From positions 13,096-77,095 of the forward strand of contig CAZNJW010000001.1 in NCBI GenBank assembly GCA_964573455.1: 64,000 nucleotides of DNA. Direction: 5' to 3'. Below are positions 1 through 64,000 of this stretch, piece after piece. The notes beneath the pieces are model-generated. The model was not told where the DNA came from. It worked only from the letters and a program-made list of their open reading frames with translations, and did no database searches. The stretch comes from an uncultured Anaeromyxobacteraceae bacterium. Its GTDB lineage: Bacteria; Myxococcota_A; UBA9042; DTJE01. Both the position numbers and the translations under genes were made by a program. Each line of letters opens with the position of its first letter. Positions within the stretch are counted from its first letter, which is position 1.

Positions 1-10
1 TACAGACGAA

Positions 11-1390
11 ATGAATCTTCTCGCGACAGGCAAGGTCGCGACCGGCTCCGATCTCGAGCGACGCCTGCTCGAAAAGAACATGCTGATCGACGGAGAGGAA
101 GGCATCGACACGGCCAGCGAAGCATACGGGCGCAAGATGTCTTACCTGTACCGAGGCCCGGTCCTTCATATCATGGTGGTGACGCTGCGCTGCAACCAGG
201 TCTGCCGCTATTGCCATGCCAGCCGCGCCTCGCTGGGCGAGACCGAGACCGATATGTCCATCTCGACGGCGGAAAAAGTCGTCGACATCGCGATGCGCTC
301 ACCTTCCGACACGATAACGATCGAGTTCCAGGGCGGTGAACCGCTCGTAAACTGGGAGACGGTCCAGCACGTAGTCGAATACGGTTCAATGAAGGCGGTG
401 GCCGCGGGCAAGCGGGTCATGTTCTCGCTGGTTTCGAATCTTTCCCTGATGGACGACGAGAAGCTTTCCTACCTGGTTGAGAAACGGGTCCAGATATCAA
501 CCTCGCTGGACGGTCCCAAGGACATCCACGACGGAAACCGCCGACTGTCCGGCGCCAGCGCGCATGACAAGTGCGTGTACTGGATGGATCGAATCAACAA
601 CGCCTACGTTCAGGCCGGACTCGACCCGAAGCTGTACCATGTCGAGGCCCTAGCGACGATCACCCGCGAGCACTTCGGTCGCGCGAAGGACCTTGTCGAC
701 GAATATGTCGCACGCGGCTGCCGGGCGATCTTCATGCGGCCGCTGAACCCGTTCGGCTACGCCAAGAAGGCCGAGGACACGGCAGGCTACCCGGCCGAGG
801 ACTTCCTCAAGTTCTACAACGAGGCGCTGGACTACATCGTTGAACTGAACAGGCAGGGTGTCGAGGTCATGGAGCGCCTGGCCGCCATCTTCCTGACCAA
901 GATCATGACCCCGGACGATCCGAACTACCTTGATATCCGCAACCCGTGCGGAGCTGGAATCGGACAGATCGCCTACAACTACGACGGATCAATCTTCACC
1001 TGCGACGAGGGTCGCATGGTCTTCCAGATGGGAGACGATATATTCAAGCTGGGGGATGTCGGCAACATGACGCTCAAGGACGTCGTGACGCACGACACGG
1101 TCAAGACAATGGCGATGGCCTCGACCCTTGACTCGATCCCGGGGTGCTCGACGTGCGCTTACAAGCCCTGGTGCGGGACATGTCCGGTTTACAACTACGG
1201 CGAGCAGGGAAACATCTTCCCGCAGAACAGCACGAATCAGCGATGCCGGATTTACATGGGCGTGCAGGATCGGCTGATGCGCCATTTTGTCGCAAACGAC
1301 ACCGAAACGATCGACATCTTCAATCGCTGGGTCGAGGTCAAGGAACGAACCGAGTACCTTCACGACGGCCGCAGGGACTCATGCGGCTAG
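11..1390 (+). CDS. Radical SAM/SPASM-domain peptide-maturase-like enzyme (HxsB-like, first of a pair)
   Basis: CNQVCRYC (CxxxCxxC) near residue 58. C-terminal Cys-rich SPASM region (CGAGIG...CDEG...GCSTCAYKPWCGTCP). 459 aa fits the HxsB/'rSAM_paired_1' size class. Confidence 0.7.
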   Translation: MNLLATGKVATGSDLERRLLEKNMLIDGEEGIDTASEAYGRKMSYLYRGPVLHIMVVTLRCNQVCRYCHASRASLGETETDMSISTAEKVVDIAMRSPSDTITIEFQGGEPLVNWETVQHVVEYGSMKAVAAGKRVMFSLVSNLSLMDDEKLSYLVEKRVQISTSLDGPKDIHDGNRRLSGASAHDKCVYWMDRINNAYVQAGLDPKLYHVEALATITREHFGRAKDLVDEYVARGCRAIFMRPLNPFGYAKKAEDTAGYPAEDFLKFYNEALDYIVELNRQGVEVMERLAAIFLTKIMTPDDPNYLDIRNPCGAGIGQIAYNYDGSIFTCDEGRMVFQMGDDIFKLGDVGNMTLKDVVTHDTVKTMAMASTLDSIPGCSTCAYKPWCGTCPVYNYGEQGNIFPQNSTNQRCRIYMGVQDRLMRHFVANDTETIDIFNRWVEVKERTEYLHDGRRDSCG

Positions 1391-1454
1391 CCTGGGCGCG
1401 TTCAAACTGGCACGGCCGACCACATGAACGACCGGTGCCGCGGGGCAGCCTCGG

Positions 1455-2363
1455 ATGATGACTGAAAATCCAGTCAGGGCAGTCCTTAAAGTCACCTACT
1501 CCTGCAACTCCATGTGTCTTTTCTGCCGCGCCGCGGACTACCGTTGTTCGGTCCCGGACGAGCCGGCCGAGACCATTCTGAAAAAGGCTCTGGCCGCGAA
1601 AAATGCCGGAGCGTCCATGATCCTGTTTTCCGGCGGCGAGCCGACCCTTCGGCGAGACCTGTTCCTGCTGGCCAGGGGCGTCAGGGCTCTCGGAATGGAC
1701 TTCGGTCTGATCACGAACTGCGGCATGCTGGGCAACCCCGACTATCTTGGCAGGATGCTCTCCCTGGGTCTGAAATACGTGCACACATCCCTTCACGGCG
1801 CCTCCGCCGAAACACATCGCTCAATCACCGGCGCCGACACCTTCGACGCGGTCCTGCGATCGTTGGCGGCCCTTTCCGGGCAGGGTGTCGAGCTGCACGT
1901 CAACACCGTTCTAAACAGACGAAACGTGCGTGATCTGGCCGCCATAGGAGACCTGGTAGCTCCATTCGCTCCGATCACGCACAAGCTGTGTCTGATGGAA
2001 CCGCGCGGACTGTTCCATGATAACGAGGCCGCTCTTGCGATTCAGCCTGAGCTTGCCGGGCGCGCGGCCTGCGACGAGGTCGCCAGGACTGCGGGCAGAT
2101 ATCCGGAGGGCGGATTCAAGACGGTCGTCGAGGGTTTTCCCCTGTGCCAGATTCGCACCGCGCTCGACTCGGTGTCGAGTCTGCTCGAACACAACATCAT
2201 GTTCATGAGCGAAGGTTTCGAGGACGGTATCTACAGGTCCGATCACGGGGCCAGGCAGTTCACCGATATCTGCGACTCCTGCTCGAAACGAAACGAATGC
2301 CCGGGTGTTTATCCCGGCTATGTTGAACGGTACGGGGTAGTCGGATTGAGGGCATTCCGATGA
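1455..2363 (+). CDS. Radical SAM enzyme (second of pair, HxsC-like)
   Basis: CNSMCLFC radical SAM motif at the N-terminus, GGEP SAM-binding motif, C-terminal CDSCSKRNECPG. Starts 65 nt downstream of the first rSAM on the same strand. Confidence 0.65.
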   Translation: MMTENPVRAVLKVTYSCNSMCLFCRAADYRCSVPDEPAETILKKALAAKNAGASMILFSGGEPTLRRDLFLLARGVRALGMDFGLITNCGMLGNPDYLGRMLSLGLKYVHTSLHGASAETHRSITGADTFDAVLRSLAALSGQGVELHVNTVLNRRNVRDLAAIGDLVAPFAPITHKLCLMEPRGLFHDNEAALAIQPELAGRAACDEVARTAGRYPEGGFKTVVEGFPLCQIRTALDSVSSLLEHNIMFMSEGFEDGIYRSDHGARQFTDICDSCSKRNECPGVYPGYVERYGVVGLRAFR

Positions 2364-2386
2364 CCTGTGCGGTCGCGGTCGACACA

Positions 2387-4564
2387 CTACGGAACAACGT
2401 GCTCTCCCATCCTGACCGGAACTGAATCCTGGGAAACGACAGTGCAGTGCATGTTCACGTCGTTGTACTCGAAATCATTGGAGTAATCGAACGGCTTGCC
2501 GTCTGCGCCGAGCACATACGCGCTCAATTCGACCTCAATCGTGTCCGCGTCGAACCGATGCGGGGATGTGGAATCCGATGGAGTCGGATCGGGGTTGCCC
2601 AGATATGGCGTGGGGAAGCCCTCCGGAAAGACCGGAAGCGTGACCGACGAACGATCCGCCGGAACAAAAATCTCCCAGAGCGCGTGGGAACGCGGCCCAC
2701 CGAGAGTTCCGTCCTTGTTATTGCCCGAGGACAACGTGTTCCTGGGCGCGGCGGTGAGATAGTTCAGGCGCAGAACGTAAAGGTCGGGACTCACGGGACT
2801 GGACACCGGACGCCACCGGATCTTACCGGTAAACAGGTCCGGGGACACCGTGTCCAGCGGCATGTTGTGCGGCAAGACCGCCGGGTCAAGCAGTTCGGGC
2901 AGTTCAAGCCACGCGGACTGCGAGTCCAGATGAACCGTATCGCCCGGTTTGACCCCAGGCCTTACCGGAGTTGAGATTCCCGGCGGATCCCCGGCCTTGT
3001 ATGAAGCGCGGCCCGCCAGACCGACCGCCAGGTTCGTTATGCTCAGGCCGAGTTCCTTCAGAACCGGATCATCGGGATTCGGGAACTTGATCCTGATCGG
3101 ATTCTGGAAACCTTCCCGGTTGTAGTCGCCGTTAATCGAAACGAACATAAAACCCTCGCCGCCTGTATCGATGACCGGCATCGCTAGGGCATTCGGCATC
3201 GGGGTGCCGGTTTTGTAGTCGGTCGGAAGACTGCCGATGTACATCTGCACCGCGTCATCTTCCTGGGAGGAAAGGTCGATGTTCATCAGGATGTCGGCTT
3301 TGTTTACCTGGCCGGGCTTGACGTTGACCCGGGCAATTCCCAGCGCCATCGGCTTGAAATCGATCGTGTAGGGATCGTTGATCGTCGCGAGGGGGTCACC
3401 GACCGTTCCACCGAGCGCGAACACGAGATGCTGACCGGCCGGGACGTCCGACAGACTGTACACGGAATACGCGCAAGCATCGTCCTTGGCCGCCTGAACC
3501 GGATCGGAATACATGCAGAGCGACATGTTTCCGGGCACGCCGATCCCGACCGGCTGTTCGAGGATGCTGCCCATGGATATAGACGACAGAGGTCTGCCGT
3601 TGATCGCTGTCGATACAATGGCGACCGCGATCCTTCCATCGCCGAAAAGCGACGATGATGAGGGCAGCGGTTCAAGGCCACCCTCGCCCAGGAAACCCGA
3701 AACAAGGCCCTCTATCTGCCCGATCCCTGTTGCGGCATCCGAAGCCACCAGGTCGAGTGGATCAAGGACTACCGACACCGATGCGCCGGAGATGCCCAGA
3801 TAAGTGACGTACCTGTGTCCGGGCGCTCCGACCGTGACGTCGAAATTCGAAACCAGGGCCGCGTCGAAAAACTCCACCACGCCGGCCGGACCGGTCGTCT
3901 GGAACGGAATGGAGCCGGTCCCGGCATCGATGAACACCGAGGCTCCTTCAAAAGGCCTCAAAGCACCGTTGCCAGTGCGCTGCAACGCAGTCACCTTGAC
4001 GTGGCCGTTCGCCGGGCCTGCGCCCTGATCAGGCTCCGTGTTGACGCCGGGTACGGCGAGATGCTTCAACGATAGATCGATGCTGGCCCTGATCTTGTCG
4101 ACCCTTCCACCAAGGTTCTGACTTTCGGCACTCAGGACGGTCTCGGCCTTGACCGCGGAACATGCCGTCAACCTTCCGGAGCCGGTATGATCTGTCATCA
4201 CTTCACCGAGGTCGCCGAGCTCCCACGAGACCGAGACCTTTGCATTCCCCAGACCGAATCCGCGGCCATCCAGTACCCTCAGTCCCACCATCACGCAACG
4301 ATGACCTTCTTCGTTCTCGAATGCGGGACTGGCCGTAAGCCTTATCTGCGGATCTCCGGAAAGCGGATCGTCGTCCCAGCCATCGGGAACACCATCGTTG
4401 TCGGTATCGGATATCGACGAACCGGTTCCAAACAACAGTTCCTGAAGATCCGAAAGCCCGTCTCCGTCGGAATCGGCCCCGGGTCCGCGACCACACGATG
4501 TCGCTGTCGCAAGCGCTGAGCACAAAATCAGAACCGGCTGCAACGTGCGAAAACTTCGAGTCAT
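2387..4564 (-). CDS. Secreted lipoprotein with thrombospondin type-3-like Ca-binding repeats
   Basis: True start is MTRSFRTL...LILCSALATATSCG (lipobox). DTDNDGVPDGWDDDP TSP3-like repeat. The ATG overlaps the TGA of the upstream FadL-like gene (ATGA). Confidence 0.55.
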   Translation of the reverse strand: MTRSFRTLQPVLILCSALATATSCGRGPGADSDGDGLSDLQELLFGTGSSISDTDNDGVPDGWDDDPLSGDPQIRLTASPAFENEEGHRCVMVGLRVLDGRGFGLGNAKVSVSWELGDLGEVMTDHTGSGRLTACSAVKAETVLSAESQNLGGRVDKIRASIDLSLKHLAVPGVNTEPDQGAGPANGHVKVTALQRTGNGALRPFEGASVFIDAGTGSIPFQTTGPAGVVEFFDAALVSNFDVTVGAPGHRYVTYLGISGASVSVVLDPLDLVASDAATGIGQIEGLVSGFLGEGGLEPLPSSSSLFGDGRIAVAIVSTAINGRPLSSISMGSILEQPVGIGVPGNMSLCMYSDPVQAAKDDACAYSVYSLSDVPAGQHLVFALGGTVGDPLATINDPYTIDFKPMALGIARVNVKPGQVNKADILMNIDLSSQEDDAVQMYIGSLPTDYKTGTPMPNALAMPVIDTGGEGFMFVSINGDYNREGFQNPIRIKFPNPDDPVLKELGLSITNLAVGLAGRASYKAGDPPGISTPVRPGVKPGDTVHLDSQSAWLELPELLDPAVLPHNMPLDTVSPDLFTGKIRWRPVSSPVSPDLYVLRLNYLTAAPRNTLSSGNNKDGTLGGPRSHALWEIFVPADRSSVTLPVFPEGFPTPYLGNPDPTPSDSTSPHRFDADTIEVELSAYVLGADGKPFDYSNDFEYNDVNMHCTVVSQDSVPVRMGEHVVP

Positions 4565-5919
4565 CAGAATCCGAACCTCAGTGATACACCCGAATTCAGG
4601 AACCAGCCACCGCCACCCACGGCGGGATAACCCGGATTGCCTGGAATCAGCGAAGTCTTGACGTCGGTGTTGTCGATGACAGCCGCGGCCATGAAGTGGG
4701 TATCGACCGATATCCTGGGACCTCCGACGTGTTCGGCGTCGAAACCAATCCCGAACGAACCGGAGTACTGATCCCCTCCGAGCAGATTCGTCTCGCCCGA
4801 CTGAACCGGCAATGGACTCTGCGACCAACCGAACCCGGCACGCAAAGCCACGGCCTTGTGAGGACGATACTCCGCGCCAAGCCGAACGGTGACGCTGTCA
4901 CGAAGACCGGGGGACGGAATCGATGAAGAATCGGTCTCATCCTCCCGGCCGGGGTCCGAGAATACCTTGACCTCGGGCGAGGACATCCGGTACCCGCTGA
5001 ACAGATAGCAGATCACGTCAGCAGAAACCGAATAGTCGTCGGTCTTCCAGCCGGCCCCGAACGAAAACTCGTGCGGAGTCCAGTAAGCGATCGCGTTCAC
5101 CGTCAGATAGATCGGGTTAATGCTGCTTGACACCGTGGCGTCGACTGGCAGTTCGATATGGGTGCGATTCGAACCACGCCAGGAAAAACCAAGCGTAAGA
5201 CCTCGAATCGGTTCAAAAAGCAAACCAACATTCGCGGAGACGCGATAGCCGACGGTGACCGCGAGATGGTTCTGCGGATCCGCTGAACCGAGGTCCACGC
5301 TGACCAGCCCGCCAACCGAAGGAAGAATCGATGCTCCGACACCGACCATCAACCACTTCCAGCGTCCGGCCATCGCGACGTTAACCACCAGACGGGTATT
5401 GCGCTTCTCGTAGAACGGAAAGTTCGCCTCGGTAGGCCCGAGCGCCTCAACCGAGTACAACTCGGTCGCCGGGGTCTGCAGTTGAAGCCCGAAAAACAGG
5501 TGCCGATCGAGTCCTTTTCCCAGGGGGATGGGCGCGGCCACGCCGCCCTCAAGATAGACGGTCGCGCGATCAAAACGACGCTGCGAGACAGGAGATGTCA
5601 TCTTCGTTAAGTCATCGAACTCATTGAAACGGGCGTTCAGCCAGGGTCTGTAGACCGAAACACCCAGACCGAACTCCACCCGTTCCATCAGGCCGAGCGC
5701 GGCAGGGTTGTAATAGGTGGCGCTGTAGGAGTCCGCGGTTGCGGTTCCTGTGCCACCCATGGCGATCCCCACCGAACCGGAACCGAACTGATCCATGGGA
5801 TTCGACAGGGCCGGAGCGGACACGAAATACATGGCGGCGTGCGTCGCCGCGAGCAGCGCAAAGAGGATTCGCGTTCGAACGTCTGCCGACAAAGCCATCA
5901 TACCCTGGTGATGAAGCAA
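4564..5919 (-). CDS. FadL/OmpP1-family outer-membrane hydrophobic-compound transporter
   Basis: Signal peptide, YNPAALG (NPA motif), beta-barrel composition, C-terminal ...LRFGF ending in Phe. ~450 aa. Confidence 0.55.
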   Translation of the reverse strand: MLHHQGMMALSADVRTRILFALLAATHAAMYFVSAPALSNPMDQFGSGSVGIAMGGTGTATADSYSATYYNPAALGLMERVEFGLGVSVYRPWLNARFNEFDDLTKMTSPVSQRRFDRATVYLEGGVAAPIPLGKGLDRHLFFGLQLQTPATELYSVEALGPTEANFPFYEKRNTRLVVNVAMAGRWKWLMVGVGASILPSVGGLVSVDLGSADPQNHLAVTVGYRVSANVGLLFEPIRGLTLGFSWRGSNRTHIELPVDATVSSSINPIYLTVNAIAYWTPHEFSFGAGWKTDDYSVSADVICYLFSGYRMSSPEVKVFSDPGREDETDSSSIPSPGLRDSVTVRLGAEYRPHKAVALRAGFGWSQSPLPVQSGETNLLGGDQYSGSFGIGFDAEHVGGPRISVDTHFMAAAVIDNTDVKTSLIPGNPGYPAVGGGGWFLNSGVSLRFGF

Positions 5920-6007
5920 ACCGCCCAGAAATCCGGCGCGCGGTATTATAACTATTCGAAGGATCTAAATCCCTCAAAATTGCATGTGCCTGGGATTCTT
6001 AAACTAG

Positions 6008-6013
6008 TATAAT
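6008..6013 (+). promoter_or_regulatory. Putative -10 element (TATAAT) in an AT-rich divergent intergenic region
   Basis: Exact TATAAT about 33 nt upstream of the ATG at 6046, in a locally AT-rich stretch of a ~64% GC genome. Confidence 0.25.
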
Positions 6014-6045
6014 TCCCAATCTTGTTATTCCGAACAGGACAACAG

Positions 6046-8787
6046 ATGAAATCACATGTGAAATCTTGTCTGGGGATACCACTGCTCGTGATGCTTCTCG
6101 CTGTTTCCTGCGACGATGGATGGGGACAGGGTGAAGGGCTCGTGATCACCGCGGCCGTTGACCCTGCCAGTGTCATCGCGGGTTCCACCGTGCAGGTGAC
6201 ATGCTCGATTATCGAAGGGGACGTTTCAGCCCCGGTTCCGGACGCCACGATCGAGGTCACTCCGGCCGAGGGCGTGACGATAGACGGCCTCAGCATCGTC
6301 ACCTCCAGAGCGGGCGGGTTCGAAGTCATCTGCCACTCGGCATCGCTGCCTCTGGCCGAATCGGAATCGGCGGCTTTCCTCGTCACTGCGGGCGACCCGG
6401 CTGGAACGGTCGCCACCGTTTTTCCCGAAAACGTCAGCGCCGGAGAACCGGCGACGGTTGATTGCGCCGTGGTCGACGCCTTCGGGAACGTGGTGACCGG
6501 TTTCGAGTCGCTTCCCGAGGGTTCCGGCGCACTCGAGGTTGAAGGATTCACAGTCAGTTCCGAAACTGCTGGAGCATGGGAAGTCTTCTGCTCGGCGCCC
6601 GCCGAATTCCCGGATTGCGAAAAGACCCCGGCTATCCTGCAGGTGTCCGCTGGCCGGCCGATCAGCCTTGAAATGAAGCTGAACCCCGACAAGGAAAACT
6701 ACGCGCTCAAAGCGGCCATCAAGGTGTCCTGGCTCGTCACGGACGCCTGGGGGAACGTGGTTCCCGACCTCCCCGCGGACATCGTGATATCACCGACGGA
6801 AGGGCTGACCCTGTCGGGAAACACCCTCACGGTGAAACAGGAAGGAAGCTGGACTGTCACTGTTGCTCTGCGTGACTACGAGCTCTCGGACAGCGACCAG
6901 GTCAGGTGCGATCTGTCGGCGCCGGAACTTCAGATTGACTGGCCGCCTCGCGGCGAGACGGTCGAGGGTTCTCCGGAAGTGGAAGTTCGTGGCACCGTCA
7001 TCGACGCGGCCAACAGCGACGTCACGCTGAAGATCAACAAGGAAACCGTGGCGATTGGGGCCGACGGCAGGTTCTCGATGCCGATGACTGCGACACACGG
7101 CCTGAACGGGCTGCTCTTCTCAGTCAAGGATTCACAGGGATTCGAATACTCAACCACCCGCGGCTTCTACTACTCCGATTCCTGGACACCCATCGATGGC
7201 TCAACACTGATGGGCGACGTGGTCAGGGACGACGGTGCAATGCTCTTTCTGGGGCAGTCCTTCCTTGACGACGGTGACCATGACCGCACGCACCCGAACG
7301 ATCTCGCGACGCTGATTGAGATTCTTCTGTCCAGCAATGTGGGCGGCCTTCTGGATTCGCTTCCGCCGATCTCGGTTCCGATCCCTAACATCGTCAACTT
7401 CGGGATACTCGGCGTGCAGCTTCAGGGCGACCTCGAGATCGAGGTCCAGTTCCGGGATGTCAGCTTCGGCGAACCATACGTCGAAATACGCACCAGGGAC
7501 GGTGGAGTCGCCACCTCGGTCACTCTTCAGCCGGTGCACATCGGCCTGGATCTGAAGTTCACAATCAAGGCCAGGGCGATCGCCTTCGGCAACACCTACG
7601 AGCTTCTGGACCCGTCCAGTTCATCAGGTTCCTCGATGGAGATCGGCACGTTCGGACTCGGCGTGTCGCTGAACATCAACAAGACTCCTGATACCGACCT
7701 GACTGTTGAAGGCGATGACTTCGAGCTGACCATCGAGGACATCCAGCTCGATCCGATCGAACACCTTGAGATTGACCTCGGCACCATCGGCGCGCTGGGG
7801 ATCGATCTCGGCACGATCGACTTGACCAGAATCGTCGGCAGCATCGACGACCTGTTGATGAACTGGGTTCTTGAACCGATCCTGAACTTCCTGACTCCAC
7901 TGCTGACCGACCTGCTTGAGCCGCTCGTCGTCGAACTGATGGGCACCGTACTCGAAGCGCTCTTCGACCAGCTGAACCTGCAGCAACCTGTCGAGATACC
8001 GGCCATCGTCAGTTCCGGGACGCCTGTTACCATGGATCTCTCGCTGGCGCCGTCCACGATTGTGTTCACCACCTCGGGCGGCACGGTAGGCCTCGAACTG
8101 GGCTTCCTGACTGCCCACAAGGTTGATCACGATCCGATTGGCGTGATCGGAAGCCTGACCGACATCCAGAGCAACGCGTTCGCGTTCGACACCGAACCTG
8201 GCGTGCAGGCCGCTATCGACATCAAGACCATCAACACGCTGCTGTTCATGCTCTGGCAGTCGGGCTGGATCACCGGAAAAATCGATCTGTCCGGTCTGGT
8301 CGGCGACGTGGGCTTCGGCGTGGGGAACCTGATGATCACGCCCGATCTGTACCTGCCGCCGATAATCAACGACGGTCAGGCGGTTGGCGATGACGGGATG
8401 ATGGCACTCGAGATCGGCGACGCGTACCTCAAGGTTCAAGTCGACATTCTCGGGAACCCGCAATTCTTCGACCTCTGGTTGCAGATGGCGGTTCAGGTCC
8501 AGATAGTGGCAGACGGCTCCAACGTTGGAATCAGGTTCGGCAAGGTGACTTTCTTCCAGACCGAGTTCGTGAACAAGGGCGATCTGGGGGACCTTTTCGA
8601 CATGTTCCTTCCGTCGATTCCCGACCTGGTCCGATCGATCGAAGGCCAGGAATTCACCTTCCCGATCCCCGAGATCGACCTCGGCTCTATCATTCCGGGG
8701 ATCGAGCCCGGCACAATCGTGCAGCTCGGTAACGGCGTGTCCGATGTCAGGGAAGGAATGGTCGTGCTCGGGGCTGATCTGCTGTAG
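6046..8787 (+). CDS. Large secreted lipoprotein, hypothetical (N-terminal Ig-like repeats, C-terminal Leu/Asp-rich domain)
   Basis: MKSHVKSCLGIPLLVMLLAVSC lipobox. Repeated beta-rich segments. No recognisable catalytic motif. Confidence 0.5.
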   Translation: MKSHVKSCLGIPLLVMLLAVSCDDGWGQGEGLVITAAVDPASVIAGSTVQVTCSIIEGDVSAPVPDATIEVTPAEGVTIDGLSIVTSRAGGFEVICHSASLPLAESESAAFLVTAGDPAGTVATVFPENVSAGEPATVDCAVVDAFGNVVTGFESLPEGSGALEVEGFTVSSETAGAWEVFCSAPAEFPDCEKTPAILQVSAGRPISLEMKLNPDKENYALKAAIKVSWLVTDAWGNVVPDLPADIVISPTEGLTLSGNTLTVKQEGSWTVTVALRDYELSDSDQVRCDLSAPELQIDWPPRGETVEGSPEVEVRGTVIDAANSDVTLKINKETVAIGADGRFSMPMTATHGLNGLLFSVKDSQGFEYSTTRGFYYSDSWTPIDGSTLMGDVVRDDGAMLFLGQSFLDDGDHDRTHPNDLATLIEILLSSNVGGLLDSLPPISVPIPNIVNFGILGVQLQGDLEIEVQFRDVSFGEPYVEIRTRDGGVATSVTLQPVHIGLDLKFTIKARAIAFGNTYELLDPSSSSGSSMEIGTFGLGVSLNINKTPDTDLTVEGDDFELTIEDIQLDPIEHLEIDLGTIGALGIDLGTIDLTRIVGSIDDLLMNWVLEPILNFLTPLLTDLLEPLVVELMGTVLEALFDQLNLQQPVEIPAIVSSGTPVTMDLSLAPSTIVFTTSGGTVGLELGFLTAHKVDHDPIGVIGSLTDIQSNAFAFDTEPGVQAAIDIKTINTLLFMLWQSGWITGKIDLSGLVGDVGFGVGNLMITPDLYLPPIINDGQAVGDDGMMALEIGDAYLKVQVDILGNPQFFDLWLQMAVQVQIVADGSNVGIRFGKVTFFQTEFVNKGDLGDLFDMFLPSIPDLVRSIEGQEFTFPIPEIDLGSIIPGIEPGTIVQLGNGVSDVREGMVVLGADLL

Positions 8788-8792
8788 ACAGT

Positions 8793-9503
8793 TCACAACA
8801 TCAGTGACGCCAGGACATCGTCCAGGGATGCATCCTTCGATGTGCCTTTGTCCGTGGTCTCATCCAGGGTGTCTGCCTCGGCGTCCATTTCCTTGTGGCA
8901 TCCACTGATGGCTCCATCAACGGTCGCGGCGGGGCCACAGTGTTTCAGAACGAAATTCTTACGCAGCCTGGTCAGCGCGGTGCGCTCTGTCCTGCACACG
9001 GTCGCCGCGCTTATCCCCAGAACCTCCGCCACCTCGCGACATGTCATGCCTTCAAAGAACCTGAGTCGGATGATCTCGCGTTCGTCGTGGTCCAGAAAGT
9101 CGAGTCCGTCCAGGTCCGAGCCGAGAAAGCGCGAGAACCTCATCAACATGACCCCTGATTCGATCGAACGGTTCGGACAGTTGTCGTGATCCTTGCGGTA
9201 CTGAATCTGGTCCTGAGGGTCGTCTTCGGTCAGTCTCTCCCTGGATCTGCGGCAGATGTCCCTGACGTGATCGAACATGGCGCCGCTGGCACGTTTTCCT
9301 GCGTACGTCGAAAGCGCGCAACCTCTGTCGGGATCGAATCGCCCGACCGCCTCCATCAATCCCACGAAGCCTTCCTGAAGGATGTCCTCACGGTCGGCGG
9401 GCGACCAGTAGTCGCGCCTGAACCTGGTCGCCAGACGCCTGACAAGAGGAACCAGCGCCGAGAGTGTCGTGATCTGCTGCCGAACCTGATTCGTCGTTTC
9501 CAT
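8793..9503 (-). CDS. RNA polymerase sigma factor, sigma-70 group 3 (FliA/WhiG-like) with a C-terminal Cys/His extension
   Basis: Region 2 (ILQEGFVGLMEAVGRFDPDRGCALSTYAGKRASGAMFDHVR), region 4 HTH (MTCREVAEVLGISAATVCRTER), ~50 aa tail HCGPAATVDGAISGCH. Confidence 0.7.
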   Translation of the reverse strand: METTNQVRQQITTLSALVPLVRRLATRFRRDYWSPADREDILQEGFVGLMEAVGRFDPDRGCALSTYAGKRASGAMFDHVRDICRRSRERLTEDDPQDQIQYRKDHDNCPNRSIESGVMLMRFSRFLGSDLDGLDFLDHDEREIIRLRFFEGMTCREVAEVLGISAATVCRTERTALTRLRKNFVLKHCGPAATVDGAISGCHKEMDAEADTLDETTDKGTSKDASLDDVLASLML

Positions 9504-9674
9504 CTGTCTTTTCCTCCAGGATGATGGGAGGTTCACATTTCAAGAAGCGTGCCTGAACTGAAGCGAACATCTGCCAGACGCGCAGATCCGTCACAACTAT
9601 TCGAATTCTAAAGACAATATGGCCAGCGCCCTGATTTCAACCAAGACTGCGACAGTTGAATTTCGATCCTCTTC

Positions 9675-9695
9675 AAAGGGGGCGTCTCCCCCTTT
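9675..9695. promoter_or_regulatory. GC hairpin (AAAGGGGG-CGTCT-CCCCCTTT) in the divergent intergenic region
   Basis: Perfect 8-bp inverted repeat between the sigma-factor start and the lipoprotein start. No U-tract, so not a canonical terminator. Confidence 0.3.
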
Positions 9696-9845
9696 CGCGG
9701 GGGTTTCTCACCCAGCGGTCGGGGATTTGAAGCAGACCGAGGTTTCAGTGTCGCCCGGGTGCTGGAAATGACTGAGACCAAAGGCTATAATGGCGTCCAA
9801 GTCTTACGACTGGTTTTTCTTCTCTTTGTTTACAGGTGGCTTCGA

Positions 9846-11399
9846 ATGAACAAGCGCTTTCTGCTGGTCTTGCTGACTGCCGTCGCCTTCGCGGGATGTG
9901 GGACAGATCCCAATGTTGACAACGACATCGTTGGCGCGGATGACACGACCGACGAGGATGTGGTCGATCCCCTTGAGGACGTCGTGCTTCCGGATGGCGC
10001 GATCTGCATGCCCGGTACAGGCAGGTGTTCTGCCTCAAATTATCTCGTGTGTAAGGAAGACGGTTCGAACTACGACGTGATCCCCTGCAATGGCGGTTGC
10101 GACGACAGGACGGGCTGTAAAGACCAGCAGACATGCACTCCGCTGACCACCAGATGTAACGACGACGGCACGGTTCAGGTGTGCCTTGGCGACGGTTCTG
10201 AATGGTCCGAGGCGACAAACTGCCCTGAAGGCGAAGTTTGTATTGCTGGCGGCTGCATGACCGAGAGCTGCATCCCCGGCGCCAGTCAGTGCATCGGCAA
10301 CACGCTGGTCTCATGTGCCGGCGATCCGGCGAAATGGGTTGAGCAGGAATGCGGAACCAAGGCGATCTGCTTCAAGGGCGACTGCGTTGAATGTGTCAAC
10401 GACGATCAGTGCGCGCTCGGAAACGAGTGCCTGGACGGGCATTGCACTCCGGTTCCCCTGTCGATCGCCACTCCTTACCTGCCCGAAGGCCAGATCAAAA
10501 TAGCTTACAGCGCGACTCTCGAGGCGATGGGCGGAGTACCTGAGTACACGTGGTCGCTGGTGTCCGGCACAATGCCAACCGGCATCCTGATGTCGAACGA
10601 CGGCGCGATAAGCGGAACCCCGAGCCAGGCCGGCAACTACGAAGTCGTCATCGGCGTGACCGACTCCAAGGGCGCAACGGTGCAGAAGCCCTACGAGATC
10701 ATCATCCACGAGGAAGGTCTCAGCATCATCAGCAAGTCTCCGCTTCCCGACGCCGAGGAAGGCACGGACTACTCGTTCCAGTTCCAGGCGCTCGGTGGAA
10801 AGGCACCTTACGGGTGGATGATTATCGAGGGCGCTCTCCCGGACGGCTTGACTATGTCCTCTGACGGCGCGATCACCGGCATCCCGAACGCGCACGGGGA
10901 TTTCACATTCAAGGTCCGCGCCATCGACATCGATGATCCGCCGTCGTACGACTCCCGCGAGTTCACCCTGCACGTCGCGATCGCGCCGCTGGTGATTTAC
11001 GGCGACCAGGAATTCAACCTGTTCATCACAAAGGCGATCATTCTGCCAGTTATCACCACCGGCATCGGGCTGCCCTACAACGAACAGCTCAAGGCAAAGG
11101 GCGGCGTGAAGCCCTACACGTGGCAGGAATCGCAGATGTCGATGCTGCTCGAGATGCTGATCCCGAAGTCGGGCGTGCCGGAAGGACTGACGCTCAGTTC
11201 CGAGGGTGTCCTGTCAGGCAGGGTCACCAGTGTCGACGAGGCAGTCAAGCTCGACCTCAGTATGATTGGCATGGACTACGTGCTCGAGGGATTCTTCTTC
11301 ATGGCCACGGTGACCGACGCGCAGAACCCTGCCGATTCGGACCAGGCAATCTTCGTCATCCCGACCATTCCGATAGATCTCGGCGGCCTCGGAATCTGA
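9846..11399 (+). CDS. Lipoprotein with myxo-type cysteine-rich repeats and putative Ig (He_PIG/cadherin-like) domains
   Basis: MNKRFLLVLLTAVAFAGCG lipobox. About 5 Cys-rich repeats (C..G.C....C..DG....C..GC). Repeated 'LP.GL.MS.DGAI.G.P' Ig-like segments. Confidence 0.6.
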   Translation: MNKRFLLVLLTAVAFAGCGTDPNVDNDIVGADDTTDEDVVDPLEDVVLPDGAICMPGTGRCSASNYLVCKEDGSNYDVIPCNGGCDDRTGCKDQQTCTPLTTRCNDDGTVQVCLGDGSEWSEATNCPEGEVCIAGGCMTESCIPGASQCIGNTLVSCAGDPAKWVEQECGTKAICFKGDCVECVNDDQCALGNECLDGHCTPVPLSIATPYLPEGQIKIAYSATLEAMGGVPEYTWSLVSGTMPTGILMSNDGAISGTPSQAGNYEVVIGVTDSKGATVQKPYEIIIHEEGLSIISKSPLPDAEEGTDYSFQFQALGGKAPYGWMIIEGALPDGLTMSSDGAITGIPNAHGDFTFKVRAIDIDDPPSYDSREFTLHVAIAPLVIYGDQEFNLFITKAIILPVITTGIGLPYNEQLKAKGGVKPYTWQESQMSMLLEMLIPKSGVPEGLTLSSEGVLSGRVTSVDEAVKLDLSMIGMDYVLEGFFFMATVTDAQNPADSDQAIFVIPTIPIDLGGLGI

Positions 11400-11428
11400 G
11401 CCACTGCCCCTTACAACAACCATCTCAA

Positions 11429-12466
11429 TTACGAAGCGGGTCTTTCACCACGTTGCCTGTGTCGCCTGATTGCTCCACCAACGAGTACCGAAAGAAGATC
11501 GGGATAGGACATGCCGGCGGCGGCCGCCGCCTTTGGAAACAGTGACTTGTCGGTCATGCCGGGCAGCGTGTTCGTTTCAAGCGCCCAGATCGCCCCGTCA
11601 GGCTCGAGGATGAAATCGGTACGAGAGTATCCCGACAACATCAAAGCCCTGTGGGCCAGCAGGGCGGCCTCGCGCATCCTCCGCGCGGCATCCTCTTCCA
11701 CCCTGGCGGGACAGACTTCGTCGGCGGCCGCCGGGTCATACTTGCTGCCGTAATCGAAAAAGTCGGCCTTGTGAACGACTATCTCGATAATTGGCAGGGT
11801 TCGCGGCAATCCGGTCAAGAGGTCTTCCAGGACGGGAACCGAGAACTCGCGGCCCTTCTTGTAAGCCTCGAACACCAGCATGTCGGACGTGCCCCTGACT
11901 TGCCGGAGGCCATCATCGAAACGCTCCCGATCACGAACGATGGTCACCCCAAAGCTCGAACCTTCCCTGGTGGCCTTCAGCACCACCGGGATCCCCGTGA
12001 TGTCCAGAGCCGCATCAAGCGCGCGACGATCGTCAAGCTCGCGGCCCTGAAGCATCAGTCCCGCGGGAGTGGGCACTCCGCTGGCCTGGTAGACGGCCTT
12101 GGTGACCCACTTATCGATTCCCACCGCCGATCCTATCGAGTCGGAACCGACATACGGGAGGCTCATAAAGTCGCAAAGGGACTGTATCCGGCCGTCCTCG
12201 CCAACGGTACCGTGCAGTCCGATGAACACGCAGTCAGGCGCGATCGAGGCGATCATTCCAATCGCTTCCGCAAATGACATCGATGGCGCCGTGGCCAAGA
12301 GGTCGCCGGCATCCGGAAAAGACATCGAACCGTCACGTCCGATCACGCACGGGACAGGCTCGTAGCCGGCCGCAGGAAGATTCGTGATGATCGCCGCTCC
12401 GGTCATCATCGAGACATCGTGTTCACGTGAAACGCCGCCAAGGAAGACAAGTACTCGTGGTTTCAT
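11429..12466 (-). CDS. ddl: D-alanine--D-alanine ligase
   Basis: MKPRVLVFLGGVSREHDVS N-terminus and ATP-grasp fold motifs. ~345 aa. Confidence 0.85.
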   Translation of the reverse strand: MKPRVLVFLGGVSREHDVSMMTGAAIITNLPAAGYEPVPCVIGRDGSMSFPDAGDLLATAPSMSFAEAIGMIASIAPDCVFIGLHGTVGEDGRIQSLCDFMSLPYVGSDSIGSAVGIDKWVTKAVYQASGVPTPAGLMLQGRELDDRRALDAALDITGIPVVLKATREGSSFGVTIVRDRERFDDGLRQVRGTSDMLVFEAYKKGREFSVPVLEDLLTGLPRTLPIIEIVVHKADFFDYGSKYDPAAADEVCPARVEEDAARRMREAALLAHRALMLSGYSRTDFILEPDGAIWALETNTLPGMTDKSLFPKAAAAAGMSYPDLLSVLVGGAIRRHRQRGERPAS

Positions 12467-12498
12467 GAATTCGCCGCAAATGGTTGAGAAGCCGACGG

Positions 12499-13716
12499 TC
12501 ACCCGCCGTGGTGCCGGATCCGCACCGTGCCGGCCTTGATCACGGCCGCCACATGATCCGTCGCGTAATTATAGAACGGTTCCCTGAAGTCTACGCAGTC
12601 GAAGACCACCATGTCTGCCGGGGCTCCAGGCACGAGCGTGCCGAACACCGCGGGCAGGCCGAGCGCGGACGCAGCATCCGCTGTTATCGAACGCCACACC
12701 TCGGTCGCGGACATCTTCATGAAGCTCATGCCGAAAGTGCCCATCAACAGCAGATTGGATGTGACCGATGATCCCGGATTGAAGTCGGTCGAAAGCGCGA
12801 CCTTCATTCCCCCGTCGATGAAACGCCTGGCGTTCAGCCACTCGGGTCTGCACATGCTGACGGGACAGCCTGGAAGCAGGACGCCGGTCACGCCGGCGGC
12901 GGCCATGGCGGAGATGTCGCCGTCGCTGGAATGATCGAGGTGGTCGGCGGACACGGCGCCAAACTCGGCTGCGAGGGAGCTGGCGCCGGACGCGGAAAGC
13001 TGGTCCGCGTGAATCTTGACCCTCATGCCATGTTCAATGGCCGAGGACATGATTCGCCTGCTCTCCGCGACCGTGAAGGCGACCGTTTCGCAGAACACGT
13101 CGCAGAACGTGGCAAGCCCCCTCGACGCGACCTCGGGAATCCATCCCGATACGATCGAGTCGACGTGTGCGGTTCGATCGGCGGTTCCGGCCGGAATGGC
13201 ATGCGCGCCCAGAAAGGTGCGCACGACCGTAACAGGGACATGATTCTGAATCTGACCAGCAGCCTCAAGAATCTTGATCTCATCCTGAAGCGTCAGTCCA
13301 TAACCACTCTTTATCTCGAGCGTCGTGATCCCGGAACGAAGCATTGCCGTCGCCCGCGGAACCGCGAGTTCCACCAGCCGATCAATGGAGGCATTCCTGA
13401 CCGCCTCGACCGTGCGCTGGATCCCGCCTCCCCGACCGGCTATGGACTGGTAACTGACGCCTGTGGCACGCGCTTCGTACTCGTCGGCCCTGTTGCCGGC
13501 GTAAACCAGGTGCGTGTGACACTCGACCAGCCCGGGCGTGACAAGACCACCGCCCGCGTCGAGGCTCTCGATGCCGGCGGGAAACCCCGGACAATCCGTC
13601 TGAGAACCGCACCACGAAACGACGCCGTCACGCACCAGAACGGCCGCCGATTCAACCGGCGCACCGGAGATGGTCAGAAGGGTTCCGATATTGTGTATGA
13701 ACAGATCCGCGCCCAT
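12499..13716 (-). CDS. hutI: Imidazolonepropionase (amidohydrolase superfamily)
   Basis: LVECHTHLVYAGNRADEYEARATGVSYQSIAGRGGGIQRTV matches the HutI signature. Confidence 0.8.
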   Translation of the reverse strand: MGADLFIHNIGTLLTISGAPVESAAVLVRDGVVSWCGSQTDCPGFPAGIESLDAGGGLVTPGLVECHTHLVYAGNRADEYEARATGVSYQSIAGRGGGIQRTVEAVRNASIDRLVELAVPRATAMLRSGITTLEIKSGYGLTLQDEIKILEAAGQIQNHVPVTVVRTFLGAHAIPAGTADRTAHVDSIVSGWIPEVASRGLATFCDVFCETVAFTVAESRRIMSSAIEHGMRVKIHADQLSASGASSLAAEFGAVSADHLDHSSDGDISAMAAAGVTGVLLPGCPVSMCRPEWLNARRFIDGGMKVALSTDFNPGSSVTSNLLLMGTFGMSFMKMSATEVWRSITADAASALGLPAVFGTLVPGAPADMVVFDCVDFREPFYNYATDHVAAVIKAGTVRIRHHGG

Positions 13717-13741
13717 TGGTACCCCCGGAAAGAAGGACCAG

Positions 13742-14239
13742 TCACCTGGCGCCACCGCCAGCAGGAGCCACATCGGACTTCAAGAGCGCAGCGGCCTGGT
13801 CGATCCACGACTTGAGATTGTCACGATCGGGCAACTTCCCAAGTTCCGGGACCCTGTCCCTGACGGCCACGATTGCGGCAGCAAGTTCGTCGGGCTGCCT
13901 GGAAACCAGGACGGACAGATTTGTAACACCGGCATGGGTCATAATCCTGGCCACCTTGGGGCCGACACCGTCAAGGCGAAGCAAATCACAGAAGTCGTGC
14001 CAGCGCTGTACCTCGGCCGGCTTGACCTTCATCTTCGCGGCGAGGGAGGCGCGATCCTTACTGGTTCTGGTCCTGTTCCACAGCACGCGCGTCGAAGTGA
14101 TACCGTGGCCGGCGAGACGTGACGCGACAGTCTCGTCCACAAGTCCGGTCACCGCCACGTCGTAATGCCCGGCGAGGGCCGCCACCGGAAGGACCGACAG
14201 GACAATGGCCAGCAACAGAACGTGAATTCCCCGTTTCAT
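13742..14239 (-). CDS. Secreted DUF4332-like (helix-hairpin-helix) protein
   Basis: Signal peptide, then LLRLDGVGPKVARIMTHAGV HhH-like motif. Confidence 0.4.
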   Translation of the reverse strand: MKRGIHVLLLAIVLSVLPVAALAGHYDVAVTGLVDETVASRLAGHGITSTRVLWNRTRTSKDRASLAAKMKVKPAEVQRWHDFCDLLRLDGVGPKVARIMTHAGVTNLSVLVSRQPDELAAAIVAVRDRVPELGKLPDRDNLKSWIDQAAALLKSDVAPAGGGAR

Positions 14240-14280
14240 CGGTCAGTCTCCTGGAAAAGAGGTTGATTGAGCCGGTTGGG

Positions 14281-14982
14281 TCAGCGACCGCGTCTGGTTT
14301 CGGGAAGGAAGAAGGAGATGCCGAAGATGAACATCGGGTTCTGCGTCAGCTTGCTTTCTTCCTTCTCGCTGAGCGCGCGCTGCACCATATAGTCCCTGAC
14401 ATCGAAGTTGAGCGACAGGAGTTCGATCGGGAAGTATCTGAAACCACCACCGACCATGACCGCGAGAGCGGAACTGCCAGGGGGGTTATCCCAGTCGTAG
14501 TAGCTGACCGTTCCGAATCCGACCCCGGCGGTCAGATGGATATCCGCATACCCGAGATGCTTGCCACCCAGAACGATCTTACCCGCAAGCGGAACGAACG
14601 AGACCTTTCCCAGCACGAGCAGTCCAAGTCCTGAACGTCCAAAGCTGGCTACGTCCGGGTTGAGCGCCTGCTGGGAATCATCGTCCACCAGATCGCCGAT
14701 CATGCGGCCCTGCCCGGTTCGGAAACCGACACCGGCGTAACCGACTTCGACGCCCGCGGAGAAGAAATCGAAGAAGTGGTACTCGTATGAGAGCTGGAAC
14801 AGCAGGTCGGTATTGTATTTCTGATTGATGGTCACGCCGAATGCGGGCGTGATCTCGTGACGGCCCTTGCGCAGAAGCTTCTGGTTGCGGATCGCCGGAG
14901 CGTCAGCAAGATTGACCTCCTGCGAAACTGCGACCGCCGGAAAAACCACCAACGCAAGGATAATCGCTGCAATACGCTTCAT
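14281..14982 (-). CDS. Outer-membrane beta-barrel protein (myxo-type OMP, paralog A)
   Basis: Signal peptide MKRIAAIILALVVFPAVAVS, alternating beta-strand pattern. Shares SFVPLAGK and NFDVRDYMV blocks with the next gene. Confidence 0.55.
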   Translation of the reverse strand: MKRIAAIILALVVFPAVAVSQEVNLADAPAIRNQKLLRKGRHEITPAFGVTINQKYNTDLLFQLSYEYHFFDFFSAGVEVGYAGVGFRTGQGRMIGDLVDDDSQQALNPDVASFGRSGLGLLVLGKVSFVPLAGKIVLGGKHLGYADIHLTAGVGFGTVSYYDWDNPPGSSALAVMVGGGFRYFPIELLSLNFDVRDYMVQRALSEKEESKLTQNPMFIFGISFFLPETRRGR

Positions 14983-14996
14983 TGCCCGGCCCCCAA

Positions 14997-15662
14997 TCAT
15001 TTCGGATGCACGTACGTGTGCTTGAAGGGCATGAAGAAGCCCAGTCCGAGCGAGAAGACCACGTTGTTGACGAACTTGTCTTCAAGCGCGTAATTTTCCA
15101 TGTACATGTAATCGCGAATCTCGAAATTCACAGTCAGCCACTGGGTTGCCGCGAGCCGGAACCCGAATCCGAGGTTACCGGACCCATGGTAGTCGCCAAA
15201 AAGGGTCTTGGCCGCGCCGGCACCGGCTGTCATGTAGATATCCCAGTAAACCGGCTTGCCGTACTGCCCGAGCCAGAGGAACTTGCCGGTAAGCGGAACA
15301 AAGGATACGTTTGCGCCTACATAGAAATCCATGAGCCGAGCGTAGGAAACGTAATTGTCCAGGCTGCCATCGGAATCGTCCCTGGACCATCCGAAATACT
15401 TGATGTATTCAGCGCCGACGGCCACCCAGTCCTTGATATGAAAGCGAAGCTGGACACCCACGCCGACATGCTGCGTGACCGTCTCGTTCATCGGAAGGTT
15501 GAAGGTCGGCTCAATCTCGAACCGCATCGCCTTGATGAACGGCTTCTGCTGAAGGACAAGAATGCCCTCGTCCTTTTCGGACGCCTTGTCCTGCGCGAAG
15601 GCGGCACTGCCGACCATCGCGACAATCGCAAATAAAAATGCTGCGAAAACCCTTGTTCTCAT
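14997..15662 (-). CDS. Outer-membrane beta-barrel protein (myxo-type OMP, paralog B)
   Basis: Signal peptide MRTRVFAAFLFAIVAMVGSAAFA. SFVPLTGK and NFEIRDYMY blocks paralogous to the previous gene. Confidence 0.55.
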   Translation of the reverse strand: MRTRVFAAFLFAIVAMVGSAAFAQDKASEKDEGILVLQQKPFIKAMRFEIEPTFNLPMNETVTQHVGVGVQLRFHIKDWVAVGAEYIKYFGWSRDDSDGSLDNYVSYARLMDFYVGANVSFVPLTGKFLWLGQYGKPVYWDIYMTAGAGAAKTLFGDYHGSGNLGFGFRLAATQWLTVNFEIRDYMYMENYALEDKFVNNVVFSLGLGFFMPFKHTYVHPK

Positions 15663-15834
15663 TGGGCCCCCACTGGACACAAAGCCCCTTGCCGCCTGAG
15701 GGCCGATCGAGACAGCCCCGCCAGACACGGCACACCGCAAGGTCCGATGCGTTGCAATGTAACCGTCTACAGCTTCAACGTCAATAAGAAACGTGTGTAT
15801 TCCAACAGGCATCTGTCTTTGGAGCAGTAATTAG

Positions 15835-17217
15835 TCAGCGTACGTTGATCGTATACGGGAATTTCATGTTGGGACCGCTGAACTTATCGAAGGAGATCGC
15901 GCGGATGACGCCTTCAAGACACGCTCTGGCCGCGCCGGCGTTGGTCAACTTGACGCTGACGACACGTCCGGAACCCTCGATCTCGACGTTAGCCTTTGCC
16001 GTGTAGGGTATCGGATCGCCGTTACTACGAACGCACGAATCCATCGCGCCCTTTTTCGAGTTGAAGCCTTTCACGACCTGGCTGACAGTCAGCTTCTCAG
16101 GCAGGTTGGACGAAGTGTCCGAGGAGGACGCTGTCTTCGTCGCAGTCGGGTCCTTCTTTCTGCCGGCATTCAACTGGGCCAACAAGGCATCCGCATCGTT
16201 GGCGGAAGCAACGGGGTCGGGTTTCTTGACTGTCGTCGTTGTCGTTGGCTTTGTCTCGGCCTGTTCCTGCTTCGGTGCGGTCGTGGTCGTCGGCTTCGCG
16301 TCGACAGCCGGCTTCTTCACGGCGACCGGCTCGGTCTTTTTGGGCACGGCCTTCTCGGCGACCTGGGTGGCCGGCTCGGCCTGGGCCGGCTGGGCAGCCT
16401 GGTCCGGCTGAGCTGGCTGGGCAGCCTGGTCCGGCTGAGCCGGCTGGGCAGCCTGAACCGGCTGAACCGGCTGAGCCGGCTGGGTTGCCTGACCGGGGGT
16501 TAATTCGGTGGCCGGCGGCAGCTTGGGCCCACCGACGATATTCTTGTTCTTCATCAGCTGCCACGCCACGAAGGCACCGGCACCGACAACGATTACGATA
16601 ATCAGACCGATCAAAAGGCCGGTCACACCAGCCTTGGTCTTCTTCTTGCGGGCAAGAGCCTCGGCTACTCGCTGAACCTCGGCCTCGTCGAAGGAAATCA
16701 TGCCGGCCGCGGCGGATCCGCGGGACGCGGCGGCTGGTTCCTCTTCAAGGCTGCGCACGTCAACGACGTCGGCTTCCTTGACGGAGCCCTGGCTGCGCGT
16801 TGCCTTACGCTGTTTGTAGTCATCGAGGGAGAACAGAACCGAAGTCTCGCGGCGCTGCCAGACCATGCCGGGCTCGCCGCCCTGGCCGCCACCGAATGCC
16901 TGGGCAAATTCCTCGACCTCTCCAGCTTTCTTCCATGCCTCGAAGCCCTGCCGCCACACGAATCCGGTCGAAGATAGCTCTCCGCCGGAGATCATCTTCA
17001 AAACGGCTGCTGTATCGAACGGACCCTTGCGTTCACGCCCGACAACCACAAACCACTGAATCTGATCCCCGGAGCCTTTGTCGCCGCCTTGTTCGAGTTC
17101 AACCTCGACTGTGGAGCCACAAGCGGGGCAGACGGTATCGAAACTCGACTTGTCCTTGGGCAGGTCGCTGTCAGCCATATCCCAGGAGTTGCTGCAATCA
17201 GAGCAGGTAACCTTCAT
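15835..17217 (-). CDS. Zinc-ribbon / GYF(DUF4339) / Pro-Gln-rich repeat protein with AgmX/PglI-type C-terminal domain
   Basis: N-terminal MKVTCSDCSNSW...CPACGS zinc ribbon. WFVVVGRERKGPFDTAAVLKMISGGELSSTGFVWRQGFEAWKKAGEV GYF-like domain. TM helix. (QAAQPAQPD)n repeats. C-terminal domain resembling the Myxococcus AgmX/PglI tail. Confidence 0.6.
   Translation of the reverse strand: MKVTCSDCSNSWDMADSDLPKDKSSFDTVCPACGSTVEVELEQGGDKGSGDQIQWFVVVGRERKGPFDTAAVLKMISGGELSSTGFVWRQGFEAWKKAGEVEEFAQAFGGGQGGEPGMVWQRRETSVLFSLDDYKQRKATRSQGSVKEADVVDVRSLEEEPAAASRGSAAAGMISFDEAEVQRVAEALARKKKTKAGVTGLLIGLIIVIVVGAGAFVAWQLMKNKNIVGGPKLPPATELTPGQATQPAQPVQPVQAAQPAQPDQAAQPAQPDQAAQPAQAEPATQVAEKAVPKKTEPVAVKKPAVDAKPTTTTAPKQEQAETKPTTTTTVKKPDPVASANDADALLAQLNAGRKKDPTATKTASSSDTSSNLPEKLTVSQVVKGFNSKKGAMDSCVRSNGDPIPYTAKANVEIEGSGRVVSVKLTNAGAARACLEGVIRAISFDKFSGPNMKFPYTINVR
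16380..16500. repeat. Tandem ~27-nt repeat encoding a (QAAQPAQPD)n linker
   Basis: ctgggcagcctggtccggctgagcYgg repeated at least twice plus degenerate copies, inside the CDS above. Confidence 0.7.
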
Positions 17218-17308
17218 CTCAAGCCTCCAGAACGCGGTTTCAGGGAACGGGAAAGCGCCATCGGCACAGTCGGGCCGGACAGTATTATATCCAACCGAGT
17301 CCTTTTGG

Positions 17309-18814
17309 CTATCGGTCTTTTGACGCGAATTCCAACTCAGGATTCTTCTCAAAATCCTCCTTGACGGAGAACTTCCGGTACACGGTCTGACGACGACGGA
17401 ACTGGCTTACGAGCAGGGGAACACGAGAATCGCAGAAATCAACGATCCGTCCGGCAACTTTGCCAGCCGACGGTCTGAGCGCGCGCCCCAGCATCTGCGT
17501 CGTCCTGGCGATATTACCGTTTGGCAATGTCAGCACGACAGTGTCCAGTGCGGGCAGGTCGAATCCTTCCCCAACCAGCGAACTGGTGGACACCAGCACC
17601 TTGAAAGCCCCCTCGCGGAAGGCGGCCAGGAGCGCGTTGCGATCATCCCTGGCCACGGCACCGGTCAGAACCTCGGCTCGAACCCCGGCAACGAGAAGCA
17701 GCTGCTTCAATTTTTCACAATGATCTACACGCTCGGAAAGAACAAGTGTCCTTTCCCCCATGTGACGCACCACTGCCCCGACGACCAGTTCGTTACGCCT
17801 GCGATCGCCGGCGATACGCGTGATCAACCTGCCGTAGTCCTTAGTGTAACGTGTCGAGTAAACCGTCTCGACCCCGATCACCTCGACCGGAGTGATGCTT
17901 CCTGAAATCATCAGGTTCCGGGGATCCACGCGACTGATGATCGGACCGAGGATGTCGTAGAGCACCGGGTGAAGGCGGTCCTTTCTGGATGGAGTCGCTG
18001 TCAGTCCGAAGCGGAAAGCTGCCGGGAATCCTCCGACGATGGTTCTGAACGAATCAGCGGGGCAGTGATGGGCCTCGTCGAGTATCACCATCCCGAACAT
18101 CGGATGAAGGGACGATAAATCCCTACGTGCCAGACTCTGAACCATCGCGACGGTCACGGCCCGCGGCTCATCCCGCCCGCCACCGATGATGCCGGGCTCG
18201 ACGCCCAGAAACCGCCTGATTGCCGCCACCGTCTGTTCAAGCAGAACCGACGTGTGAACGACGAACAGCGTGTTCAAGCCTGTAGCCGCCATCAGACCGC
18301 ACGCAATGACGGTCTTCCCGCTGCCGGTCGGGGCCTGAATCACACCCTGCGTGGCCTTGATCGCCTCGCTGACTGCCACAGTCTGGTAATCGCGCAGACC
18401 GGACGTGAGTCGGAATCCGCCGGACGAGGCTCTGACTGTATGGTCAAGCCACTCCTGATCAACATCTGGCTCATATTCCGCGAGCAGGCGACGGATGACA
18501 GGCTCGGCACCACGCGGCAGATGCCAGTTCAAGACACGTCGACATTCACTGACAGGGTTCGCGAAAAGATCCGGCGAGGGGTCCAGCGCAGGCGGCTCGA
18601 AATCCTCGGTTGCGGAAAATAGCGCCACCTGACGAGGAATGTGGCGGCATGGGCGCCTGAATCTGCGTGCATCGGCGTAAACCGGATTGTCCCTGACGAA
18701 CCTTATGGTCATGGCCTCGCGCAGGCGCTCGAGCCGCTCCGCTGGAACAGCGGCCAGCACATCCGAGATCAGGATTTCGCAGGATCTTGTTATCCTGAGC
18801 TTTCCAGAGGCCAT
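17309..18814 (-). CDS. SF2 DEAD/DEAH-box helicase (XPB/type III res-like) with N-terminal unknown domain
   Basis: Walker A APTGSGKT, DEAH box ILDEAHH, motif VI QMLGRALR. Confidence 0.75.
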   Translation of the reverse strand: MASGKLRITRSCEILISDVLAAVPAERLERLREAMTIRFVRDNPVYADARRFRRPCRHIPRQVALFSATEDFEPPALDPSPDLFANPVSECRRVLNWHLPRGAEPVIRRLLAEYEPDVDQEWLDHTVRASSGGFRLTSGLRDYQTVAVSEAIKATQGVIQAPTGSGKTVIACGLMAATGLNTLFVVHTSVLLEQTVAAIRRFLGVEPGIIGGGRDEPRAVTVAMVQSLARRDLSSLHPMFGMVILDEAHHCPADSFRTIVGGFPAAFRFGLTATPSRKDRLHPVLYDILGPIISRVDPRNLMISGSITPVEVIGVETVYSTRYTKDYGRLITRIAGDRRRNELVVGAVVRHMGERTLVLSERVDHCEKLKQLLLVAGVRAEVLTGAVARDDRNALLAAFREGAFKVLVSTSSLVGEGFDLPALDTVVLTLPNGNIARTTQMLGRALRPSAGKVAGRIVDFCDSRVPLLVSQFRRRQTVYRKFSVKEDFEKNPELEFASKDR

Positions 18815-18965
18815 CAACCCACCACATTGACCGTTCGACCGGCATGCCCGCCGCCACACGCCAGCCGGAGCAGGGCCGGGCGAGGCTGCATGATACATCT
18901 TTCATGCCTTGTGTGAATGACGACAAACCGTTATACATCTGATGACAAGGCGTTCCGGAGTGCCC

Positions 18966-19775
18966 ATGAGCACATTTAAAGATGACAAGCGATTTGAGCC
19001 GCGGCTGCCCTTCCCGATGAGAGCGGTACCCATCACTCCCGGCTACAAGCCGTGGAAGATCATCGACGTGTCGCCAGGCGGCGCCGGGATGACCGGCGAT
19101 CTGTCGCCGCGCATGGGAGAGTTCATCGACGTGATCCTCACCGCGCCCTTTCTTGAGCGCCCGGGCGCTGCCATCGACGTCGCGGCCACAGTCGAGGTTG
19201 TCCGCCAGATTACCGACGATAACGGCGGGGTCGAGGGAATCGGCATTGCCTGGATCAGCATCGTGTCCAGGGGACCTGTCTCGACATTCCGCGAATTCGT
19301 CAGGGGCATCCTGTGCATCCCGTCCGGATACTTCAGAAAGCTTCCCGGCGATGACATGTGGGAATACATCTTCCCCAGAGCGGCCAAACCAGTCACCGGA
19401 ACCGGAATACCGCCGACGGCCACAATCGACGCCGAACAGATCAAACACGCCGGCGTGTTCAAGGTCACCTTCCCTACAGTGTTTGAGACGGACAAGGTGA
19501 AAGGTGGCGGGTTCGCCATAAAAGTCATGACCCACGCAATGCGGATCGCCACCAGGAACCAGCCGCCGTCACCATACTCAAGAATCAGAATCGCGCTGAA
19601 GATCGGAGAACAACTCCTGGAACTGTCTGGAACGGTCGGAAACGTGAAGAAGGCGGCGGACGGCCAGGAGAGCCGCTTCGACGTTCAGCTTTCCCTGGGA
19701 AACAACCCTGGAGATCTGGCGACTTATCGGCGACACATCGAGGAACTGGCGGCCGCGGCCGACCGGGCTGGCTAG
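18966..19775 (+). CDS. PilZ-domain protein (putative c-di-GMP receptor)
   Basis: RFEPR ... DVSPGGAG matches the RxxxR / DxSxGG PilZ signature. Confidence 0.5.
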   Translation: MSTFKDDKRFEPRLPFPMRAVPITPGYKPWKIIDVSPGGAGMTGDLSPRMGEFIDVILTAPFLERPGAAIDVAATVEVVRQITDDNGGVEGIGIAWISIVSRGPVSTFREFVRGILCIPSGYFRKLPGDDMWEYIFPRAAKPVTGTGIPPTATIDAEQIKHAGVFKVTFPTVFETDKVKGGGFAIKVMTHAMRIATRNQPPSPYSRIRIALKIGEQLLELSGTVGNVKKAADGQESRFDVQLSLGNNPGDLATYRRHIEELAAAADRAG

Positions 19776-19903
19776 GAGGTTCCGTCCAGGACGGAATATT
19801 TGACCGCCGTTGTTGACTGAGGCAGTTGTTGTGCTATCTTTTCGCGACGTTCGTGGCTGGCGTAATCCGACCGCGTTTCTTGCTTGAACCCCGGAGGAGT
19901 CCG

Positions 19904-20911
19904 ATGTCCCTGCGTACCATTTCAGTTCCGCTCGTTGCCGCGCTGTTCGTCCTGACCGCCGTGTCGGGCTGTTCCGGTGACAAGGTCAATAAGGCGCGCG
20001 CCATCATCGAAACCCAACCGGATGTGGCTCTCGCTCTTTTGAAAGAGGCCGCCGCCGAAACCGGGGAGACATTCGACAATCTTATTTACACGGGACTCAC
20101 CCTCGAAAAGCTCGGGCGCGACAGCGAGGCAATCGAGGCCTACGAGAAGGCTCTCGCGAGTGAAAGCGCCGCCGGACGCCCCGAGCCGGTATCCGAAAGA
20201 CTCCTGGTTCTGTACGAGAAGGCACACAGTCTGGCGTCCGGGGATGCGGCGAAGCGGGCCGTGGCCAGGAAGGCCGCGGCGCTGGAAAAGTCCCTGAAGG
20301 TTGCAAGGCCTTGGGCTTCCTCCTTCATCATTGACAGACTGGCCGCAGACATGGCGGTTGCCGGCGACGCCGGCGACGAGGCCGCTGTTCGGAAGCTGGC
20401 CGCCGAGGGAATGGAACTCGCGGTTACGACCGAAGTGAAGAACATGTTCGGAGAGAAGGCGACTGCCGCGCTGCGCCAGGCCTTCGTCGTTCGCTCGGAA
20501 AAGGCATTCATGGAAAAGCTCGCCGGACCTCTGGCGGATCAGGGGGTCTTCGTTGCTGATGGCGCCAGGATCGTGATTGAAAACGAGTTCGTGATTCCGC
20601 CAGCCAAGACCGGCCCGGATTTTGATCCCGAGAACCCGCTGTTTTTCGCGAACGTGCGCAAGAGCGCGTGCGTCCCTCTCCACACGTCGATAACGAAGAT
20701 AGCCGGACAGCTCGCGCCGGTCCTCGGTCTGAAGGAAATCGACGCAGCCGGACTCGATGCCGTTTTCGAGAGCCTCTACCGTACCGGAACAAAGGCCGGT
20801 TTCAAGGCTTTCGGGGGGGACAAGCGCCCGCCGAACGGACAGACATACCTCTGCCGGATGGATGTCGGGCTCAGGGACTTCCTGGCCGCCGTGTTCGTGT
20901 TCGCCCAGTAG
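19904..20911 (+). CDS. Lipoprotein, hypothetical (TPR-like helical N-terminus)
   Basis: MSLRTISVPLVAALFVLTAVSGCSG lipobox. Ala-rich helical content. Confidence 0.45.
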   Translation: MSLRTISVPLVAALFVLTAVSGCSGDKVNKARAIIETQPDVALALLKEAAAETGETFDNLIYTGLTLEKLGRDSEAIEAYEKALASESAAGRPEPVSERLLVLYEKAHSLASGDAAKRAVARKAAALEKSLKVARPWASSFIIDRLAADMAVAGDAGDEAAVRKLAAEGMELAVTTEVKNMFGEKATAALRQAFVVRSEKAFMEKLAGPLADQGVFVADGARIVIENEFVIPPAKTGPDFDPENPLFFANVRKSACVPLHTSITKIAGQLAPVLGLKEIDAAGLDAVFESLYRTGTKAGFKAFGGDKRPPNGQTYLCRMDVGLRDFLAAVFVFAQ

Positions 20912-20917
20912 CGAACG

Positions 20918-22813
20918 TTGCAGGGGCCATCAATGACTCACCCAATACGTAAGGCGGACATTCTGGTCGGCCTGTTGCTGGCGGCGTGCTACTTCGTCAT
21001 GCTGATGTCTACTCTCGACATCGGATTCCCCCGTGACGAGGGGTTCTACTTCAAGGCCGGAGAAGAGTATTCGTACTGGTACGACGACCTCGTGACCAGT
21101 CCGTCCACCGCATTTTCCAAGAAATCCATCAACAAGCATTTCGCCTACAATCCGGAACACCCGGCGCTCCCGAAGATGATGTTCGGGCTTTCCTGGCGGC
21201 TCTTCGGAAAGATGCACGACCCGGTCAAGGAACCGTGGTCGAAGGTCTGGTACCACAAGACCAAGCCGCCGAAACCAATCTTCGGCATCATGTCCGAATC
21301 GACAGCGATGCGCCTGCCGGCGCTCATTCTGAACTCGCTGCTGGTGATGTTCATATTCCTGTTCGGCGTGGAATTCTTCAGCAGACGAGTCGGGTTCGTG
21401 GCCGCCGCCGCATGGATGTTCCTGCCCCATACCTTCTGGCACTCCCACCTGGCGTGCTTCGACATGCCGGTCACCGCGATGTGGTTCCTGGTGGCATGGC
21501 TCTTCCTGAAGGCCACCCCGCCGCTCGAAGAACGCAGGAAGAACCGGGGGCGCACGTGGAAATTCGCGATCGCTGCCGGCGTGGCCTGGGGCCTTTCCAT
21601 GTCGACCAAGCACAATGCCTGGTTTATTCCCGCCGTTTTCGTCATCTGGTACCTCATCGCCCGCTGGGACGAAGTCCTGCCGCGCGATGCGGATGGTCGC
21701 AGAAGGCCGGCCTTCGGCAATATTCCTCCGGCATTCTGGATGATGCTCCTGCTTGGACCACTGGTGTTCTACCTCACGTGGCCCAAGCTGTGGTTCGCCC
21801 CGATCGATCACCTGTCCTTCTATATCGCCCGGCATGCAAAACATGAGTTCTACTGGGCCTACTTCTTCGGTACGCTCCACACGAAGCCGCCGTTCCCGGT
21901 TTCATTTCCGTTCGTCATGTCGGCGATGACCTTGCCAGGGCCGATCGTGCTTTTGTCACTGGCCGGTCTGGGCACGGCGTTCTCGGCATGGATCAAGAGA
22001 CTCCAAGGCAGGGAGTGGAAGATCGCGGTTCCGATTCCCGCAGCCTATCGTGACACCATCCTGTTCGTATTTCTGAATGCGCTCATACCGTTCGCAATCA
22101 TCGCGGCTCCGAACACGCCGATCTTCGGCGGGACGAAGCACTGGCTTCCGGGCGTGGCGTTCCTGATGATTTTCGTCGGAATCGGTTTCGAGCTTGTCGT
22201 CGCGGCCATCGACGGACTTCGCGAGAGATTCAGGCTCCGCTGGGGCAGATCGGCACGGGCCGCCCTCGTGGCGCTTTGTCTTGCGGTCGTGCTGACCCCG
22301 GCGGTGTTCGACACCTTCCACGGCCACACCAACGGCAGCACCTACTACAATGCCTTCTTCGGCGGGTTCGGCGCCATGGGAAGACACGGAATGCAGCGCG
22401 AATTCTGGGGAAACACCGCCTTCTCAGCCCTGCCCTGGCTGAACAGGAATGCACCGAAAAACGCTCAGGTACACTTCCACGACACGGCCTGGGATTCTGT
22501 AAGGATGTACTGGCGAGACGGACTTCTGCGGCGGGACATCAAGCCGCGCTGGGATTATCAGAAGGCCGATTACTTCCTGTTCCACTGGCACAAGGAGTTC
22601 CTCGATCGCGAAGAAACGGGACGCACGGCCATCGGAAGCGACATTCCGGCTTTCGTTGTCGAACAGGACGGAGTGCCGCTGCTGAACGTCTACGAGCGTC
22701 CTCCGCGAAAACCGGCACCGGTCAAGCTTCCTGTCGTCAGACCTGATCGTCCACCCAGGCAGCCGCCTCCCGGAGACCGCGCCAAAGACGCGTCCGGAGG
22801 TAACAACCGATGA
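20918..22813 (+). CDS. Glycosyltransferase family 39 (ArnT/PMT-like) integral membrane protein
   Basis: About 12 TM helices. N-terminal loop motif (DEGFY). Pro-rich C-terminus. Size and topology of a PMT_2/ArnT protein. Confidence 0.6.
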   Translation: MQGPSMTHPIRKADILVGLLLAACYFVMLMSTLDIGFPRDEGFYFKAGEEYSYWYDDLVTSPSTAFSKKSINKHFAYNPEHPALPKMMFGLSWRLFGKMHDPVKEPWSKVWYHKTKPPKPIFGIMSESTAMRLPALILNSLLVMFIFLFGVEFFSRRVGFVAAAAWMFLPHTFWHSHLACFDMPVTAMWFLVAWLFLKATPPLEERRKNRGRTWKFAIAAGVAWGLSMSTKHNAWFIPAVFVIWYLIARWDEVLPRDADGRRRPAFGNIPPAFWMMLLLGPLVFYLTWPKLWFAPIDHLSFYIARHAKHEFYWAYFFGTLHTKPPFPVSFPFVMSAMTLPGPIVLLSLAGLGTAFSAWIKRLQGREWKIAVPIPAAYRDTILFVFLNALIPFAIIAAPNTPIFGGTKHWLPGVAFLMIFVGIGFELVVAAIDGLRERFRLRWGRSARAALVALCLAVVLTPAVFDTFHGHTNGSTYYNAFFGGFGAMGRHGMQREFWGNTAFSALPWLNRNAPKNAQVHFHDTAWDSVRMYWRDGLLRRDIKPRWDYQKADYFLFHWHKEFLDREETGRTAIGSDIPAFVVEQDGVPLLNVYERPPRKPAPVKLPVVRPDRPPRQPPPGDRAKDASGGNNR

Positions 22814-23715
22814 GAAAGACTTCCTGGCTCCTCATATCCATCGGTCTTTTGATTCCGATAGCCTCGCTCGTTTACTTCGGCATGGACCTTTTCTATGTGC
22901 AACGCGCTCCGGACACCACGGACTGGCAGGAAGCGGCACGGGTGGTCCATGAAGGGTGGAAGGAAGGCGATCTTGTCGTGTTCTCCCCCCAGTGGGCTCA
23001 GGGCGCTTCACCATACCTGAAGGGTCTCAAGGTCGACACGGCCGAAAATCCTGACTGGTACGAAGCGTCAAAAGCCAGTCGGATATGGGTCATCGGTTCG
23101 ATGGACGGGTTCGATCCCGAACCGCCCGATGGATGGAAGACATTGTCCGAGACAGCAGGCAGGAAGGTGTCGGTCGAGCTGTGGCAACCACCATCGGGCA
23201 GGGAACTGACATACAGTCTCCTGGACAATATCGATGACGCCGTGGTTTCGCGAATCCATCCGAAACGACGCGAAATCTGCTCGAATCTGAAGGACTCGAG
23301 GTGGTATTGCGGAAAGGTTCACTCGTGGCTCTTCGTAGGCCATTCCAGAAAAGACATCGCCGGCCGGGTAAGGGACGTGATCTGGGCTCACGCCATCGAT
23401 CGCACGGTGGTTGAGGCGGTCTGGCCGAAGGTGCCGGGCGATGGAACCCTCACGGTACGCTGGGGTCTGACGCAACGCGCAGCCGAGGCCGCCGAGGGCA
23501 AGCCGACGAATTTCAAGGTCTTCGTGAAAGGCAAAGTGGTTCTTGAAGACACGCTGGACGTTGACGAACACACGTGGCACACGATTGATATACCTATCAA
23601 GGGTTCTGAACCTTCCGAGGTCAAGTTCCAGATTTCCTCGCCAGACGCGCAATCCAGGCAGGTCTGCTTCACCGCGGATCTCTGGCGCTCGAAAGCCGGC
23701 ACAGACTTTTTATGA
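22810..23715 (+). CDS. Membrane-anchored hypothetical protein coupled to the GT39 gene
   Basis: N-terminal TM helix. ATGA start/stop overlap with the GT39 gene. Confidence 0.4.
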   Translation: MRKTSWLLISIGLLIPIASLVYFGMDLFYVQRAPDTTDWQEAARVVHEGWKEGDLVVFSPQWAQGASPYLKGLKVDTAENPDWYEASKASRIWVIGSMDGFDPEPPDGWKTLSETAGRKVSVELWQPPSGRELTYSLLDNIDDAVVSRIHPKRREICSNLKDSRWYCGKVHSWLFVGHSRKDIAGRVRDVIWAHAIDRTVVEAVWPKVPGDGTLTVRWGLTQRAAEAAEGKPTNFKVFVKGKVVLEDTLDVDEHTWHTIDIPIKGSEPSEVKFQISSPDAQSRQVCFTADLWRSKAGTDFL

Positions 23716-23786
23716 TTCCCGGCGTCGATATCAGCTAGAATCACTGACAGAGCCGTCGGAACACATCAACCGGATGGTGCGCTGAC

Positions 23787-24644
23787 ATGACATACAGAAT
23801 CTTTCTTACGTCGCTGGTCCTCATGTCCGTGCTGACGGTTCTGCCGCCACGCGTCGGAACCGCACGGGACTACACACCTGACACATCTTCATTCTTCAAC
23901 GTCTGCAATGGTGGCGGCGAGTGCACGCCGGGCGTGAACAAGGCGGGATTCTCGGACTACATCACTCAGATGAGTGAAGCACTTGGCCCCGCTTTCATGG
24001 GCCCCGCCAACACACTCGGCTTCAAGGGATTCGAGCTGACGCTTAACACCAGCTTCACCCCCGTTCAAGCCAACAGTGAAGTCTGGACCGGGTACGGCGG
24101 AACCCAGCCCGGCGTGGCCCGAAACCCGGGAACGCTGATGTACGCAAACCAGCTGCGTTTCCGCAAGGGGCTGCCATACAGCATCCAGATCGGCGCCTCG
24201 GTGACGCACCTTTACGAAAGCTCGCTGTGGGGAATCGGACTGGATCTGTCGTGGAGTTTCGTGGAAGGGTTCAAACGGGCGCCGGACGTCGGTCTGGTGG
24301 TTTCGTTCGGAACCGTACTCGGAATGACCGACATACAGACCTTCCAGTTGAACGCGGCCCTTATAGTGTCCAAGTCATTCTCTGTCGCAGGTCTCTTCTC
24401 TTTCGAGCCTTACGTCGCCTATAACATGATGTTCGTGATGGCCGGCACCCACGTCACGTCGCAGTGGTCCCCGGACGGCTACGGCGGACAGTTCGCGATC
24501 GACCCGCAATACATCCTGCGGCACCGCGTCGAAATCGGCATGAACGCCTTGATCGAGAACTTCCTGATCGGCGGTGGCATGACGGTCGATGTGCAATCGG
24601 CCAAGGTCATGGGCGCGATCAAGGTCGGCGTCAGGTTCTGGTGA
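23787..24644 (+). CDS. Secreted putative outer-membrane protein
   Basis: Signal peptide, C-terminal ...KVGVRFW aromatic terminus. Confidence 0.4.
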   Translation: MTYRIFLTSLVLMSVLTVLPPRVGTARDYTPDTSSFFNVCNGGGECTPGVNKAGFSDYITQMSEALGPAFMGPANTLGFKGFELTLNTSFTPVQANSEVWTGYGGTQPGVARNPGTLMYANQLRFRKGLPYSIQIGASVTHLYESSLWGIGLDLSWSFVEGFKRAPDVGLVVSFGTVLGMTDIQTFQLNAALIVSKSFSVAGLFSFEPYVAYNMMFVMAGTHVTSQWSPDGYGGQFAIDPQYILRHRVEIGMNALIENFLIGGGMTVDVQSAKVMGAIKVGVRFW

Positions 24645-24654
24645 CCGATGTGAC

Positions 24655-25962
24655 TCACGGCTCCGGGCGCACGCCCGATTCCCCGTACCTGACCCTGTAC
24701 GACCTCGACAAACCTATGCACGAATCGGAGTGACGACATCCGGAGCAAGCCGGGACGAGTTCATGTCCAAAAAGGTCTGCGCGGCGAAGATCGGCTCTTG
24801 CGTGACTTCTTAAAGCGGAAGGAACCGCGCAAATCGGAAAGTCGGCTATCGACAGGCCTGCTCCGGCGGCAGCCTGTTCCAGCCTGGGACCCGCCGCCTC
24901 AAATGCCGATCTGACCTCCCCGATTTCAGGGGTCACATCGCCAAGAATTTCATCATGCCGGGCGCAATCCGAAATGAGAGATCGAATGGTCACATCAAAA
25001 TCGAAATGAAGCAGCATGTCCAGCACCGAAAACAGTTCAGGCACTGCCCTCCTGGTCATAATGAACTGACCATTCACCCGAAGCGGCAATCTGGAGATAT
25101 TCCGCAAGGCCCGAACCATGCGAACAAAGGCACCCGGCGTTCCCGCGACCGCATCATGAACTTCGGCCGAGGCGCCAAAAACGGACGTCGATATCTTTTG
25201 AACGCCAGGCAGACCCGCGACGGCATCCGCGACCGATGCGCTGGCGAGCCTGCTGGGAGGAATCAAAAGGTGAATCGGACAGCCGCTGGCATCCGAGATT
25301 ACCTGCAATATCGCCCCCAGATGCCTGTGGCCCAAGAGGTCATCCGCATCGAGGCCGAAAGTCGACATCTGACCATGAGCTCTGGCCGGACGAACAATCC
25401 TGTCGGCAAGGCGACAAACCAGATCGAGGTCCCGATCCTGATCAACTGCGTTCCAGATCTGTTTATTAACCGGACAGAAAGCGCAATTCTGGACGCAGCT
25501 CGAAGACAGATTAAGATGAAAAGAGAGGTCGTCACCGCACCCAACCGATGCCAGCATCTCGGATGTGATGTCACCCCCCTGGGAAGCTCTGGACAACGAC
25601 CAGCGCCTTACTGGAGGTTTCGTGCCCGAAAAGCCTGATTCAAACCAGTCAGCCCCGGCGAGCCTCGAGTGGATCGTCTTTTCCAGAGAGTCACAAGCTG
25701 CCACGAACCCCTTGTTTTTCTTCAAAAAGCTACGGATCGGCCAGATTTCAACAAACGGCGCATCATCGCGACATCCATGACCACAGAAGGCGTGCGCCGC
25801 CAGCCCGATCGGGAACATGTGTTCTTCCGATATGACCCGGCCGAACACCTCAATCCCGCAATCCTGCCTCAGGTAAGATTCGGCAATGTACACGCCGGGA
25901 ACAGACAGAAACTGAAGCAGCTCACGCGGAGAAGGAAGCTTGTTCATCGGAGCCTCCGTCAA
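24655..25962 (-). CDS. Radical SAM enzyme of unknown function (435 aa)
   Basis: CVQNCAFCPV (CxxxCxxC) at about residue 175. ~150-aa unique N-terminal domain. C-terminal Cys cluster (CSGCRHSDSC), possibly an auxiliary Fe-S cluster. Last gene of the BMC-P operon. Confidence 0.6.
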   Translation of the reverse strand: MTEAPMNKLPSPRELLQFLSVPGVYIAESYLRQDCGIEVFGRVISEEHMFPIGLAAHAFCGHGCRDDAPFVEIWPIRSFLKKNKGFVAACDSLEKTIHSRLAGADWFESGFSGTKPPVRRWSLSRASQGGDITSEMLASVGCGDDLSFHLNLSSSCVQNCAFCPVNKQIWNAVDQDRDLDLVCRLADRIVRPARAHGQMSTFGLDADDLLGHRHLGAILQVISDASGCPIHLLIPPSRLASASVADAVAGLPGVQKISTSVFGASAEVHDAVAGTPGAFVRMVRALRNISRLPLRVNGQFIMTRRAVPELFSVLDMLLHFDFDVTIRSLISDCARHDEILGDVTPEIGEVRSAFEAAGPRLEQAAAGAGLSIADFPICAVPSALRSHARADLRRADLFGHELVPACSGCRHSDSCIGLSRSYRVRYGESGVRPEP

Positions 25963-25969
25963 GCCCGGG

Positions 25970-27385
25970 TCAGTTTCTGAGGGAGTTCATCGGGGCCGGG
26001 ATACGGCCACCTCGCGCGATGAAGGTGCTTACGTCAAATTTCTTCGTGTCCATGACGATCAGTTCGCCAAGCAACCCGCCCAGATCAACTGTGTCCCCGG
26101 GCTTCGAACCCGGAATCGGGATCAGACGGCAGGCCGTAGTCTTGTGATTGATGACACCAATCGCCAGTTCATCGGCAATTATCGCCGCAATGGTCGAAGG
26201 AGGCGTGTCGCCGGGAAGCGCGACCATGTCCATGCCGACTGAACAGATCGCCGTCATGGCCTCGAGTTTGTCCAGCGTCATGGCGCCAAGCCGGGTCGCG
26301 TCGACCATGCCGGCGTCCTCGCTGATTGGAATGAAGGCGCCTGAAAGCCCGCCAACCGACGACGATGCCATGACGCCTCCCTTCTTGACTGCCTCGGTCA
26401 GAAGATAAAGCGCGGCCGTAGTGCCGTGGGCACCTACACGCTCGATTCCCATCGCTTCTATGATCCTGCCGACCGAATCGCCTTCCGCCGGCGTCGGCGC
26501 CAGCGACAGGTCCAGAACGCCAAAGCGAACCGGCGGACCAAGTCTGGCCACGACTTCGCGACCAATCAGTTCACCGGCACGCGTGATCTTGAAGGCGGTC
26601 CGCTTGATAACCTCGGACAGAGACTGACAGTCCATCAAGCCGGGTTCAAGACGCTTCTGGCGTTCGATGGCCGCAAGCACGACGCCCGGGCCCGATACGC
26701 CGACATTGATGACGACATCGGGTTCACCCACGCCATGCATCGCGCCGGCGATGAAAGGATTATCCTCGGGCGCGTTGGCGAAGACCACCAGTCTGGCACA
26801 TCCGGCGCCGTGCTTTGTCTTGGCGGCCGTCTCGGCCATCACTTCGCCCATCATCGCCGTCGCTTCAAGGTTGATTCCGGTCCTTGAAGACGCCAGATTG
26901 ACCGAGCAGCAAACCCTGGTAGTCGAAGCCAGCACGTCGGGCAAGCTACGCATCAGCATGGCTGAACCTGACGTGGCCCCTTTCTGGACCAGTGCCGAAA
27001 AGCCCGCGATGTAGTCGATCCTGCACTCGACCGCCGCCTTTTCAAGAGCGGCTGCAGCCGCGAGATAGGATTCACGCGGAGCTCCCTCGAGAACCAGCGC
27101 CATCGGGGTGACAGACACGCGCTTGTTCACGATCGGTATGCCGTACATGTTCTCGACCTCGGCGGCCGCGTCGACCAGCCCTCCCGCATGCGAGACGACC
27201 ATGTCGTATATGTACTTGGAGACCGTCTTCGGATCCTTGCCCGGACACCCAAGCATGCAGATGCCCATCGTGACCGTGCGGATATCAAGATGCTCCGCCT
27301 CGACCATTCTTATGGTTTCAGAAATTTCTTCTGGTCGGTAAATCAAGGGTTCCTCCGATCCACCGTAACGGACCGGCCACCGCAT
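25970..27385 (-). CDS. DUF711/UPF0210 family protein
   Basis: Near full-length similarity to UPF0210: [96 protein letters not shown]. Confidence 0.75.
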
Positions 27386-27401
27386 CGCGAGGCCGTCCTG
27401 C

Positions 27402-28028
27402 TCAGATCCTGTGCATCGCCTTCAGGATGGCCTCGTGCATCACCATCATTTCCGCTCCGACCGCACGTCCTGCCACCTCAACCTTGTTCTTGAACTCCTT
27501 GAACGTCATTCCGCCCTTGAGCGTGTCCAGATTAACCACGAAGATCATCGAGAAGAAGTTCGCAACGATGGTCTGGCTTATATCCTGGATGTCGGTGCCA
27601 CAGTCGGAGATCGCCGACGTCAGCGCTGCGGCGACCCCGGGCTGGTTCCGACCGGTTGCGACCACAATGGCGCGATTCGGCTCACCGGCCTGATGTGCCG
27701 CAATCCTTGCAGCGGCACCATCCTCGGCGAGTGGCGAATACGACGGAATGAAGGAGCCCCCGCGGTCGCCCTGCGAAAGCGCCCGCACAACCTCTTCGGC
27801 AATGACCTTGCGGAGCCGATCATCCGACGGCCCGCGGCTGCCACTGACAGGATCACGCGGGATCGACTCGGCCGATGGAACCGAACCGCTGGCATACACC
27901 AGACGGATCCCCTGTCTGGTCGCGTATTCCCGCGCCAGCGGCGTCACGATCATTCCGGAGTCCACAGCCAGAACGCCCTTCGAAGCGAGCGCATCGACAT
28001 CCTTCTCGGTGATAATCTTCCTGACCAC
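27402..28028 (-). CDS. ACT-domain protein (UPF0237-like) with EutQ-N-terminal-like motif and EP-like amphipathic helix
   Basis: C-terminal 90 aa match UPF0237 (DISQTIV..FSMIFVV...[11 protein letters not shown]). N-terminal [38 protein letters not shown] resembles the EutQ N-terminal motif. The linker contains [17 protein letters not shown]. Confidence 0.6.
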
Positions 28029-28037
28029 ATCAACCTC

Positions 28038-28397
28038 TTATTCTGTCTGACCGGCTATCGCCGATTCATCAACCCTGAAGCGATCGACAATGGCTACGAC
28101 CGACGCGTCGACCGGAAAATGGGGAGCCTCGCCGACTGCAAGGCCCGGTTCAAGCCCGACGCGCCCCGCATGTCCGTAAGCGATAACGACGTCCTCGCCG
28201 GGACCGGCGCCCAGCAGATCAGCCACCACGACGCCATCGGTCAATCCCTGGGGCGGTACGCCGGCGTCCGCGGTCATTCCGTCGGAAGCGCGCAGGTCGT
28301 CAAGGTTGTATGGACGGACCAGCAACAACCGCAGACCTTCCAGTCCCTTCCATTTAACCGAGGACCAGACGCAACCAACGACCCTTGCCATGAACAT
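28038..28397 (-). CDS. Bacterial microcompartment vertex protein (BMC-P, EutN/CcmL/PduN family)
   Basis: ARVVGCVWSSVKWKGLEGLRLLLV, VVVADLLGAGPGEDVVIAYGHAGR and PVDASVVAIVD align to conserved EutN blocks. ~115 aa. Confidence 0.75.
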   Translation of the reverse strand: MFMARVVGCVWSSVKWKGLEGLRLLLVRPYNLDDLRASDGMTADAGVPPQGLTDGVVVADLLGAGPGEDVVIAYGHAGRVGLEPGLAVGEAPHFPVDASVVAIVDRFRVDESAIAGQTE

Positions 28398-28463
28398 GGC
28401 AACCTCCGGAGATTCCCGTTCGGCGGAATTTCACACTTCGAATGACAAGTGTCAACAGCGCGA

Positions 28464-30209
28464 TCATCGTCTGATGAGTTTAATCGCCCTCTGCAGCAGG
28501 GATTCCTGCTTCCGCTTGAAACTAACCTGCCCGAGGCCGGTGGCGGACTTCGAGCGCTTCTTGAACGATTTGGCGTCCCGGTTGTCAGGATCAAGGGCCA
28601 GCACCTTCCTTATGTGGGACTGCGCCGTCTCAAGATCACTCTTCCTGACCATGTACTCGGCCGCCAGCAGATGCGCCGGGATCAGATCGGGATCGAAACT
28701 GAACGCCACGTCCAGCAGGCTCTCAATGGTCTCGTAGGTGTCGTCCTCGGGTGCCATCGCCAGCAGAGCCATTCCCTGAGAACAGAGATATTCCGGCTCC
28801 TCCTGGTCGAGGTTTTCGGCGGCCTCGAAATATTCAATAGCCTCGGATGGTTTACGTAATTCCAGCAACGAAACGCCCTGACGCCACAGCCCGCGCGCCT
28901 CGAAGATCGCCGCGAGCTGGGCTTCGAGGCCGGGCGTCGAAATACTCTGTGAACGGTTGTAGGCAACACGCAGACTGAGATCACCGAACATCTCACCGAC
29001 TCGATTGATGCGGTCGATCAGCTCGCGAAGGGCCTTCATCGACCTCTGGCTGACTCCGCCTTCGTAACGCGACGGAGAATACCTGCGACGCGCTCGAAGC
29101 TGGGCCATGCGGACTGCCGAAAGCCTGGCATCGGACCCGATCTCGAGCAGATCGTAGTGGTTCAAGCGCGAGGCCCTCTCCAGTTCAGAGACAATGGCCC
29201 TGTCGAGCTCCGGGTCCACCAGTATCTGTTCCGACACGTTGGCCGGTTTGTCCTTTCCGGTACTGGTGAACCCATGGATGGAACCTTTATCGTCCATCAT
29301 CAGGTAATCGTCACGTCGGTCATTTTGCGCGCTGAAGTTGACGTCGGAATCGATATCAAGTTCCAGATCAATGGCTTCGTCGCGGGTCTCGGGGGCCGAA
29401 ACGGCGGCGACGTGAACCGATGCCGGCCCAACGTTGAACTCGTCGAGGTCGATTTCGTCAACCGGCCGTGATACGGTCGAGACGGGTTGTGGGCCTGGTG
29501 TGCCCGCGCCGGAACTGGCCGAAACCAGCCCGCCCGCGACCATGAATCCAAAAAGAATCCTTAGATTGACCTCGTCGGACAGAAGTGCCGGACTCAAAGG
29601 CGGGCAGTTGCCGCTGACAAGCTCGGCAACAAGTGGAACACCGCGAAAATGAGCCCTGGCGTGTATCAGACAACCGGGACTGATCGAATCGGTGACTTTG
29701 GCGAAAGGCCCAAGCCTGCCGACAATCGCGCGCATTCCGGCCAAATCCATGTTTCTCTGAACGGCGGTGAACAGCTCAGCACACATGTCGACCGCCTCGG
29801 TCGGGGAGGCCGGCCCGACATCGGGGGCCTTTTGAAAACGCCAGGCGCGAACAGGTACCGGCAGAAGGATGTCGACGACGTTACGGACATACGAATTCAG
29901 AAGACGGGGTGCGTCCTCATCGCGGACTACGTTGGCCGCAATCAGAAGCGGAAGTGTAGCGATTGAGTCGGCGACTTGACGCTCTTGAACCATGCCGGAC
30001 TGAACAAGGAATTCCCCGAATGAAAGGCCGTCGATGTCGGTTCCAACGTCAACAGCCACGCCACGCTTGTGCAGGAATGTCACTCTACCGTCTGGAAAAT
30101 CAAGACTGAGGCGGCCGGATTCACCTTTCTGCTCGATGGCGCGAAACAGGCGGTAAAGCCCCCAGGCTGGAATCACTCTATCCACGAGGCACCCTCGATG
30201 ACGCCGCAA
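28464..30209 (-). CDS. DUF4388-domain protein with degenerate J-like segment and TPR repeats
   Basis: N-terminal RLSLDFPDGRVTFLHKRGVAVDV (DUF4388-like). HYDLLEIGSDARLSAV J-like region lacking HPD. C-terminal TPR-like helices. Confidence 0.45.
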   Translation of the reverse strand: MRRHRGCLVDRVIPAWGLYRLFRAIEQKGESGRLSLDFPDGRVTFLHKRGVAVDVGTDIDGLSFGEFLVQSGMVQERQVADSIATLPLLIAANVVRDEDAPRLLNSYVRNVVDILLPVPVRAWRFQKAPDVGPASPTEAVDMCAELFTAVQRNMDLAGMRAIVGRLGPFAKVTDSISPGCLIHARAHFRGVPLVAELVSGNCPPLSPALLSDEVNLRILFGFMVAGGLVSASSGAGTPGPQPVSTVSRPVDEIDLDEFNVGPASVHVAAVSAPETRDEAIDLELDIDSDVNFSAQNDRRDDYLMMDDKGSIHGFTSTGKDKPANVSEQILVDPELDRAIVSELERASRLNHYDLLEIGSDARLSAVRMAQLRARRRYSPSRYEGGVSQRSMKALRELIDRINRVGEMFGDLSLRVAYNRSQSISTPGLEAQLAAIFEARGLWRQGVSLLELRKPSEAIEYFEAAENLDQEEPEYLCSQGMALLAMAPEDDTYETIESLLDVAFSFDPDLIPAHLLAAEYMVRKSDLETAQSHIRKVLALDPDNRDAKSFKKRSKSATGLGQVSFKRKQESLLQRAIKLIRR

Positions 30210-30321
30210 TACCCGTCACGAAAGCATTGGGAACCGACGGCAAACAAAGTGGCGGCCTTTGCGCGCAGCAAGTATAGCAGAGATGAAAAATGCGGCGTCA
30301 TGAATCGCAACACACTGAGCG

Positions 30322-31086
30322 TCAATAGTATTTTTCCCCGGAATCGATGTCCACGACTATCGCGGAAACGGTCATCTCCGGAACCATCTGAAACGTCTCC
30401 GAAACGGCGACGCCGATCCGGGAAGCCCCGAGCATGGCGCAGATCTTCTCCTGATTGGACAGATCCGGACAGCATCTGTATCCAGGCGAGAAGCGCACGC
30501 ACGGACGAAACCCCTCCTGTCCAGGCGTCAGTCCGCACATGGCCGACGCGACCCTGAGATGAACCTCACCGGCAAACGCCTCCGCCATGGCCGCCGCCAT
30601 CCCGTGAAAAAGATGATAATCCTCGAAACGTCCCTGCTCTCTCAGCTCGGCCTCATGCCTGGCCACGCCATGGCCAAGTGTCGAGACGAACCATCCGGCG
30701 CGACCGGCCGGCGCCATGGTTCCGTCCTCCGGCACGGGAGGAAAGAGATCCGTAAGAGAGTGGCCCTGGTGGTTACGCGCGAAATGAATCAACACGGCAT
30801 CATCGCGGGAATCATTTTCGTCCGGGATCAGAAGGTCGTTATCGATGGAGAATGCGGGGGCGACCATAACCACCGCGGCCGGCTCGAAAATGCCCTCCTG
30901 GCACGCGGAAACCAGCCTGTTCATGAACATCGGTTCCAGTTCGACCTTGATCCGCCTGTTCCATTCGTCCTGATTCACATCGCGGCGCCTGAAACGCCAG
31001 TGCTGCAGAAACAAGGACTTGCGATCGACAAGCCGACCGAGCGCCAGCGGATCGATGTCCGATATCACCATGGCACGCATAGGCAC
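30322..31086 (-). CDS. Methionine synthase reactivation (AdoMet-binding activation) domain, stand-alone ORF
   Basis: RFSPGYRCCPDLSNQEKICAMLG...ETFQMVPEMTVSAIVVDIDSGEKYY matches the MetH activation-domain C-terminus. Only 3 nt downstream of the MetH core. Confidence 0.7.
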   Translation of the reverse strand: MPMRAMVISDIDPLALGRLVDRKSLFLQHWRFRRRDVNQDEWNRRIKVELEPMFMNRLVSACQEGIFEPAAVVMVAPAFSIDNDLLIPDENDSRDDAVLIHFARNHQGHSLTDLFPPVPEDGTMAPAGRAGWFVSTLGHGVARHEAELREQGRFEDYHLFHGMAAAMAEAFAGEVHLRVASAMCGLTPGQEGFRPCVRFSPGYRCCPDLSNQEKICAMLGASRIGVAVSETFQMVPEMTVSAIVVDIDSGEKYY

Positions 31087-31089
31087 ACC

Positions 31090-33651
31090 TCACGATAACG
31101 GACGTTGCCCGTTCACCACCTGATTGAGTGCCCTGAGCCCCTCGAAAGCATCCCTGCAGTAGAAAACCTGACCACTGTAGGACGTGCGAAGCTCACGTTC
31201 GACAAACCCACCGTCGAGAGCCGCGCCTCCAACCAGAACCGGCAGCCTTACTCCAGCGCGCTCCATGACCTGCAGGTTGTCCTTCATCGCCATCGTGGAC
31301 TTCACCAGCAGCCCGGACATCCCGATGGCATCTGCATTCTCGCGCCGCGCCGCCGCCATGATCTCCTCGACCGTCCGTTTGACCCCCAGATTGACCACGC
31401 GAAACCCGTTGTTCGAGACGATTATGTCGACCAGGTTCTTACCAATGTCGTGAACGTCCCCGACAACCGTGGCTAAGACCAGCGTGCCTCTTGGCTCGGT
31501 CCCTGCCGCTGGAAGACGTGGCCGAAGCATGTCGACCGCCGTCTTCATGACCTCGGCGGAGCGCAGGACGAACGGAAGCTGCATCCGCCCGCTGCCGAAC
31601 ATCTCGCCGACCTCACGCATAGCGTCCAGGAGCACGTCGTTGATGATCTGAATGGCATCCATTTCGCCAAGCAGGTTATCAAGTGCCGTATCAAGCCCGA
31701 TCCGATCACCGCGAATCACGGCCCTGCGGCACCGCTGAACGGGGCTGAGGCTGGAAACGTCATCCGCGTTGACGTCCGCGGATGCTCCCACCTCAAACAT
31801 CTCAATGAAGGAGTGAAGGGGATCCCTTCCGCCAGATGAATCATTGTTGACAAGCGCTTCGGCCGCCACGCGCAGTGTCTCCGGGATCGAATCCACGGGC
31901 ATGATGCGACTGGCATTAACGATGGCGGCGCCAAGACCGGCCTTCATGCAGTGATCGAGCATCACGCTGTTGAGAACCCGCCTCGCCCCGGGGTTCAATC
32001 CGTAGGAACAGTTGCTGACGCCAAGGCTGATCCTTACGCCCGGATGCCGGTCACGAATGATTCGAATCGCGTTGATGGTCTCCAGCGCCGAAGTCCTGAG
32101 CGCGGCATCACCGGACGCCATCGTGAATGTCAACGGGTCCACGAAGATGTCGGCGGGGTCGAAACCATGCCGATTCACGAGCAGCCCAATCAGTCGCGAT
32201 GCCACCTCGACCTTGCGTGCCGCTGTCATCGCCATCCCGACCTCGTCGATCGTGAGCGCCACGACCGCGGCGCCATGCCTGCGGGCAATCCCGGCGATCG
32301 CGTCAAGCCTGCTTCCTCCGTCCTCGAGATTCACCGAATTCACGACCGCCCTTCCCGGGCATCTCATCAGCGCGGCTTCGATCGCGGCCGGTTCAGTTGA
32401 GTCCACCATCACGGCCGCGTCCAGGAACCTGGTCGCGACCGGAACGAACCTGACGACATCGGCCGGTTCGTCGCGGCCGGCCACGGCCAGACAGATATCA
32501 AGGACGTGCGCGCCCTCGTCGACCTGTTCACGACCAACCTGAAGCATGGCTTCCACATTCCCGTCGACCAGGTGGTTTCGGAAGGCCCTGCTGCCGTTGG
32601 CGTTCGTTCGTTCGCCAATGATGAGTGGCCCGGGAGTCTGCTCCATGGCAACTGCGGAAAACAACGACGAAAGCATGTCGAGCCTGTTCGGCCGGTTTCG
32701 CGACGGCTCAAGATCGGCCACGGCTTCGGCAAGCGCCCTGATGTGGTCTGGCGATGTGCCGCAGCACCCACCCACAAAAGAAACCCCCAGTTCCGTCACG
32801 AACGACCTTACCTGTGCCGCGAACCCGGCCGGGGTCAACCTGTAGACCAGCCGACCTCCGTCATTCTCCGGAAGGCCGGCGTTCGGAAGGGCCGCCAGAG
32901 GCAGCGGGGATTCGCCGGCAAGCCGCTTCAGCACACCGTACATCGCATCAGGACCGGTCGAACAGTTCAACCCGAATACCGCCACGCCAGGCATTGATGA
33001 CAGTGTAGCGAGCGCCGCTATCACGTCGGTGCCCAGCAGCATCCTCCCGCCACAGTCGACCGTGACCTGCGCGAAGATCGGAACCTCGCGGCCGCTGTCA
33101 TCCATTGCACGGCGAAGACCAAGGACAGCGAGACGGGCCTGAAGCGGATCCTGGCACGTCTCCACCTGGAACATGTCGACACCTCCAGCCAGCAGGGCGG
33201 CGCCCTGCTCATGGTAGGCATCAAGCATCGCTTCGGGCTCGACCTGCCCCAGCGAGGGGAGCCTGGAACCAGGTCCGATCGACCCGGAAACCCAACGCGG
33301 GCGTCCCGGCGCCGATGCGCGATCGGCCGCCTTGCGGGCAATCTCGGCGGCGGCCAGGGACAGTTCGGCCGCGCGGTCGGCAATGCCGTACTCATCAAGC
33401 ACGATCCGGTTGGCACCAAAGGAATTGGTCTCGATGATGTCCGCACCGGCATCCAGGAAGGTACGGTGAATCCCGGCGATCATGTCCGGCCTGGTCAGGC
33501 ACAGCATCTCGTTAAGTCCGTCGACCGGGCCGAAATCAGCGGCCGTGGGAGCCGCCTTCTGGATCTCGGTGCCCATCGCACCGTCGATCACGACGATTCG
33601 CTCACGGGCCGCGGCAAGGATGACACTTGGCAACCGCATCTGGCACCTCAC
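31090..33651 (-). CDS. metH: Cobalamin-dependent methionine synthase core (Hcy-binding, pterin-binding, B12-binding domains), lacking the activation domain
   Basis: 853 aa. Homocysteine S-methyltransferase N-terminus. B12-binding GDVHDIGKNLV (DxHxxG). Confidence 0.85.
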   Translation of the reverse strand: MRCQMRLPSVILAAARERIVVIDGAMGTEIQKAAPTAADFGPVDGLNEMLCLTRPDMIAGIHRTFLDAGADIIETNSFGANRIVLDEYGIADRAAELSLAAAEIARKAADRASAPGRPRWVSGSIGPGSRLPSLGQVEPEAMLDAYHEQGAALLAGGVDMFQVETCQDPLQARLAVLGLRRAMDDSGREVPIFAQVTVDCGGRMLLGTDVIAALATLSSMPGVAVFGLNCSTGPDAMYGVLKRLAGESPLPLAALPNAGLPENDGGRLVYRLTPAGFAAQVRSFVTELGVSFVGGCCGTSPDHIRALAEAVADLEPSRNRPNRLDMLSSLFSAVAMEQTPGPLIIGERTNANGSRAFRNHLVDGNVEAMLQVGREQVDEGAHVLDICLAVAGRDEPADVVRFVPVATRFLDAAVMVDSTEPAAIEAALMRCPGRAVVNSVNLEDGGSRLDAIAGIARRHGAAVVALTIDEVGMAMTAARKVEVASRLIGLLVNRHGFDPADIFVDPLTFTMASGDAALRTSALETINAIRIIRDRHPGVRISLGVSNCSYGLNPGARRVLNSVMLDHCMKAGLGAAIVNASRIMPVDSIPETLRVAAEALVNNDSSGGRDPLHSFIEMFEVGASADVNADDVSSLSPVQRCRRAVIRGDRIGLDTALDNLLGEMDAIQIINDVLLDAMREVGEMFGSGRMQLPFVLRSAEVMKTAVDMLRPRLPAAGTEPRGTLVLATVVGDVHDIGKNLVDIIVSNNGFRVVNLGVKRTVEEIMAAARRENADAIGMSGLLVKSTMAMKDNLQVMERAGVRLPVLVGGAALDGGFVERELRTSYSGQVFYCRDAFEGLRALNQVVNGQRPLS

Positions 33652-33805
33652 TTCCTGAACATCTTATCTTCCGCGACGAAAGATAGCGGAAAAATGCCAA
33701 AATTGGCAGGACATCGACACACCGGCCGGCTGGCGCTAAAGTTCACGGCGGACGAAACAGCTCGGCGGGTTCGCCAGGGCCATATCCGGGAGATCAGGAG
33801 GTCCA

Positions 33806-35335
33806 GTGTACAAGCCATCACTGTCAGGCAAGATCGCTTTCGCCCAGCTTGCGCAGATGATCGTGTTCTCGGGCGCGCTGACGCTGATTCTGGCCTCGAC
33901 CGCCAGGCTGTTCGACTATGACGCGGTCATATCCGAACGGCTGGAACCGGCTGTGGAAGACTTGAAGACCGCCGAGACGCAACTCGAGATGGTGGTCGAA
34001 TTTCTCGAATCGGGTTCCGCTGCCGACCTGGTCAGGGCGCGCGCCATACTTCATCGGGATCAGCCGATGGGCAGACTCGTCAAGGCATCAAAAACGCTGG
34101 GCGCGCTCGGACGGAACAACGGTCTGGCCAGGGACACGCTGATCCGCGTACGGCGCGCGAACGACATACTCGAGCAGGCACACGCCGGCGACATTGCAGG
34201 TCTTGTTGAGATCGAAACCGCGGTGAATCGCCTGAATTCGGGATCACCCGGAACGCTTCAGGACCAGATCAACGCCTCCGAGACTTCGGCGGCGTTGATG
34301 AATCTGATCCATCCCGCACGGGTTGTCGCCGGACACGCGTCCAGAATGGCTGCATCGGCGGCGAAGGAGGCCGAACGCGAACTCACGTTCAGACGTTCAC
34401 GTCTCTGGACTTCCATCCTGGCGGTGTCCGCGGGCGCGTTGCTTCTATCGGTGCTGTTCCTGGTCCTTGCGATCCGGGCCATGCGCCCGGTCGGAGGACT
34501 CGCCATCGCGGTCAAGAGGATGGCGGCCGGCGATCTGTCACCGGTACGTATCAACTCCTCGCGGGAGATCGAGGACACGGTCGACGCGTTGAACCAGATG
34601 GCTGCCGCACTCAGCGCGCGCCAGGCTGCGGAGGCGGTTGAAAAGGAACGCGAGGTCCGCACCGAGAGGCTGGCGGTCGTTGGAAGGATGGCTTCGGCGG
34701 TGGCTCACGAGATTAGAAACCCGCTGAACTCGATCTCGTTGAACGTCGATCTTCTGGGCGACATGCTTGAGCGGCCGGGAAGCAACCCCGAAAAGGGACG
34801 CGAGGTGATCAGAACCGTCCAGCGCGAGGTGGATCGCCTGAACGAGATCACCGAGGACTATCTGCAGTTCGGAAGAATGCCCAGGGGAATGATCGGACCG
34901 TGCGACGTGACCGCGGTAATCCGTGAGACATGTACTTTCATGGCCAGGGAATTCGATGCGTCCGGCGTCGTTGTCAAGGTCGAGGCGCGCTCCGGCGATG
35001 TGAGGGTGCTGTCAGACGAGGGCCAGCTCAGGCAGGCACTGGTCAACGTCCTTCGCAACGCCGTCGAGGCGATGCCTGGCGGAGGCTCCGTCGAGGTCAC
35101 GGTCGAGACCGCCGGGAATGACATGATCCAGATAGACATCGCCGACACCGGCCACGGAATATCGGCCGCGCAGATGTCGCGGATGTTCGAACCGTTCGCG
35201 ACAACGAAACCAGGCGGCACCGGCCTGGGTCTGGCGTTTGTCCAGCAGGTGATAACCGAGTCTGGCGGCACTGTCGGGATACAATCAACCGAAGGACGCG
35301 GAACCACGATACGGATCACTCTCAAGCGAGTCTGA
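33806..35335 (+). CDS. Sensor histidine kinase (TM, HAMP, HisKA, HATPase_c)
   Basis: H-box VAHEIRNPLNSI. G-boxes DTGHGI and GGTGLGL. Confidence 0.8.
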   Translation: MYKPSLSGKIAFAQLAQMIVFSGALTLILASTARLFDYDAVISERLEPAVEDLKTAETQLEMVVEFLESGSAADLVRARAILHRDQPMGRLVKASKTLGALGRNNGLARDTLIRVRRANDILEQAHAGDIAGLVEIETAVNRLNSGSPGTLQDQINASETSAALMNLIHPARVVAGHASRMAASAAKEAERELTFRRSRLWTSILAVSAGALLLSVLFLVLAIRAMRPVGGLAIAVKRMAAGDLSPVRINSSREIEDTVDALNQMAAALSARQAAEAVEKEREVRTERLAVVGRMASAVAHEIRNPLNSISLNVDLLGDMLERPGSNPEKGREVIRTVQREVDRLNEITEDYLQFGRMPRGMIGPCDVTAVIRETCTFMAREFDASGVVVKVEARSGDVRVLSDEGQLRQALVNVLRNAVEAMPGGGSVEVTVETAGNDMIQIDIADTGHGISAAQMSRMFEPFATTKPGGTGLGLAFVQQVITESGGTVGIQSTEGRGTTIRITLKRV

Positions 35336-35365
35336 GCCTGGTCAACGCACGGCCGACGTGATCTC

Positions 35366-37336
35366 TCAGCGTGCCGGGACAGGCTTCCTGACCAGAACGG
35401 AGTGGAACAGATTCAGGAACTGCTTGTCTTCGTCCGAGTCCGGTTTCGACAGGTTTATGTTCCGCGCGCGCTTTCCGGACGTGATGGTGACGAACCCCTT
35501 GTCGTAGCCGATCCTTGAAGGTTCTCTGCCGGGATCGAACAGACTGCGGCCCCACCAGCCGGACTCCGCGGGCAGCCCCATCAAGTGGAAGATGGAAGGA
35601 GCAATGTCGATCTGACTCGCGAGCACGTCCCGGGGTGTGTCCGGCAGCGTCTGGCCTGAAAGGAAAACCAGAGGTATGCGTCCCAGGTTGTTTCTGGGGT
35701 GTCCCGGTATCCTTCCGGTGACGTTGTTCACCGCGCAGGAATGATCTGACGAGACGATCACCAGGGTCTCCTCGTCAAGCAGTCCACGTGCCCGGAGATC
35801 ATCTATGAAACCAGCGACATCGTGATCGAGCCTGTCAACCGCCTTCAACCACTCGAAGGAGTCCTTGTGAACTTTCCTTTTGAGTTCCGATCTGGGCGGA
35901 TAAGTCAGGTGTCTGTAATGACCCTGGCCGTTCGGCGGGTGCGTGTCGGTCCCGAGCAGCGCCACGAACAGTTTCTCGTCGCGATGCTCGTCCAGGTAGT
36001 CGGCGACCTCCCGGTAGAGAATCCGGTCCTCGAGCCCCCATCCGTAGATGTATTTTCTCAGCGCGGTATCGTCGTAAAAATCCTCCCGACCGATGATGGT
36101 CGAGAATCCCATATTCCTGAAGACTCTGTTTTCATTAGCAAAAAATTTGGAAGCGCTTCGAATGAACACCGATTTGTAGCCGTGACGCTCAAGAAGTTTC
36201 GGGAACGAATTCGAATGGCCCGTCTGTTCCTGAACCATGTAGTTCGGGTGCCCGTTGAACGTGACCGTCAGCCCCTGAAGCGTCGGCGACCCTGTCGTGT
36301 AGAGGTTCGTGAACGTGACCTTCTGGATCTCCGGGGTACAGAAGAAGCGATCCGCGTAGTCGACGCCGATCTTCGGGTTGTGACAAGGCAACGAATCGAG
36401 AGAAACCGACTCGGTGAAAACGTAGATAACCCTTTTGAAAGGTTTCAGGCCGGTCGGCGCAGGCTCCTGCTGGCGACCGACAGGCAGACTCCATTCGTCG
36501 ACCGTGCGTCCGTATCTGGAGATGTCGTAAAGCAGCTCGAACCTGTCCGAAATCAGGTTGTAGTCGTCGACGAAGTTTTCCGTGTCGGGAGATAATGCCT
36601 TCAACTTCTGGCCAAGCGCCGGGAACGCGACGTCCTTGAAAAGGCTCAGGAGCTGATTCCTGGTGGCGTAGTAGATCTGGGCGTTCCTGAAGCCTGTGAT
36701 GACCTTGTCGTGTTTGGCGTCCTTCTTTCCCTCGAACAGTCCGGAGGTATGCACGAGGGTGACGACGATCATGATGAGAAGGCACGTCAGCGACTGATGC
36801 CAGAGAAAGCGACCATCCATTCGCCTGACGATCGCGGCAAATGGAAACACTGAACCGAAGATCGCCGCCAGTATCAAAAGGAGATGCCACCATTTCATGT
36901 AGGACATGATCGCGTACGGTTCGATCATGGCGAAGTGGTGACCTTCGAGCATCGTGTTACCGAAGTGGTACAGGACGATGTTGACCGACGAAAGAAGGGT
37001 GTAGATCACTAGAAAAATCGCGGCGGGCCAGGGAACCCTGAAGACGGCTTTCAGGACGTACACGATCATCAGAGTCAACGAGATGTCGAAAACGGTTTTG
37101 CAGATGAACGAGACCGCCACCAACGGTTCGGATAAAGAGAACTCGTTGTTGACCATCACGATCCACAGAAAAATCGCGTTCAGGGCCAGAAAGACAAGCG
37201 CCAGGATGAGTCGGTATCGATCGAACCGAGGCAGGAGCCCTGAGAAGAAATCCCTCGCACCCTTCATGTCTGCTCCATCCACCGTTTCCGCCACCAGGCG
37301 GCGCATGGATCCGCGAACCGCGATCAGCCCGCGCAA
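35366..37336 (-). CDS. LTA-synthase/sulfatase-family membrane protein (alkaline phosphatase superfamily)
   Basis: Five N-terminal TM helices and an extracytoplasmic sulfatase-like domain. True start may be an internal Met at about 37267. Confidence 0.55.
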   Translation of the reverse strand: MRGLIAVRGSMRRLVAETVDGADMKGARDFFSGLLPRFDRYRLILALVFLALNAIFLWIVMVNNEFSLSEPLVAVSFICKTVFDISLTLMIVYVLKAVFRVPWPAAIFLVIYTLLSSVNIVLYHFGNTMLEGHHFAMIEPYAIMSYMKWWHLLLILAAIFGSVFPFAAIVRRMDGRFLWHQSLTCLLIMIVVTLVHTSGLFEGKKDAKHDKVITGFRNAQIYYATRNQLLSLFKDVAFPALGQKLKALSPDTENFVDDYNLISDRFELLYDISRYGRTVDEWSLPVGRQQEPAPTGLKPFKRVIYVFTESVSLDSLPCHNPKIGVDYADRFFCTPEIQKVTFTNLYTTGSPTLQGLTVTFNGHPNYMVQEQTGHSNSFPKLLERHGYKSVFIRSASKFFANENRVFRNMGFSTIIGREDFYDDTALRKYIYGWGLEDRILYREVADYLDEHRDEKLFVALLGTDTHPPNGQGHYRHLTYPPRSELKRKVHKDSFEWLKAVDRLDHDVAGFIDDLRARGLLDEETLVIVSSDHSCAVNNVTGRIPGHPRNNLGRIPLVFLSGQTLPDTPRDVLASQIDIAPSIFHLMGLPAESGWWGRSLFDPGREPSRIGYDKGFVTITSGKRARNINLSKPDSDEDKQFLNLFHSVLVRKPVPAR

Positions 37337-37567
37337 TCAGTACAGTCGATGCAGGATTTTAAAGGACTTCGGACAAAGTGACGATATTTTTGCCCGCGGC
37401 ACGCCTGATCCCGGGGCATGAAGGGCGAATGTGATTCGCCCCTGCGCCTGCCCGTGTCCCCACCAACAGGGCTTGCGCTGAGCGTAGTCGAAGGGTGCCT
37501 TGCGGCAAACGACCCGGGATGGCACAATACCAAGTCCGCTTCTGGACTTGAAAACGAGGTTGGACGG

Positions 37568-39289
37568 ATGAAAAAGATGATTGTTACGGCCCTTGCCGTG
37601 TTGTTCGTGCCACTGATGCTGACGTGCGCCAACCCCGGCGTGCGCCGCAGCTCAGGGGCTGACGCGGAGGTCTCGAAATTGGATTCGCTCAGAGAACTCA
37701 GGGCCAGGTTCGCCGACGTCGAGATCACCATCGACGAGTCGTCGATCAGTCCCGAGGACATGCGTGTGCTGGGCCACCTGGTCAAGGCCGCCGCCGTCAT
37801 GGATCGCCTTTTCTGGAAGCAGGCGTCCGCCGACGGGCGCGCCGTCCGCGACGAGCTGGCCGGTCGCAATGATCCGGTGTCCGCCACAACCGTGGACCTG
37901 ATGGACATCTTTTATGGCCCGTGGGATCGGCTGGATGATTTCAAGCCTTTCCATGGCGATAAACCGCGTCCGGCCGGCGTGACGTTCTACCCGGCCGACA
38001 TGACCGCCGACGAGTTCAATCGCTGGCTTCAGGAGAACCCCGGCGACGTTGAGTCGTTCCAGTCCTGGTTGACGGTGATCAGGCGGGAAGGCCAGTCACT
38101 GAAGGCCGTGCCCTACTCCGTCGAGTATGCCGCCGATCTGAAGGAGGCTGCCGGCCATCTTCGCGCGGCCGCCGACGAGACCAGCGACGGCGCCCTGAAG
38201 AAATTTCTGCGGGGTCGAGCGGATGCCTTCGAGTCCAACCAATACATGGAAAGCGACATGGACTGGATGGATCTCGGAACCGACCAGTCGGCCGGAGCCT
38301 CGGCCATCGAGGTGGTAATCGGACCGTACGAAGTCTACGAAGACTCGCTGCTGGGACTGAAGTCGGCGTTCGAGGCGTTCGTAACCGTCGTCGACGCGAA
38401 CGAAAGCCGTAAGCTGTCGATGGTTGCGGGCATGCTCGATGAACTCGAGGCCAACCTGCCGATGGCCGACCACATGAAGAACTTCAGCCGTGGCAAGTCA
38501 TCGCCGATCAAGGTCGTAAATGTGGTCTACACCGCCGGCGACACCAAGGCCGGGGTGCAGACGGCCGCGTTCAACCTTCCTAACGACGAGCGGGTCAGGA
38601 ACCAGAAGGGCTCCAAGAAGGTGATGCTGCGCAACGTCACCAGGGCGAAGTTCGACAAGGCGCTGATCCCGATTTCGAACACGGCGATCGACACGGCTCT
38701 GATCCCGTTCATCGACTTCGACGCGTACTTCAACTTCATCCTGATGCACGAAGTGTCCCACGGTCTTGGACCGGGAATCATTTCGATGCCCGACGGGTCG
38801 AAAACAACCGTCAACCTGGCTCTGAAGGAAACCTACTCGACCATCGAGGAATGCAAGGCCGACATCCTGAGTGTATTCAATACCTCCTACATGGCGGGCA
38901 AGGGGATCTTCGACGCGGCATTCATGGACAAGACCGCCGCTTCGTACCTGGCCGGCATCTTCCGTTCGGTCCGTTTCGGAATCGGCGAGGCACACGGAAG
39001 TGCCAACATCATGCAGTTCAACTACCTGCGTGAAAAGGGCGCCATCACCTATGACAAGGCCACCGGCAGGTTCGGACTCGATCGCTCCAGGTTCGACGGC
39101 GCGGTCGAGGGTCTTGCCCGTGAGGTGCTGACCATCGAGGCCAACGGCGACTACGAAGCCGCGGCCGCGATGATCAAGAAGTACGTTTTCATGCCGGCCG
39201 AAGTGGCCGCCGCCCTTGACCGGCTCGGTCACATTCCGGTCGACATCAGGCCGATCTATACGCTCGGTGACCGGCTCCTGGCGCGCTGA
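37568..39289 (+). CDS. Secreted lipoprotein, putative zinc metallopeptidase (HExxH)
   Basis: MKKMIVTALAVLFVPLMLTCA lipobox. FILMHEVSHGLGPG HExxH motif. Stop overlaps the next gene's start. Confidence 0.45.
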   Translation: MKKMIVTALAVLFVPLMLTCANPGVRRSSGADAEVSKLDSLRELRARFADVEITIDESSISPEDMRVLGHLVKAAAVMDRLFWKQASADGRAVRDELAGRNDPVSATTVDLMDIFYGPWDRLDDFKPFHGDKPRPAGVTFYPADMTADEFNRWLQENPGDVESFQSWLTVIRREGQSLKAVPYSVEYAADLKEAAGHLRAAADETSDGALKKFLRGRADAFESNQYMESDMDWMDLGTDQSAGASAIEVVIGPYEVYEDSLLGLKSAFEAFVTVVDANESRKLSMVAGMLDELEANLPMADHMKNFSRGKSSPIKVVNVVYTAGDTKAGVQTAAFNLPNDERVRNQKGSKKVMLRNVTRAKFDKALIPISNTAIDTALIPFIDFDAYFNFILMHEVSHGLGPGIISMPDGSKTTVNLALKETYSTIEECKADILSVFNTSYMAGKGIFDAAFMDKTAASYLAGIFRSVRFGIGEAHGSANIMQFNYLREKGAITYDKATGRFGLDRSRFDGAVEGLAREVLTIEANGDYEAAAAMIKKYVFMPAEVAAALDRLGHIPVDIRPIYTLGDRLLAR

Positions 39290-40587
39290 TGCCCGACAGA
39301 ATCGACAGATCGCCCAACGAAACGCAAGCAACGATCAGGATTGTCTCGCCCGGACACCTGGGACGTGGAATCGGCAGGCTGGACAACAAGGTTTGCATGG
39401 TTCCGTATACGGTTCCGGGCGATCTGGTGAGCATCAGGATAATCAAGGACCACGGAAGCTGGCTTGAGGCCGCAGTCGTCGAGATTCTCGAGCCCGGTCC
39501 CGGACGGGTTGAACCGGCCTGTCCGGTTTACGGACGATGTGGCGGATGCCAGCTCAGACACATCGACGACGAACGACGCGCGACGTGGAAGACGGCAGTG
39601 TTCCGGGATCTGCAGAAACGGATCGGGCACATAGAAATTCCCGACATCGAGTTCCTGCCGGCGGACCTTGACGGCTGGCGCTGCCGCATGACCCTGCATG
39701 TCGACGCCGCGACCGGACGAACCGGCTTTTTCGAGGCTGCCAGTCACTCCGTCGTCAGTCCAGGTGCATGTCCGATCGCCATGGAACCCTTGCGTTCTCT
39801 GATGGCACCGGTCTGTGAGGAGGCCGGAAGACACTGCCGCGAGTCGGCCGAGATCGAACTGGTGGCAGGCGACGACGGTCGTTGCGTGAGCGTGGTCGAC
39901 GCCGGACGTGGAGATCCGTCACGTCTGGCGGATGCCCTTTCGCGTATGGAAGGAATCACTGGCGTGATGTCGAAAGGCCGCCAGGGACGGTGGCAGGGAA
40001 CAGGAGACAAGACAATCCAGTGGCCGACTGCCGGATTGCCAGGGGAAACGGCGCGAATCCCGGTGGACCCGAGGGGCTTCACGCAGGCCCATCTGATGAT
40101 GAACAGGACGCTGGTGGAAAAGGTGCTGGAACACGCCGGCGGGCCGCTTGAAGGCAGACGTGTCGTCGAACTGTACTCCGGCGCCGGGAATATCACTGTT
40201 CCTCTGGCGCTCCGCGGCGCCAGCGTTTTCGCGACCGACATCAATGAACCGGCCATCGGCTCAGCATCGGTCACGATGAAACGTCTGGGCCTGACCGTCG
40301 TTCACACGGCGGGCAGAGTATCCCAGGTGCTGAAACGGCTTCCTGCCGGATTCGCACGCCCGGATCTGTTGATCGCCGACCCTCCCAGGCTGGGCATGGA
40401 ACGGGACGCCGCCGCCGTCGCTGGAATCGGAGCCGCACGCGTTATTCTGTGTTCCTGCGAACCCTCGACCCTTGCGCGCGACATCGTCGAATTCCAGCGT
40501 GCCGGTTACCGGCTCGAGAAGGCTTCCATCGTTGACATGTTCCCGTCGACGTATCACATGGAGGCCGTGATCTCCTTGACGTTTTGA
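39289..40587 (+). CDS. rlmD: 23S rRNA (uracil-5)-methyltransferase, TRAM + SAM-MTase (RlmD/RumA family)
   Basis: TRAM domain. 4Fe-4S Cys (CPVYGRCGGCQ). C-terminal MTase with catalytic-Cys region. Confidence 0.75.
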   Translation: MPDRIDRSPNETQATIRIVSPGHLGRGIGRLDNKVCMVPYTVPGDLVSIRIIKDHGSWLEAAVVEILEPGPGRVEPACPVYGRCGGCQLRHIDDERRATWKTAVFRDLQKRIGHIEIPDIEFLPADLDGWRCRMTLHVDAATGRTGFFEAASHSVVSPGACPIAMEPLRSLMAPVCEEAGRHCRESAEIELVAGDDGRCVSVVDAGRGDPSRLADALSRMEGITGVMSKGRQGRWQGTGDKTIQWPTAGLPGETARIPVDPRGFTQAHLMMNRTLVEKVLEHAGGPLEGRRVVELYSGAGNITVPLALRGASVFATDINEPAIGSASVTMKRLGLTVVHTAGRVSQVLKRLPAGFARPDLLIADPPRLGMERDAAAVAGIGAARVILCSCEPSTLARDIVEFQRAGYRLEKASIVDMFPSTYHMEAVISLTF

Positions 40588-40650
40588 CGCCAGTGCGGAT
40601 AATCCCAACTCCGGCCGAAACGGCTGGAAAATATTGAGCGGAAACGAGAA

Positions 40651-41505
40651 TTGAAAGCGGAAATCATAAAGGAATTCACCTTCGAGGCAGCGCATCGGCT
40701 GCCTTGTGTCGGTCCCGATCACAAATGTTCCAGACTCCACGGCCACCTGTTCAAGGTCGAGGTCGCCATATCCGGCGAGGTAGACCCCGAACTGGGCTGG
40801 GTAATGGACTTCGGCGACCTGGCCCGCGAGGCCGGCCGTATCATCTCGACCCTTGACCATAGGGTTCTGAACGACATCGAAGGGCTTGGGAACCCTACCT
40901 CTGAAAACTTGTCGAGATACCTGTACGACCTGATATCGAAGGTAATTCCGGGCGTTACCGGCATTACCGTCCACGAGAGTCCGTCTTCACGCTGCACCTA
41001 CAAACCCGAGACCACGACCGTGGAGCATCGCGGGGACTTCCGCATCACGACCACAGAGCTGATCTTCTCGGCGGCACACTATCTGGTATTTCCTCCGGTT
41101 GGACGCGAGCCTCTTCACGGGCACGATTACCGGATGACCGTGACCGGTATCTCGTCACGACCGGCCCCGGGGGCCCGGGAGACGCTGAACCGCCTGGCGT
41201 GCGAGGCGATAGCGCCGATGGAACACAAGCTGCTGCTGGCCGCGACCCCCGCCGCCGGCCGCATGCACGCTGACGAGAATACGGTTAGATTCGAACTGGG
41301 CGACAGCGTGATCGTGCTGCCGACACGGGACTGCTATCTTCTGGACGGCACGGCCAATTCCAGCACCGAACTGATCGCCGCGCATGTCGCCGACCTGATC
41401 GCCAGCGACAACGACGCCGCGCAGGCCGGTTTCACCGCGGTCGAGGTCGAAATCCTGGAAGGGATCGACTGCAGGGCGCGCGTCTGCCAGACTATCGGGG
41501 CATAA
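40651..41505 (+). CDS. 6-pyruvoyl-tetrahydropterin synthase/QueD-family protein, tandem duplicated domains
   Basis: Domain 1: FEAAHRLP...CSRLHGH (complete Cys/His set). Domain 2: FSAAHYLV...EPLHGH (Cys replaced). Confidence 0.65.
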   Translation: MKAEIIKEFTFEAAHRLPCVGPDHKCSRLHGHLFKVEVAISGEVDPELGWVMDFGDLAREAGRIISTLDHRVLNDIEGLGNPTSENLSRYLYDLISKVIPGVTGITVHESPSSRCTYKPETTTVEHRGDFRITTTELIFSAAHYLVFPPVGREPLHGHDYRMTVTGISSRPAPGARETLNRLACEAIAPMEHKLLLAATPAAGRMHADENTVRFELGDSVIVLPTRDCYLLDGTANSSTELIAAHVADLIASDNDAAQAGFTAVEVEILEGIDCRARVCQTIGA

Positions 41506-41547
41506 TCGGAACCGCGCACTGTTACCGACCTTGACGCCGGGGGGTAG

Positions 41548-42612
41548 ATGACGAACATCAACGGAACCACTCAGGTGGAGATCCTTTCACTACTGCCCGA
41601 AGAAATGGCGTCGCTTCCGGCACTGAAAGGCGAGCCTCCCTACAGGGGTCAGCAGGTGTTCTCGTGGATTCACGAGGCCCGGGTATATGACTTTCTGTCC
41701 ATGACGAACCTCTCGACGACGCTCAGACAGCAGCTCGCGGCCGACTTGACGATCTTCTCCCGGCAACCGGTCGAGATTCAGGCCTCGCGAGACGGTTCGA
41801 AAAAGCTGATCTTCGAGACTCCCGAGGGCGACCACTACTCGGCCGTTCTGATGCCATCCCCCGAACGCAACACGCTGTGCATCTCCAGTCAGGTCGGATG
41901 TCGCATGAACTGCGGTTTCTGCATGACCGCCCGGCTCGGCTTCAAACGCAACCTGACTGCCGCCGAGATCATCGGGCAGGTTCACGCCGGCGCCGCCCTT
42001 CTGGAGCCGCCTGCACGGGTGTCCAACGTGGTTTTCATGGGCATGGGCGAGCCACTGGACAACTTCGACGAGGTTCTGAAAGCGGTCCGCGTGATCACAC
42101 ATCGCAAGGGACTGAAGGTCGCGCCGCGACGAACAACCATCTCCACGGTCGGCCTGATCGACCGCGTGGCCGACTTCGTGGCGCAGGACACCGGCGCCAG
42201 CATCGCCCTGTCTTTGTGCGCAACCACCGACGAAGCCAGGAACCGAATCGTTCCACAGGGTCGTCGGCACGGTCTTGAGGATTTGATAAGTGGTCTCGCT
42301 CGAATCCGACTGGCCCACGGTCACGTCTTCACCATCGAATACATGCTGATCAAAGGTGTCGGCGACAGTCTGTCGGACGCCAGACGGCTTTCGGCAATGG
42401 CCTCGCGGTTCCCATCCAAGATCAACCTGATCCCTTTCAATCCGTGGCCGGGATCGCCCTTCGAACGTCCTACCCCCGAGGCCATCGAGACCTTCCGGCA
42501 GTTCCTCGAATCCAGGAACCACACCGTGACGGTCAGGATGAGCCGCGGTCAGGATATCGGTGCCGCCTGCGGTCAGCTCGACGGGTGCAAAACCGGCCCC
42601 AACGACCTATAA
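41548..42612 (+). CDS. rlmN: 23S rRNA/tRNA adenine-C2 methyltransferase (radical SAM)
   Basis: CRMNCGFC radical SAM motif. N-terminal and C-terminal conserved RlmN Cys residues. 354 aa. Confidence 0.85.
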   Translation: MTNINGTTQVEILSLLPEEMASLPALKGEPPYRGQQVFSWIHEARVYDFLSMTNLSTTLRQQLAADLTIFSRQPVEIQASRDGSKKLIFETPEGDHYSAVLMPSPERNTLCISSQVGCRMNCGFCMTARLGFKRNLTAAEIIGQVHAGAALLEPPARVSNVVFMGMGEPLDNFDEVLKAVRVITHRKGLKVAPRRTTISTVGLIDRVADFVAQDTGASIALSLCATTDEARNRIVPQGRRHGLEDLISGLARIRLAHGHVFTIEYMLIKGVGDSLSDARRLSAMASRFPSKINLIPFNPWPGSPFERPTPEAIETFRQFLESRNHTVTVRMSRGQDIGAACGQLDGCKTGPNDL

Positions 42613-42621
42613 TTCCACCCA

Positions 42622-43710
42622 ATGGAAAGCCAACTCGAAAAAGGCCCGACCGACCGCCTTGAATCCATCCCGCGTCAGGAAGCTGATGACGTGGGCGAAC
42701 GCGTCCACATATGTATCGGCGCCACCTGCAACAACAACTGCATCTTCTGTATGGAAGACGACCGGGACGAACGCGCCCGGGTCGTCGGCGCCTGGTCCAG
42801 GAGCGACGTTCTGGACCTGATCGAAGGGCACCGCGGCACGCGTGAAATCCTGTTCACCAGCGGCGAACCGACGATGAACAAGGATCTGCCCGATTACATC
42901 AGGGCGGCCGCGACGGGCGGATACGAGGTGATCGGCGTCATCTCGAACGGACGGCGCTTCGCGTACATGCCGTTCGCAGTCAGCCTGCTTCGCGCCGGTC
43001 TGAACAACATCATCGTCTCGATTCATGGATCCGATGCGGCCACGCACGACGCGCTCACCCGGACCCGAGGCAGCTTCGGCCAGACGCTGACCGGTCTGCG
43101 GAACATGTCGGCGCTCAAAAGCGCGTTCAATTTCAAGCTGCAGACCAGCACGGTCGTGACCGAAAGGAATCTGGCCGACATGTCGGCCTTTTGCGACCTG
43201 ATGGGGACCCTGAACGTCGACGCGCACGCCTTCAACGTGATGATGCCTGACGGAGGCGGTAGAACCCACCTCGAACGACTGATGCCACGCTATTCCGAGG
43301 TTGCCCTGGTGTTTGGCCGGATGGTGCGTTCGATCCCGCCGGCCGTGTTCGAACGGATGGCGCTGGTGGACATCCCGTACTGCACGACCGTGGGGCTGCC
43401 CGATTCGATTCGTGGATATGTGGAACGCTATTTTCACTACGAGCCGGACGGCTCTTTCGAAAAAAAGGCCCGAAAGGCCGGTCTGGCACAGACCTCCCCG
43501 AACAGTGCCGATGCCGACCTGTTCAAATCTGACGCGATTCAGGGCGGTTCCGGCAGTTTTGAGCTTGTGACCCGCACCTACCAGGAAACCTGGGTGAAAT
43601 CCAAGCGCGCGGAATGCGACGGCTGCAGGTACAATGAAATCTGCCGTGGTGTATGGAAGGCGTACACGGACAGGTTCGGGTGGGACGAGTTCAAGGCGGT
43701 GAATCCATGA
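42622..43710 (+). CDS. Radical SAM protein with C-terminal twitch/SPASM-like Cys motif, unknown function
   Basis: CNNNCIFC at residue ~46. SGEP. C-terminal CDGCRYNEIC. Confidence 0.6.
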   Translation: MESQLEKGPTDRLESIPRQEADDVGERVHICIGATCNNNCIFCMEDDRDERARVVGAWSRSDVLDLIEGHRGTREILFTSGEPTMNKDLPDYIRAAATGGYEVIGVISNGRRFAYMPFAVSLLRAGLNNIIVSIHGSDAATHDALTRTRGSFGQTLTGLRNMSALKSAFNFKLQTSTVVTERNLADMSAFCDLMGTLNVDAHAFNVMMPDGGGRTHLERLMPRYSEVALVFGRMVRSIPPAVFERMALVDIPYCTTVGLPDSIRGYVERYFHYEPDGSFEKKARKAGLAQTSPNSADADLFKSDAIQGGSGSFELVTRTYQETWVKSKRAECDGCRYNEICRGVWKAYTDRFGWDEFKAVNP

Positions 43711-45014
43711 TCTTTCGACGCGTCGTTTTCCAACCTCTGTCCGGAAGGGTTCCAGCTTTGTCGCGGATGGCCGGGATTATGCTTCTGCTCCTTGTTCCGG
43801 TCGGCTGCGGCGAGGGACCGGGGTTCGTCGAGGGGCGCGACTACTCGGCGTTCTACGATTTCGGCGGAAGGCAGGATGTCGCTACGCCGGATAACGGACG
43901 GCAGGATGGTTTCACGCTTGATTCGGAGCGCGACGATTCCGGCACCGACCCTGGCTGGGAAGTGGTGACGCCCGACCAGGGACGTGACCCCGGTCAGACA
44001 GATCCGGGCGGCGGTGACACGATCAAGGACACCTCGCTTCCGACGCCTTCCGTCGTTTTCGTCACGAACAAAGCCTGGGAGACACGGGCGAATTCGATGA
44101 TCGGCGGCGCAAAGATTTCGGTCGACCTGATTCACCTGAGTTTTTCGCAATACAGCCCGGACGATATCAGCGTGGCAAACTCCCTGAAGGGCGCCGCCGG
44201 CCGCGGAGTCCCGGTCAGAGTCCTCCTCGACGACAATCCGGAAGGCAACGCGGCCCGTGTCGAGGAACTTAACGAAATCAGCAACATCACAGCCAAGCTT
44301 GACGGATGGAACGGCACGACCCACGTCAAGCTCCTGGTGGTCGATGACGAACAGGTACTGGTCGGTTCAACCAACCTGTCCAAGTCATCGCTGCACTTCA
44401 ACAACGAGGCCAACCTTTGGCTGAACGAGCCTGAGACGGTCCAGGAATTCGTCGAATACGTCGATTCGGTCTGGGATGATCCTTTCACCAGGCGGGGAAT
44501 GGAGGCCAACGGGTCAGCCTCCGGAATCCTGCCGATCGGCGACCAGGAATATGTCGACGCGGTATCACCACTCATCGGCACTGCCACCGATCGCATCCTT
44601 CTGGTCATGTACGATTTCAATCCCGCTTCGAACCTGGCGACCAGCCTGGCGGACGGTTTGAAATCCGCGGCCGACAGGGGCGTGACCGTAAAGGTGCTTC
44701 TAGAACGCTGTCACCTTGACTATGCCGGATATGTGACCCAGCAGAACGAGGAGGTGGCCGACATCCTGGAACAAGGCGGTGTCGAGGTCAGATTCGACGA
44801 ACCGTCTCCCGACAACAACACCTACGACGACATAACGCACGCAAAACTGCTGATCGTCGATGACACGGTGATCGTGTATTCCGGCAACTGGAACGACAGC
44901 GGGTTGAACAAAAACCACGAGGCCGGCGCGGTAGTTCATGGCGTCGATTCGGTCACCACCGCTGCGGTCGCCTATTTCAACAGCATATTCAACGTCGGAT
45001 TCGACTGGCCGTGA
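43707..45014 (+). CDS. Phospholipase D-superfamily lipoprotein (two HKD motifs)
   Basis: Lipobox LLLVPVGCG. HVKLLVVDD...GSTN and HAKLLIVDD...GNWN. ATGA overlap with the upstream rSAM gene. Confidence 0.7.
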   Translation: MIFRRVVFQPLSGRVPALSRMAGIMLLLLVPVGCGEGPGFVEGRDYSAFYDFGGRQDVATPDNGRQDGFTLDSERDDSGTDPGWEVVTPDQGRDPGQTDPGGGDTIKDTSLPTPSVVFVTNKAWETRANSMIGGAKISVDLIHLSFSQYSPDDISVANSLKGAAGRGVPVRVLLDDNPEGNAARVEELNEISNITAKLDGWNGTTHVKLLVVDDEQVLVGSTNLSKSSLHFNNEANLWLNEPETVQEFVEYVDSVWDDPFTRRGMEANGSASGILPIGDQEYVDAVSPLIGTATDRILLVMYDFNPASNLATSLADGLKSAADRGVTVKVLLERCHLDYAGYVTQQNEEVADILEQGGVEVRFDEPSPDNNTYDDITHAKLLIVDDTVIVYSGNWNDSGLNKNHEAGAVVHGVDSVTTAAVAYFNSIFNVGFDWP

Positions 45015-45041
45015 TCCGGGCTGGTCCGAAATCTGAAAGGT

Positions 45042-46079
45042 TCAGTACCGGCCGGAGTCGGAGCGCAGGCCCGCGAAAACATTCCTGCAATAGAACGGTC
45101 CCTCGTAGATGAACCCGGTAAATCCCTCTATCAGGTCGGCGCCGGCGTCCTGGAACTTCCATGCGTCGCGACCGTTGAAGATGCCACCGCAGCCGATGAT
45201 GATCGGGGCGCGCCCCACCTGATTCCTGACCGAGGCCACCGTTGCGACCGCCTTGTCCAGCAACAGGGCGCCGCTGAGTCCGCCGCGCAGCCCGAGATCA
45301 AGTTCGGCGGCTGACAGGCCTTCGCGACCTTTCGTCGTATTGGTGGCCACGAAACCATCGATCCCGCACGACATCGCCACGTCAACTGTTGCCGCCAGAT
45401 CCGGTGCCGTCCGGTCCGGGGACAGTTTGACCAGCACCTTGCGTTTTCCCGCGACGGCTTCTTTGACGGCGACCAGAAGCGCGCGAAGCTGGTCCGGATC
45501 ATTCTCGAAATCCCGACCGCTCTCGACGTTGGGACAGGACAGATTCAGAACCAGCATGTCCGCGACCGGCAGCAGGCCGTTGACCGACTCGAGGATGTCC
45601 GCGATCGCCGCCTCGCCGTGAATGGCCGGGTCAGCGGTCTTACCTATGTTGACAAGTACCGGCATTCGCCGTTTCTGGATCTCCAGCTTCTTCCTGACCG
45701 CTTTCCATCCTTTCGACGGAAGTCCCATCCGGTTGATCATCGAATTCGAACCGACCAGCCGGTGAACACGCGGTTTCGGATTACCGGGCCACTCGTGGGA
45801 AGTGACCGTTCCGACCTCGACAAATCCAAAACCCAGTCCCCAGACGGCGGGCAATGCGTCTCCGTTCTTCACCCATCCGGCGGCCACGCCCAGACGGTTC
45901 GGGAAGTGTAACCCGCCGACCTCGACACTTTCGGCCCGACGCGGCCCCAGAGCCGACCGCATGATTGAAGGGACGCCCGGAACCACCGACGCCACACGCA
46001 GCCCTGCCATGGCCATGTGGTGCGCGGTCTCTCCATTAAACTTGAACAGTAACGGACGTAGAATTTTCTTGTACAGCAT
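45042..46079 (-). CDS. pyrD: Dihydroorotate dehydrogenase (quinone), class 2
   Basis: MLYKKILRPLLF N-terminus. FMN-binding GFGFVEVGTVT. Ser active-site region. Confidence 0.85.
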   Translation of the reverse strand: MLYKKILRPLLFKFNGETAHHMAMAGLRVASVVPGVPSIMRSALGPRRAESVEVGGLHFPNRLGVAAGWVKNGDALPAVWGLGFGFVEVGTVTSHEWPGNPKPRVHRLVGSNSMINRMGLPSKGWKAVRKKLEIQKRRMPVLVNIGKTADPAIHGEAAIADILESVNGLLPVADMLVLNLSCPNVESGRDFENDPDQLRALLVAVKEAVAGKRKVLVKLSPDRTAPDLAATVDVAMSCGIDGFVATNTTKGREGLSAAELDLGLRGGLSGALLLDKAVATVASVRNQVGRAPIIIGCGGIFNGRDAWKFQDAGADLIEGFTGFIYEGPFYCRNVFAGLRSDSGRY

Positions 46080-46219
46080 ATTCACACTCCAGGCAGGGTC
46101 GGAGGATATCACGATTCGAGCCGCCCTGTCTGCGAATCGCGCTCGGCTGTCCCTGTCACCGTCCCTCGACAACACCGAGGGGATGCGTCAGAATGTCCCA
46201 TGATTGAAAGGGGGTTCTC

Positions 46220-47119
46220 ATGAGCAACCAGATCCTCGCCCACGCACTGGAAAGAATGGGGGTTGCCGAGTACAACGTTTCTGGCTCACCACTGTCCAAG
46301 TCCTACTGGTCCTTGACCCAGATCATAGCTCGAACCGGTTGGACCGAACTGGAACAAACCCCGGAAATCGCCGTCGTGCTCGGTTCCGGGCTGGGGGGAT
46401 TTGAAAAGAGGCTGCATTCGCAGTTCGAGATTCCTTTTCACGACGTCGGCCTGCCGGCACCAGGAATCCCAGGCCATTCAGGCAGGCTCTGCATCGGAAC
46501 GCTTTCCGGTCACAGGGTCGCGGTTCTTGCCGGACGGGTCCACTACTATGAAGGCCACGACTTCGAAACGGTATGCCGTGCCACGCGCGTGATGGCGCTG
46601 CTTGGGGTACCGACACTTCTTCTATCGAACGCGGCCGGTGGCATCAACCCGGACTTCGCGGTGGGCGACCTGATGCTGATACGCGACCACCTGAACCTGA
46701 TGGGGGACAATCCGTTACGGGGGCCAAATCCAGGCGCCCTCGGGCCGCGTTTTCCGGACATGACCACCGCATGGACTCCCGCGATCAGACAGGTATTCAA
46801 GGAACAGGCAGCGCGACTGGGGCTGACTCTCAAGGAAGGCGTGTACGCCGCCAACTGCGGTCCGACATACGAGACGCCGGCCGAGGTCCGCATGCTGAAG
46901 GCCATGGGCGCGGATGCCGTTGGCATGTCCACCGCACCCGAGGCGATCGCTGCCAGGCATGCGGGGATGCGGGTCGGTGGAGTCTCGGTGATCACGAACG
47001 CCGCGGCAGGCACGGGCGCGGGTGAACTGTCACACGAAGAAGTAAAACAGGTCGGGGCCGCAGCCGGTGTCAGGCTCGGAGACCTGTTCGAGGCGGTCAT
47101 CGCTGACGGAAAATGCTGA
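46220..47119 (+). CDS. Purine nucleoside phosphorylase (PNP family I, PunA-like)
   Basis: Similarity to the PNP/MTAP family. ~299 aa. Confidence 0.7.
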   Translation: MSNQILAHALERMGVAEYNVSGSPLSKSYWSLTQIIARTGWTELEQTPEIAVVLGSGLGGFEKRLHSQFEIPFHDVGLPAPGIPGHSGRLCIGTLSGHRVAVLAGRVHYYEGHDFETVCRATRVMALLGVPTLLLSNAAGGINPDFAVGDLMLIRDHLNLMGDNPLRGPNPGALGPRFPDMTTAWTPAIRQVFKEQAARLGLTLKEGVYAANCGPTYETPAEVRMLKAMGADAVGMSTAPEAIAARHAGMRVGGVSVITNAAAGTGAGELSHEEVKQVGAAAGVRLGDLFEAVIADGKC

Positions 47120-47120
47120 A

Positions 47121-47537
47121 ATGCTGAACGAAGATCAGAAATCGGCCCTGCTTTGCGCGGCCAGGCGCGTCATGGAAAACGCATACGCCCCGTATTCGGG
47201 ATTCCGGGTGGGCGCGGCGATTCTCGGTACGTCAGGCGCGATCCACGTCGGATGCAACGTTGAGAACTCGTCTTATCCGGTCGGCACCTGCGCCGAGAGA
47301 AACGCGATCGGCGCGGCAACCGCGGCGGGCGAAACGTCGGTTCTGGCCGTGATGATCGTGGCGTCCCATCCGACCCCCGTTCCTCCATGCGGGATGTGTC
47401 GCCAGGCACTGAACGAACTGGGGCCGGACGTTATCGTGATCAGTATCGGGAACCTCGGGGCCGAACGGATCTGGACGGTCCGCGAACTCCTGCCCGACGC
47501 CTTTGACAGCGGGATGCTTGATGGACGCGACCGTTAA
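47121..47537 (+). CDS. cdd: Cytidine deaminase
   Basis: CAERNAI...PCGMCRQ zinc-binding motifs. Starts 2 nt after the PNP stop. Confidence 0.8.
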   Translation: MLNEDQKSALLCAARRVMENAYAPYSGFRVGAAILGTSGAIHVGCNVENSSYPVGTCAERNAIGAATAAGETSVLAVMIVASHPTPVPPCGMCRQALNELGPDVIVISIGNLGAERIWTVRELLPDAFDSGMLDGRDR

Positions 47538-48873
47538 TCCGACAAGACCGCGGATGGTGCTTCGCGGCGCCACCGTGGTGACTTGTGACGACGACAATCA
47601 GATCCTGACCGGAGACATCGTGATCCAGGATGGTCTGATTGAACAGGTGCTGCCTTCAGCGCCACGGCTTGAGGGCGAGGAGTCCATCGACCTGACCGGT
47701 CTGATCGTGATGCCGGCCTTCATCCAGACCCATGTTCACACATGCCAGACGTTGTGGCGCAACCTGGCCGACGACATGAGCCTGATGACCTGGCTGCGCC
47801 ACCGCACATGGCCTTTCGAAGACGCGCTGACCCGCGAGATGATCCGGGCATCCGTTCGTCTTTCGGCTGCTGAGCTGCTGTTGTCCGGCACACTGACAAT
47901 CAACGATTTCGGGCTTCTGCATGACGCGGAAGCGATCCCGGCGGCTGCCGCTGGCACAGGTATTCGCGGGGTCTGGGCCAGCATCCTCGTCGACACGCTC
48001 GATCCGTCGTCGAGTCTGACGCCTCAGGAACCGGCAGCGGCAGTTCGGGACGCGATCTCAACGGCCCACGCGGTCAGCGGCCTGGACTCGGTCGCCGGGT
48101 ACGCGATGTCACCGCGTTTCGCGCCGTCGTGTTCCCGTGAACTACTCGCACTCGTTGCGCAGACATCACGTCAGACCGGAATTCCGATTCACACGCACTG
48201 CTCCGAGAACGACGAGGAAAATGACCTTTCGGTCGCAAGGTTCGGAATGCGTCCGGTTGCATTGTTCGACGAGCTCGGCATTCTGGGCCCCGAAACCAGG
48301 CTGGCGCATTGCGTGAAGGTGACCGACGACGAGATCTCTCTGCTGGCGGCCACGGAAACGAAGGTACTGCACTGCCCTTCCACGAACATGAAACTGGGCT
48401 CGGGGATCGCGCCGATCCCACGAATGCTTCAGGCTGGTGTTCATGTTTCGATCGGCGCCGACGGGGCTCCGGCAAACAACAACCTCGATATGTTCGTTGA
48501 GATGCGCGCGGCCTCGCTGATCCAGAAGGCGCTGCACGGCCCCCTTGCCATGCCCGCCTGGCAGGTGATCCGGATGGCTACCGTTAACGGGGCGCGCGCG
48601 CTTGGCATGGACAAACAGACAGGGTCGCTGACACCGGGCAGACGCGCCGACATCCTCGTGCTTAATCCACGCGTGCCGCATAGCACCGGGTTCGACGACC
48701 CCTGCGGAGCGATTGTCTATTCAATGGGACGGGACAACGTTCTTCACCTGCTCTCGGCCGGCAAGTTCGTTGTCAAGGATCACAGATGCGTCGAACTGGA
48801 TTCCGACGAGGTCTGCAAGACGGCCATCAGCGCGATGAATCTGCTGCGCCGGACTGCCAGAGCCTATAACTGA
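47521..48873 (+). CDS. Amidohydrolase-family nucleoside/nucleobase deaminase (MTA/SAH-deaminase- or guanine-deaminase-like)
   Basis: HVHTCQT metal-binding motif and amidohydrolase fold. Overlaps the cdd 3' end. Confidence 0.65.
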   Translation: MDATVNPTRPRMVLRGATVVTCDDDNQILTGDIVIQDGLIEQVLPSAPRLEGEESIDLTGLIVMPAFIQTHVHTCQTLWRNLADDMSLMTWLRHRTWPFEDALTREMIRASVRLSAAELLLSGTLTINDFGLLHDAEAIPAAAAGTGIRGVWASILVDTLDPSSSLTPQEPAAAVRDAISTAHAVSGLDSVAGYAMSPRFAPSCSRELLALVAQTSRQTGIPIHTHCSENDEENDLSVARFGMRPVALFDELGILGPETRLAHCVKVTDDEISLLAATETKVLHCPSTNMKLGSGIAPIPRMLQAGVHVSIGADGAPANNNLDMFVEMRAASLIQKALHGPLAMPAWQVIRMATVNGARALGMDKQTGSLTPGRRADILVLNPRVPHSTGFDDPCGAIVYSMGRDNVLHLLSAGKFVVKDHRCVELDSDEVCKTAISAMNLLRRTARAYN

Positions 48874-49387
48874 CGTACTGATCGATCACGTCGGCCTTCC
48901 TGGGGCCGATGCCTTTCACACGCCGTAGATCCCGCGCCGACCTGAACGGGCCTTCCTTCATGCGGCTTCTGACCATTGCCCGGGCCGTCGACGGACCGAC
49001 GCCGTTGATCGCTTCCAGGTCGGAAACGGTCGCCGCGTTGATCGGTACCGGTATCCCGAACGTCAGAAGGTCCGTGCCCGACATCCAGCCCGCGACCAGA
49101 CTTCCGTCCGGCAGGACCGATATGGACATTCCGGCCCTGACTGGCTCTTTCGGAGCACACCCGCCCTTGAAGCCCGCGAGGGCGATGGCGGTGCATACGT
49201 CCGGAGCGCTGTCAAAAAGGACGATCACCCTCTGCCGGCCGGGCCACGCGACCTCGATCGGGCAGTCCGCGGACATGGTGGCCCTGTTCGGCAGACTGGC
49301 CGGGATGACGGCGATCATGGACACCACCGTCACCACGAAGGCGCAGATGACCATCGCCCTGAAGGGCGTGCGGGCATGCGCACTCAT
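48827..49387 (-). CDS. comEA: ComEA-like helix-hairpin-helix DNA-binding protein
   Basis: C-terminal tandem HhH (LEAINGVGPSTARAMV...LRRVKGIGPRKADVI). N-terminal TM helix. Confidence 0.65.
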   Translation of the reverse strand: MSAHARTPFRAMVICAFVVTVVSMIAVIPASLPNRATMSADCPIEVAWPGRQRVIVLFDSAPDVCTAIALAGFKGGCAPKEPVRAGMSISVLPDGSLVAGWMSGTDLLTFGIPVPINAATVSDLEAINGVGPSTARAMVRSRMKEGPFRSARDLRRVKGIGPRKADVIDQYVSYRLWQSGAADSSR

Positions 49388-49399
49388 ATGTCACCGGAT

Positions 49400-52300
49400 T
49401 CAGAGGTTCTGGACGGACGGATTCTCGGGGGTGCCACCATCAAGGATCTGGATCTCAACCTTGTTGACCAGTGCCGGATAACCGGTTCCAGCCGGGATGA
49501 GGCGACCCATGATGATGTTTTCCTTGAGGCCGCGCAGCCTGTCTTCCTTGCCGGAGATGGCGGCTTCCGTGAGGACGCGCGTGGTCTCCTGGAAGGAGGC
49601 GGCGGACAGGAACGATTCGACATGCAGCGACGCCTTGGTGATGCCGAGCAGGATCGGTTCGCCGACGGCCGGTGCCTTGTCTTCATCGAAAAGCCTGTTG
49701 TTCTCTTCTTCGAATGCCCAGCGGTCAACATGCTCGTCAACCAGGAACCTGGAGTCGCCGGCCTCGGTGATCTTCACCCAGCGCAGCATCTGGCGGACGA
49801 TGACCTCGATGTGTTTATCGTGAATTCTGACCGACTGCAGACGATAAACTTCCTGGACCTCGTCGACCAGGTACTTCGCCAGCGCCTGAATCGAAAGAAC
49901 CCTGAGGATGTCGTGCGGATTCGACGCGCCGTCCATCAACGGATCGCCGGCACGGACTTCGTCGCCTTCGCGCAGGCTGACGTACTTTCCCTTCGGGATC
50001 AGGTACTCGATCTTCTCTCCGACTTCCGGGGTGATGACGATCTTGCGCTTGCCCTTCGTCGCCTTTCCGAACGAAACGATACCGTCAATCTCGGAGATGA
50101 TGGCATGTTCCTTTGGCTTACGGGCCTCGAAGAGTTCGGCGACACGGGGCAGACCGCCCGTGATGTCCTTCATCTTGGTCGTTTCCTTGGGAACCCTGGC
50201 GATGACGTCGCCGGGGAATATCTCGTCACCCTCGGAAACCGTGATGTTGGCGCCGACCGGCAGCAGGTACTTCGCCTCGAGGTTCCTGCCCGGGATCACC
50301 TTCGTCTTGCCCTTCTTGTCCTTTACCATGATGCACGGACGGGCATCGACGTCCTTGGACTCGATCAGGACCTTGCGGGACATACCGGTGACCTCGTCGG
50401 TCAATTCCTTGACCGTGACGCCCTCGATGATGTCCTCGAACCGGATGACGCCGTCGACCTCGGTAAGGATCGGGTTCGACCACGGATCCCACGAGGCCAG
50501 TGTCGCGCCGCCCTGTACCACCTGCGCATCACGCACACGCAGAACTGAACCGTACGGCACCGGGTACTTTTCACGCTCGCGGCCCTGCTCATCCAGTATC
50601 GCGATCTCGCCGTTGCGGTTCATCACGACCAGTTCGCCGTTACGACGCTCGATCGTGTTGAGGTCATTGAACTTGACCGTACCGGCCTTGCGGGACTCCA
50701 GAGAACTCTGCTCGGAGACGCGGGCCGTACCACCGATATGGAACGTACGCATCGTGAGCTGGGTTCCCGGCTCGCCGATCGACTGGGCGGCCATGATGCC
50801 GACCGCCTCGCCGATGTTGACCAGCCTGCCCCTTGCCAGGTCGCGCCCGTAGCACAGCGCGCAGCAGCCAATCTTGGTGCGGCACGTCAGGACCGAACGG
50901 ACCTGAACCTTCTCGATACCGGCGTCGATGATATCCTTCGCCTGCTCTTCCTCGATCTCCTCGTTCGCATGAACGATCACATGGTCCGGGTTGTACGGAT
51001 CCACGATATCGTCGATGGCGACGCGGCCGATGATTCGATCGTAGAGAGGCTCGCGGATTTCGCCGCCGTGGACCAGGGCCGAGACCTCGACCGAGTCCAG
51101 GGTTCCGCAATCGTATTCGGAAACGACCAGGTCCTGCGCCACATCGACCAGTCGCCTGGTCAGGTAACCGGCGTTTGCCGTCTTGAGCGCTGTATCGGCC
51201 AGACCCTTACGGGCACCGTGCGTGGAGATAAAGTACTCGAGAACCGACAGTCCCTCGCGGAAGTTGGCGATAATCGGAGTCTCCATGATCTCGCCGGACG
51301 GTTTCGCCATCAGGCCTCGCATGCCAGCGAGCTGCCGCATCTGCATCGCGGAGCCTCGGGCACCGGAATCGGCCATGATGAAGATCGGGTTCATCGACGG
51401 AACCTTCTTCATCTCGCCGTCGATCTCGACGACATCCGTCGAAATACCGTCCATCATCTTCTTCGCGACTTCGTCGGCCGCGCCGGACCAGCAGTCGATC
51501 ACCTTGTTGGTTTTCTCGCCGTCGGTGATCGAACCTTCCTGGTACTGGTTCTCGATGTCGGCAATCTTGGTCCGGGCCTTGTTGATAATCTCGTCCTTCT
51601 CGGCCGGGATAACCATGTCGTCCGCGCCGATGGAAATGCCCGCGCGGGTCGCCTGAGTGTATCCCCAGGTACGAATCTGGTCGGCCAGGATGACCGTGTC
51701 CTTGGAACCGCAGTTTCGGTAGGTCTCGTCGATCAGGTTCGACAGGGCCTTCTTGTCCATGACTCGGTTGTAGAGACGGAACGGGATGGACTCGGGAACG
51801 ATCTCCTTGAGCAGGGTTCGACCGACCGTCGTCTCGATCATCTCGCCGTCGATGCGAACCTTGATCTTCGCCTGGATCTCGATGTCGGCGGCGTCGTACG
51901 CCACGCGGACTTCCTCGGGGCTGCAGAAAACCCTGCCCTCGCCGCGGGCGCCGGGACGTTCGCGGGTCGTGTAGTACATGCCCAGAACGATGTCCTGAGA
52001 CGGGGTGATGACGGAACGTCCATCAGCCGGCTTCAGGATGTTGTTCGAAGACATCATCAGGACGCGCGCTTCCATCTGCGACTCGAGCGACAGAGGCAGG
52101 TGAACCGCCATCTGGTCACCGTCGAAGTCGGCGTTGTAGGCGGCACAGACCAGCGGGTGAAGCTGCAGGGCCTTGCCCTCGATCAGTACCGGCTCGAACG
52201 CCTGCATGCCGAGGCGGTGCAGGGTCGGTGCGCGGTTGAGCAGGACCGGGTGTTCCTTGGATACTTCCTCGAGAATGTCCCAGACCACCGGGTTTTCTTC

Positions 52301-53503
52301 TTCGACCATCTTTTTGGCGGTCTTGATCGTCTGCGCGTAGCCGCGTTCTTCAAGCTTGTTGAAGATGAACGGCTTAAACAGCTCCAGCGCCATCTTCTTC
52401 GGAAGTCCGCACTGGTGAAGCTTCAGTTCCGGACCGACGGTGATGACCGAACGGCCGGAGTAGTCGACGCGCTTTCCGAGCAGGTTCTGGCGGAACCGGC
52501 CCTGCTTTCCTTTCAGCATGTCGGACAGGGACTTCAGCGGACGACGGTTCGTGCCGGTGATCACCTTGCCGCGGCGGCCGTTATCGAACAGGGCGTCCAC
52601 CGCCTCCTGGAGCATGCGCTTCTCGTTCCGGATGATGATCTCCGGGGCGTTCAGCTCCATCAGCTTCTTCAGGCGGTTGTTCCGGTTGATTACGCGACGG
52701 TAGAGATCGTTAAGGTCCGATGTCGCGAAACGGCCACCGTCAAGGGGCACCAGGGGGCGCAGGTCGGGCGGAAGGACCGGCAGATTCTTCAGGATCATCC
52801 ACTCGGGCCTGTTGCCGGAATCGCGCAGCGCCTCCACGACCTTCAGACGCTTGGAGAGCTTCTTAAGCTTCGCGTCGGAATTCGACTCGCGAACCTCGGC
52901 TCGAATCTTGTCCGCCTCGGTGTCGACATCGATCCGCTCGAGGAGGGTGCGGATGGCCTCGGCGCCCATACCGGCCGTGAAAGCGCCGTCGCCGTACTTC
53001 TCAAGAAGTTCCTCGTACTTTTCCTCGGAGATGACCTGGGTGACCTCGAGTTCGTCAACCACGCCCGGGTCGATCACGACGTATGCGACGCAGTAAAGAA
53101 CCTTCTCGAGGTCCTTGAGCGTAATGTCGAGAACGTTGCCGATGCGGCTGGGAATGCTCTTCAGGAACCAGATGTGGGCCACCGGCGAAGCGAGTGTGAT
53201 GTGACCCATCCTCTCGCGCCGAACCTTGCTCTGGATCACCTCGACGCCACACTTCTCACACACGACGCCACGATGCTTCAGGCGCTTGTAACGGCCGCAA
53301 TTGCATTCGTAGTCCTTTACGGGCCCGAATATCTTGGCGCAGAACAGGCCGTCGCGCTCAGGCTTGAACGTGCGGTAGTTGATCGTCTCGGGCTTCTTGA
53401 CCTCGCCGTAGGACCACCCGAGGATGGTCTTCGGTGAAGCAAGCGACACCCGCATGCCTTCGACCAGGAGCGGATCCCTTGGCCTCTCGAAAACGGTGAA
53501 CAT
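49400..53503 (-). CDS. rpoC: DNA-directed RNA polymerase subunit beta'
   Basis: NADFDGDQM active site, zinc-finger Cys, length ~1370 aa. Confidence 0.97.
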
Positions 53504-53553
53504 GTCCTTCACGGCCACCCCCAAATACAAGCATCAACAACGATGCCGTGGAG

Positions 53554-56500
53554 CTAGATCTGTGCCTCGTCCGCCTCAATAAGCTGGGCGTCGATAGCAA
53601 GGGACTTCAACTCCTTCAACAGGACGTTGAAGACCTCGGGAAGCCCGGCGTGTACGTTGTACTCACCCTTCACGATCGAATCGTACGTGGCGGTACGGCC
53701 CGCGACGTCGTCGGACTTGACCGTGAGCACTTCCTGCAGCGAGTAGGCTGCACCGTAAGCCTCGAAGGCCCACACTTCCATCTCGCCGATACGCTGACCG
53801 CCGAACTGCGCCTTGCCGCCGAGCGGCTGCTGCGTGACAAGCGAGTACGGACCGGTGGAACGCGCATGCATCTTCTCGTCGACCAGGTGGTGCAGCTTCA
53901 TCACGTACATGACGCCAACCGTCACCTCGGAATCGAACGCTTCGCCGGTTCTTCCGTCGAACAGCGTCGTCTTGCCGTGTGTGGCGAGTCCGGCCTCTTC
54001 GAGCCACAGCTTGATCTCGGCCTCGTTCGCGCCGTCGAAAACAGGCGAACCGACCGGGATGCCCGTGGTCGTGTACTGCTTCGCGAAATCGATCACCTCG
54101 CCGTCCTCGAGCTCCTCGATGATCTTCTTCATAGTCGGAGTGGTGAACAGCTTCAGGAACTTTTCGCGCAGCGCCTTGACACCGCCCTTGTCGACCAGCT
54201 CGGCGATCTTGGAGCTCATCTCGCGCGCGGCCCATCCCAGGTGGGATTCCAGAATCTGTCCGACGTTCATTCGGGAAGGAACGCCGAGCGGGTTCAGAAC
54301 CACGTCGACCGGACGACCGTCGGCCAGGTAGGGCATGTCCTCGACCGGCAGAATCCGGGAGAGAACACCCTTGTTACCATGGCGGCCGGCCAGCTTGTCG
54401 CCTGGCTGGATCTTGCGCTTGATAGCGACATAAACCTTGATGGTCTTGATGACGCCGGGGGGCAGCTCGTCCCCGCGCTTCATCCTGGCGACTTTGTCCG
54501 CAAATTTCTGCGAAATCAGAGCCTTCTGGGACTCCATCGCTTCAATCAGCTGATGAACGCGGTGTTCGGTCGCGTCATCCGTCAGGCGGATCTGCGACAA
54601 AGCATCGATGGCGAGGTTCGCCATGTCGGCAGCCTTCAGCTTCGCGTTCTTCTTCAGGATCACATCGCCGTTGCGGTTCGTGACGGGTGCCGCGACCGTG
54701 CAGCCTTCGAGCAGCGCAACAAGGCGCTCCCGCATGGCACGGGTCATGACGCGCAGTTCGTCGTCGCGATCCTTGTTCATCGCGGCTTCTTCAGCGTCCT
54801 CGAGTTCGCGCGTCCGGTCGTCCTTTTCGGCGCCCTTGCGCGAGAACACCTTGGCGCCGACCACGATGCCGGTGACACCCGGCGGGACACGCAGCGACGA
54901 ATCCTTAACGTCGGCAGCCTTCTCGCCGAAAATCGCGCGCAGAAGCTTTTCTTCCGGTGAAAGCTGCGTCTCGCCCTTCGGGGTAATCTTGCCGACCAGG
55001 ATGTCGCCGGTCGTAACCTCGGCGCCGATTCGCACGATACCGCTGGAGTCCAGGTTCGCCAGCGCCTCTTCCGAGACGTTCGGGATGTCCTGGGTAATCT
55101 CCTCGCGACCAAGTTTGGTGTCGCGGGACACGCACTCGAACTCCTCGATGTGGATGGATGTGAAATAGTCCTGCTGGACCATCCTTTCCGACATCAGGAT
55201 CGAGTCTTCGAAGTTGTATCCGCCCCACGGCATGAACGCGACAACCACGTTCTGTCCGAGCGCCAGTTCACCCTGCTGGGTGGCCGAACCGTCGGCCAGA
55301 ACCTGGCCCCTGGCGATCTTCTGACCCTTGTGGACCAGCGGCTTCTGGTTGATGCAGGTATTCTGGTTCGACCTGCGGTACTTCGTCAGCGTGTAGATAT
55401 CCGGAACGAGCGTGTCTCCGTCGATGTCCTCGCCGGTACGCCGGATGACGATGCGGTTCGCGTCGATGGACTCGACCACGCCTTCGTGTTTCGCGTAGAT
55501 CAGGACGCCCGAATCACGCGCCACGACCCATTCCAGGCCGGTGCCGACGGTCGGAAGCTCCGCCCTTACGAGCGGAACGCCCTGACGCATCATGTTGGCG
55601 CCCATCAGAGCGCGGTTCGCGTCGTCGTGTTCCAGGAACGGAACGAGAGCCGCCGCGACCGACACGAGCTGGGCCGGGGAAACGTCGATAAGGGTCACTT
55701 CGTCCGGGGGGACGGCAGGGTATTCCTCGTTGCGACGAGCCTGAACCAGGTCGCCGAGCAGGAAACCGCTCTCGTCGACCGGGACGTCGGCCTGGGCGAT
55801 CGTCTCGTCCTCTTCTTCCATCGCGGTCATGTAAATGACTTCATCGGTGACCCTGCGGTCGACGACCTTCCGATAGGGCGTCTCGATGAAACCGAAATCA
55901 TTGACGCGCGCATAGGTGGAAAGAGACGAGATCAGACCGATGTTCGGTCCTTCCGGCGTCTCGATCGGGCACACTCGACCGTAGTGGGTCGCGTGAACGT
56001 CTCGAACCTCGAATCCCGCGCGATCCCTGGTGAGACCGCCCGGTCCGAGCGCCGACAGACGACGCTTGTTCGTGATCTCGGACAGCGGGTTGGTCTGATC
56101 CATGAACTGGGAAAGCTGCGACGCGCCGAAGTATTCCTTCAACACGGCGGAAACCGGCTTCGCGTTCACCAGGTCGTGAGGCATCAGCGTGGCGAGATCG
56201 GGCGAGGAGCCCATCTTCTCGTGGATCGCCTTCGCCATCCTGACCATGCCGATGCGGAACTGATTTTCCATCAGTTCGCCGACGGCGCGGACGCGACGGT
56301 TCGAAAGCTGATCGATGTCGTCGACCCTGGCCCCGGGCTTGCTCATCCTGAGATCGAGCAGGTACTGGACCACGTTGAAGAAGTCCTCGCGAAGCAGAGT
56401 CGTCTGATCCAGCGGGATCTTCTGGTCGAACTTGAAGTTCATCTTCAGGCGTCCGACGGCCGAAAGGTCGTAGCGGGCACTGCTGAAGAAAAGGCTGTTG

Positions 56501-57687
56501 AAATAGGCGCGCGCCTGCTCGGGGCTGGTCGGGTCGCCCGGCCTCTGGCGCCGGTAGATCTCGACTGCCGCGTCGAGCGGATTCTCGACCTTGTCGGCCA
56601 GCAGAGTGTTGCGCAGATACGGACCAGCGGTAACGCCGTCGATGTGCAGAATGCGAATCTCGCGTTCCTGTCCGCCATCGCGCAGTTTGGCCAGCATCTT
56701 CTCGGTGATCTCGTCGTTGCACTCGAAGATGATCTCGCCGGTTTCCTCGTCGACGATATCGTCACCGAGCACGGAACCGACCAGGTCTTCATCCGACATC
56801 ACCAGCTCGGTGATTCCCGCCTCGATGACCTTCTTGATGCGCATCCGGCCAAGCTTGTCGCCCTTGCGAATGATCACCTTTCCGGTCGCTGGATCGACGA
56901 TGTCAACCTTCAGGCGCTGGCCCTCGAGTGTGTTCGGATCCATGGCGAGGATGATCTTGCCGTCCCTGGTCAGCCTCACGGACACGGTGCTGTAGAAGCG
57001 CTCGAGGATCTCGTTGCGGGTGAAGCCCAGTGCCTTCAGAAGCACTGTGGCATGAACCTTCCGTTTGCGGTCGATCCTGACCCACATGATATCCTTGTGG
57101 TCGAACTCGAAGTCGACCCAGGACCCGCGGTTCGGGATGATCCTGGCGGAATACAGCAGCTTGCCGGATGCGTGCGTGCGGCCCTTGTCGTTCTCGAAGA
57201 AAACGCCGGGCGAACGGTGGAGCTGGCTGACGACTACCCGCTCCGCTCCGTTGATGATGAACGTGCCCTGCTCGGTCATCAGCGGAATTTCGCCGAAGTA
57301 GACTTCCTGCTCCTTGATCGCGCGGACTTCACGGACCGCGGTCTCGGGCTCGACGTCCCACATGACCAGCTGGACAGTTACCCTCATCGGCGCCGCGAAG
57401 GTGATGCCGCGCTGGCGACACTCCTCGACGTCATACTTGGGCTCGTCCAGGACGTATCCCTTGTACTCCAGCGACGCGGTCTTGTTGTAATCCGTTATCG
57501 GGAAGATGCTCTTGAAGATGCCGTGCAGTCCGAAGTCGCCGCGCTTTTCGTTTGGCGTGTCGGCCTGGAGGAAACGCTCGTAGGAATCCTTCTGCACCCT
57601 GATCAGGTCAGGCACCACAGTGGCTTCAAGAATCCTGGCGAAGCTGCAGCGGGTTTTCAGCCCTTTGGGTTTCGTGGTAACACTCAT
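53554..57687 (-). CDS. rpoB: DNA-directed RNA polymerase subunit beta
   Basis: Conserved rpoB blocks throughout, 1377 aa, immediately upstream of rpoC. Confidence 0.97.
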
Positions 57688-57848
57688 CCTGGCCTTCCAC
57701 CTTGTGAAGATTTAACGATCACCTGCGGGAACGGCGGGTGCCGCACCCACGCGCCGCAAGCCCGTAAAGGCATACGGCAATGGGCCGGACACCACGCCGA
57801 GACCCCCGGCGGGTGCCGACCCATCTAAAAACTGTATCGCCGTCCGAA

Positions 57849-58235
57849 CTACTTAATCTCGATCTGGGCACCAGCGGCTTCAAGCTTCTTCTTGATGTCT
57901 TCCGCTTCTTCCTTCGTGGCGCCTTCCTTGACGGTCTTCGGAGCGCCTTCGACGAATTCCTTGGCTTCCTTCAGGCCCAGGCCGGCGACGACCGTGCGGA
58001 TTTCCTTGATAACGCCGATCTTCTTGTCGGCTTCAAAGCCCTTGAGGATGACGTCAAACTCGGTCTTCTCTTCGACCGGGGCGGCGGCGGCGGCGGCCGG
58101 CATGGCGGCGACGGCAACCGGAGCGGCGGCGGTAACGCCCCACTTCTCTTCCAGGACCTTCGTGAGGTCGGCCAGCTCGAGAACCGTCAATCCGCTCAGA
58201 AACTCAACAACCTGTTCCTTCGTGATGTCTGCCAT
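57849..58235 (-). CDS. rplL: 50S ribosomal protein L7/L12
   Basis: Ala-rich hinge plus conserved C-terminal domain. 128 aa. Confidence 0.95.
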
Positions 58236-58296
58236 TTTGAAAACTCCTTTTCGTGGTCCGCCGCTTCAACGCGGCAACATTCCAAAAACCTGCCTG

Positions 58297-58827
58297 TTAT
58301 GCGTCGGCGTTCGAACCGAGCTGGCGCTCGCGCGCAGCCAGCACACCGACCATGTCCCTGCCGGGCGCCTGGAATATTCCCAGGAGCTTCTGCGGGACGC
58401 CAACCAGGGTACCCAGAAAGGCACCCCTCAGGACCTCAATCGGCGGCAACTCGGACAGGGCCTTCAACTGGGCCTCGTCCATGTTCTTGTCGCCAAGGCT
58501 CCCACCGACTACTGCAATACTCTTGCGCCCCTTCACGAACTCGACGACGGCCTTGGCCATTCCGGCCGGATCCTTCGTCGTGTATGCCACGGTCAGAGGT
58601 CCCTTCAGGGTCTTGTAGATGCTCTCGTACGGCGTGCCTTTGATGGCGCGCAGCAGGAGAGTGTTCTTGAAGACCTTGAGTCTCGCGCCGGACACGCGCA
58701 GCGCCCTGCGAAACTCGGTTACCTCGCCGACCGTAAGGCCGTTCTGGGAGAGCATCACCGTAGCCAGCGCGGAATCCATGAGGCCCTTGAGTTCCTCGAC
58801 ACTGCTTTTCTTCTGCTCAAGGTTCAT
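58297..58827 (-). CDS. rplJ: 50S ribosomal protein L10
   Basis: Conserved L10 sequence, 176 aa, operon context. Confidence 0.93.
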   Translation of the reverse strand: MNLEQKKSSVEELKGLMDSALATVMLSQNGLTVGEVTEFRRALRVSGARLKVFKNTLLLRAIKGTPYESIYKTLKGPLTVAYTTKDPAGMAKAVVEFVKGRKSIAVVGGSLGDKNMDEAQLKALSELPPIEVLRGAFLGTLVGVPQKLLGIFQAPGRDMVGVLAARERQLGSNADA

Positions 58828-58988
58828 GTCATTACTCCCGTCGCTTTGACTCCGATTCTGCAGCTACCCGAGGCAGGTTAGAGGAACGATCATCGCCGCT
58901 CCTTCCTTGACTTTGCCTCCGTCGGCTTTACCCGTCTCCGGAACCGACTTCTCGGGCAGCGGACAATTCAGCCCGAAGGCCGAAACGA

Positions 58989-59696
58989 TCACTTCTTGAA
59001 CACCGCTTCTACGTCTGCCGGATCGACGCGCATGCCAGGGCCCATCGTCGTCGACAACGAGATCGACTTGATGTAAACGCCCTTGACCGTCGACGGCTTC
59101 GCCTTGATCAGCGATTCAAGCACCGCCAGGAAGTTCTGACGGAGCTGATCCGCGGTAAACGACCTGCGTCCCACGGATGCGTGAACGACGCCGGCCTTGT
59201 CCACGCGAAACTCGACCTTTCCGGCCTTGGACTCGCGAACTGCGGTCGCCACGTCCATCGTGACGGTACCGACCTTCGGGTTAGGCATCAGACCGCGGGG
59301 ACCGAGAATCTTTCCCAGTCGGCCGACCACGCCCATCATGTTCGGGGTGGCGATTGCCTTGTCAAAGTCGGTCCAGCCACCAAGGATCTTTTCCGCCAGG
59401 TCCTCGGCGCCGACAAAATCGGCTCCGGCCTCGCGCGCCTCGGCTTCCTTGTCGCCCTTGGCGAACACGACGACCCTGGTCTCCTTGCCGGAACCGGCCG
59501 GGAGCACGACGGCGCCACGGACCATCTGATCCGCGTGCCTCGGGTTGACGTTCAGCCTGACGGCGATGTCAACCGACTCGTTGAACTTCGCGTAGCCGCT
59601 CTTCAGGACGAGTTCCAGCGCCGCCTGAAGGGGGAGCTTCACCGTCTTGTCGATGTTCGCGGCAAGCGCGCGATACTGCTTTCCATGCTTTGCCAT
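58989..59696 (-). CDS. rplA: 50S ribosomal protein L1
   Basis: Conserved L1 sequence, 235 aa. Confidence 0.95.
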
Positions 59697-59724
59697 CTCT
59701 CGACCTCGCCTTTACACGTCGACA

Positions 59725-60150
59725 TCAGTCAACGACGTCAACGCCCATGCTCCGCGCCGTGCCCGCAACGATGGCAGCCGCCCCTTCCTCATCCTTCGCG
59801 TTGAGGTCAGGCATCTTGTTCTTTGCGATTTCGGCAACTTGAGCCTTGGTGATCTTCCCAACTTTGTCCCGGTTTGCGCGTCCCGAACCCTTCTTGATTC
59901 CGGCAGCCTTCATGATCTGCTCGGACGTCGGGGGCGTCTTCGTAACGAAAGTGAACGAACGATCCGAATACACCGTTATCACAACGGGGATCGTCGATCC
60001 TTCCATCTTCTGGGTCCTGGCGTTAAAGGCCTTGCAGAACTCCATGATGTTCGCACCGGCCTGGCCGAGAGCAGGACCCACCGGGGGCTGCGGGGTGGCT
60101 TTGCCCCCCGGGATGTGCAGCTTTACCTGGCCGACAACCTTCTTGCCCAT
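59725..60150 (-). CDS. rplK: 50S ribosomal protein L11
   Basis: [30 protein letters not shown]. Confidence 0.96.
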
Positions 60151-60191
60151 GTCCTTTCTCCTGATTCGGCGCCGCAGCGCCTCCCACCAAA

Positions 60192-60728
60192 CTAAGCCCG
60201 TTCCACCTGGTCAAAATCGAGCTCGACCGGAGTTGCCCTGCCGAAGATCGTGACCAGAACGCGAAGCTTCCGCTTTTCCGCCTTGACCTCTTCCACCATG
60301 CCCGTGAAGTTGACGAAAGGTCCTTCCTTGATGCGGACCGAGATGCCCTCTTCGAACTGGACATCCGCGACCTGCTGGACAGGGCCTTCGTTCATCTGGC
60401 GCTTGATGGAATCGACTTCTCGCTCGGAAAGCGGCCGTGGTCCTTTGTCATTTCCCACAAAACCCGACACCGACGGCCGGTGGCGGATGAAGTGGTGCGT
60501 GTCTTCCGTCAGATCCATCTCAATGAGAATGTAGCCTGGGAAGAACTTGCGTCTGCCGCCCCGGCGCTTTGGTTCGCCAGGAGGGGGCGGCGGCTCCATC
60601 GGGACGATAATCCCGCCGATCTTTGAGCTTAGTGACTCGTCTTCGTGCCGAAGTGCTTCCTCGATGTCGGCCTTGACCTTCTGCTCATGACCCGAGAACG
60701 TATGTACTACGTACCATTTCATCGGCAC
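60192..60728 (-). CDS. nusG: Transcription termination/antitermination factor NusG
   Basis: [19 protein letters not shown] and KOW domains. 178 aa. Confidence 0.93.
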
Positions 60729-60755
60729 ACCGTTTGCTGAATCATTCCAGATTCA

Positions 60756-61184
60756 TCAGATTCCGTAGATCAGACCCATCAGCGAGCCGACCACCAGATC
60801 GAAAAGACCGAGGATGCCCGCAACCACGATGGCGACCACGAAGACGACAATCGTCGAAGTCCTGGTCTCGGGCCACTTCGGCCATGTCACGTTGCGGAGT
60901 TCCGCAGCAATCTCGAGACCGTACTTGTAAACAGTTTCGTTTCGCCACAGCAGCACGGTCGTGATGACACCGCAGGCAATCCCCAGGAGGTCGCTGATGG
61001 TGAATCCGGCGCCGATGATCGGCCGATCCCAGTCCGGGAACGTCCAACCGAACACGGCTCCAAAGAAACCAGCAAGCACCACCCAAACGAGGATGCCGCC
61101 AATGATCATCGACATGCGGACTATCTTATCCACGTCGGAACTCCTAAACGTCCACGGCCGTCTTTCGGCATCAACCGCCGACAT
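60756..61184 (-). CDS. secE: Preprotein translocase subunit SecE (3-TM form)
   Basis: C-terminal NVTWPKWPETRTSTIVVFVVAIV... matches the SecE signature. Start chosen below tRNA-Trp. Confidence 0.8.
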   Translation of the reverse strand: MSAVDAERRPWTFRSSDVDKIVRMSMIIGGILVWVVLAGFFGAVFGWTFPDWDRPIIGAGFTISDLLGIACGVITTVLLWRNETVYKYGLEIAAELRNVTWPKWPETRTSTIVVFVVAIVVAGILGLFDLVVGSLMGLIYGI

Positions 61185-61198
61185 CGGCCAAAGTGCGG

Positions 61199-61271
61199 CA
61201 GGGCAGGAGGGACTCGAACCCCCAGCATGCGGTTTTGGAGACCGCCGCTCTACCATTAGAGCTACTGCCCT
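61199..61271 (-). tRNA. tRNA-Trp (anticodon CCA)
   Basis: Cloverleaf AGGGCAGTAGCTCTAATGGTAGAGC...CTCCAAAAC...GGTTCGAGTCCC. Canonical position between rpmG and secE. Confidence 0.85.
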
Positions 61272-61361
61272 TTTGAGCACGGCCGAAGGCCCCGGCCACC
61301 CTGGCCATGGTCAGGGCACGAAACCTTCGGCGCGCCCGTTCAAAGATCAACCGACCCGGTC

Positions 61362-61544
61362 CTACTTTACTTCCTTGAAGGTCGTATGCTTGCGCTCGAA
61401 CTTGCAGTACTTGCTGAGCTCGAGGCGGGCCGTGGTCGTCTTCTTGTTCTTGGTCGTCACATACCGCGCGACGCCTGGGATGCCGCTCTTGCGACAGGAC
61501 TGGCATTCAAGCTGGATGTTGATCCTGTTTTCCTTCTTAGCCAT
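61362..61544 (-). CDS. rpmG: 50S ribosomal protein L33
   Basis: MAKKENRINIQLECQSCRKSG... Confidence 0.9.
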   Translation of the reverse strand: MAKKENRINIQLECQSCRKSGIPGVARYVTTKNKKTTTARLELSKYCKFERKHTTFKEVK

Positions 61545-61562
61545 ACGACACGTCCGTTGCAC

Positions 61563-61590
61563 GCGGCCCCCGGGTCGAAGCCCGGGGGCC
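61563..61590 (-). other. GC-rich hairpin between tuf and rpmG (attenuator/partial-terminator-like)
   Basis: GGCCCCCGGG-TCGAAG-CCCGGGGGCC inverted repeat. No clear U-tract. Confidence 0.3.
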
Positions 61591-61606
61591 GGTGCTGCAA
61601 CTCACA

Positions 61607-62797
<1,191 letters not shown>

Positions 62798-62878
62798 GTC
62801 CGTCCCTCCCAGGGTGCGTCAAAACTGAAACATTGATCCGCGCCGTCCGGCGGCACCAGCACTACCGGAACAATCCAG

Positions 62879-62950
62879 AGCCATCGAGCAGAATCGAACT
62901 GCCGACCCCCTCCTTACCAAGGAGGTGCTCTACCCCTGAGCTACGATGGC
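62879..62950 (-). tRNA. tRNA-Thr (anticodon GGT)
   Basis: GCCATCGTAGCTCAGGGGTAGAGC...TTGGTAA...GGTTCGATTCTGC. CCA not encoded. Confidence 0.8.
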
Positions 62951-62990
62951 ACACACGCAAAAACCAAAAGAACAACGGTACGGGCCTACT

Positions 62991-63066
62991 TGGAGCGGGA
63001 AGCGGGACTCGAACCCGTGACCTGAAGCTTGGAAGGCTCCTGCTCTACCAACTGAGCTATTCCCGC
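62991..63066 (-). tRNA. tRNA-Gly (anticodon TCC)
   Basis: GCGGGAATAGCTCAGTTGGTAGAGC...CTTCCAA...GGTTCGAGTCCCGC. CCA encoded. Confidence 0.85.
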
Positions 63067-63122
63067 AGATCTTCCAGATCTGAGACCACAACGTTTCAAA
63101 AAGCGCCCGAACCGGAAACTCG

Positions 63123-63206
63123 GTGGTGGGGGGAGGATTTGAACCTCCGAAGCCGTACGACAACAGATTTACAGTCTGCCCCCTTTGACCACTCGGGAAC
63201 CCCACC
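63123..63206 (-). tRNA. tRNA-Tyr (anticodon GTA), long variable arm
   Basis: GGTGGGGTTCCCGAGTGGTCAAAGGG...CTGTAAATC...variable arm...GGTTCAAATCC. ~84 nt. Confidence 0.85.
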
Positions 63207-63233
63207 GAAAAAAAGTCAATCCGCTCAAAGGAC

Positions 63234-63307
63234 GGAGCTGGCGATGGGACTCGAACCCGCGACCTGCTGATTACAAGTCAGCTGCTCTACCTGTTGAGCT
63301 ACGCCAG
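63234..63307 (-). tRNA. tRNA-Thr (anticodon TGT)
   Basis: GCTGGCGTAGCTCAACAGGTAGAGC...CTTGTAATC...GGTTCGAGTCCCATC. Confidence 0.85.
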
Positions 63308-63509
63308 CAATGCAAAGAACACGCCCATTAAAAGGGCAGGCAATTTTCCACGAGACCGGGGTCTCTGTCAACAGTTATTTGGCCGCAGGCCCGTATTTCC
63401 GCACCAAACCGCCCCTATCCCGGGCGGAATGCGCGGGATTATGCGACAGAACCCCTTTCAGGTCAAGGCCGTTCGGCAATGATTTCTACAGAAACGGTGG
63501 AGAGCTCGT

Positions 63510-64000
63510 TCATCTGGCTGGGACGTAGAGGATCTCGATCCTGGTGCTCTTGCGCAATTCCATCACGAAATCGAGGTATCCCTTCTGAAACGCCTGCTGG
63601 GACAACTCCCATTTCACCCGGGCCCGCGCATCAACCGGATCCCGGAGGGGAACACGCCTGCGCTCCGGCACCTTCAGTATGTGAAACCCGAAGGACGACT
63701 GAACCACGTTGGAGACCTCGCCGTCGCGCAGGCCGAAAGCGGCCACTTCAAGGGACGCCTGCAGAACGCCGAGCGAAAACCATCCCACATCGCCCCCGCG
63801 GGAAGCGGATGAATCCTGGCCGTGCTGCCGGGCAAGATCCTCGAACGGGACTTCGCCACGCGACGCCTGACCGCGCACCTCGATCGCCTTCTGAAGCAGC
63901 GCCGATATCTGGTCCGGCGTCGCATCCTCGGTGATTACGAAAGCAATGTGATACAGATGAATCTCTTCCTCGGTCGTTCCGCCCTCGTACCGGGCATCGA
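63510..64000 (-). CDS. PpiC-type (parvulin) peptidyl-prolyl isomerase, 5'-partial (runs off the window)
   Basis: FEDLARQHGQDSSASRGGDVGWFSLGVL...FGLRDGEVSNVVQSSFGFHILKV parvulin signature. Reading frame open to the window end. Confidence 0.6.
   Translation of the reverse strand, partial: DARYEGGTTEEEIHLYHIAFVITEDATPDQISALLQKAIEVRGQASRGEVPFEDLARQHGQDSSASRGGDVGWFSLGVLQASLEVAAFGLRDGEVSNVVQSSFGFHILKVPERRRVPLRDPVDARARVKWELSQQAFQKGYLDFVMELRKSTRIEILYVPAR

Follow-up and report, generated by a model that had tools for sequence, protein, structure and literature searches.

Positions 2..2363 of the analyzed stretch of DNA (64,000 nucleotides, hereafter the window) very probably hold the two final genes of a four-gene cassette that is conserved in a Myxococcota lineage and represents a variant of the HXS module with no His-x-Ser (HxS) effector encoded in cis. 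The HXS system, arranged as hxsD-hxsB-hxsC-hxsA in E. coli, Klebsiella, and other Pseudomonadota, was shown in 2026 to be an anti-phage barrier, of which the effector is the HxS-repeat protein HxsA and by which DNA entry is blocked (Li et al., Nat Commun 2026, PMC13128918). In approximately 20 loci related to the present one, mostly from Myxococcota, the genes were found in the fixed order HxsD-long, HxsD-like, HxsB, and an HxsC-like radical SAM enzyme (rSAM2). We tentatively propose that the HxsB/HxsC-like pair matures a PWEEKY unit rather than a His-x-Ser protein, which would define a new radical-SAM-modified class with an “HxsD-leader” precursor. The explanation as a whole, combining the cassette identity with a tail-substrate mechanism, is the best available and is held at slightly below even odds.

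hxsB at the Edge of the Window

The features located at the start of the window are as follows.

2..1390, forward strand: hxsB, 5′-truncated by the window edge; SPASM-type radical SAM maturase, 462 of ~494 codons present
1391..1454, forward strand: hxsB-rSAM2 spacer of 64 nt, read from the sequence
1455..2363, forward strand: HxsC-like radical SAM enzyme (rSAM2), 302 aa, with a radical SAM core and a C-terminal auxiliary-cluster motif
2387..4567, reverse strand: lipoprotein of 726 aa with bacterial TSP3-like Asp-rich repeats; weak TSP3_bac match, a frequent neighbour and only a possible member of the system
4564..5919, reverse strand: outer-membrane protein of the FadL/Toluene_X family, encoded by the leading gene of the convergent pair; PF03349, 48.5 bits, a frequent neighbour and only a possible member of the system

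The preliminary description had named two adjoining same-strand radical SAM ORFs, and these were confirmed at 11..1390 and 1455..2363, 64 nt apart. It had also regarded the first one (ORF1) as a 459-aa protein with which the window begins. This length is an artefact of the window edge, and the window actually starts approximately 33–35 codons inside hxsB, because the ORF1 frame is open from base 2 (bases 2–10 are stop-free), its match to TIGR03978 in a profile search starts at model position 34, and window position 5 aligns with position 8551 of the related locus L001, which is ~100 nt into a 494-aa hxsB (8452..9936). The same full length of 494 aa was observed in the relatives with ~91% DNA identity. 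Loci L001–L004, all of which carry the four cassette genes, are colinear with the window and 90.8% identical to it (over 12 kb in the L001 alignment), and ORF1 is 95.4% identical to residues 34–494 of L001 HxsB.

The assignment of ORF1 to HxsB was upheld, as it scored 499.8 bits against TIGR03978 (cutoff 370), four times its score against any other family, and a full-length relative (95% identical) scored 527.7 bits. The radical SAM motif CX3CX2C was identified as C61/C65/C68. The full SPASM domain claimed for this protein is also present with seven further cysteines (C313, C331, C379-x2-C382-x5-C388-x2-C391, and C412), for which the Pfam SPASM score was marginal (19.8 vs 21.5). ORF1 is hence a genuine HxsB as judged by its profile matches. 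A second radical SAM gene was located directly downstream of hxsB in the window and in every related locus examined, and the pairing is not due to chance.

The HxsC-Like Radical SAM Enzyme

The second ORF had been paired with HxsB as its HxsC partner, and this did not hold when scored with TIGR03977, which gave 75.7 bits against a cutoff of 267.9. The members of the rSAM2 family reached 90 bits at most, and a Paraburkholderia HxsC used as a positive control reached 381.5 bits. The score against HxsC4 (NF038332) was 77.7 bits, far from the cutoff of 500. Nevertheless, HxsC was the top NCBIfam match with full model coverage for the family members of L010 and L025, and HxsC4 was the best match for the long-form relatives of rSAM2.

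The radical SAM core of rSAM2 was detected with PF04055 (78.9 bits), and its CX3CX2C motif corresponds to C17/C21/C24. This ORF of 302 aa had been described as having only a CxxC…C tail; the tail exists as C273-x2-C276-x5-C282, while C231 and C179 were also found to be family-invariant. Across the family, for which ~60 homologue clusters were found, eight cysteines are invariant (C17, C21, C24, C179, C231, C273, C276, and C282). Seven cysteine columns, including the CxxCx5C site, are common to rSAM2 and canonical HxsC: C17/C21/C24, C231, and C273-x2-C276-x5-C282 all align, and the four auxiliary-cluster cysteines of HxsC, which constitute a second Fe–S site, are present in rSAM2. This second cluster matters in HxsC, as reported for C342/C345 of the E. 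coli protein (PMC13128918). The N-terminal domain of HxsC (~110–125 residues) is missing from rSAM2, of which CX3CX2C is preceded by 16 residues only, giving a length of 302 aa versus 392–405 aa for canonical HxsC. By sequence, rSAM2 is a distant full-length HxsC homologue without the HxsC N-terminal domain. A “split HxsC”, in which HxsD-like replaces the missing domain, was considered and rejected with an hhalign probability below 1%, for which the HxsC N-terminal profile consisted of two sequences only.

An AF2 model of rSAM2 was obtained with a pLDDT of 92.6. The fold search with this model listed BlsE, SkfB, SuiB, and MoaA as the nearest structures (TM 0.6–0.67), which are class-level neighbours and indicate no specific chemistry. 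The spacer between hxsB and rSAM2 was 16–64 nt in the relatives, or the two genes overlapped, which suggests that they are co-transcribed. No promoter- or terminator-like site was found in the spacer at 1391..1454, and neither promoter-like sites in window positions 1–6200 nor an informative terminator between the convergent genes were detected.

The Four-Gene Cassette

The genes upstream of the window were deduced from the relatives that are ~91% identical at the DNA level, and hxsD-long, hxsD-like, and the first ~33 codons of hxsB are thereby expected, with high probability, to lie just off the window. An exact-protein look-up with rSAM2 and an exact 50-nt DNA search of GTDB genomes gave no match to the contig of the window itself. 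The suggestion that HxsD and HxsA genes lie upstream was partly supported: hxsD is present in these relatives, and no HxsA was found in their 10 kb of upstream sequence. Their HxsD-long (175 aa) scored 57.7 bits against TIGR03976 (cutoff 50), and the 71-aa HxsD-like protein, of which the gene overlaps the start of hxsB by 4 nt, scored 65.4 bits against NF038315 (cutoff 41). The latter is a truncated HxsD paralogue according to hhalign (97.2%). A fold search with the HxsD domain gave no significant PDB match; the best hits (E = 5e-3) were small alpha/beta sandwiches, and the fold does not resemble an RRE. All four genes were present in the same order in every cassette locus reaching far enough upstream (L001–L011, L014–L022, L024–L026, and L033). 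This order was retained down to 43% rSAM2 identity and amid unrelated flanks, as in L010.

Absence of a His-x-Ser Precursor

A small His-x-Ser precursor had been anticipated just upstream of the pair. None was found in the 10 kb upstream in relatives, over 62 kb of downstream sequence within the window, or among the ~20 loci, and the absence of HxsA thus covers ~72 kb around the locus. The scan looked for ORFs with at least 3 HxS motifs within 30–60 residues; it detected no such ORF in the 64-kb window or in any Myxococcota-type locus (~20; within 6–10 kb), and picked up repeat ORFs in the control loci L012, L013, L027, L029, and L030. With the upstream region of the relatives lacking a repeat-rich precursor, the reading of the pair as a canonical Hxs system had to be abandoned. 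The idea that HxsA normally lies upstream is true of HxsA2-type loci only: the arrangement hxsD-hxsB-hxsC-hxsA occurs in 99.6% of the characterised HXS systems, and HxsA is in the operon in >99.8% of them (PMC13128918). The downstream slot for hxsA in the window amounts to 23 nt between the rSAM2 stop codon and the end of the convergent gene. PADLOC-DB 2023, which contains no Hxs models, gave only generic viperin-like radical SAM matches, and no published description of NF038315, “HxsD-like”, an HxsD tail motif, or an HxsA-less variant was found in the literature searched. Taken at the level of gene content, the cassette is an HXS-related variant without that system's His-x-Ser effector.

The C-Terminal Tail of HxsD-Long

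Behind its confidently predicted HxsD domain, HxsD-long possesses a tail of ~65 aa that was predicted to be disordered and contains the nearly invariant unit DDPxGIAxPWEEKYGK. The residues D146, D150, P151, G153, I154, A155, W158, E159, and K161 are invariant, and this holds across proteins that are only 32–37% identical overall, including those of archaeal MAGs. A profile of the unit identified 326 representative protein clusters (50% identity), several of which contain two or three tandem PWEEKY units with variable acidic linkers between them, a parallel to the HxS repeats of HxsA. In addition, hxsD-long sits in the gene slot that hxsA2 occupies in the hxsA2-hxsD-hxsB-hxsC loci. The tail is hence our best substrate candidate, an assignment that we make with some reserve. 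The sequence beyond the motif varies, an uncommon trait for a RiPP core located at the C-terminus. Stand-alone PWEEKY peptides (matches of 41–76 aa) were rejected as free precursors, as they resemble fragmentary gene calls.

By analogy with HXS, HxsB, HxsC, and HxsD would jointly modify a protein substrate in the cytoplasm. The two radical SAM enzymes, helped by the HxsD-fold proteins, would modify the DDPxGIAxPWEEKYGK unit, which the flexible linker tethers to HxsD-long; this protein would thus be recognition domain and substrate at once, namely a cis-fused precursor. The expected chemistry would be a carbon–carbon or carbon–heteroatom cross-link at the invariant Trp, Lys, Glu, or Tyr. Modification of the tail by both enzymes is possible rather than probable, being drawn from analogy.

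Alternatively, the tail could serve the enzymes as a motif for docking or scaffolding, and short motifs that recur on a disordered tail are compatible with multivalent binding as well. According to this alternative, which we regard as rather unlikely and yet the strongest one, the cassette is an ordinary HXS-type system with its HxS substrate or effector encoded elsewhere in the genome, and the PWEEKY tail brings in the radical SAM enzymes, or some other partner. Located in a disordered region, the tail indeed behaves as a short linear motif, and HxsD-family proteins are known enzyme partners, as canonical HxsD physically binds HxsC (PMC13128918). Moreover, the number of tail repeats is higher in loci that contain more HxsC-like paralogues, as exemplified by L094 with five extra radical SAM genes and two repeats. 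In loci from Woesearchaeota and other groups outside the Myxococcota (L029, L030, and L095), a tail-bearing HxsD-long, HxsD-like, and HxsB coexist with an HxsA3/A4-like HxS-repeat protein encoded directly after hxsB, which indicates that the tail does not simply take the place of HxsA. Against docking stand the lack of any HxS gene near the ~20 Myxococcota-type loci and in the 62 kb of the window, as well as the nearly constant presence of HxsA in the operon of characterised systems. The four-gene unit furthermore remained intact where the flanks change completely (L010, L017, and L025), suggesting that it is self-sufficient.

Convergent Neighbours and Genomic Setting

The convergent FadL-like OMP/TSP3 lipoprotein operon that had been noted next to the pair is real, although it is not always beside the cassette. 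In 14 of 18 loci the lipoprotein gene lies next to the cassette; it is missing from that place in L010, L017, L023, and L025; the FadL-family gene shows the same distribution. In the upstream direction, rpe, an ABC-F gene, and groEL were found in the relatives, and rpoBC, tuf, and metH are present in the window. A sulfatase gene is located at 35366..37336 of the window, 33 kb from the cassette. The cassette's conserved place in the core chromosome points to a role in housekeeping or in the envelope and away from a mobile defence island, and this syntenic setting in the core genome argues weakly against a defence-island role.

The adjoining FadL-like protein and/or the TSP3-repeat lipoprotein might themselves be matured by the radical SAM pair before export, in the manner of HxsA, which is exported after its modification in the cytoplasm. 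We consider this improbable. The FadL-lipoprotein pair accompanies the cassette more often than rpe does (14/18 vs 10/17 loci), and in L021 it is inverted to lie co-directionally and directly downstream of rSAM2. However, the pair is not beside the cassette in the four loci named above or in any archaeal locus, the 14 loci are phylogenetically related so that inherited synteny could account for the adjacency, and a cursory look identified no conserved candidate motif in either protein.

It is more improbable still that the cassette is a decaying, functionless remnant of an HXS defence system after loss of its effector. HxsA is absent and the HxsC-like protein is shorter than canonical HxsC, in keeping with such decay; against this, the four genes are intact, the cluster-binding cysteines are invariant in ~60 clusters of 45–95% identity, the tail motif is invariant across phyla, and the cassette was kept through several context changes. 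Finally, the possibility that ORF1 belongs to the anaerobic sulfatase maturases or to some other non-Hxs SPASM maturase family, with the radical SAM genes adjoining by coincidence, can be practically dismissed, since the similarity to these families is generic (94.1 bits against a cutoff of 349 for TIGR03942; 125 bits for PapB) compared with the HxsB score, HxsD and HxsD-like are always encoded upstream, and the sulfatase in the window is remote.

If the tail-substrate proposal is true, the product might be, for example, a Trp-Lys or Glu-Tyr cross-linked protein or peptide or a protein-derived cofactor, and the 326 clusters would represent a new class with a wide distribution among Myxococcota, archaea, and further uncultured lineages. 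Its function in Myxococcota would be a cellular one, inherited vertically, and not phage defence. An HxsA-less module with a core-genome position and PWEEKY on HxsD suggests that the maturation module may predate phage defence and be more versatile than it, and that HxsD-family proteins, instead of being simple accessories, may act as substrates or scaffolds. From a practical viewpoint, a cis-tethered 16-residue target on a small, likely soluble protein could make the in vitro reaction tractable; HxsA expressed alone is insoluble (PMC13128918).

Comparison with Known Systems

The HXS antiphage system, 99.7% of which occurs in Pseudomonadota (PMC13128918), resembles the cassette in that the HxsB proteins of both are recognised by one equivalog model and a second radical SAM gene directly 3′ of hxsB has the same CX3CX2C motif and four-Cys auxiliary site; the order D-B-C, with an HxsD-fold protein encoded upstream, also agrees for the relatives of the window. 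Unlike that system, the cassette contains no HxsA effector (neither HxS repeats nor a peptidoglycan-binding protein), and its HxsC-like protein lacks the N-terminal domain of ~110 aa and fails TIGR03977. It additionally has the HxsD-like paralogue and the ~65-aa HxsD tail with the invariant PWEEKY unit. Its host is Myxococcota, its HxsB is only ~37% identical, and its position is conserved in the core chromosome, whereas the distribution of HXS is patchy and transferable.

Among the NCBIfam Hxs variants are the HxsA2 loci (hxsA2-hxsD-hxsB-hxsC, e.g., Paraburkholderia pSYMBR3459), HxsA3/HxsA4 with HxsC4 (NF038332), and HxsD_rel (NF038315). The 71-aa protein of the cassette, as seen in the relatives, is a bona fide member of HxsD_rel, and the HxsD-long, HxsD-like, HxsB core recurs with HxsA3/A4-like repeat proteins in L029, L030, and L095. 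The Myxococcota cassette differs from all these variants in having no nearby HxsA of any subtype, and its rSAM2 is far under the HxsC4 cutoff.

Cross-links are known products of SPASM/twitch enzymes, being Lys-Trp for StrB/SuiB and Glu-Tyr for PqqE. The PqqA/PqqD/PqqE, MftA/MftB/MftC, and StrA/StrB (SuiB) systems share with the cassette a SPASM/twitch radical SAM enzyme, a small accessory protein, and a conserved short peptide rich in Glu, Tyr, Trp, and Lys, and SuiB, SkfB, and PqqE rank among the structures closest to rSAM2. HxsD, however, has a fold other than the PqqD-type RRE, and instead of a free precursor the candidate peptide forms part of a protein with an accessory-type domain. The cassette also employs two radical SAM enzymes and carries no peptidase or other tailoring genes; its similarity to these systems is at the class level only.

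Identity of the Two Radical SAM Enzymes

Two same-strand radical SAM open reading frames occupy the window edge, as the preliminary description had stated:

11..1390, same strand as ORF2: ORF1, radical SAM (PF04055)
1455..2363, same strand as ORF1: ORF2 (rSAM2), radical SAM (PF04055), 302 aa

ORF1 possesses a CX3CX2C motif (C61/C65/C68) and a further 7 cysteines downstream in a SPASM pattern. Scoring against TIGR03978 (HxsB), as had been suggested, gave 499.8 bits with a cutoff of 370, followed by PapB (125 bits) and anaerobic sulfatase maturase (94 bits), and ORF1 is HxsB. The length of 459 aa ascribed to it was wrong, which was the sole inaccuracy in the earlier description of the pair. Its reading frame is already open at window base 2, the HxsB model alignment starts at model position 34, and four public contigs (L001–L004) are colinear with the window at 90.8% identity across 12 kb, where window base 5 maps approximately 100 nt into a 494-aa gene. 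The window hence begins within hxsB.

The assignment of ORF2 to HxsC did not hold by the curated models, since it scored 75.7 bits with TIGR03977 (cutoff 267.9) and 77.7 bits with HxsC4, a rare model (cutoff 500). The positive control, a canonical HxsC, gave 381.5 bits. Judged by alignment, ORF2 is a distant HxsC homologue over its whole length. BLASTP aligned residues 5–301 with two canonical HxsC proteins at approximately 23% identity, and other members of the ORF2 family matched HxsC best with full model coverage (~90 bits). Seven cysteine columns are common to ORF2 and HxsC in a multiple alignment, namely CX3CX2C (C17/C21/C24), an "LC" cysteine, and the C-terminal CxxCx5C (C273-x2-C276-x5-C282). 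The last group is the counterpart of the second Fe-S site in canonical HxsC, mutation of which impaired E. coli HxsC (PMC13128918), whereas an N-terminal domain of ~110–125 residues present in HxsC is missing from ORF2. The AlphaFold model of ORF2 was confident (pLDDT 92.6) and resembled SPASM/twitch enzymes such as BlsE, SkfB, SuiB, MoaA, and PqqE; this likeness settles the enzyme class, though not the reaction.

The ORF2 family comprises ~60 clusters (45–95% identity), for the most part from Myxococcota MAGs. "Long-form" relatives (L025:5962-7785, L028:5992-7794, and L030:5676-7361, also L031, L032, L034, and L035) possess an extra ~270–300-aa C-terminal part with a class-I methyltransferase-like motif (LDIGCG), which weakly matched the DVU_1556 methyltransferase family. 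L025 holds a complete four-gene cassette with its rSAM2 homologue fused to this part; no HxsB or HxsD was seen within 6 kb of the long-form genes of L028 and L031–L035.

A Conserved Four-Gene Cassette Lacking a His-x-Ser Precursor

The context of the ORF2 family was examined using the encoding contigs, a GTDB genome scan, and profile annotation of open reading frames. The same four genes were found in the same order in all loci of at least 43% identity having enough upstream sequence:

Gene 1: HxsD-long, ~175 aa, passing the HxsD model (57.7 vs 50)
Gene 2: HxsD-like, 71 aa, passing NF038315 (65.4 vs 41), with a 4-nt overlap with the hxsB start
Gene 3: HxsB, 494 aa, 527.7 bits
Gene 4: ORF2 homologue, last in order

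In hhalign comparisons, the domain of HxsD-long matched canonical HxsD as a homologue (97.3%), and HxsD-like proved to be a paralogue of the HxsD domain in truncated form (97.2%). The cassette is unbroken despite wholly different flanks in relatives L010, L017, and L025, being neighbored by archease/RtcB and CTP synthase in L010.

A small His-x-Ser-repeat precursor had been expected upstream. A six-frame scan for at least 3 H-x-S motifs per 30–60 residues detected none in the 64-kb window. Myxococcota-type loci were likewise all negative, also in the 10 kb 5' of the cassette. By the refuting condition set out in the preliminary description, the canonical Hxs reading fails here. The scan recovered the repeat proteins of canonical control loci L012 and L013 and was also positive in distant loci L027, L029, and L030. 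Downstream, the gap between the ORF2 stop codon and the convergent gene's end is just 23 nt. In some plasmid loci, hxsA2 sits upstream.

The HxsD-Long Tail

Compared with canonical HxsD (~94 aa), HxsD-long has ~65 additional C-terminal residues: a Pro/Ala-rich linker of variable sequence, then LPPEVAKLLxEEEDxLDFLDDPxGIA(V/I)PWEEKYGK, then a charged end that also varies. D146, D150, P151, G153, I154, A155, W158, E159, and K161 are invariant across HxsD-long proteins that are just 32–37% identical overall. AlphaFold modeled residues 10–111 as a confident domain (pLDDT >90) and the tail with low confidence and a single short helix. A 42-position tail profile searched against 1.84 billion representative proteins (E ≤ 1e-3) matched 326 clusters, mostly of 130–200 aa with the motif close to the C-terminus. 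Eight representatives (P0164, P0165, P0168, P0170, P0171, P0180, P0250, and P0256) contain 2–3 tandem DDPxGIAxPWEEKYG units with acidic linkers. P0237 (319 aa), P0239 (370 aa), and P0251 (459 aa) carry long N-terminal extensions, two of them Lys/Ala/Pro-rich and histone H1-like and one an unrelated ~340-aa region, and keep the C-terminal PW(E/D)EKY unit.

An invariant short unit, repeated along a flexible tail, resembles the HxS repeats of HxsA, and this parallel, together with the two adjoining radical SAM enzymes, is our main argument for tentatively proposing the tail as a candidate substrate of these enzymes. In the multi-repeat member L094/L095, an HxS-repeat protein lies directly 3' of hxsB in a core of HxsD-long, HxsD-like, and HxsB, and Woesearchaeota loci L029 and L030 resemble this arrangement. 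The tail and an HxsA-like protein therefore co-occur outside Myxococcota, and the tail may just as well serve the enzymes as a multivalent docking site, with a Myxococcota substrate encoded elsewhere in trans, a reading that we rate as somewhat less probable than the substrate reading.

This multi-repeat locus (L094:447-9075 and L095:140-9080) also encodes 5 extra HxsC-like radical SAM paralogues beside the core, an Arc_PepC-like peptidase, and HxsD-long with two PWEEKY repeats; its HxS-repeat protein extends past the contig end, and its HxsB scored 321 bits to Myxococcota HxsB vs about 210–224 bits to proteobacterial HxsB. In L027:2214-10821, from a MAG labelled Candidatus Saccharibacteria, five HxsC-like radical SAM genes lie downstream of a gene for an HxS-repeat protein, which has seven repeats and the C-terminus ...GSHGSHGNW. 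Neither HxsB nor HxsD was detectable at this locus, which is possibly an HxsA4/HxsC4-type system.

Genomic Setting

The convergent pair of a FadL-like OMP and a TSP3-repeat lipoprotein, which had been noted beside the radical SAM genes, adjoins the cassette in 14 of 18 loci and is missing in 4. This may reflect a loose functional link or else inherited synteny, as rpe and an ABC-F gene are likewise often kept upstream. We regard maturation of these envelope proteins by the radical SAM enzymes as a minor alternative. In L021 (6680-12578, "Oligoflexales" MAG), the pair is co-directional straight after rSAM2 and followed by a TonB-dependent receptor, and the upstream gene is pyruvate kinase, not rpe.

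2387-4828, minus: lipoprotein, mechanical ORF of 813 aa from TTG (homologues 717–727 aa)
Within 6022-11399: secreted-looking protein of 921 aa, with an Ig fold resembling glucodextranase domain B
8793..9536, minus: sigma-70-family (ECF-like) sigma factor
Within 6022-11399: 546-aa He_PIG Ig-domain protein
31090-39289 and 49400-63308: core-chromosome content
Core-chromosome part: metH (853 aa)
35366..37336: sulfatase
Core-chromosome part: M49-family peptidase
49400..57687, minus: rpoC and rpoB
tuf, flanked by tRNA-Thr/Tyr/Gly/Thr and tRNA-Trp

The lipoprotein likely starts at the ATG at 4567 (MTRSFRTLQ..., lipobox ...ATATSC), which has a 4-nt overlap with the FadL stop codon. Synteny of the 6022-11399 genes with the FadL/lipoprotein pair in close relatives suggests an envelope gene cluster. 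The window otherwise consists of core chromosome, carrying rpoC, rpoB, tuf and its tRNA cluster, and metH; this content and the conserved synteny make the setting unlike a typical defence island.

Relation to Known HXS Systems

The cassette components are not unknown, since NCBI already names HxsB, HxsD, and HxsD-like in these MAGs. The searchable literature yielded no account of a form without HxsA, of the short HxsC-like enzyme, or of the PWEEKY tail, whether single-copy or repeated. The cassette would gain in interest if the tail turns out to be the substrate. The ORF1/ORF2 pair may work like the HxsB/HxsC module, with an accessory fold presumably common to both. HXS is defined by its HxsA effector, whereas the cassette has no HxsA gene at its locus, and its second enzyme, unlike that of canonical HXS, fails the HxsC model.

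Follow-up and report, generated by a model that had tools for sequence, protein, structure and literature searches.

Gene content and layout of the locus

We analyzed a window of 64,000 nucleotides (nt) from an uncultured Anaeromyxobacteraceae bacterium (assembly GCA_964573455.1, contig CAZNJW010000001.1, positions 13,096-77,095), and verified four minus-strand open reading frames (ORFs) at 24655-28397 that encode a vertex-type microcompartment (BMC) protein (BMC-P), an ACT-domain protein, a DUF711/UPF0210 protein and a radical SAM enzyme (Table 1). The genes are separated by gaps of 9 nt, 16 nt, and then 7 or 22 nt, the last value depending on the start codon assigned to the radical SAM gene. 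Because the ATG at 25947, which leaves the 22-nt gap, has GGAGG 5 nt upstream and is the start used by gene callers, we regard it as the more likely one. A preliminary description of this DNA had read the four genes as a tight minus-strand operon; the gaps agree with that reading, and profile matches bear out all four of its family assignments, including the EutN/CcmL match of the first gene product, which it had named as a check (PF03319, 62.2 bits). The TPR/PatA_N gene ahead of the BMC-P gene (family F7, 13 loci) is syntenic only in the clade that carries a single BMC-P gene; we treat it as context outside the conserved core, and it is possibly the first gene of the transcript.

TABLE 1 Features of the locus, given as positions within the window
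Feature	Position	Strand	Remarks
TPR / weak PatA_N (DUF4388) protein	28464..30209	(-)	66 nt upstream of BMC-P gene
BMC-P (EutN/CcmL-family), subfamily P4	28038..28397	(-)	119 aa; PF03319
BMC-P GAGPGED motif	28191-28211	(-)	residues 63-69
ACT-domain protein, UPF0237-like, putative adaptor	27402..28028	(-)	208 aa; ACT_6, NF001220
ACT protein, N-terminal EutQ-N/PduM-C/TIGR02536-C type module	27900-28022	(-)	profile matches
ACT protein, amphipathic EP-like helix	27768-27827	(-)	20 residues; pattern, hydrophobic moment
ACT protein, ACT domain	27405-27674	(-)	ACT_6, 1ZPV
DUF711 / UPF0210 protein	25970..27385	(-)	471 aa; PF05167, NF003700
Radical SAM enzyme, lineage-specific	24655..25947	(-)	430 aa from ATG; ORF reaches TTG at 25962
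Radical SAM core motif CVQNCAFC	25474-25497	(-)
Radical SAM auxiliary 4-Cys site	24718-24831	(-)	C373/C401/C404/C410

The BMC-P and DUF711 proteins

The PF03319 (EutN_CcmL) score of the BMC-P product lies well above the curated cut-off of 25 bits. The protein falls below the equivalog cut-offs of both CcmL (44 versus 125 bits) and EutN (19 versus 118 bits), and is therefore an orthologue of neither. Its AF2 model, which is of moderate confidence (pLDDT 68), returned BMC-P chains as 42 of its top 43 Foldseek matches in the PDB, including GrpN, BMC-P of Haliangium ochraceum (HO), CcmL, EutN, and CsoS4, with target-normalized TM-scores of at most 0.75. Likewise, a profile of the subfamily to which the protein belongs (P4) matches 11 solved BMC-P sequences, the best being CcmL (7WKC, 8.6e-12) and HO BMC-P (5V74, 5e-11). 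Mean column identity in the P4 alignment (34 sequences) is 66%, residues G63, A64, G65, G67, E68, and D69 are invariant, and the subfamily carries an insertion of ~20 residues. The GAGxGE motif, which touches BMC-H at pentamer-hexamer interfaces (PMC13370225), is kept in 34/34 members. Judged from these sequence comparisons, P4 is a distinct and strongly conserved BMC-P subfamily of Myxococcota, and the protein encoded here is a putative shell pentamer that retains the hexamer-contact motif.

The DUF711 protein matches PF05167 at 556 bits and the NF003700 equivalog at 654 bits (cut-off, 440), and aligns over its full length with SP0239 of Streptococcus pneumoniae (PDB 2HA9, E = 2e-146). To our knowledge, no microcompartment is involved in S. 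pneumoniae, and the protein is nearly unchanged from that organism, so encapsulation is presumably dispensable for DUF711 chemistry. DUF711 is found across bacteria and archaea, and the UPF0237-UPF0210 two-gene pair is ubiquitous. Our literature search found no functional study of UPF0210/DUF711 or UPF0237, nor any paper tying DUF711, UPF0237, or any ACT protein to microcompartments. The DUF711 fold is a ten-stranded beta/alpha barrel of the RNR/PFL superfamily, and a radical glycine was not found in it (PMC4390871).

Domain architecture of the ACT protein

The ACT protein consists, in order, of an N-terminal module, a flexible linker, a helix resembling an encapsulation peptide (EP), and the ACT domain. 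Residues 119-208 match PDB 1ZPV (E = 4e-10), and the protein matches ACT_6 (9.5e-9). Against NF001220, the UPF0237 equivalog, which describes a stand-alone single-domain protein of ~90 residues, the protein reaches 64.9 bits over residues 118-208 only, below the cut-off of 74. These matches indicate that the domain is clearly homologous to UPF0237 and would work like a UPF0237 domain, but that it sits in a distinct architecture.

Residues 3-43 gave weak matches to the C terminus of TIGR02536 (6.8e-5), the N terminus of EutQ (3e-3), and the C terminus of PduM (4e-3). When the N-terminal modules of 26 orthologues were compared with NCBIfam, the matches were to TIGR02536 (20/26), PduM (16/26 and 12/26), and EutQ (3/26), and to no other family; the Pfam matches were chiefly to PDU_like (11/26), plus two stray matches of a single member each. 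Individual matches are weak, with E-values of 1e-6 to 1e-3, and the protein is no full-length EutQ (17 bits versus a cut-off of 193); the whole-family cut-offs of TIGR02536, EutQ, and PduM are missed because only a module of ~40 residues is common to both sides. On the strength of the profile matches, we consider this module homologous to the one shared by the EutQ, PduM, and TIGR02536 proteins of BMC loci. In experiments, the H1/H2 region of EutQ (residues 9-41) bound the Eut shell and proved necessary for encapsulation, its binding partners in Salmonella being the BMC-H/T proteins EutM and EutL (PMC12487888).

The EP-like helix precedes the ACT domain in all locus types, has the highest helical hydrophobic moment within the protein, and lies at the extreme N terminus in those orthologues that lack the N-terminal module. 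This helix (RIRELVERVVERLSQ) resembles 16 residues of the N-terminal extension carried by a BMC aldehyde dehydrogenase of the HO type, encoded in a myxobacterial MAG. Resemblance to an encapsulation peptide is judged by pattern only. Tags of the EutQ-N/EP type had been proposed for this protein previously, and both the profile matches of the module and the conserved amphipathic helix uphold that proposal.

Conservation of the BMC-P-ACT-DUF711 trio

Scanning a genome collection with the P4 profile yielded 126 loci, of which 80, from species-level genomes, were kept; nearly all are labeled Myxococcota or Deltaproteobacteria. Downstream sequence of 5.5 kb or more was available at 55 loci; in 44 of these, the ACT and DUF711 genes directly follow the P4 BMC-P gene, and the other 11 have no downstream ACT/DUF711 genes. 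At 51 of 57 loci, 444-919 nt lie between the end of BMC-P and the start of DUF711. This adjacency persists although the genes on either side are entirely different from clade to clade: in the window clade, metH-TPR lies upstream and a PMT glycosyltransferase cluster downstream; in another clade, a PLD-like gene lies upstream; and at Polyangia-type loci, two unknown genes and three extra BMC-P genes do. BMC-P paralogues number one in the window clade and three to four in Polyangia-type loci, where the four tandem paralogues share 28-47% identity with one another and 34-42% with an HO main-locus BMC-P. The companion genes of the Polyangia-type loci, F3 (32 loci) and F4 (22 loci), belong to no Pfam family. 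The conserved unit is BMC-P, ACT, and DUF711, with the radical SAM gene outside it. The association of the UPF0237/UPF0210 pair with a BMC shell gene, as claimed in the preliminary description, held up in this gene-neighborhood comparison as non-random and kept in dozens of Myxococcota species.

The radical SAM gene is a lineage-specific addition

The radical SAM enzyme has the CxxxCxxC motif and partial TIM-barrel fold of its superfamily, together with an auxiliary four-cysteine site, whereas its N-terminal domain of ~130 aa matched no family. Since every homologue keeps the cluster-binding cysteines unchanged, the enzyme is predicted to be functional. Its nearest structures are the SPASM/twitch enzymes SkfB, anSME, MoaA, and ChlB, with PFL activase at rank 12. 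The best curated family is HxsC (TIGR03977), yet the score of 40.3 bits is far below the cut-off of 267.9 and relatives are likewise below it; with no Hxs partner adjacent, identity as an HxsC maturase was rejected. The flanking gaps of 22 and 10 nt leave no room for a precursor-peptide gene. A glycyl-radical activase of the PflA type was also rejected, SPASM/twitch enzymes being nearer and the pairing with the barrel enzyme not being conserved.

The gene is present in 4/80 species-level loci, all from close relatives, and in sister lineages DUF711 abuts the same downstream genes without it. At E < 1e-30, only ~17 homologues were retrieved among 1.84 billion representatives. Homologues from elsewhere, one of them full-length, are stand-alone genes beside unrelated ones such as aspS, an ABC1 kinase gene, and an SDR gene. 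It is the fastest-evolving gene of the neighborhood and has the lowest GC3 (0.61 versus 0.66-0.74 for the three neighboring genes). Within the clade, its adjacency to DUF711 persists despite 34-43% identity; no terminator-like site was found at the DUF711-radical SAM junction, and counts of such sites in the region were no higher than in shuffled sequences. We conclude that the gene is a recent, lineage-specific add-on that a single small clade acquired at the site between DUF711 and the convergent gene downstream, and that it probably shares the transcript of the module but not its function. The earlier view of the enzyme as part of the module, and of the module as "possibly radical", is therefore not supported, in light of its distribution, its stand-alone homologues, and its SPASM/twitch rather than activase type.

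Search for facet proteins

Queries with PduA, EutM, CcmK2, the exact HO BMC-H, and HO-type BMC-T (tblastn) detected no BMC-H or BMC-T gene in the 64-kb window, in agreement with the preliminary description. Neither such genes nor one for a BMC-type aldehyde dehydrogenase turned up in the window or in the surroundings (up to 10 kb) of 98 related loci, 1.57 Mb altogether. A protein search for BMC-H gave >8,000 matches, and these shared no contig with the module-bearing contigs. In other myxobacterial MAGs, two main loci of the HO type contained neither ACT/DUF711 nor a protein with the N-terminal module, and no genome was found with both the module and a BMC-H gene. In a large genome, a 10-kb neighborhood free of such genes reveals little about the remainder. 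A satellite BMC locus carries a single shell class (PF03319 or PF00936), with the main BMC-H and BMC-P locus elsewhere (PMC4207490, PMC8217296), and dispersed shell genes are usual for BMCs of the HO and FRAG types (PMC8217296). Only PF03319 was present in the window and the 98 related loci, the single class expected of a satellite locus, and the locus is at most a candidate for that status.

Interpretation

Our preferred reading, to which we assign a probability of about 50%, is that the locus encodes a hitherto undescribed, shell-targeted ACT-DUF711 cargo module with a dedicated BMC-P paralogue, conserved as a trio in Myxococcota. The C-terminal ACT domain would pair with DUF711, as in the UPF0237-UPF0210 two-gene module; the EutQ-type H1/H2 module and the amphipathic helix would attach the complex to the shell on its inner face; and the co-encoded BMC-P would provide a dedicated pentamer of that shell. 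The DUF711 reaction would then run inside or at the organelle, with the facet (BMC-H/T) genes located elsewhere in the genome. The conserved vertex gene and the docking tags on the small subunit together hint at a protein organelle in or on which DUF711 acts. Conservation of the trio, the BMC-type tags of the ACT protein, and the invariant GAGxGE of BMC-P speak for this reading. Against it count the lack of BMC-H, BMC-T, and BMC-type aldehyde dehydrogenase genes near these loci, the HO-type main loci devoid of module proteins, the strong similarity of DUF711 to its streptococcal counterpart, the 11/55 loci without the ACT-DUF711 pair, the weak E-values of the N-terminal module, and the pattern-based assignment of the helix. 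A more far-reaching version, which we hold to be quite unlikely, makes DUF711 the signature enzyme of a new myxobacterial assembly of the microcompartment type, built with dedicated BMC-P paralogues, possibly without canonical BMC-H facets, in which the ACT protein is a EutQ-like linker and the orphan radical SAM enzyme acts on one of the proteins in the window clade.

BMC-P may instead have been repurposed without a shell, such that, with no BMC-H, EutN-fold pentamers serve as a stand-alone scaffold, cap, or regulator binding the ACT adaptor and DUF711; at Polyangia-type loci they may act with a small helical protein and a lipoprotein encoded upstream. The lack of BMC-H/T in the 1.57 Mb around 99 loci, the four divergent tandem paralogues with the conserved unknown genes F3 and F4, and the unusual conservation of P4, with its subfamily-specific invariant residues and its insertion, all fit such a scheme. 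However, the invariant GAGxGE contacts hexamers in known shells (PMC13370225), the N-terminal module of the ACT protein is homologous to a BMC-H/T-binding region in Salmonella (PMC12487888), shell genes are ordinarily dispersed in HO and FRAG types (PMC8217296), and their absence within 10 kb tells little about the rest of a large genome. On balance we consider a shell-less role unlikely, although it merits serious attention. We give little credence to the idea that BMC-P merely adjoins a housekeeping ACT-DUF711 pair through inherited gene order. The pair is self-sufficient in many organisms without microcompartments, as the SP0239 match illustrates, and the 11/55 loci that have the BMC-P block without the pair point the same way; yet the adjacency is kept over class-level divergence while all other neighbors change, and neutral synteny is insufficient because the ACT protein gained BMC-specific targeting sequences at these loci.

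A further alternative, in line with the preliminary description, is a radical module of four genes: the radical SAM enzyme would be the partner of DUF711 and might, e.g., introduce a radical or a modification into the barrel, while BMC-P aids encapsulation. Tight spacing, the good Shine-Dalgarno sequence that precedes the radical SAM gene, the junction devoid of a terminator-like site, the ten-stranded barrel that places DUF711 in one superfamily with RNR and glycyl-radical enzymes, the invariant cluster cysteines, and the adjacency kept in a clade of such divergent sequences speak for it. Against these stand the restriction of the gene to four loci and its lack in sister lineages with the same flanks, the stand-alone homologues, the SPASM/twitch-like structures and low HxsC score, the fast evolution and low GC3, and the missing radical glycine in DUF711 (PMC4390871), which together make this reading improbable.

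UPF0210/DUF711 and UPF0237 are widespread and their structures are solved, but they are still functionless. If the shell-targeted cargo module is real, it would provide the first cellular context for both families, a candidate cargo for the dispersed HO- and FRAG-type BMCs of myxobacteria, which are functionally enigmatic, and a second linker in nature that is built like EutQ. Should BMC-H be missing from the genomes, the locus would offer the first example of BMC-P operating outside a canonical shell.

Comparison with known systems

The locus shares with glycyl-radical-enzyme microcompartments (GRM) the juxtaposition of an RNR/PFL-superfamily barrel enzyme, a radical SAM gene, and a BMC shell gene. 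It differs from them in that DUF711 has no recognized glycyl-radical motif, the radical SAM enzyme is neither activase-like nor conserved with the module, and no BMC-H or AldDh/PTAC core lies nearby. The radical SAM enzyme itself is similar to maturases of the HxsC/SPASM/twitch type (TIGR03977; SkfB, anSME) in combining a CxxxCxxC core with a C-terminal auxiliary Cys cluster, but is set apart by its unique N-terminal domain of ~130 residues and by having no adjacent precursor-peptide gene or Hxs partner.

Satellite and fragmented BMC loci (HO and FRAG types; PMC8217296, PMC4207490) likewise contain only PF03319 shell genes away from BMC-H, and place shell genes beside an enzyme with EP-like tags. 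Polyangia-type loci resemble the satellite "BMC-P triplet" in carrying BMC-P multiplets, but with up to four paralogues rather than three, and P4 is a separate subfamily with 33-36% identity to HO main-locus BMC-P. The main texts of PMC8217296 and PMC4207490 make no mention of ACT plus DUF711 cargo, and the supplementary files of Sutter et al. (PMC8217296) hold nothing relevant on pfam05167, pfam13740, DUF711, or UPF0210.

Both SP0238 and SP0239 of S. pneumoniae (1ZPV and 2HA9) are homologous to the proteins described here and are encoded in the same order, with ACT upstream of DUF711, whereas the ACT protein of the present locus is ~120 residues longer at its N terminus, carries BMC-type targeting elements, and has a BMC-P gene ahead of it. 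In its domain logic, this protein parallels Salmonella EutQ (PMC12487888), since both comprise an H1/H2-type module, a flexible linker, a helix, and a C-terminal globular domain; in EutQ, H3/H4 bind cargo EPs (PMC12487888), and the second helix of the ACT protein may either do likewise or be an EP itself. The C-terminal domain of EutQ is a cupin acetate kinase in place of the ACT domain found here.

Four-gene operon of the window

The preliminary description had placed four minus-strand ORFs at 24655-28397 and read the 28038-28397 product as a member of the EutN/CcmL family of bacterial microcompartment (BMC) vertex proteins (BMC-P). Our analysis agrees on both points, with intergenic gaps of 9, 16, and 7 nt and a match to the corresponding Pfam model well above its cut-off. 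By sequence, the 471-aa product is assigned unambiguously to DUF711/UPF0210, and its full length aligns with S. pneumoniae SP0239 (PDB 2HA9; E = 2e-146). For the radical SAM gene, the ATG at 25947 (giving 430 aa and a 22-nt gap) is a more probable start than that of the 435-aa ORF, because GGAGG precedes this ATG; an exact-sequence database look-up of the 435-aa form gave no match because the database entries begin at the ATG. The end of a convergent gene lies 10 nt beyond the radical SAM stop codon. A promoter/terminator scan returned no more sites than shuffled sequence, and an Rfam scan found tRNAs only and no riboswitch 5' of the operon. The same or near-identical contigs occur in anaerobic-digester and similar metagenomes and in MAGs labelled Myxococcota; close relatives carry the label Anaeromyxobacteraceae.

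Coordinates of features in the window and at related loci (L-numbers denote related loci or contigs)
Feature	Location	Strand	Remarks
BMC-P	Window 28038-28397	minus	119 aa; PF03319 EutN_CcmL, 62 bits versus cut-off 25
ACT protein	Window 27402-28028	minus	208 aa; C-terminal ACT_6; PDB 1ZPV, E = 4e-10
ACT protein helix	Window 27768-27827
DUF711/UPF0210	Window 25970-27385	minus	471 aa; PF05167, 556 bits; above NCBIfam equivalog cut-off
DUF711 C-terminal tail	Window 25970-26030
Radical SAM	Window 24655-25947	minus	430 aa from ATG; CVQNCAFC and four further invariant cysteines
Methionine synthase, Hcy/pterin/B12 domains	Window 31090-33651	minus	853 aa
Methionine synthase, activation domain	Window 30322-31086	minus	254 aa
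PMT-family glycosyltransferase	Window 20918-22813	plus
Two proteins without family	Window 22810-23715; 23787-24644	plus
tuf	Window 61607-62797		396-aa ORF; putative, by size and order
Five tRNA genes	Window 61199-63308		Rfam
Tandem BMC-P block	L015 9138-10324; L016 9132-10302; ~50 further loci (L038-L098)
CxxC-bearing ACT genes	L015 12160-12777; also e.g. L016, L063, L065, L066, L078, L089
RAM-domain protein	L024 9545-9784; L025 9670-9909; L026 1000-1239; L027 1515-1754		79 aa
BMC aldehyde dehydrogenase with extension	L102 10635-12113		Haliangium ochraceum-type main locus, myxobacterial metagenome contig (MAG)

Several neighboring features were recorded alongside the operon. Downstream of it and convergent with it, a conserved plus-strand block (20918-24644) accompanies the module in the clade with one BMC-P gene. 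Two genes 3 nt apart encode methionine synthase as separate proteins, where more distant relatives have one fused MetH of 1136 aa in the corresponding syntenic position. A stand-alone Lrp/AsnC ligand-binding (RAM) domain protein is encoded at seven loci, between the genes for a TPR protein and the single BMC-P, and is missing from the window. The region 49400-63308 is an ordinary housekeeping cluster, in which rpoB and rpoC (two ORFs of ~1376 aa), ribosomal protein genes (a run of short ORFs), and tuf were assigned by size and order only.

Conservation of the BMC-P, ACT, and DUF711 genes

The BMC-P of the window belongs to a subfamily with 256 matches and a mean column identity of 66% in a 34-sequence alignment. 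Scanning one genome per species with the subfamily profile yielded 126 loci, and 80 of these, nearly all from MAGs labelled Myxococcota or "Deltaproteobacteria", were retrieved with 10-kb flanks. Assemblies with the module include JAGOFO01, DAOMHP01 (GCA_035430925.1), and the long-read MAGs CAVZYM01, CAVZEF01, CALOFP01, and CAVZVU01 (contigs of 0.8-3.2 Mb). We found that ACT and DUF711 genes follow BMC-P in 44 of the 55 loci whose downstream sequence spans 5.5 kb or more (tblastn and ORF clustering), at near-constant spacing. Thus, the association noted at a single locus in the preliminary description is real and far more widespread. The genes flanking the trio differ wholly from clade to clade, and therefore it is selection, not inherited gene order, that keeps the three genes together.

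The window clade has one BMC-P gene; at Polyangia-type loci, three to four divergent paralogues stand in tandem (mutual identity of 28-47%, and 34-42% to a main-locus BMC-P of the H. ochraceum [HO] type); a multi-BMC-P block without ACT/DUF711 was present at 11 loci. Upstream of the tandem genes lie those of two ORF families, F3 (a conserved ~117-aa Lys-rich helical protein, 32 loci) and F4 (a ~340-aa lipoprotein, 22 loci). Both were considered as cryptic shell proteins and rejected, since neither belongs to a Pfam family or resembles BMC-H. Polyangia-type ACT proteins carry a conserved CxxC directly before the ACT domain (e.g., IDFCQMCLEQERSR and DVCAACAEAERRRG), which is missing in the window clade.

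The radical SAM gene lies outside the conserved unit

The radical SAM gene, which the preliminary description had counted as a partner of the module, is probably cotranscribed with the trio here. Of the 80 species loci, 4 have it, and all 4 belong to the window's nearest relatives; a few contigs from metagenomes, likewise of this clade, carry it as well. In sister lineages, DUF711 adjoins the genes found downstream in the window, or FHA-domain genes come next. Among 1.84 billion representatives, searched exhaustively, there were ~8 full-length relatives and 17 matches below 1e-30. Some relatives stand alone: one full-length homologue has an ABC1 kinase gene on one side (aspS being further upstream) and an SDR gene on the other, and no gene for DUF711, ACT, or BMC-P was present within 8 kb of a partial-length homologue. 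The gene is thus incidental to the conserved unit. It also diverges more between sister species than the other genes do, with identity between relatives falling to 34-43% (versus 89-97% for DUF711), and its GC3 of 0.61 is the neighborhood minimum (versus 0.66-0.74 for its operon neighbors), consistent with recent acquisition or with relaxed or diversifying selection.

The protein itself is a functional-looking, genuine orphan enzyme. Its Pfam score is slightly below threshold, its AF2 model (pLDDT 89.7) has the radical SAM fold, its ~130-residue, beta-rich N-terminal domain matches no family, and its top curated family is HxsC (40 bits versus a 268-bit cut-off). The top structural neighbors are SPASM/twitch enzymes (SkfB, anSME, MoaA, ChlB, and SuiB), and PFL activase ranks 12th. 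A role as glycyl-radical activase for DUF711 was rejected because of this distribution and structure.

Search for facet-protein genes

As the preliminary description had stated, neither BMC-H nor BMC-T was found by tblastn in the 64-kb window (the HO BMC-H query having been checked as exact against PDB 5DJB). Likewise, genes for BMC-H, BMC-T, and BMC-type aldehyde dehydrogenase went undetected within 10 kb of 98 related loci (1.57 Mb), the Polyangia-type BMC-P blocks among them, and the window lacks the dehydrogenase gene as well. When 5.8 billion proteins were searched for BMC-H, none of the matches listed (at least 82% identity) could be placed on a module-bearing contig. Scattered shell genes and multiple BMC-P copies are established features of the HO and FRAG types of BMC (PMC8217296), which makes a main locus outside the sequence examined plausible. 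The trio would then be a satellite locus, a status that by definition needs a main locus elsewhere (PMC4207490). Alternatively, and less probably, BMC-P may work independently of a shell; the lack of facet genes within 10 kb of the 98 loci speaks for this reading. HO-type main loci (in the order BMC-Tdp, BMC-H, BMC-P, AldDh, and BMC-T) do occur in other myxobacterial MAGs, but none of those found belongs to an assembly in which the module is known. The HO-type main loci examined have no ACT/DUF711, and searching them with a profile HMM built from the ACT protein's N-terminal module revealed no protein bearing it.

Microcompartment-type tags on the ACT protein

Residues 3-43 of the ACT protein weakly match EutQ at its N-terminus and both PduM and TIGR02536 at their C-termini. 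This N-terminal module is common to most ACT orthologues and, searched alone against NCBIfam, matched BMC-locus proteins only (TIGR02536 in 20/26, PduM in 16/26 and 12/26, EutQ in 3/26); against Pfam, it matched PDU_like in 11/26, with two single-member stray matches. In EutQ, the homologous region (helices H1/H2, residues 9-41) binds the Eut shell, and residues 1-99 are enough to target GFP into the organelle (PMC12487888). In addition, an amphipathic helix of the encapsulation peptide (EP) type precedes the ACT domain in every orthologue at these loci, standing at the extreme N-terminus in those lacking the module. In the window protein, this helix has the top helical hydrophobic moment and resembles the N-terminal extension SLDEARIRELVERVVERLSQ of an HO-type BMC aldehyde dehydrogenase, with which it shares an LSQ ending. 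These observations support the earlier proposal that the ACT protein is tagged in the manner of EutQ and encapsulation peptides. Within the BMC-P subfamily, GAGxGE, a pentamer-hexamer contact in solved shells (PMC13370225), is invariant.

Proposed role and comparison with known systems

ECOD places DUF711 among the ten-stranded barrels of the RNR/PFL superfamily, with no radical glycine recognized (PMC4390871). The motifs TAICSVG(L/M)DM and RVC(C/S)SVN and the C-terminal tail F-I-x-R-G-G-R/Q-I-P-A-P-x-x-S-x-x-N are common to the window protein and SP0239; given the RNR/PFL-type barrel, the conserved Cys and the Gly-Gly near the C-terminus may be candidate catalytic residues. We know of no involvement of a microcompartment with DUF711 in S. 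pneumoniae. The strong likeness to the pneumococcal protein argues that the reaction would match that of organisms lacking microcompartments and would have been relocated in Myxococcota.

Each gene belongs to a known family; the novelty appears to lie in their combination. Cargo with DUF711, ACT domains, or radical SAM goes unmentioned in the main text of two BMC catalogues (PMC8217296, PMC4207490), and the searchable portions of the Sutter et al. supplement (PMC8217296) gave nothing relevant for pfam05167, pfam13740, DUF711, or UPF0210. DUF711 is scarcely mentioned in the literature searched, where "bacterial microcompartment" and "ACT domain" never occurred in one paper. We regard it as a putative new cargo/linker module joined to BMC shell genes.

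UPF0237/UPF0210 is a ubiquitous module of an ACT protein with DUF711. We infer the physical interactions as follows: the ACT domain would pair with DUF711, as in that module; the N-terminal module and helix of the ACT protein would tether the complex to the inner shell surface; and the BMC-P of the same locus would serve as a dedicated vertex. The order of parts in the ACT protein, i.e., module, linker, helix, and globular domain, mirrors the architecture of EutQ.

Follow-up and report, generated by a model that had tools for sequence, protein, structure and literature searches.

The final gene of an operon within a 64,000-nt stretch of DNA from an uncultured Anaeromyxobacteraceae bacterium (hereafter the window) is best explained as encoding a functional radical SAM enzyme of three domains, which belongs to a distant, HxsC-like (SPASM/Twitch-related) branch and which acts as an accessory and self-contained enzyme, probably upon a protein or peptide; we place the probability of this reading, taken as a whole, at roughly one half. 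As part of it, the enzyme is not an obligatory component of the EutN-ACT-DUF711 module beside which it is encoded, and need not act on the products of DUF711. Judged from its sequence, the protein is a genuine radical SAM enzyme encoded by a real and constrained gene, and its catalysis is predicted.

The intact open reading frame as listed covers positions 24655-25962 of the reverse strand (435 aa from a TTG) and holds the motifs CVQNCAFC, HAFCGHGC and CSGCRHSDSC. The true start is the ATG at 25947 and not the TTG, which adds five extra codons, since a Shine-Dalgarno GGAGG (25953..25957, reverse strand, read from the sequence) lies 5 nt ahead of this ATG, within the 22 nt that separate it from the stop codon of DUF711, and the public gene calls (P0001/P0002) have the same ATG and the same length of 430 aa. 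The gene therefore spans 24655..25947 on the reverse strand, with its stop codon at 24655-24657, and residues are numbered from the ATG unless stated otherwise.

The gene is under purifying selection, with a dN/dS of 0.23 against an orthologue of 89% identity, and it is also the fastest-evolving gene of its block: identity falls to 36-49% where that of DUF711 is 87-98%, DUF711, ACT and EutN being almost frozen in sequence by comparison, and its dN/dS is 10-20 times that of DUF711 (0.014) and ACT. Positive selection as the cause of this rapid divergence was rejected gene-wide on the same value, the maximum being 0.40 (aa 71-142). A passenger gene at the operon's end, decaying or devoid of function, might also be expected to be the least conserved gene of the block and to be missing from some lineages, as this one is; however, the selection on the gene, a reading frame unbroken at all of the roughly 20 loci sampled, a strong Shine-Dalgarno sequence, seven invariant cysteines together with several core motifs, and a very confident structure prediction make such a passenger hardly credible.

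Membership of the radical SAM superfamily is supported by a CX3CX2C motif with an aromatic residue (F157) directly before its third cysteine and by a core of six beta/alpha units. The match to Pfam Radical_SAM (PF04055; E=6.5e-6, aa 151-297 in the 435-aa numbering) reaches 26.9 bits, just below the gathering score of 29.5, and Foldseek, given the predicted structure, returned solved structures of radical SAM enzymes with E values of about 1e-9. The earlier note had described the enzyme as an orphan, which stands insofar as no Pfam or NCBIfam family scores it above its cut-off. It is nonetheless recognisably HxsC-like: the profile search against NCBIfam that the note had proposed returned HxsC (TIGR03977) as the best match, at E=1.7e-10, with an alignment over aa 146-413 of 430 (151-418 in the 435-aa frame) running from CX3CX2C through the C-terminal cysteine cluster, and 83 of 89 relatives match the same model at E<1e-5. 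The score is 40.3 bits against a curated cut-off of 267.9, so the enzyme lies outside HxsC proper, and HxsC is the closest known family rather than one to which it belongs. The HxsC4 model (NF038332) likewise gave 38.6 bits against a cut-off of 500, and none of 10 mid-length relatives scored above the cut-off as a bona fide HxsC. A radical SAM core followed by a C-terminal cysteine cluster with a CxxC, which delimits a broader HxsC-like clade, is present. Over the core region, a profile search of the PDB placed SkfB first, followed by BlsE and PqqE; phmmer, with the protein alone as query, gave no match in the PDB, and a PADLOC scan for a link to defence systems gave no matches.

The structure prediction that had been suggested for this protein resulted in a confident AF2 model of the whole chain (pLDDT 94.8, pTM 0.92), in which the protein is divided into an N-terminal domain, a radical SAM core and a C-terminal cysteine domain. 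The core (aa 143-322; 24982..25521, reverse strand) is made up of six beta/alpha units, the strands of which were assigned by DSSP of the model to residues 140-146, 195-200, 225-228, 249-256, 290-296 and 318-322. CVQNCAFC (25474..25497, reverse strand) provides C151, C155 and C158, the predicted ligands of the SAM-binding [4Fe-4S] cluster, and the motif is invariant in 23 aligned sequences and nearly so in 89. It occupies residues 151-158 (156-163 from the TTG) instead of the region of residue 175 where it had first been placed, nor is it unusually deep as had been thought, for in about half of the HxsC-like relatives it starts at residue 120 or later, and in HxsC it lies at about residue 101-108 (PMC13128918). 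A deep CX3CX2C combined with a C-terminal CxxC cluster is normal within the HxsC-like clade.

The C-terminal domain (aa 323-430; 24658..24981, reverse strand; pLDDT 96-98) is the predicted holder of an auxiliary Fe-S cluster. The cysteine cluster CSGCRHSDSC (24718..24747, reverse strand) noticed previously is present as a CX2CX5C motif (C401, C404, C410), but the set is wider than was described, as C373 of a DFPxCAVP motif (24829..24831, reverse strand) is, like the other three, invariant in 89/89 aligned relatives. CX2CX5C is the spacing found at the core of the motif for auxiliary clusters in SPASM/Twitch domains. The C-terminal 142 aa gave no match to SPASM (PF13186) at E<=10, and the full seven-cysteine SPASM motif is absent, there being only CX2CX5C and one upstream cysteine, with a serine at position X3 after C410 where the motif expects a cysteine. 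Four invariant C-terminal cysteines and matches to SkfB, BlsE and DesII would suit a Twitch-type domain, a truncated SPASM-like form that binds a single [4Fe-4S] cluster. The earlier view that this part resembles no known subfamily is therefore correct for SPASM, but not for HxsC, to whose model it aligns; the absence of a B12-binding domain was borne out as well, as aa 1-142 gave no Pfam match to PF02310.

The N-terminal domain (aa 1-142; 25522..25947, reverse strand), modelled alone by AF2 at pLDDT 87.2, is a four-stranded antiparallel sheet with a long helix and is specific to this family. As the note had supposed, it is not recognisable: there was no Pfam match at E<=10, its fold had no counterpart in the PDB (best E 0.058, TM about 0.3), and hhalign gave a probability of 3% when it was compared with the N-terminal extensions of a group of relatives found as radical SAM pairs. 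It is also the most variable part of the protein (dN/dS 0.27 overall), with G36 as the sole residue invariant in 17 sequences, and it is mostly acidic or neutral (pI 4.9-6.9 in 13/17). HAFCGHGC, which the note had quoted for this domain, is an unconserved loop, the least confident of the model, and it was rejected as a metal site of the family as it is present only in the two closest sequences.

Within the window the gene is the last of a co-directional run, TPR/DUF4388 - EutN - ACT - DUF711 - radical SAM, which confirms its place as the terminal gene of the EutN/DUF711 operon. The triad opens with a EutN/CcmL-family (BMC-P-like) gene (28038..28397; Pfam EutN_CcmL, 62 bits), followed by a long-form ACT protein of which the N-terminal 45 aa or so are PduM/EutQ-like (27402..28028) and by DUF711/UPF0210 (25970..27385; Pfam DUF711, 556 bits; NCBIfam PRK05313, 654 bits), all on the reverse strand. 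The radical SAM gene has flanks of 22 nt and 10 nt; the spacer behind DUF711 showed no site resembling a promoter or a terminator, and the two genes are probably co-transcribed. No precursor-peptide ORF or HxsD-like partner adjoins the gene, no HxsB, HxsD or HxS-repeat HxsA lies near it (the neighbours being DUF711, ACT, EutN and an outer-membrane-like protein), and there is no second radical SAM gene in the operon. BMC-H homologues were absent from the window and from loci L001-L016 when PduA, EutM and a Haliangium BMC-H were used as queries.

In about eight lineages, which are all the lineages of one broad clade, the radical SAM gene stands 9-26 nt behind DUF711, and the adjacency is kept even in L037, in which PMT is 57% and the radical SAM protein 28% identical to that of the window. 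The adjacency is thus old, and a functional link could lie behind it. From the position of the gene the earlier note had drawn a substrate produced or handled by DUF711/ACT, and the corresponding explanation is that the enzyme is a pathway partner of these proteins acting on a small molecule, possibly with the EutN pentamer. The constancy of the terminal position throughout the clade agrees with this, as does the uninterrupted spacer, and the small-molecule Twitch enzymes BlsE and DesII are among the best structural matches. However, the whole region, unrelated genes included, is syntenic, and adjacency to DUF711 is therefore not specific evidence. The EutN-ACT-DUF711 triad with the dn285/dn301/PMT block also occurs without any radical SAM gene in two lineages (L024-L027 and L028), whilst the DUF711 of the window has a score typical of its family (654 bits, the cut-off being 440) and is about 60% identical to SP0239 of S. 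pneumoniae (2HA9, at 491 bits). No such radical SAM gene is known to stand next to the DUF711/ACT pairs of Firmicutes, and the radical SAM gene evolves at a pace quite different from that of its supposed partners.

Neither are orthologues always next to DUF711, as the note had asked, since relatives were found in at least seven unrelated contexts among about 20 loci sampled. One follows PilZ and another CBS and CGL (cystathionine lyase); L030 lies directly after QueG, and L021/L035 after AspRS and ABC1 (UbiB); one stands alone, another is in a nitrogenase-like cluster, and in the distant P0019 group the relative is paired with another radical SAM gene. The MAG of L019 carries a second copy away from DUF711, although MAG binning could have misassigned it. 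A gene common to the contexts without DUF711 was sought and none was found. Of the two findings which the note held would tell against it, the neighbourhood proved not to be conserved family-wide, whereas no clear match to a characterised housekeeping subfamily emerged. The tie of the substrate to DUF711/ACT is hence kept up by the adjacency within the broad clade and weakened by the remaining contexts, and a pathway partnership appears doubtful. As the triad occurs without the enzyme and relatives of the enzyme occur elsewhere, we read it instead as accessory and self-contained.

A different form of coupling would be the modification or activation by the enzyme of a protein encoded alongside it, chiefly DUF711, for which it would serve as an activase or maturase of an unconventional kind. 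In favour of this, the gene of a glycyl radical enzyme normally has that of its own radical SAM activase beside it, and the targets of HxsC-like enzymes are proteins. [quoted passage not shown] However, according to Lundin et al. (PMC4390871) SP0239 has no candidate radical glycine, and ‘SRGGQIPAP’ (the C-terminus of DUF711 reads ARGGRIPAP) does not fit the RVxG[FWY] fingerprint. DUF711 is just as well conserved in the lineages that lack the radical SAM gene. Residues discriminating lineages with and without the radical SAM gene were found in 12 columns of DUF711, 9 of ACT and 1 of EutN (the lineages without it being only two), and none of these creates a glycine or cysteine. The PflA/NrdG activase models are not among the NCBIfam matches of the enzyme, and a fast-evolving N-terminal domain fits poorly with the recognition of a nearly invariant protein. 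Activation or maturation of a co-encoded protein is accordingly improbable, and its more specific form, in which a radical or covalent modification is installed on co-translated DUF711, possibly on a EutN pentamer scaffold, is slightly more so. If DUF711 activation were true, the function of the very widespread UPF0210/UPF0237 pair would become approachable for the first time, and a new, non-PflA type of activase would be defined, DUF711 being the sole member of the RNR/GRE ten-stranded-barrel superfamily without known function or radical chemistry; the recurrent place of the gene right after DUF711 makes such a coupling experimentally addressable.

Two of the contexts listed above, QueG and AspRS-ABC1, are related to tRNA, and along with the neighbouring YicC of L007 these would suit an enzyme that modifies RNA, for example tRNA. 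The remaining contexts are unrelated to RNA, the whole protein is, like its N-terminal domain, mostly acidic or neutral, and, apart from the core common to all, it shows no likeness to models of the RlmN, MiaB or TYW1 type. A patchy distribution, extra copies and fast evolution would moreover be unusual for a tRNA-modification enzyme, and we consider RNA as the target to be a very slim prospect.

The family is small, rare and fast-evolving, and is distributed among Myxococcota and unclassified Deltaproteobacteria MAGs. A word-indexed search of 5.8 billion proteins returned only 2 clusters, the enzyme itself and one relative at 89% identity, and its repetition with alignment A1 added nothing useful; 17 cluster representatives were found at E<1e-30 among 1.84 billion proteins. 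Loci were also sought using a degenerate DNA pattern for DFPxC..P-24 aa-CxxCx5C, which in genomes yielded 5 true loci together with 2 matches due to chance (L017, scored as chance as it had no tblastn match, and L022, in a non-coding frame), and in metagenomes 6 true loci and 1 unmatched (L031).

In the preferred explanation of a self-contained, HxsC-like enzyme, which is probably co-transcribed in one clade as the last gene of the EutN-ACT-DUF711 operon, C151, C155 and C158 would hold a [4Fe-4S] cluster that binds SAM and cleaves it reductively to a 5'-deoxyadenosyl radical, which by analogy with the superfamily would then take a hydrogen atom from the substrate. C373, C401, C404 and C410 are predicted to hold an auxiliary Fe-S cluster for the passage of electrons or the anchoring of substrate, and the variable N-terminal domain may help to dock the latter. 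Analogy with HxsC, SkfB, SuiB and PqqE makes a protein or peptide the most likely substrate; this is the least certain step, and the small-molecule enzymes BlsE and DesII reach scores close to those of the peptide maturases. The enzyme would then represent one more uncharacterised radical SAM subfamily, with a new N-terminal domain and a predicted HxsC-type auxiliary cluster, confined to poorly studied Myxococcota MAGs and evolving unusually fast for an enzyme.

When compared with known systems, the resemblance to the PflA/NrdG activases is one of gene order, the radical SAM gene being the next one after that of a barrel protein from the RNR/PFL superfamily; the CX3CX2C motif is deep here but N-terminal in the activases, there is no sequence relationship beyond the superfamily, and DUF711, unlike the partners of the activases, has no recognised radical glycine. 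BlsE and DesII share a comparable core similarity and a single C-terminal extension of the auxiliary-cluster type, but the identity of 18-20% is limited to the core, the BlsE model of NCBIfam gives 14.7 bits against a cut-off of 400, and the context here is not one of sugar-nucleotide biosynthesis. SuiB and SkfB are the top Foldseek matches, with about 440 columns aligned and the same three-part layout of N-terminal domain, radical SAM core and C-terminal domain, and SkfB, as the best PDB profile match, covers the HD..G..GxF region. However, the likeness is modest (TM only about 0.4, with 10-13% identity in sequence), the N-terminal domain matches no solved RRE/PqqD-type domain, so that the pairing of an RRE (PqqD-like winged helix) with an adjacent precursor peptide gene was not found here, and the SPASM maturases have seven C-terminal cysteines as against four. 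HxsC itself is reported to be a radical SAM enzyme responsible for maturing the protein HxsA and to have two Fe-S sites (C105/C108 and C342/C345), the second of which is a CxxC some 234 residues beyond the SAM cluster (PMC13128918); the equivalent spacing here is 243, and the N-terminal extension is about 150 aa as compared with about 100 aa, although the N-terminal domain is here family-specific. The function of HxsC, the maturation of an antiphage effector, was assigned only recently, and whereas HxsC belongs to a four-gene defence cassette (the HXS antiphage system), the present enzyme is found in housekeeping operons, which shows that the HxsC-like clade reaches far beyond the HXS cassette and also takes in stand-alone enzymes encoded in operons of the latter kind.

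The radical SAM gene lies at 24655-25947 on the minus strand and encodes 430 aa. Its open frame reaches 25962 (435 aa from a TTG); the ATG at 25947, five codons inside that frame, was adopted as the start because it is preceded at the proper distance by GGAGG (25953-25957, minus strand) and because public gene calls for an identical protein and an 89% relative also give 430 aa. CVQNCAFC thereby falls at residues 151-158, rather than near residue 175 as the earlier note had it, with HAFCGHGC at 52-59 and CSGCRHSDSC at 401-410; apart from this position, the start codon and the conservation of HAFCGHGC, that description of the gene was largely right. It was also right in calling the gene the terminal member of the EutN/DUF711 run, in which MetH (31090-33651), a MetH activation domain (30322-31086), a DUF4388/TPR protein (28464-30209), an EutN/CcmL-family protein (28038-28397), a 208-aa ACT protein (27402-28028) and DUF711 (25970-27385), all on the minus strand, are followed after 22 nt by the radical SAM gene and then by a convergent gene ending 10 nt past its stop. 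The methionine synthase of this run (30322-33651) is split into an 853-aa MetH with S-methyl_trans, Pterin_bind and B12-binding domains and a 254-aa Met_synt_B12 gene, as it is in the 89%-identical relative L001. Elsewhere in the window, five tRNA genes (Trp-CCA, Thr-GGT, Gly-TCC, Tyr-GTA and Thr-TGT) cluster at 61197-63308 on the minus strand.

The gene is real and, to judge from sequence and model, working. Compared with its 89%-identical L001 orthologue, dN/dS is 0.23, indicating purifying selection, though of a looser kind than on any other gene of the block (DUF711 0.014, ACT 0.026, EutN 0.033, others 0.06-0.17). An AlphaFold2 model built with 89 relatives (pLDDT 94.8, pTM 0.92) predicts six beta/alpha units set between an alpha+beta domain at the N-terminus and a further domain at the C-terminus. 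Residues C151, C155, C158, C373, C401, C404 and C410 are invariant in 23 family sequences, and the four C-terminal cysteines remain so in 89 more distant relatives. HAFCGHGC, singled out previously as an N-terminal feature, was rejected as a feature of the family, since it occurs only in the two closest sequences and sits in the sole lower-confidence loop of the model.

Exhaustive HMMER searching of 1.84 billion cluster representatives yielded 434 relatives at E<1e-3, of which only 17 lay at E<1e-30; these 17 or so, each of 426-455 aa and sharing the N-terminal domain, are here called the family. Radical_SAM was the sole Pfam match, slightly below threshold, and among NCBIfam models the best match was TIGR03977 for HxsC (E=1.7e-10, with 40 bits where the cut-off is 268), aligned from CX3CX2C to the C-terminal Cys cluster. 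HxsC is matched at E<1e-5 by 83 of the 89 aligned relatives, and none of the relatives tested attains its cut-off. Of solved structures, SuiB and SkfB are closest, with BlsE and DesII next (TM about 0.4 for all), and the family profile matched SkfB, BlsE and PqqE in the core only. As these searches agree with the TIGR03977 match, we place the protein on a distant HxsC-like branch within the SPASM/Twitch-related part of the superfamily. The claim that it belongs to no known subfamily holds in so far as no subfamily model was matched above cut-off, the protein falling outside HxsC, SPASM, the B12-binding radical SAM enzymes and the glycyl radical enzyme (GRE) activases; to call it unrecognisable was overstated, because it is HxsC-like and carries an HxsC-type auxiliary Cys cluster. 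Nor is the depth of CX3CX2C unusual within the HxsC-like clade, about half of the relatives having it at residue 120 or later.

The N-terminal domain, by comparison, did prove unrecognised, with no significant PDB fold match (best E 0.058) and no Pfam match. Modelled alone (pLDDT 87), it forms four antiparallel strands and then a long helix. An hhalign comparison with the N-extensions of a neighbouring group of paired radical SAM proteins gave a probability of 3%, with no profile similarity. Only one of its residues is invariant in 17 sequences, and it is acidic or neutral in most, which argues against nucleic-acid binding.

On the question raised in the earlier note, orthologues are not always adjacent to DUF711. 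Copies linked to the EutN-ACT-DUF711 triad, in every case 9-26 nt after DUF711, occur in the window and its close relatives (L001-3, L020, L032, L036), in L004, L009/L010 and L023, L011, L018/L033 and L019, and in the much more divergent locus L037 (identity to the window: radical SAM 28%, PMT_2 glycosyltransferase 57%, DUF711 83%). Adjacency is thus old, the entire region is syntenic, functionally unrelated genes included, and, the spacer having no promoter-like or terminator-like sites, the two genes are very probably co-transcribed. Other copies follow PilZ (L005/6), cystathionine beta-synthase and gamma-lyase (L012), QueG (L030) or AspRS and an ABC1 kinase (L021/L035), stand alone (L007/8), lie within a nitrogenase-like cluster (P0014), overlap a 649-aa radical SAM gene (L014-16), or have no DUF711 in the 0.9 kb upstream examined (L034). 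One MAG carries both an unlinked copy (L021) and a linked one (L019), 45.5% identical. In a rough neighbour-joining tree, whose long branches mean that its topology is not relied on, linked and other copies are interleaved. The long-form ACT protein comprises 67 clusters, and both long-ACT lineages viewed in context (L024-27 and L028) have the triad and the same neighbours (the 285-aa and 301-aa proteins and the glycosyltransferase) without the radical SAM gene. The triad can therefore do without the enzyme, and the family is not tied to it.

In housekeeping operons that otherwise have nothing in common, the family recurrently takes the last place ahead of a convergent gene, which looks like a self-contained single-gene function settling where insertion harms least. 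Away from DUF711 this position is seen at L030 2525-4871 (after QueG), L035 50-3705 (= L021; AspRS and ABC1/UbiB kinase), L012 5989-10016 (CBS and cystathionine gamma-lyase) and L005 9571-11302 (PilZ protein). Of these four contexts, two relate to tRNA and one to the methionine/SAM cycle, like the MetH upstream in the window, maybe by coincidence.

The triad itself (25970-28397, minus) is kept across many Myxococcota-like contigs, including L009, L011, L018, L019, L024-L028 and L037. Its DUF711/UPF0210 is extraordinarily conserved (87-98% identity where other genes of the loci are at 50-80%); those long-ACT clusters that measure about 190-225 aa are 46-100% identical, and the first 45 aa or so of the ACT protein resemble the PduM C-terminus, the EutQ N-terminus and TIGR02536. 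A BMC-H shell gene was sought in the window and L001-L016 without success, so the BMC-P-like EutN pentamer may work outside a classical microcompartment. In every lineage, whether or not the radical SAM gene is present (L004, L009, L018, L019, L023, L024, L028, L037), the triad has beside it a plus-strand block (20918-24644) of a 631-aa PMT_2 glycosyltransferase and two proteins, of 301 and 285 aa, neither of which has a Pfam family. The 285-aa protein carries a signal peptide, and its C-terminal ...VRFW is of the kind typically seen in outer-membrane beta-barrels. L009, L028 and L037 have an insertion of two FHA-domain genes next to this block.

Where the DUF711 proteins of different loci share 87-98% identity, the radical SAM protein retains 36-49%, against 76-87% for ACT, 74-93% for EutN, 66-82% for the glycosyltransferase and 57-79% for the 285-aa protein. 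Replacement was rejected as the cause, as close pairs diverge in proportion (89% against 93-99% for neighbours; 98% against 96-100%), and the divergence is instead steady and fast. With a putative recognition domain changing so quickly, the enzyme is a poor candidate for recognising the near-invariant DUF711, ACT or EutN, in which no Gly or Cys positions tracking its presence were found.

DUF711 has the ten-stranded barrel fold of the RNR/PFL superfamily, and the window's protein shares about 60% identity with S. pneumoniae SP0239 (2HA9). ECOD classes 2HA9 with the ribonucleotide reductases and glycyl radical enzymes, and SP0239 groups with the latter in a structure network, yet without a candidate radical glycine (Lundin et al., PMC4390871). 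A radical SAM gene placed directly 3' of such a barrel is suggestive. We nevertheless consider it very improbable that the enzyme acts on DUF711 to give it a radical or a covalent modification, since the enzyme shows no relationship to the PflA/NrdG activases and, to our knowledge, most DUF711 genes have no radical SAM partner. The earlier proposal that DUF711/ACT makes or handles the substrate is possible but rather unlikely, with the probable co-transcription in a single clade as its sole support.

The best explanation, to which we give a probability of roughly 0.5 on sequence and analogy, is an accessory, stand-alone radical SAM enzyme with two predicted clusters, whose substrate would probably be a protein or peptide encoded elsewhere than beside it. 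Among its relatives, a 649-aa radical SAM gene overlaps a 443-aa HxsC-like gene (P0019) by 4 nt at L014 6919-10196, L015 5328-9294 and L016 2303-6527, and in L015 and L016 the pair is followed immediately by another HxsC-like ORF, on the opposite strand; this cassette of several radical SAM genes resembles HxsB/HxsC pairs. According to the 2026 HXS paper (PMC13128918), HxsC is a radical SAM enzyme whose first cluster lies at C105/C108 and whose second lies at C342/C345, and it works with HxsB and a small protein, HxsD, in maturing the effector protein HxsA. The window's enzyme differs from HxsC in reaching only 40 bits of the 268 that its model demands, and resembles it in layout: an N-terminal extension, then the SAM cluster, then a CxxC about 240 residues on.

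Follow-up and report, generated by a model that had tools for sequence, protein, structure and literature searches.

The cargo of bacterial microcompartments (BMCs) usually handles toxic or volatile intermediates. Among the described BMC-associated proteins, the one most closely resembling the protein considered here is EutQ of Salmonella, in which residues 1-99 comprise four helices, H1-H4 (PMC12487888). Helices H1/H2 (residues 9-41) have been found experimentally to bind the shell, for which the EutM/EutL interface has been proposed as the site. A flexible stretch (residues 42-61) separates them from H3/H4 (residues 62-99), whose ligands are the encapsulation peptides of EutC and EutE (Kd ~6 uM), and the protein dimerises through its C-terminal cupin (PMC12487888). 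When residues 1-100 are removed, the binding of EutM is abolished (PMC4827028). The role of this N-terminal module in EutQ is already published.

The organization of shell genes is a second point of reference. A triplet of BMC-P genes is the hallmark of the HO, ACI and FRAG types of BMC, and in the FRAG types the shell genes are spread over up to six sites; moreover, the occurrence of several BMC-P genes per type hints, according to Sutter et al., at extra roles of BMC-P proteins (PMC8217296). Complete BMC operons exist in some uncultured Myxococcota (PMC12747264). The third reference is the pair formed by UPF0237-type ACT proteins and DUF711/UPF0210 proteins. DUF711 is placed in a ten-stranded barrel superfamily together with ribonucleotide reductases and glycyl-radical enzymes (PMC4390871). 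No paper joining DUF711 to microcompartments was found in the literature searched, pfam05167 is not found in the text or text supplements of the BMC catalog (PMC8217296), and the few papers that name DUF711, UPF0210 or UPF0237, mainly by their titles and abstracts, give no function for them.

Here, a gene is described that brings these three lines together in uncultured Myxococcota. What appears to be new is a UPF0237 ACT protein fused with an EutQ-type module, the invariant cassette that this gene forms with a BMC-P paralog (E4) and a DUF711 gene, and the resulting link between DUF711/UPF0210 and microcompartments.

The E4-ACT-DUF711 cassette

The gene for the module-ACT protein was found in the window, that is, in the whole 64-kb stretch of DNA that was analysed, where it stands second in a compact minus-strand operon (Table 1). 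The observed intergenic gaps are short, with 9 nt between the BMC-P and ACT genes, 16 nt between the ACT and DUF711 genes, and 7 nt between the DUF711 gene and a radical-SAM-like gene. The GAGG that abuts the BMC-P stop codon suggests tight translational coupling of the BMC-P and ACT genes. The radical-SAM-like gene belongs to the operon in the window's clade but not outside it. On the upstream side of the operon lie genes for a TPR/DUF4388 protein and a split methionine synthase.

Table 1. Features of the module-ACT gene and of the genes next to it; positions are those of the window, and residues are those of the module-ACT protein
Feature	Position	Strand	Description
Radical-SAM-like gene	24655..25962	-	435 aa; 3' of DUF711
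DUF711/UPF0210	25970..27385	-	471 aa; PF05167 E 4.8e-167; PDB 2HA9 E 2e-146
Whole module-ACT ORF	27402..28028	-	208 aa; EutQ-N-like extension (residues 1-117) and UPF0237-type ACT domain
ACT domain, residues 119-208	27405..27674	-	UPF0237 type; ACT_6, PRK00194, PDB 1ZPV
Second spacer and short helix	27684..27773	-	conserved IPSYSPLA, residues 93-100; helix 105-115 at the H4 position
Amphipathic helix, residues 69-85	27774..27824	-	AlphaFold2 pLDDT ~75
S/P/G-rich linker, residues 46-68	27825..27893	-	predicted disordered, pLDDT 55-59
N-terminal module, residues 3-45	27894..28022	-	homologous to EutQ H1/H2, PduM C-terminus and eut_hyp repeats
Start codon	28026-28028	-	GTG, read from the sequence
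RBS	28034..28037	-	GAGG, 5 nt 5' of the GTG, abutting the TAA stop of the BMC-P gene
BMC-P (EutN/CcmL) paralog E4	28038..28397	-	119 aa, divergent, two loop insertions; PF03319 62 bits

Assignment of the two flanking genes is straightforward. E4 reaches 62.2 bits with PF03319 against a cutoff of 25; its closest solved relative is the shell pentamer 5V74 of Haliangium ochraceum (E 2e-5). The two loop insertions set E4 apart from that pentamer, and E4 is more conserved than the extension of the ACT protein. The DUF711 protein scores 653.8 bits with its NCBIfam model, whose cutoff is 440. In that alignment residues 17-471 are paired with model positions 3-452, and no encapsulation-peptide-like terminal extension is present, so that DUF711, if recruited at all, would have to be carried by the ACT protein. 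Among solved structures, the ACT and DUF711 proteins are matched best by 1ZPV and 2HA9, respectively; the latter is the UPF0210 protein SP0239, and the former is SP0238, the product of the adjoining gene.

A total of 67 full-length homologues of the module-ACT protein were recovered, and the named sources of the family are metagenome-assembled genomes of uncultured Myxococcota, 'Anaeromyxobacteraceae', Polyangia and 'Deltaproteobacteria'. The window and 41 related loci were screened with tblastn. In the window and in 37 loci, which are all the screened loci having both a module-ACT gene and upstream DNA, E4 is found upstream and DUF711 downstream of the module-ACT gene. These cassette loci span ~30-99% identity of the ACT protein, and the flanking genes change among them. 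Assemblies with the cassette include JAGOFO01, CAYYCO01, CAZFVA01, JAKPTZ01, GCA_964424165.1, GCA_043815665.1, GCA_036561465.1 and the 4.33-Mb contig ERZ25039538:contig_11713. The cassette is also found in extended forms. At the more divergent loci (L012-L014, L038-L041 and L043), four BMC-P genes stand in tandem, namely a triplet, E1-E3, plus E4, and at some Polyangia-type loci (L012, L014 and L043) E4 and the ACT gene are separated by one or two genes for membrane proteins. In the window's clade, E4 stands alone at the locus, without the triplet. The pair of ACT and DUF711 genes is kept at every locus examined.

Homology and predicted structure of the ACT protein

The N-terminal module of the ACT protein resembles several families of BMC-associated proteins in local matches that fall below the family thresholds. 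In NCBIfam, residues 3-43 match the C-terminal end of TIGR02536 (eut_hyp) with an E value of 6.8e-5, and residues 3-79 match positions 2-79 of the EutQ model PRK15457 with an E value of 0.003; the latter match is confined to those model positions and amounts to 17 bits, compared with a cutoff of 193. In addition, the C-terminal end of PduM is matched by residues 3-43, both in TIGR04493 (E 0.004) and in Pfam PDU_like (E 0.0035). BLASTP aligns residues 2-94 with residues 1-90 of EutQ of E. coli K-12 at 26% identity (E 2e-6), and a profile of the family's N-terminal extension aligns by hhalign over residues 3-60 with residues 1-61 of EutQ (probability 93%, E 3.5e-7).

The distribution of the module was assessed with a 50-column profile (A3) built from the N-domains of the ACT family only. 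Run exhaustively over 1.84 billion representatives, this profile yielded 589 proteins at a library-wide E value of <=1e-3. The best matches include EutQ, PduM, TIGR02536 eut_hyp, and fusions with RpiB, PduL and aldolase. Architectures were counted by single scans of 144 of the 150 matches listed (589 in total). Among these 144 proteins, eut_hyp accounts for 62, EutQ for 20, UPF0237-type ACT for 19, RpiB for 13 and PduM for 11, and rarer architectures are Flavoprotein (5), PduL/PTAC, BMC-type EutD and class II aldolase (1 each). Residues 1-50 of EutT are likewise recovered as a module, and E. coli EutQ is recovered by the module profile at 20 bits. In the matching proteins the module may be N-terminal, C-terminal, or present in 2-3 copies. 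One of the RpiB fusions, P0283, is encoded among genes for BMC-T, BMC-H, three BMC-P, DeoC, TIM and aldehyde dehydrogenase, and its locus is a canonical sugar-phosphate-type BMC locus. A separate search with the N-extension profile returned 192 matches, and the 120 listed are carriers of the ACT Pfam domain or short fragments, mostly of ~205 aa; the non-ACT architectures, which are absent among these 120, surfaced only in the exhaustive search of representatives.

Judged by these comparisons, the similarity of the N-terminal motif to the BMC families is far beyond chance. The ~45-residue module is therefore a mobile element of BMC-associated proteins, common to EutQ, PduM, eut_hyp, EutT, and the fusions with RpiB, PduL and class II aldolase. 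The Pfam copy searched holds no stand-alone family for it. A search for further carriers in the window and the related loci recovered no module apart from those of the ACT protein, of the RpiB fusion and of E. coli EutQ, and in each E4-ACT-DUF711 locus the ACT protein is its sole carrier.

AlphaFold2, run with the family alignment, predicts the structure of the protein with a mean pLDDT of 82 at full length and 86 for the N-domain alone. Residues 3-45 are modelled as a compact beta-alpha-beta-beta-alpha-beta mini-domain (pLDDT 85-92). The sequence of the linker that follows is strongly conserved in the family despite its predicted disorder, with the consensus GGSVPSAEDIPRDPxTGxKG. Beyond the amphipathic helix, which is conserved across the ACT family, the prediction is of low confidence at about residues 86-104, with a minimum at 88-90 (<50), and recovers to ~73 in helix 105-115 and ~94 in the ACT domain.

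The ACT domain itself is of the UPF0237 type. It matches Pfam ACT_6 (E 9.5e-9; 35.5 bits, cutoff 23) and positions 2-90 of the 90 in NCBIfam PRK00194 (E 6.5e-18), the latter at 64.9 bits compared with a cutoff of 74. The 91-aa ACT protein in PDB 1ZPV matches residues 119-208 only (E 4.3e-10).

For helix 69-85, the hydrophobic moment of 0.37 falls inside the range spanned by the PduP, PduD, EutC and EutE peptides (0.23-0.53), but shuffling the residues of the helix gives a moment at least as high in 28% of cases, and this measure was dropped as statistical support. Homology of the helix to H3/H4 of EutQ was also considered and rejected: a comparison of the family profile with EutQ residues 45-115 by hhalign detected none (probability 0.4%), and only the positional parallel remains. 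A similar helix occurs in three ACT relatives of 150-156 aa that have no module (P0065-P0067), one of which, P0066, is encoded at two loci without a BMC-P neighbour (L006 and L007). The helix is better read, by analogy, as a positional counterpart of EutQ H3 than as an encapsulation peptide, because it is internal, its linker is conserved, and it is also kept in the module-less relatives. It may pair with other amphipathic helices, as its counterpart does.

Most of what a preliminary description of this DNA had said about the protein agrees with these results. The EutQ-N-like motif quoted there, KIITEKDV...TRQGI, is present, at residues 4-41 rather than 4-42, and the alignment with EutQ by which it was to be checked is significant by both methods given above. 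The S/P/G-rich segment exists (residues 46-69), and the predicted structure places a helix at 69-85 (pLDDT ~75), directly after the disordered residues 46-68, as anticipated. Canonical UPF0237 proteins are indeed ~90 aa long without an extension, as the 90 positions of PRK00194 and the 91 aa of 1ZPV, restricted to residues 119-208, attest. The proposed encapsulation-peptide-like character of the helix holds in part: the 17-residue string quoted (residues 70-86) falls on a predicted helix with a moment in the range of known peptides, but the internal position, the conserved linker and the occurrence in module-less relatives speak against such a peptide.

Locus type, proposed docking and rival explanations

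No BMC-H or BMC-T gene was detected by tblastn in the 64-kb window, nor within ~10 kb in the 41 related loci, the BMC-H queries being PduA, CcmK2 and a BMC-H of the H. ochraceum type. Sutter et al. (2021) define a main locus by at least one BMC-P gene together with a BMC-H gene (PF00936) in the same locus; here BMC-P is present and BMC-H is lacking, and the locus is consequently not a main BMC locus in their sense. On its gene content, it is at best a putative satellite-type BMC locus of uncultured Myxococcota. For the same reason, 'docked to a shell protein, possibly a pentamer paralog' is the safer wording for the location of the ACT protein. The preliminary description had gone further in regarding the ACT protein, and DUF711 by association, as BMC cargo or shell-docked. 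A tie to the shell finds support, at the level of genes and sequences, in two independent lines, the homologous module and the invariant BMC-P neighbour, whereas the part of the claim that implies cargo of a complete BMC does not, given that BMC-H is missing from the window and the 41 loci.

Our best reading, to which we give moderately good odds, is that ACT and DUF711 form a complex docked to the shell or to the pentamer and encoded at a satellite-type BMC locus. A UPF0237-type ACT protein would have gained, at its N-terminus, an adaptor arm with the construction of EutQ 1-99: a shell-binding-type module, a linker that is flexible yet conserved, and finally one or two amphipathic helices. 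Co-translated with a dedicated E4 upstream and with DUF711 downstream, the protein would dock through its module on a shell component; candidates are the hexamer/trimer facets, by analogy with EutQ, and the E4 pentamer of the same operon. DUF711 would be carried along by binding the ACT domain, a partnership implied by the universal pairing of their genes, and the helix could bundle with the encapsulation peptides of other cargo, as H3/H4 of EutQ do, or aid self-association. A complete shell would presumably be encoded elsewhere in the genome. The module homology, the order of domains and the conserved operon are observed, whereas binding to a shell protein, an ACT-DUF711 complex and a complete shell in this genome are inferred. 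As to the docking partner, strict gene coupling suggests the E4 pentamer, although the precedent is for EutM/EutL and not for a pentamer; because the EutQ module is reported to bind these hexamer/trimer proteins, the strict pairing with a BMC-P gene is left unexplained by precedent. A bolder form, which we put forward tentatively and consider doubtful, makes DUF711/UPF0210 and ACT the signature cargo of an unrecognised fragmented BMC type of Myxococcota, connected through the fourth BMC-P, with the module binding the vertex pentamer and not the facets; in its extreme version there would be a pentamer scaffold without any BMC-H shell.

Alternatively, E4 could have ceased to cap a shell in these Myxococcota and be a free pentameric platform that is bound by the module-ACT protein and organises or regulates DUF711, with no enclosed compartment. 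We consider this unlikely, yet it has several observations in its favour: BMC-H is missing from the window and the 41 related loci; E4 is distinct, highly conserved, furnished with two insertions and strictly coupled to the ACT gene; the window's clade has E4 at a locus that lacks the BMC-P triplet; and the multiplicity of BMC-P genes hints at extra roles (Sutter et al., PMC8217296). However, the divergent loci have E4 beside a BMC-P triplet, the hallmark of fragmented types in which BMC-H is distant, and all other architectures of the module are BMC-associated proteins. Less probable still is an adaptor function analogous to that of EutQ, in which a dimeric linker would place its module on the shell and recruit encapsulation-peptide cargo by its helices, with ACT dimerising or sensing a ligand and DUF711 being incidental. 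In favour of this are an arm laid out in the order of EutQ 1-99, a helix conserved family-wide, and the dimerisation of EutQ via its C-terminal domain (PMC12487888). An incidental DUF711 fits poorly with the universal ACT/DUF711 pair, retained at every locus examined; moreover, no encapsulation-peptide cargo is encoded nearby, and the helix lacks homology to EutQ H3/H4.

The remaining alternative concerns the module itself. The N-terminal segment might be a motif like the peripheral-subunit-binding domain (PSBD, E3_binding), or a generic interaction motif unrelated to microcompartments, whose adjacency to EutN is coincidental, which we regard as very improbable. There is a weak Pfam match to E3_binding at residues 27-48 (E 0.045), PSBD chains appear at E values of ~0.7 in the PDB search, and 2 of the 144 scanned module-bearing proteins match E3_binding, with a best E value of 1.8e-5. 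This similarity is limited to the half of the module with the TPLAR helix and is insignificant for the module-ACT protein, whereas the matches to BMC families are significant library-wide; PSBD was rejected as the primary reading on these grounds. In addition, the adjacency to E4 persists over ~30-99% identity while the flanks change, which speaks against coincidence.

If the bolder form is correct, in either version, an ACT/DUF711 pair recruited or scaffolded by a pentamer would offer a first lead to what a widespread protein pair does. A physical tie to shell proteins would be a concrete clue to a conserved UPF0237/UPF0210 pair with solved structures (1ZPV and 2HA9). The EutQ H1/H2-type module could serve as a marker for new BMC cargo, and the specialised fourth BMC-P paralog is relevant to the reasons for which more than one pentamer gene is present in many BMC types. 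The finding is thus of interest both for microcompartment biology and for the annotation of the widespread DUF711/UPF0237 family.

Comparison with known microcompartment systems

Compared with EutQ, the protein described here has the same ~45-residue module, following the pattern K-[LI]-IT-x2-D[IV] ... [IV]TP-x-ARE, and the same order of parts, in which the module is followed by a flexible S/P-rich region, helices and a small C-terminal domain, collinear with EutQ 1-99. There are also differences. The cupin of EutQ is replaced by an ACT domain, and the 208-aa protein has no match to PF06249/Cupin; there is no detectable sequence similarity to H3/H4, and the linker is strongly conserved. The neighbours, moreover, are a BMC-P paralog and DUF711 instead of an eut operon. 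PduM, eut_hyp, the N-terminus of EutT and the RpiB, PduL and aldolase fusions of SPU-type and other BMC loci carry at least one copy of the same module. In carriers of the PduM, eut_hyp and RpiB type the module is sometimes C-terminal or repeated, and these proteins are encoded within loci containing BMC-H, unlike the ACT fusions, which constitute a separate architecture of the module, here from uncultured Myxococcota including Polyangia.

The likeness to encapsulation peptides, such as the N-termini of PduP, PduD, EutC and EutE, is confined to a helix of ~17 residues with similar hydrophobic spacing and moment and an adjoining flexible linker. In contrast to those peptides, the helix is internal (69-85 of 208) rather than terminal, and the preceding linker, instead of being poorly conserved, is among the best-conserved segments of the family.

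With the UPF0237/UPF0210 pair represented by 1ZPV and 2HA9, the cassette shares an ACT domain and a DUF711 protein that are clear homologues, encoded by adjacent genes. The canonical ACT protein differs in being ~90 aa long and in having no extension, and the canonical pair is not known to have a shell-protein gene as a neighbour. Finally, the cassette loci resemble the satellite or fragmented loci of the HO and FRAG types, in that shell genes are found apart from BMC-H and that the divergent members possess a BMC-P triplet; what sets the cassette apart is a fourth, insertion-bearing BMC-P paralog tied to ACT and DUF711.

Spread of the module and conserved motifs of the ACT family

Among the proteins matched by a profile of the N-terminal domain of the ACT family (P0262-P0406), the ~45-aa module occurs in fusions with RpiB, in some cases as a pair of copies, and with PduL/PTAC, class II aldolase, Flavoprotein and EutT, and many short proteins carry it without any other domain. 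No stand-alone family for the module was present in the Pfam copy searched; the module is a potential marker of BMC-associated proteins. Within the module-ACT family, the linker and the IPSYSPLA motif rank among the best-conserved segments despite their predicted disorder, and because they combine disorder with strong conservation, short linear binding motifs are suggested.

Coordinates of features in the window and in related loci (L-numbers)
Feature	Location	Strand	Remark
PMT-family glycosyltransferase and two proteins without Pfam match (syntenic block)	window 19826-24644	+
Radical-SAM-like gene, 435 aa	window 24655-25962	-	Weak HxsC/SPASM-type matches
Second motif, IPSYSPLA, residues 93-100	window 27729-27752	-	Predicted disordered, highly conserved
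Linker, GSVPSAE-IPRDP-G-KG	window 27825-27893	-	Predicted disordered, highly conserved
Split methionine synthase	window 30322-33651	-
ACT protein, ~150 aa, without module	L006 585-1055
ACT protein, ~150 aa, without module	L007 64-534
Four tandem BMC-P (EutN/CcmL) genes	L012 9138-10324		Triplet and E4
Four tandem BMC-P (EutN/CcmL) genes	L013 9077-10330		Triplet and E4
Four tandem BMC-P (EutN/CcmL) genes	L014 9132-10302		Triplet and E4
Four tandem BMC-P (EutN/CcmL) genes	L043 6666-7925		Triplet and E4
DUF711-cupin protein	L043 10635-12536
RpiB fusion	L042 8001-9218

Divergent loci and module-less ACT proteins

In L012, L013, L014 and L043, each with a BMC-P foursome, E4 is the insertion-bearing member, and no BMC-H gene lies within ~10 kb. 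One or two membrane proteins, some of them Cys-rich and zinc-ribbon-like, separate E4 from the ACT gene in L012, L014 and L043. Conserved upstream are a ~117-aa Lys-rich protein and a ~340-aa protein whose N-terminal hydrophobic stretch and Cys make it a possible lipoprotein. DUF711 is joined to a C-terminal cupin domain in a single 633-aa protein in one Polyangia-type genome (L043), and in L014 a cupin gene of its own lies 3' of DUF711. The module is absent from ~150-aa ACT proteins (P0065-P0067) bearing one or two N-terminal amphipathic helices; the gene of P0066 (L006 and L007) has a DUF711 partner and no BMC-P neighbour.

Genes surrounding the cassette

The window's methionine synthase is divided between an 853-aa protein with Hcy-methyltransferase, pterin and B12 domains and a separate 254-aa protein with the activation domain. 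The PMT glycosyltransferase block, whose Pfam-unmatched proteins measure 285 and 301 aa, has remained in synteny with the cassette in distantly related loci (L001, L004, L009-L011, L016-L020 and L030), and a TPR protein belongs to it in most loci; in L004, it lies directly 3' of DUF711 on the same strand. The radical-SAM-like gene begins 7 nt after the end of DUF711 in the window, and is kept at this position only within the window's own clade, with 35-89% identity. This neighbour is notable because DUF711 and glycyl-radical enzymes are classed in one ten-stranded barrel superfamily.
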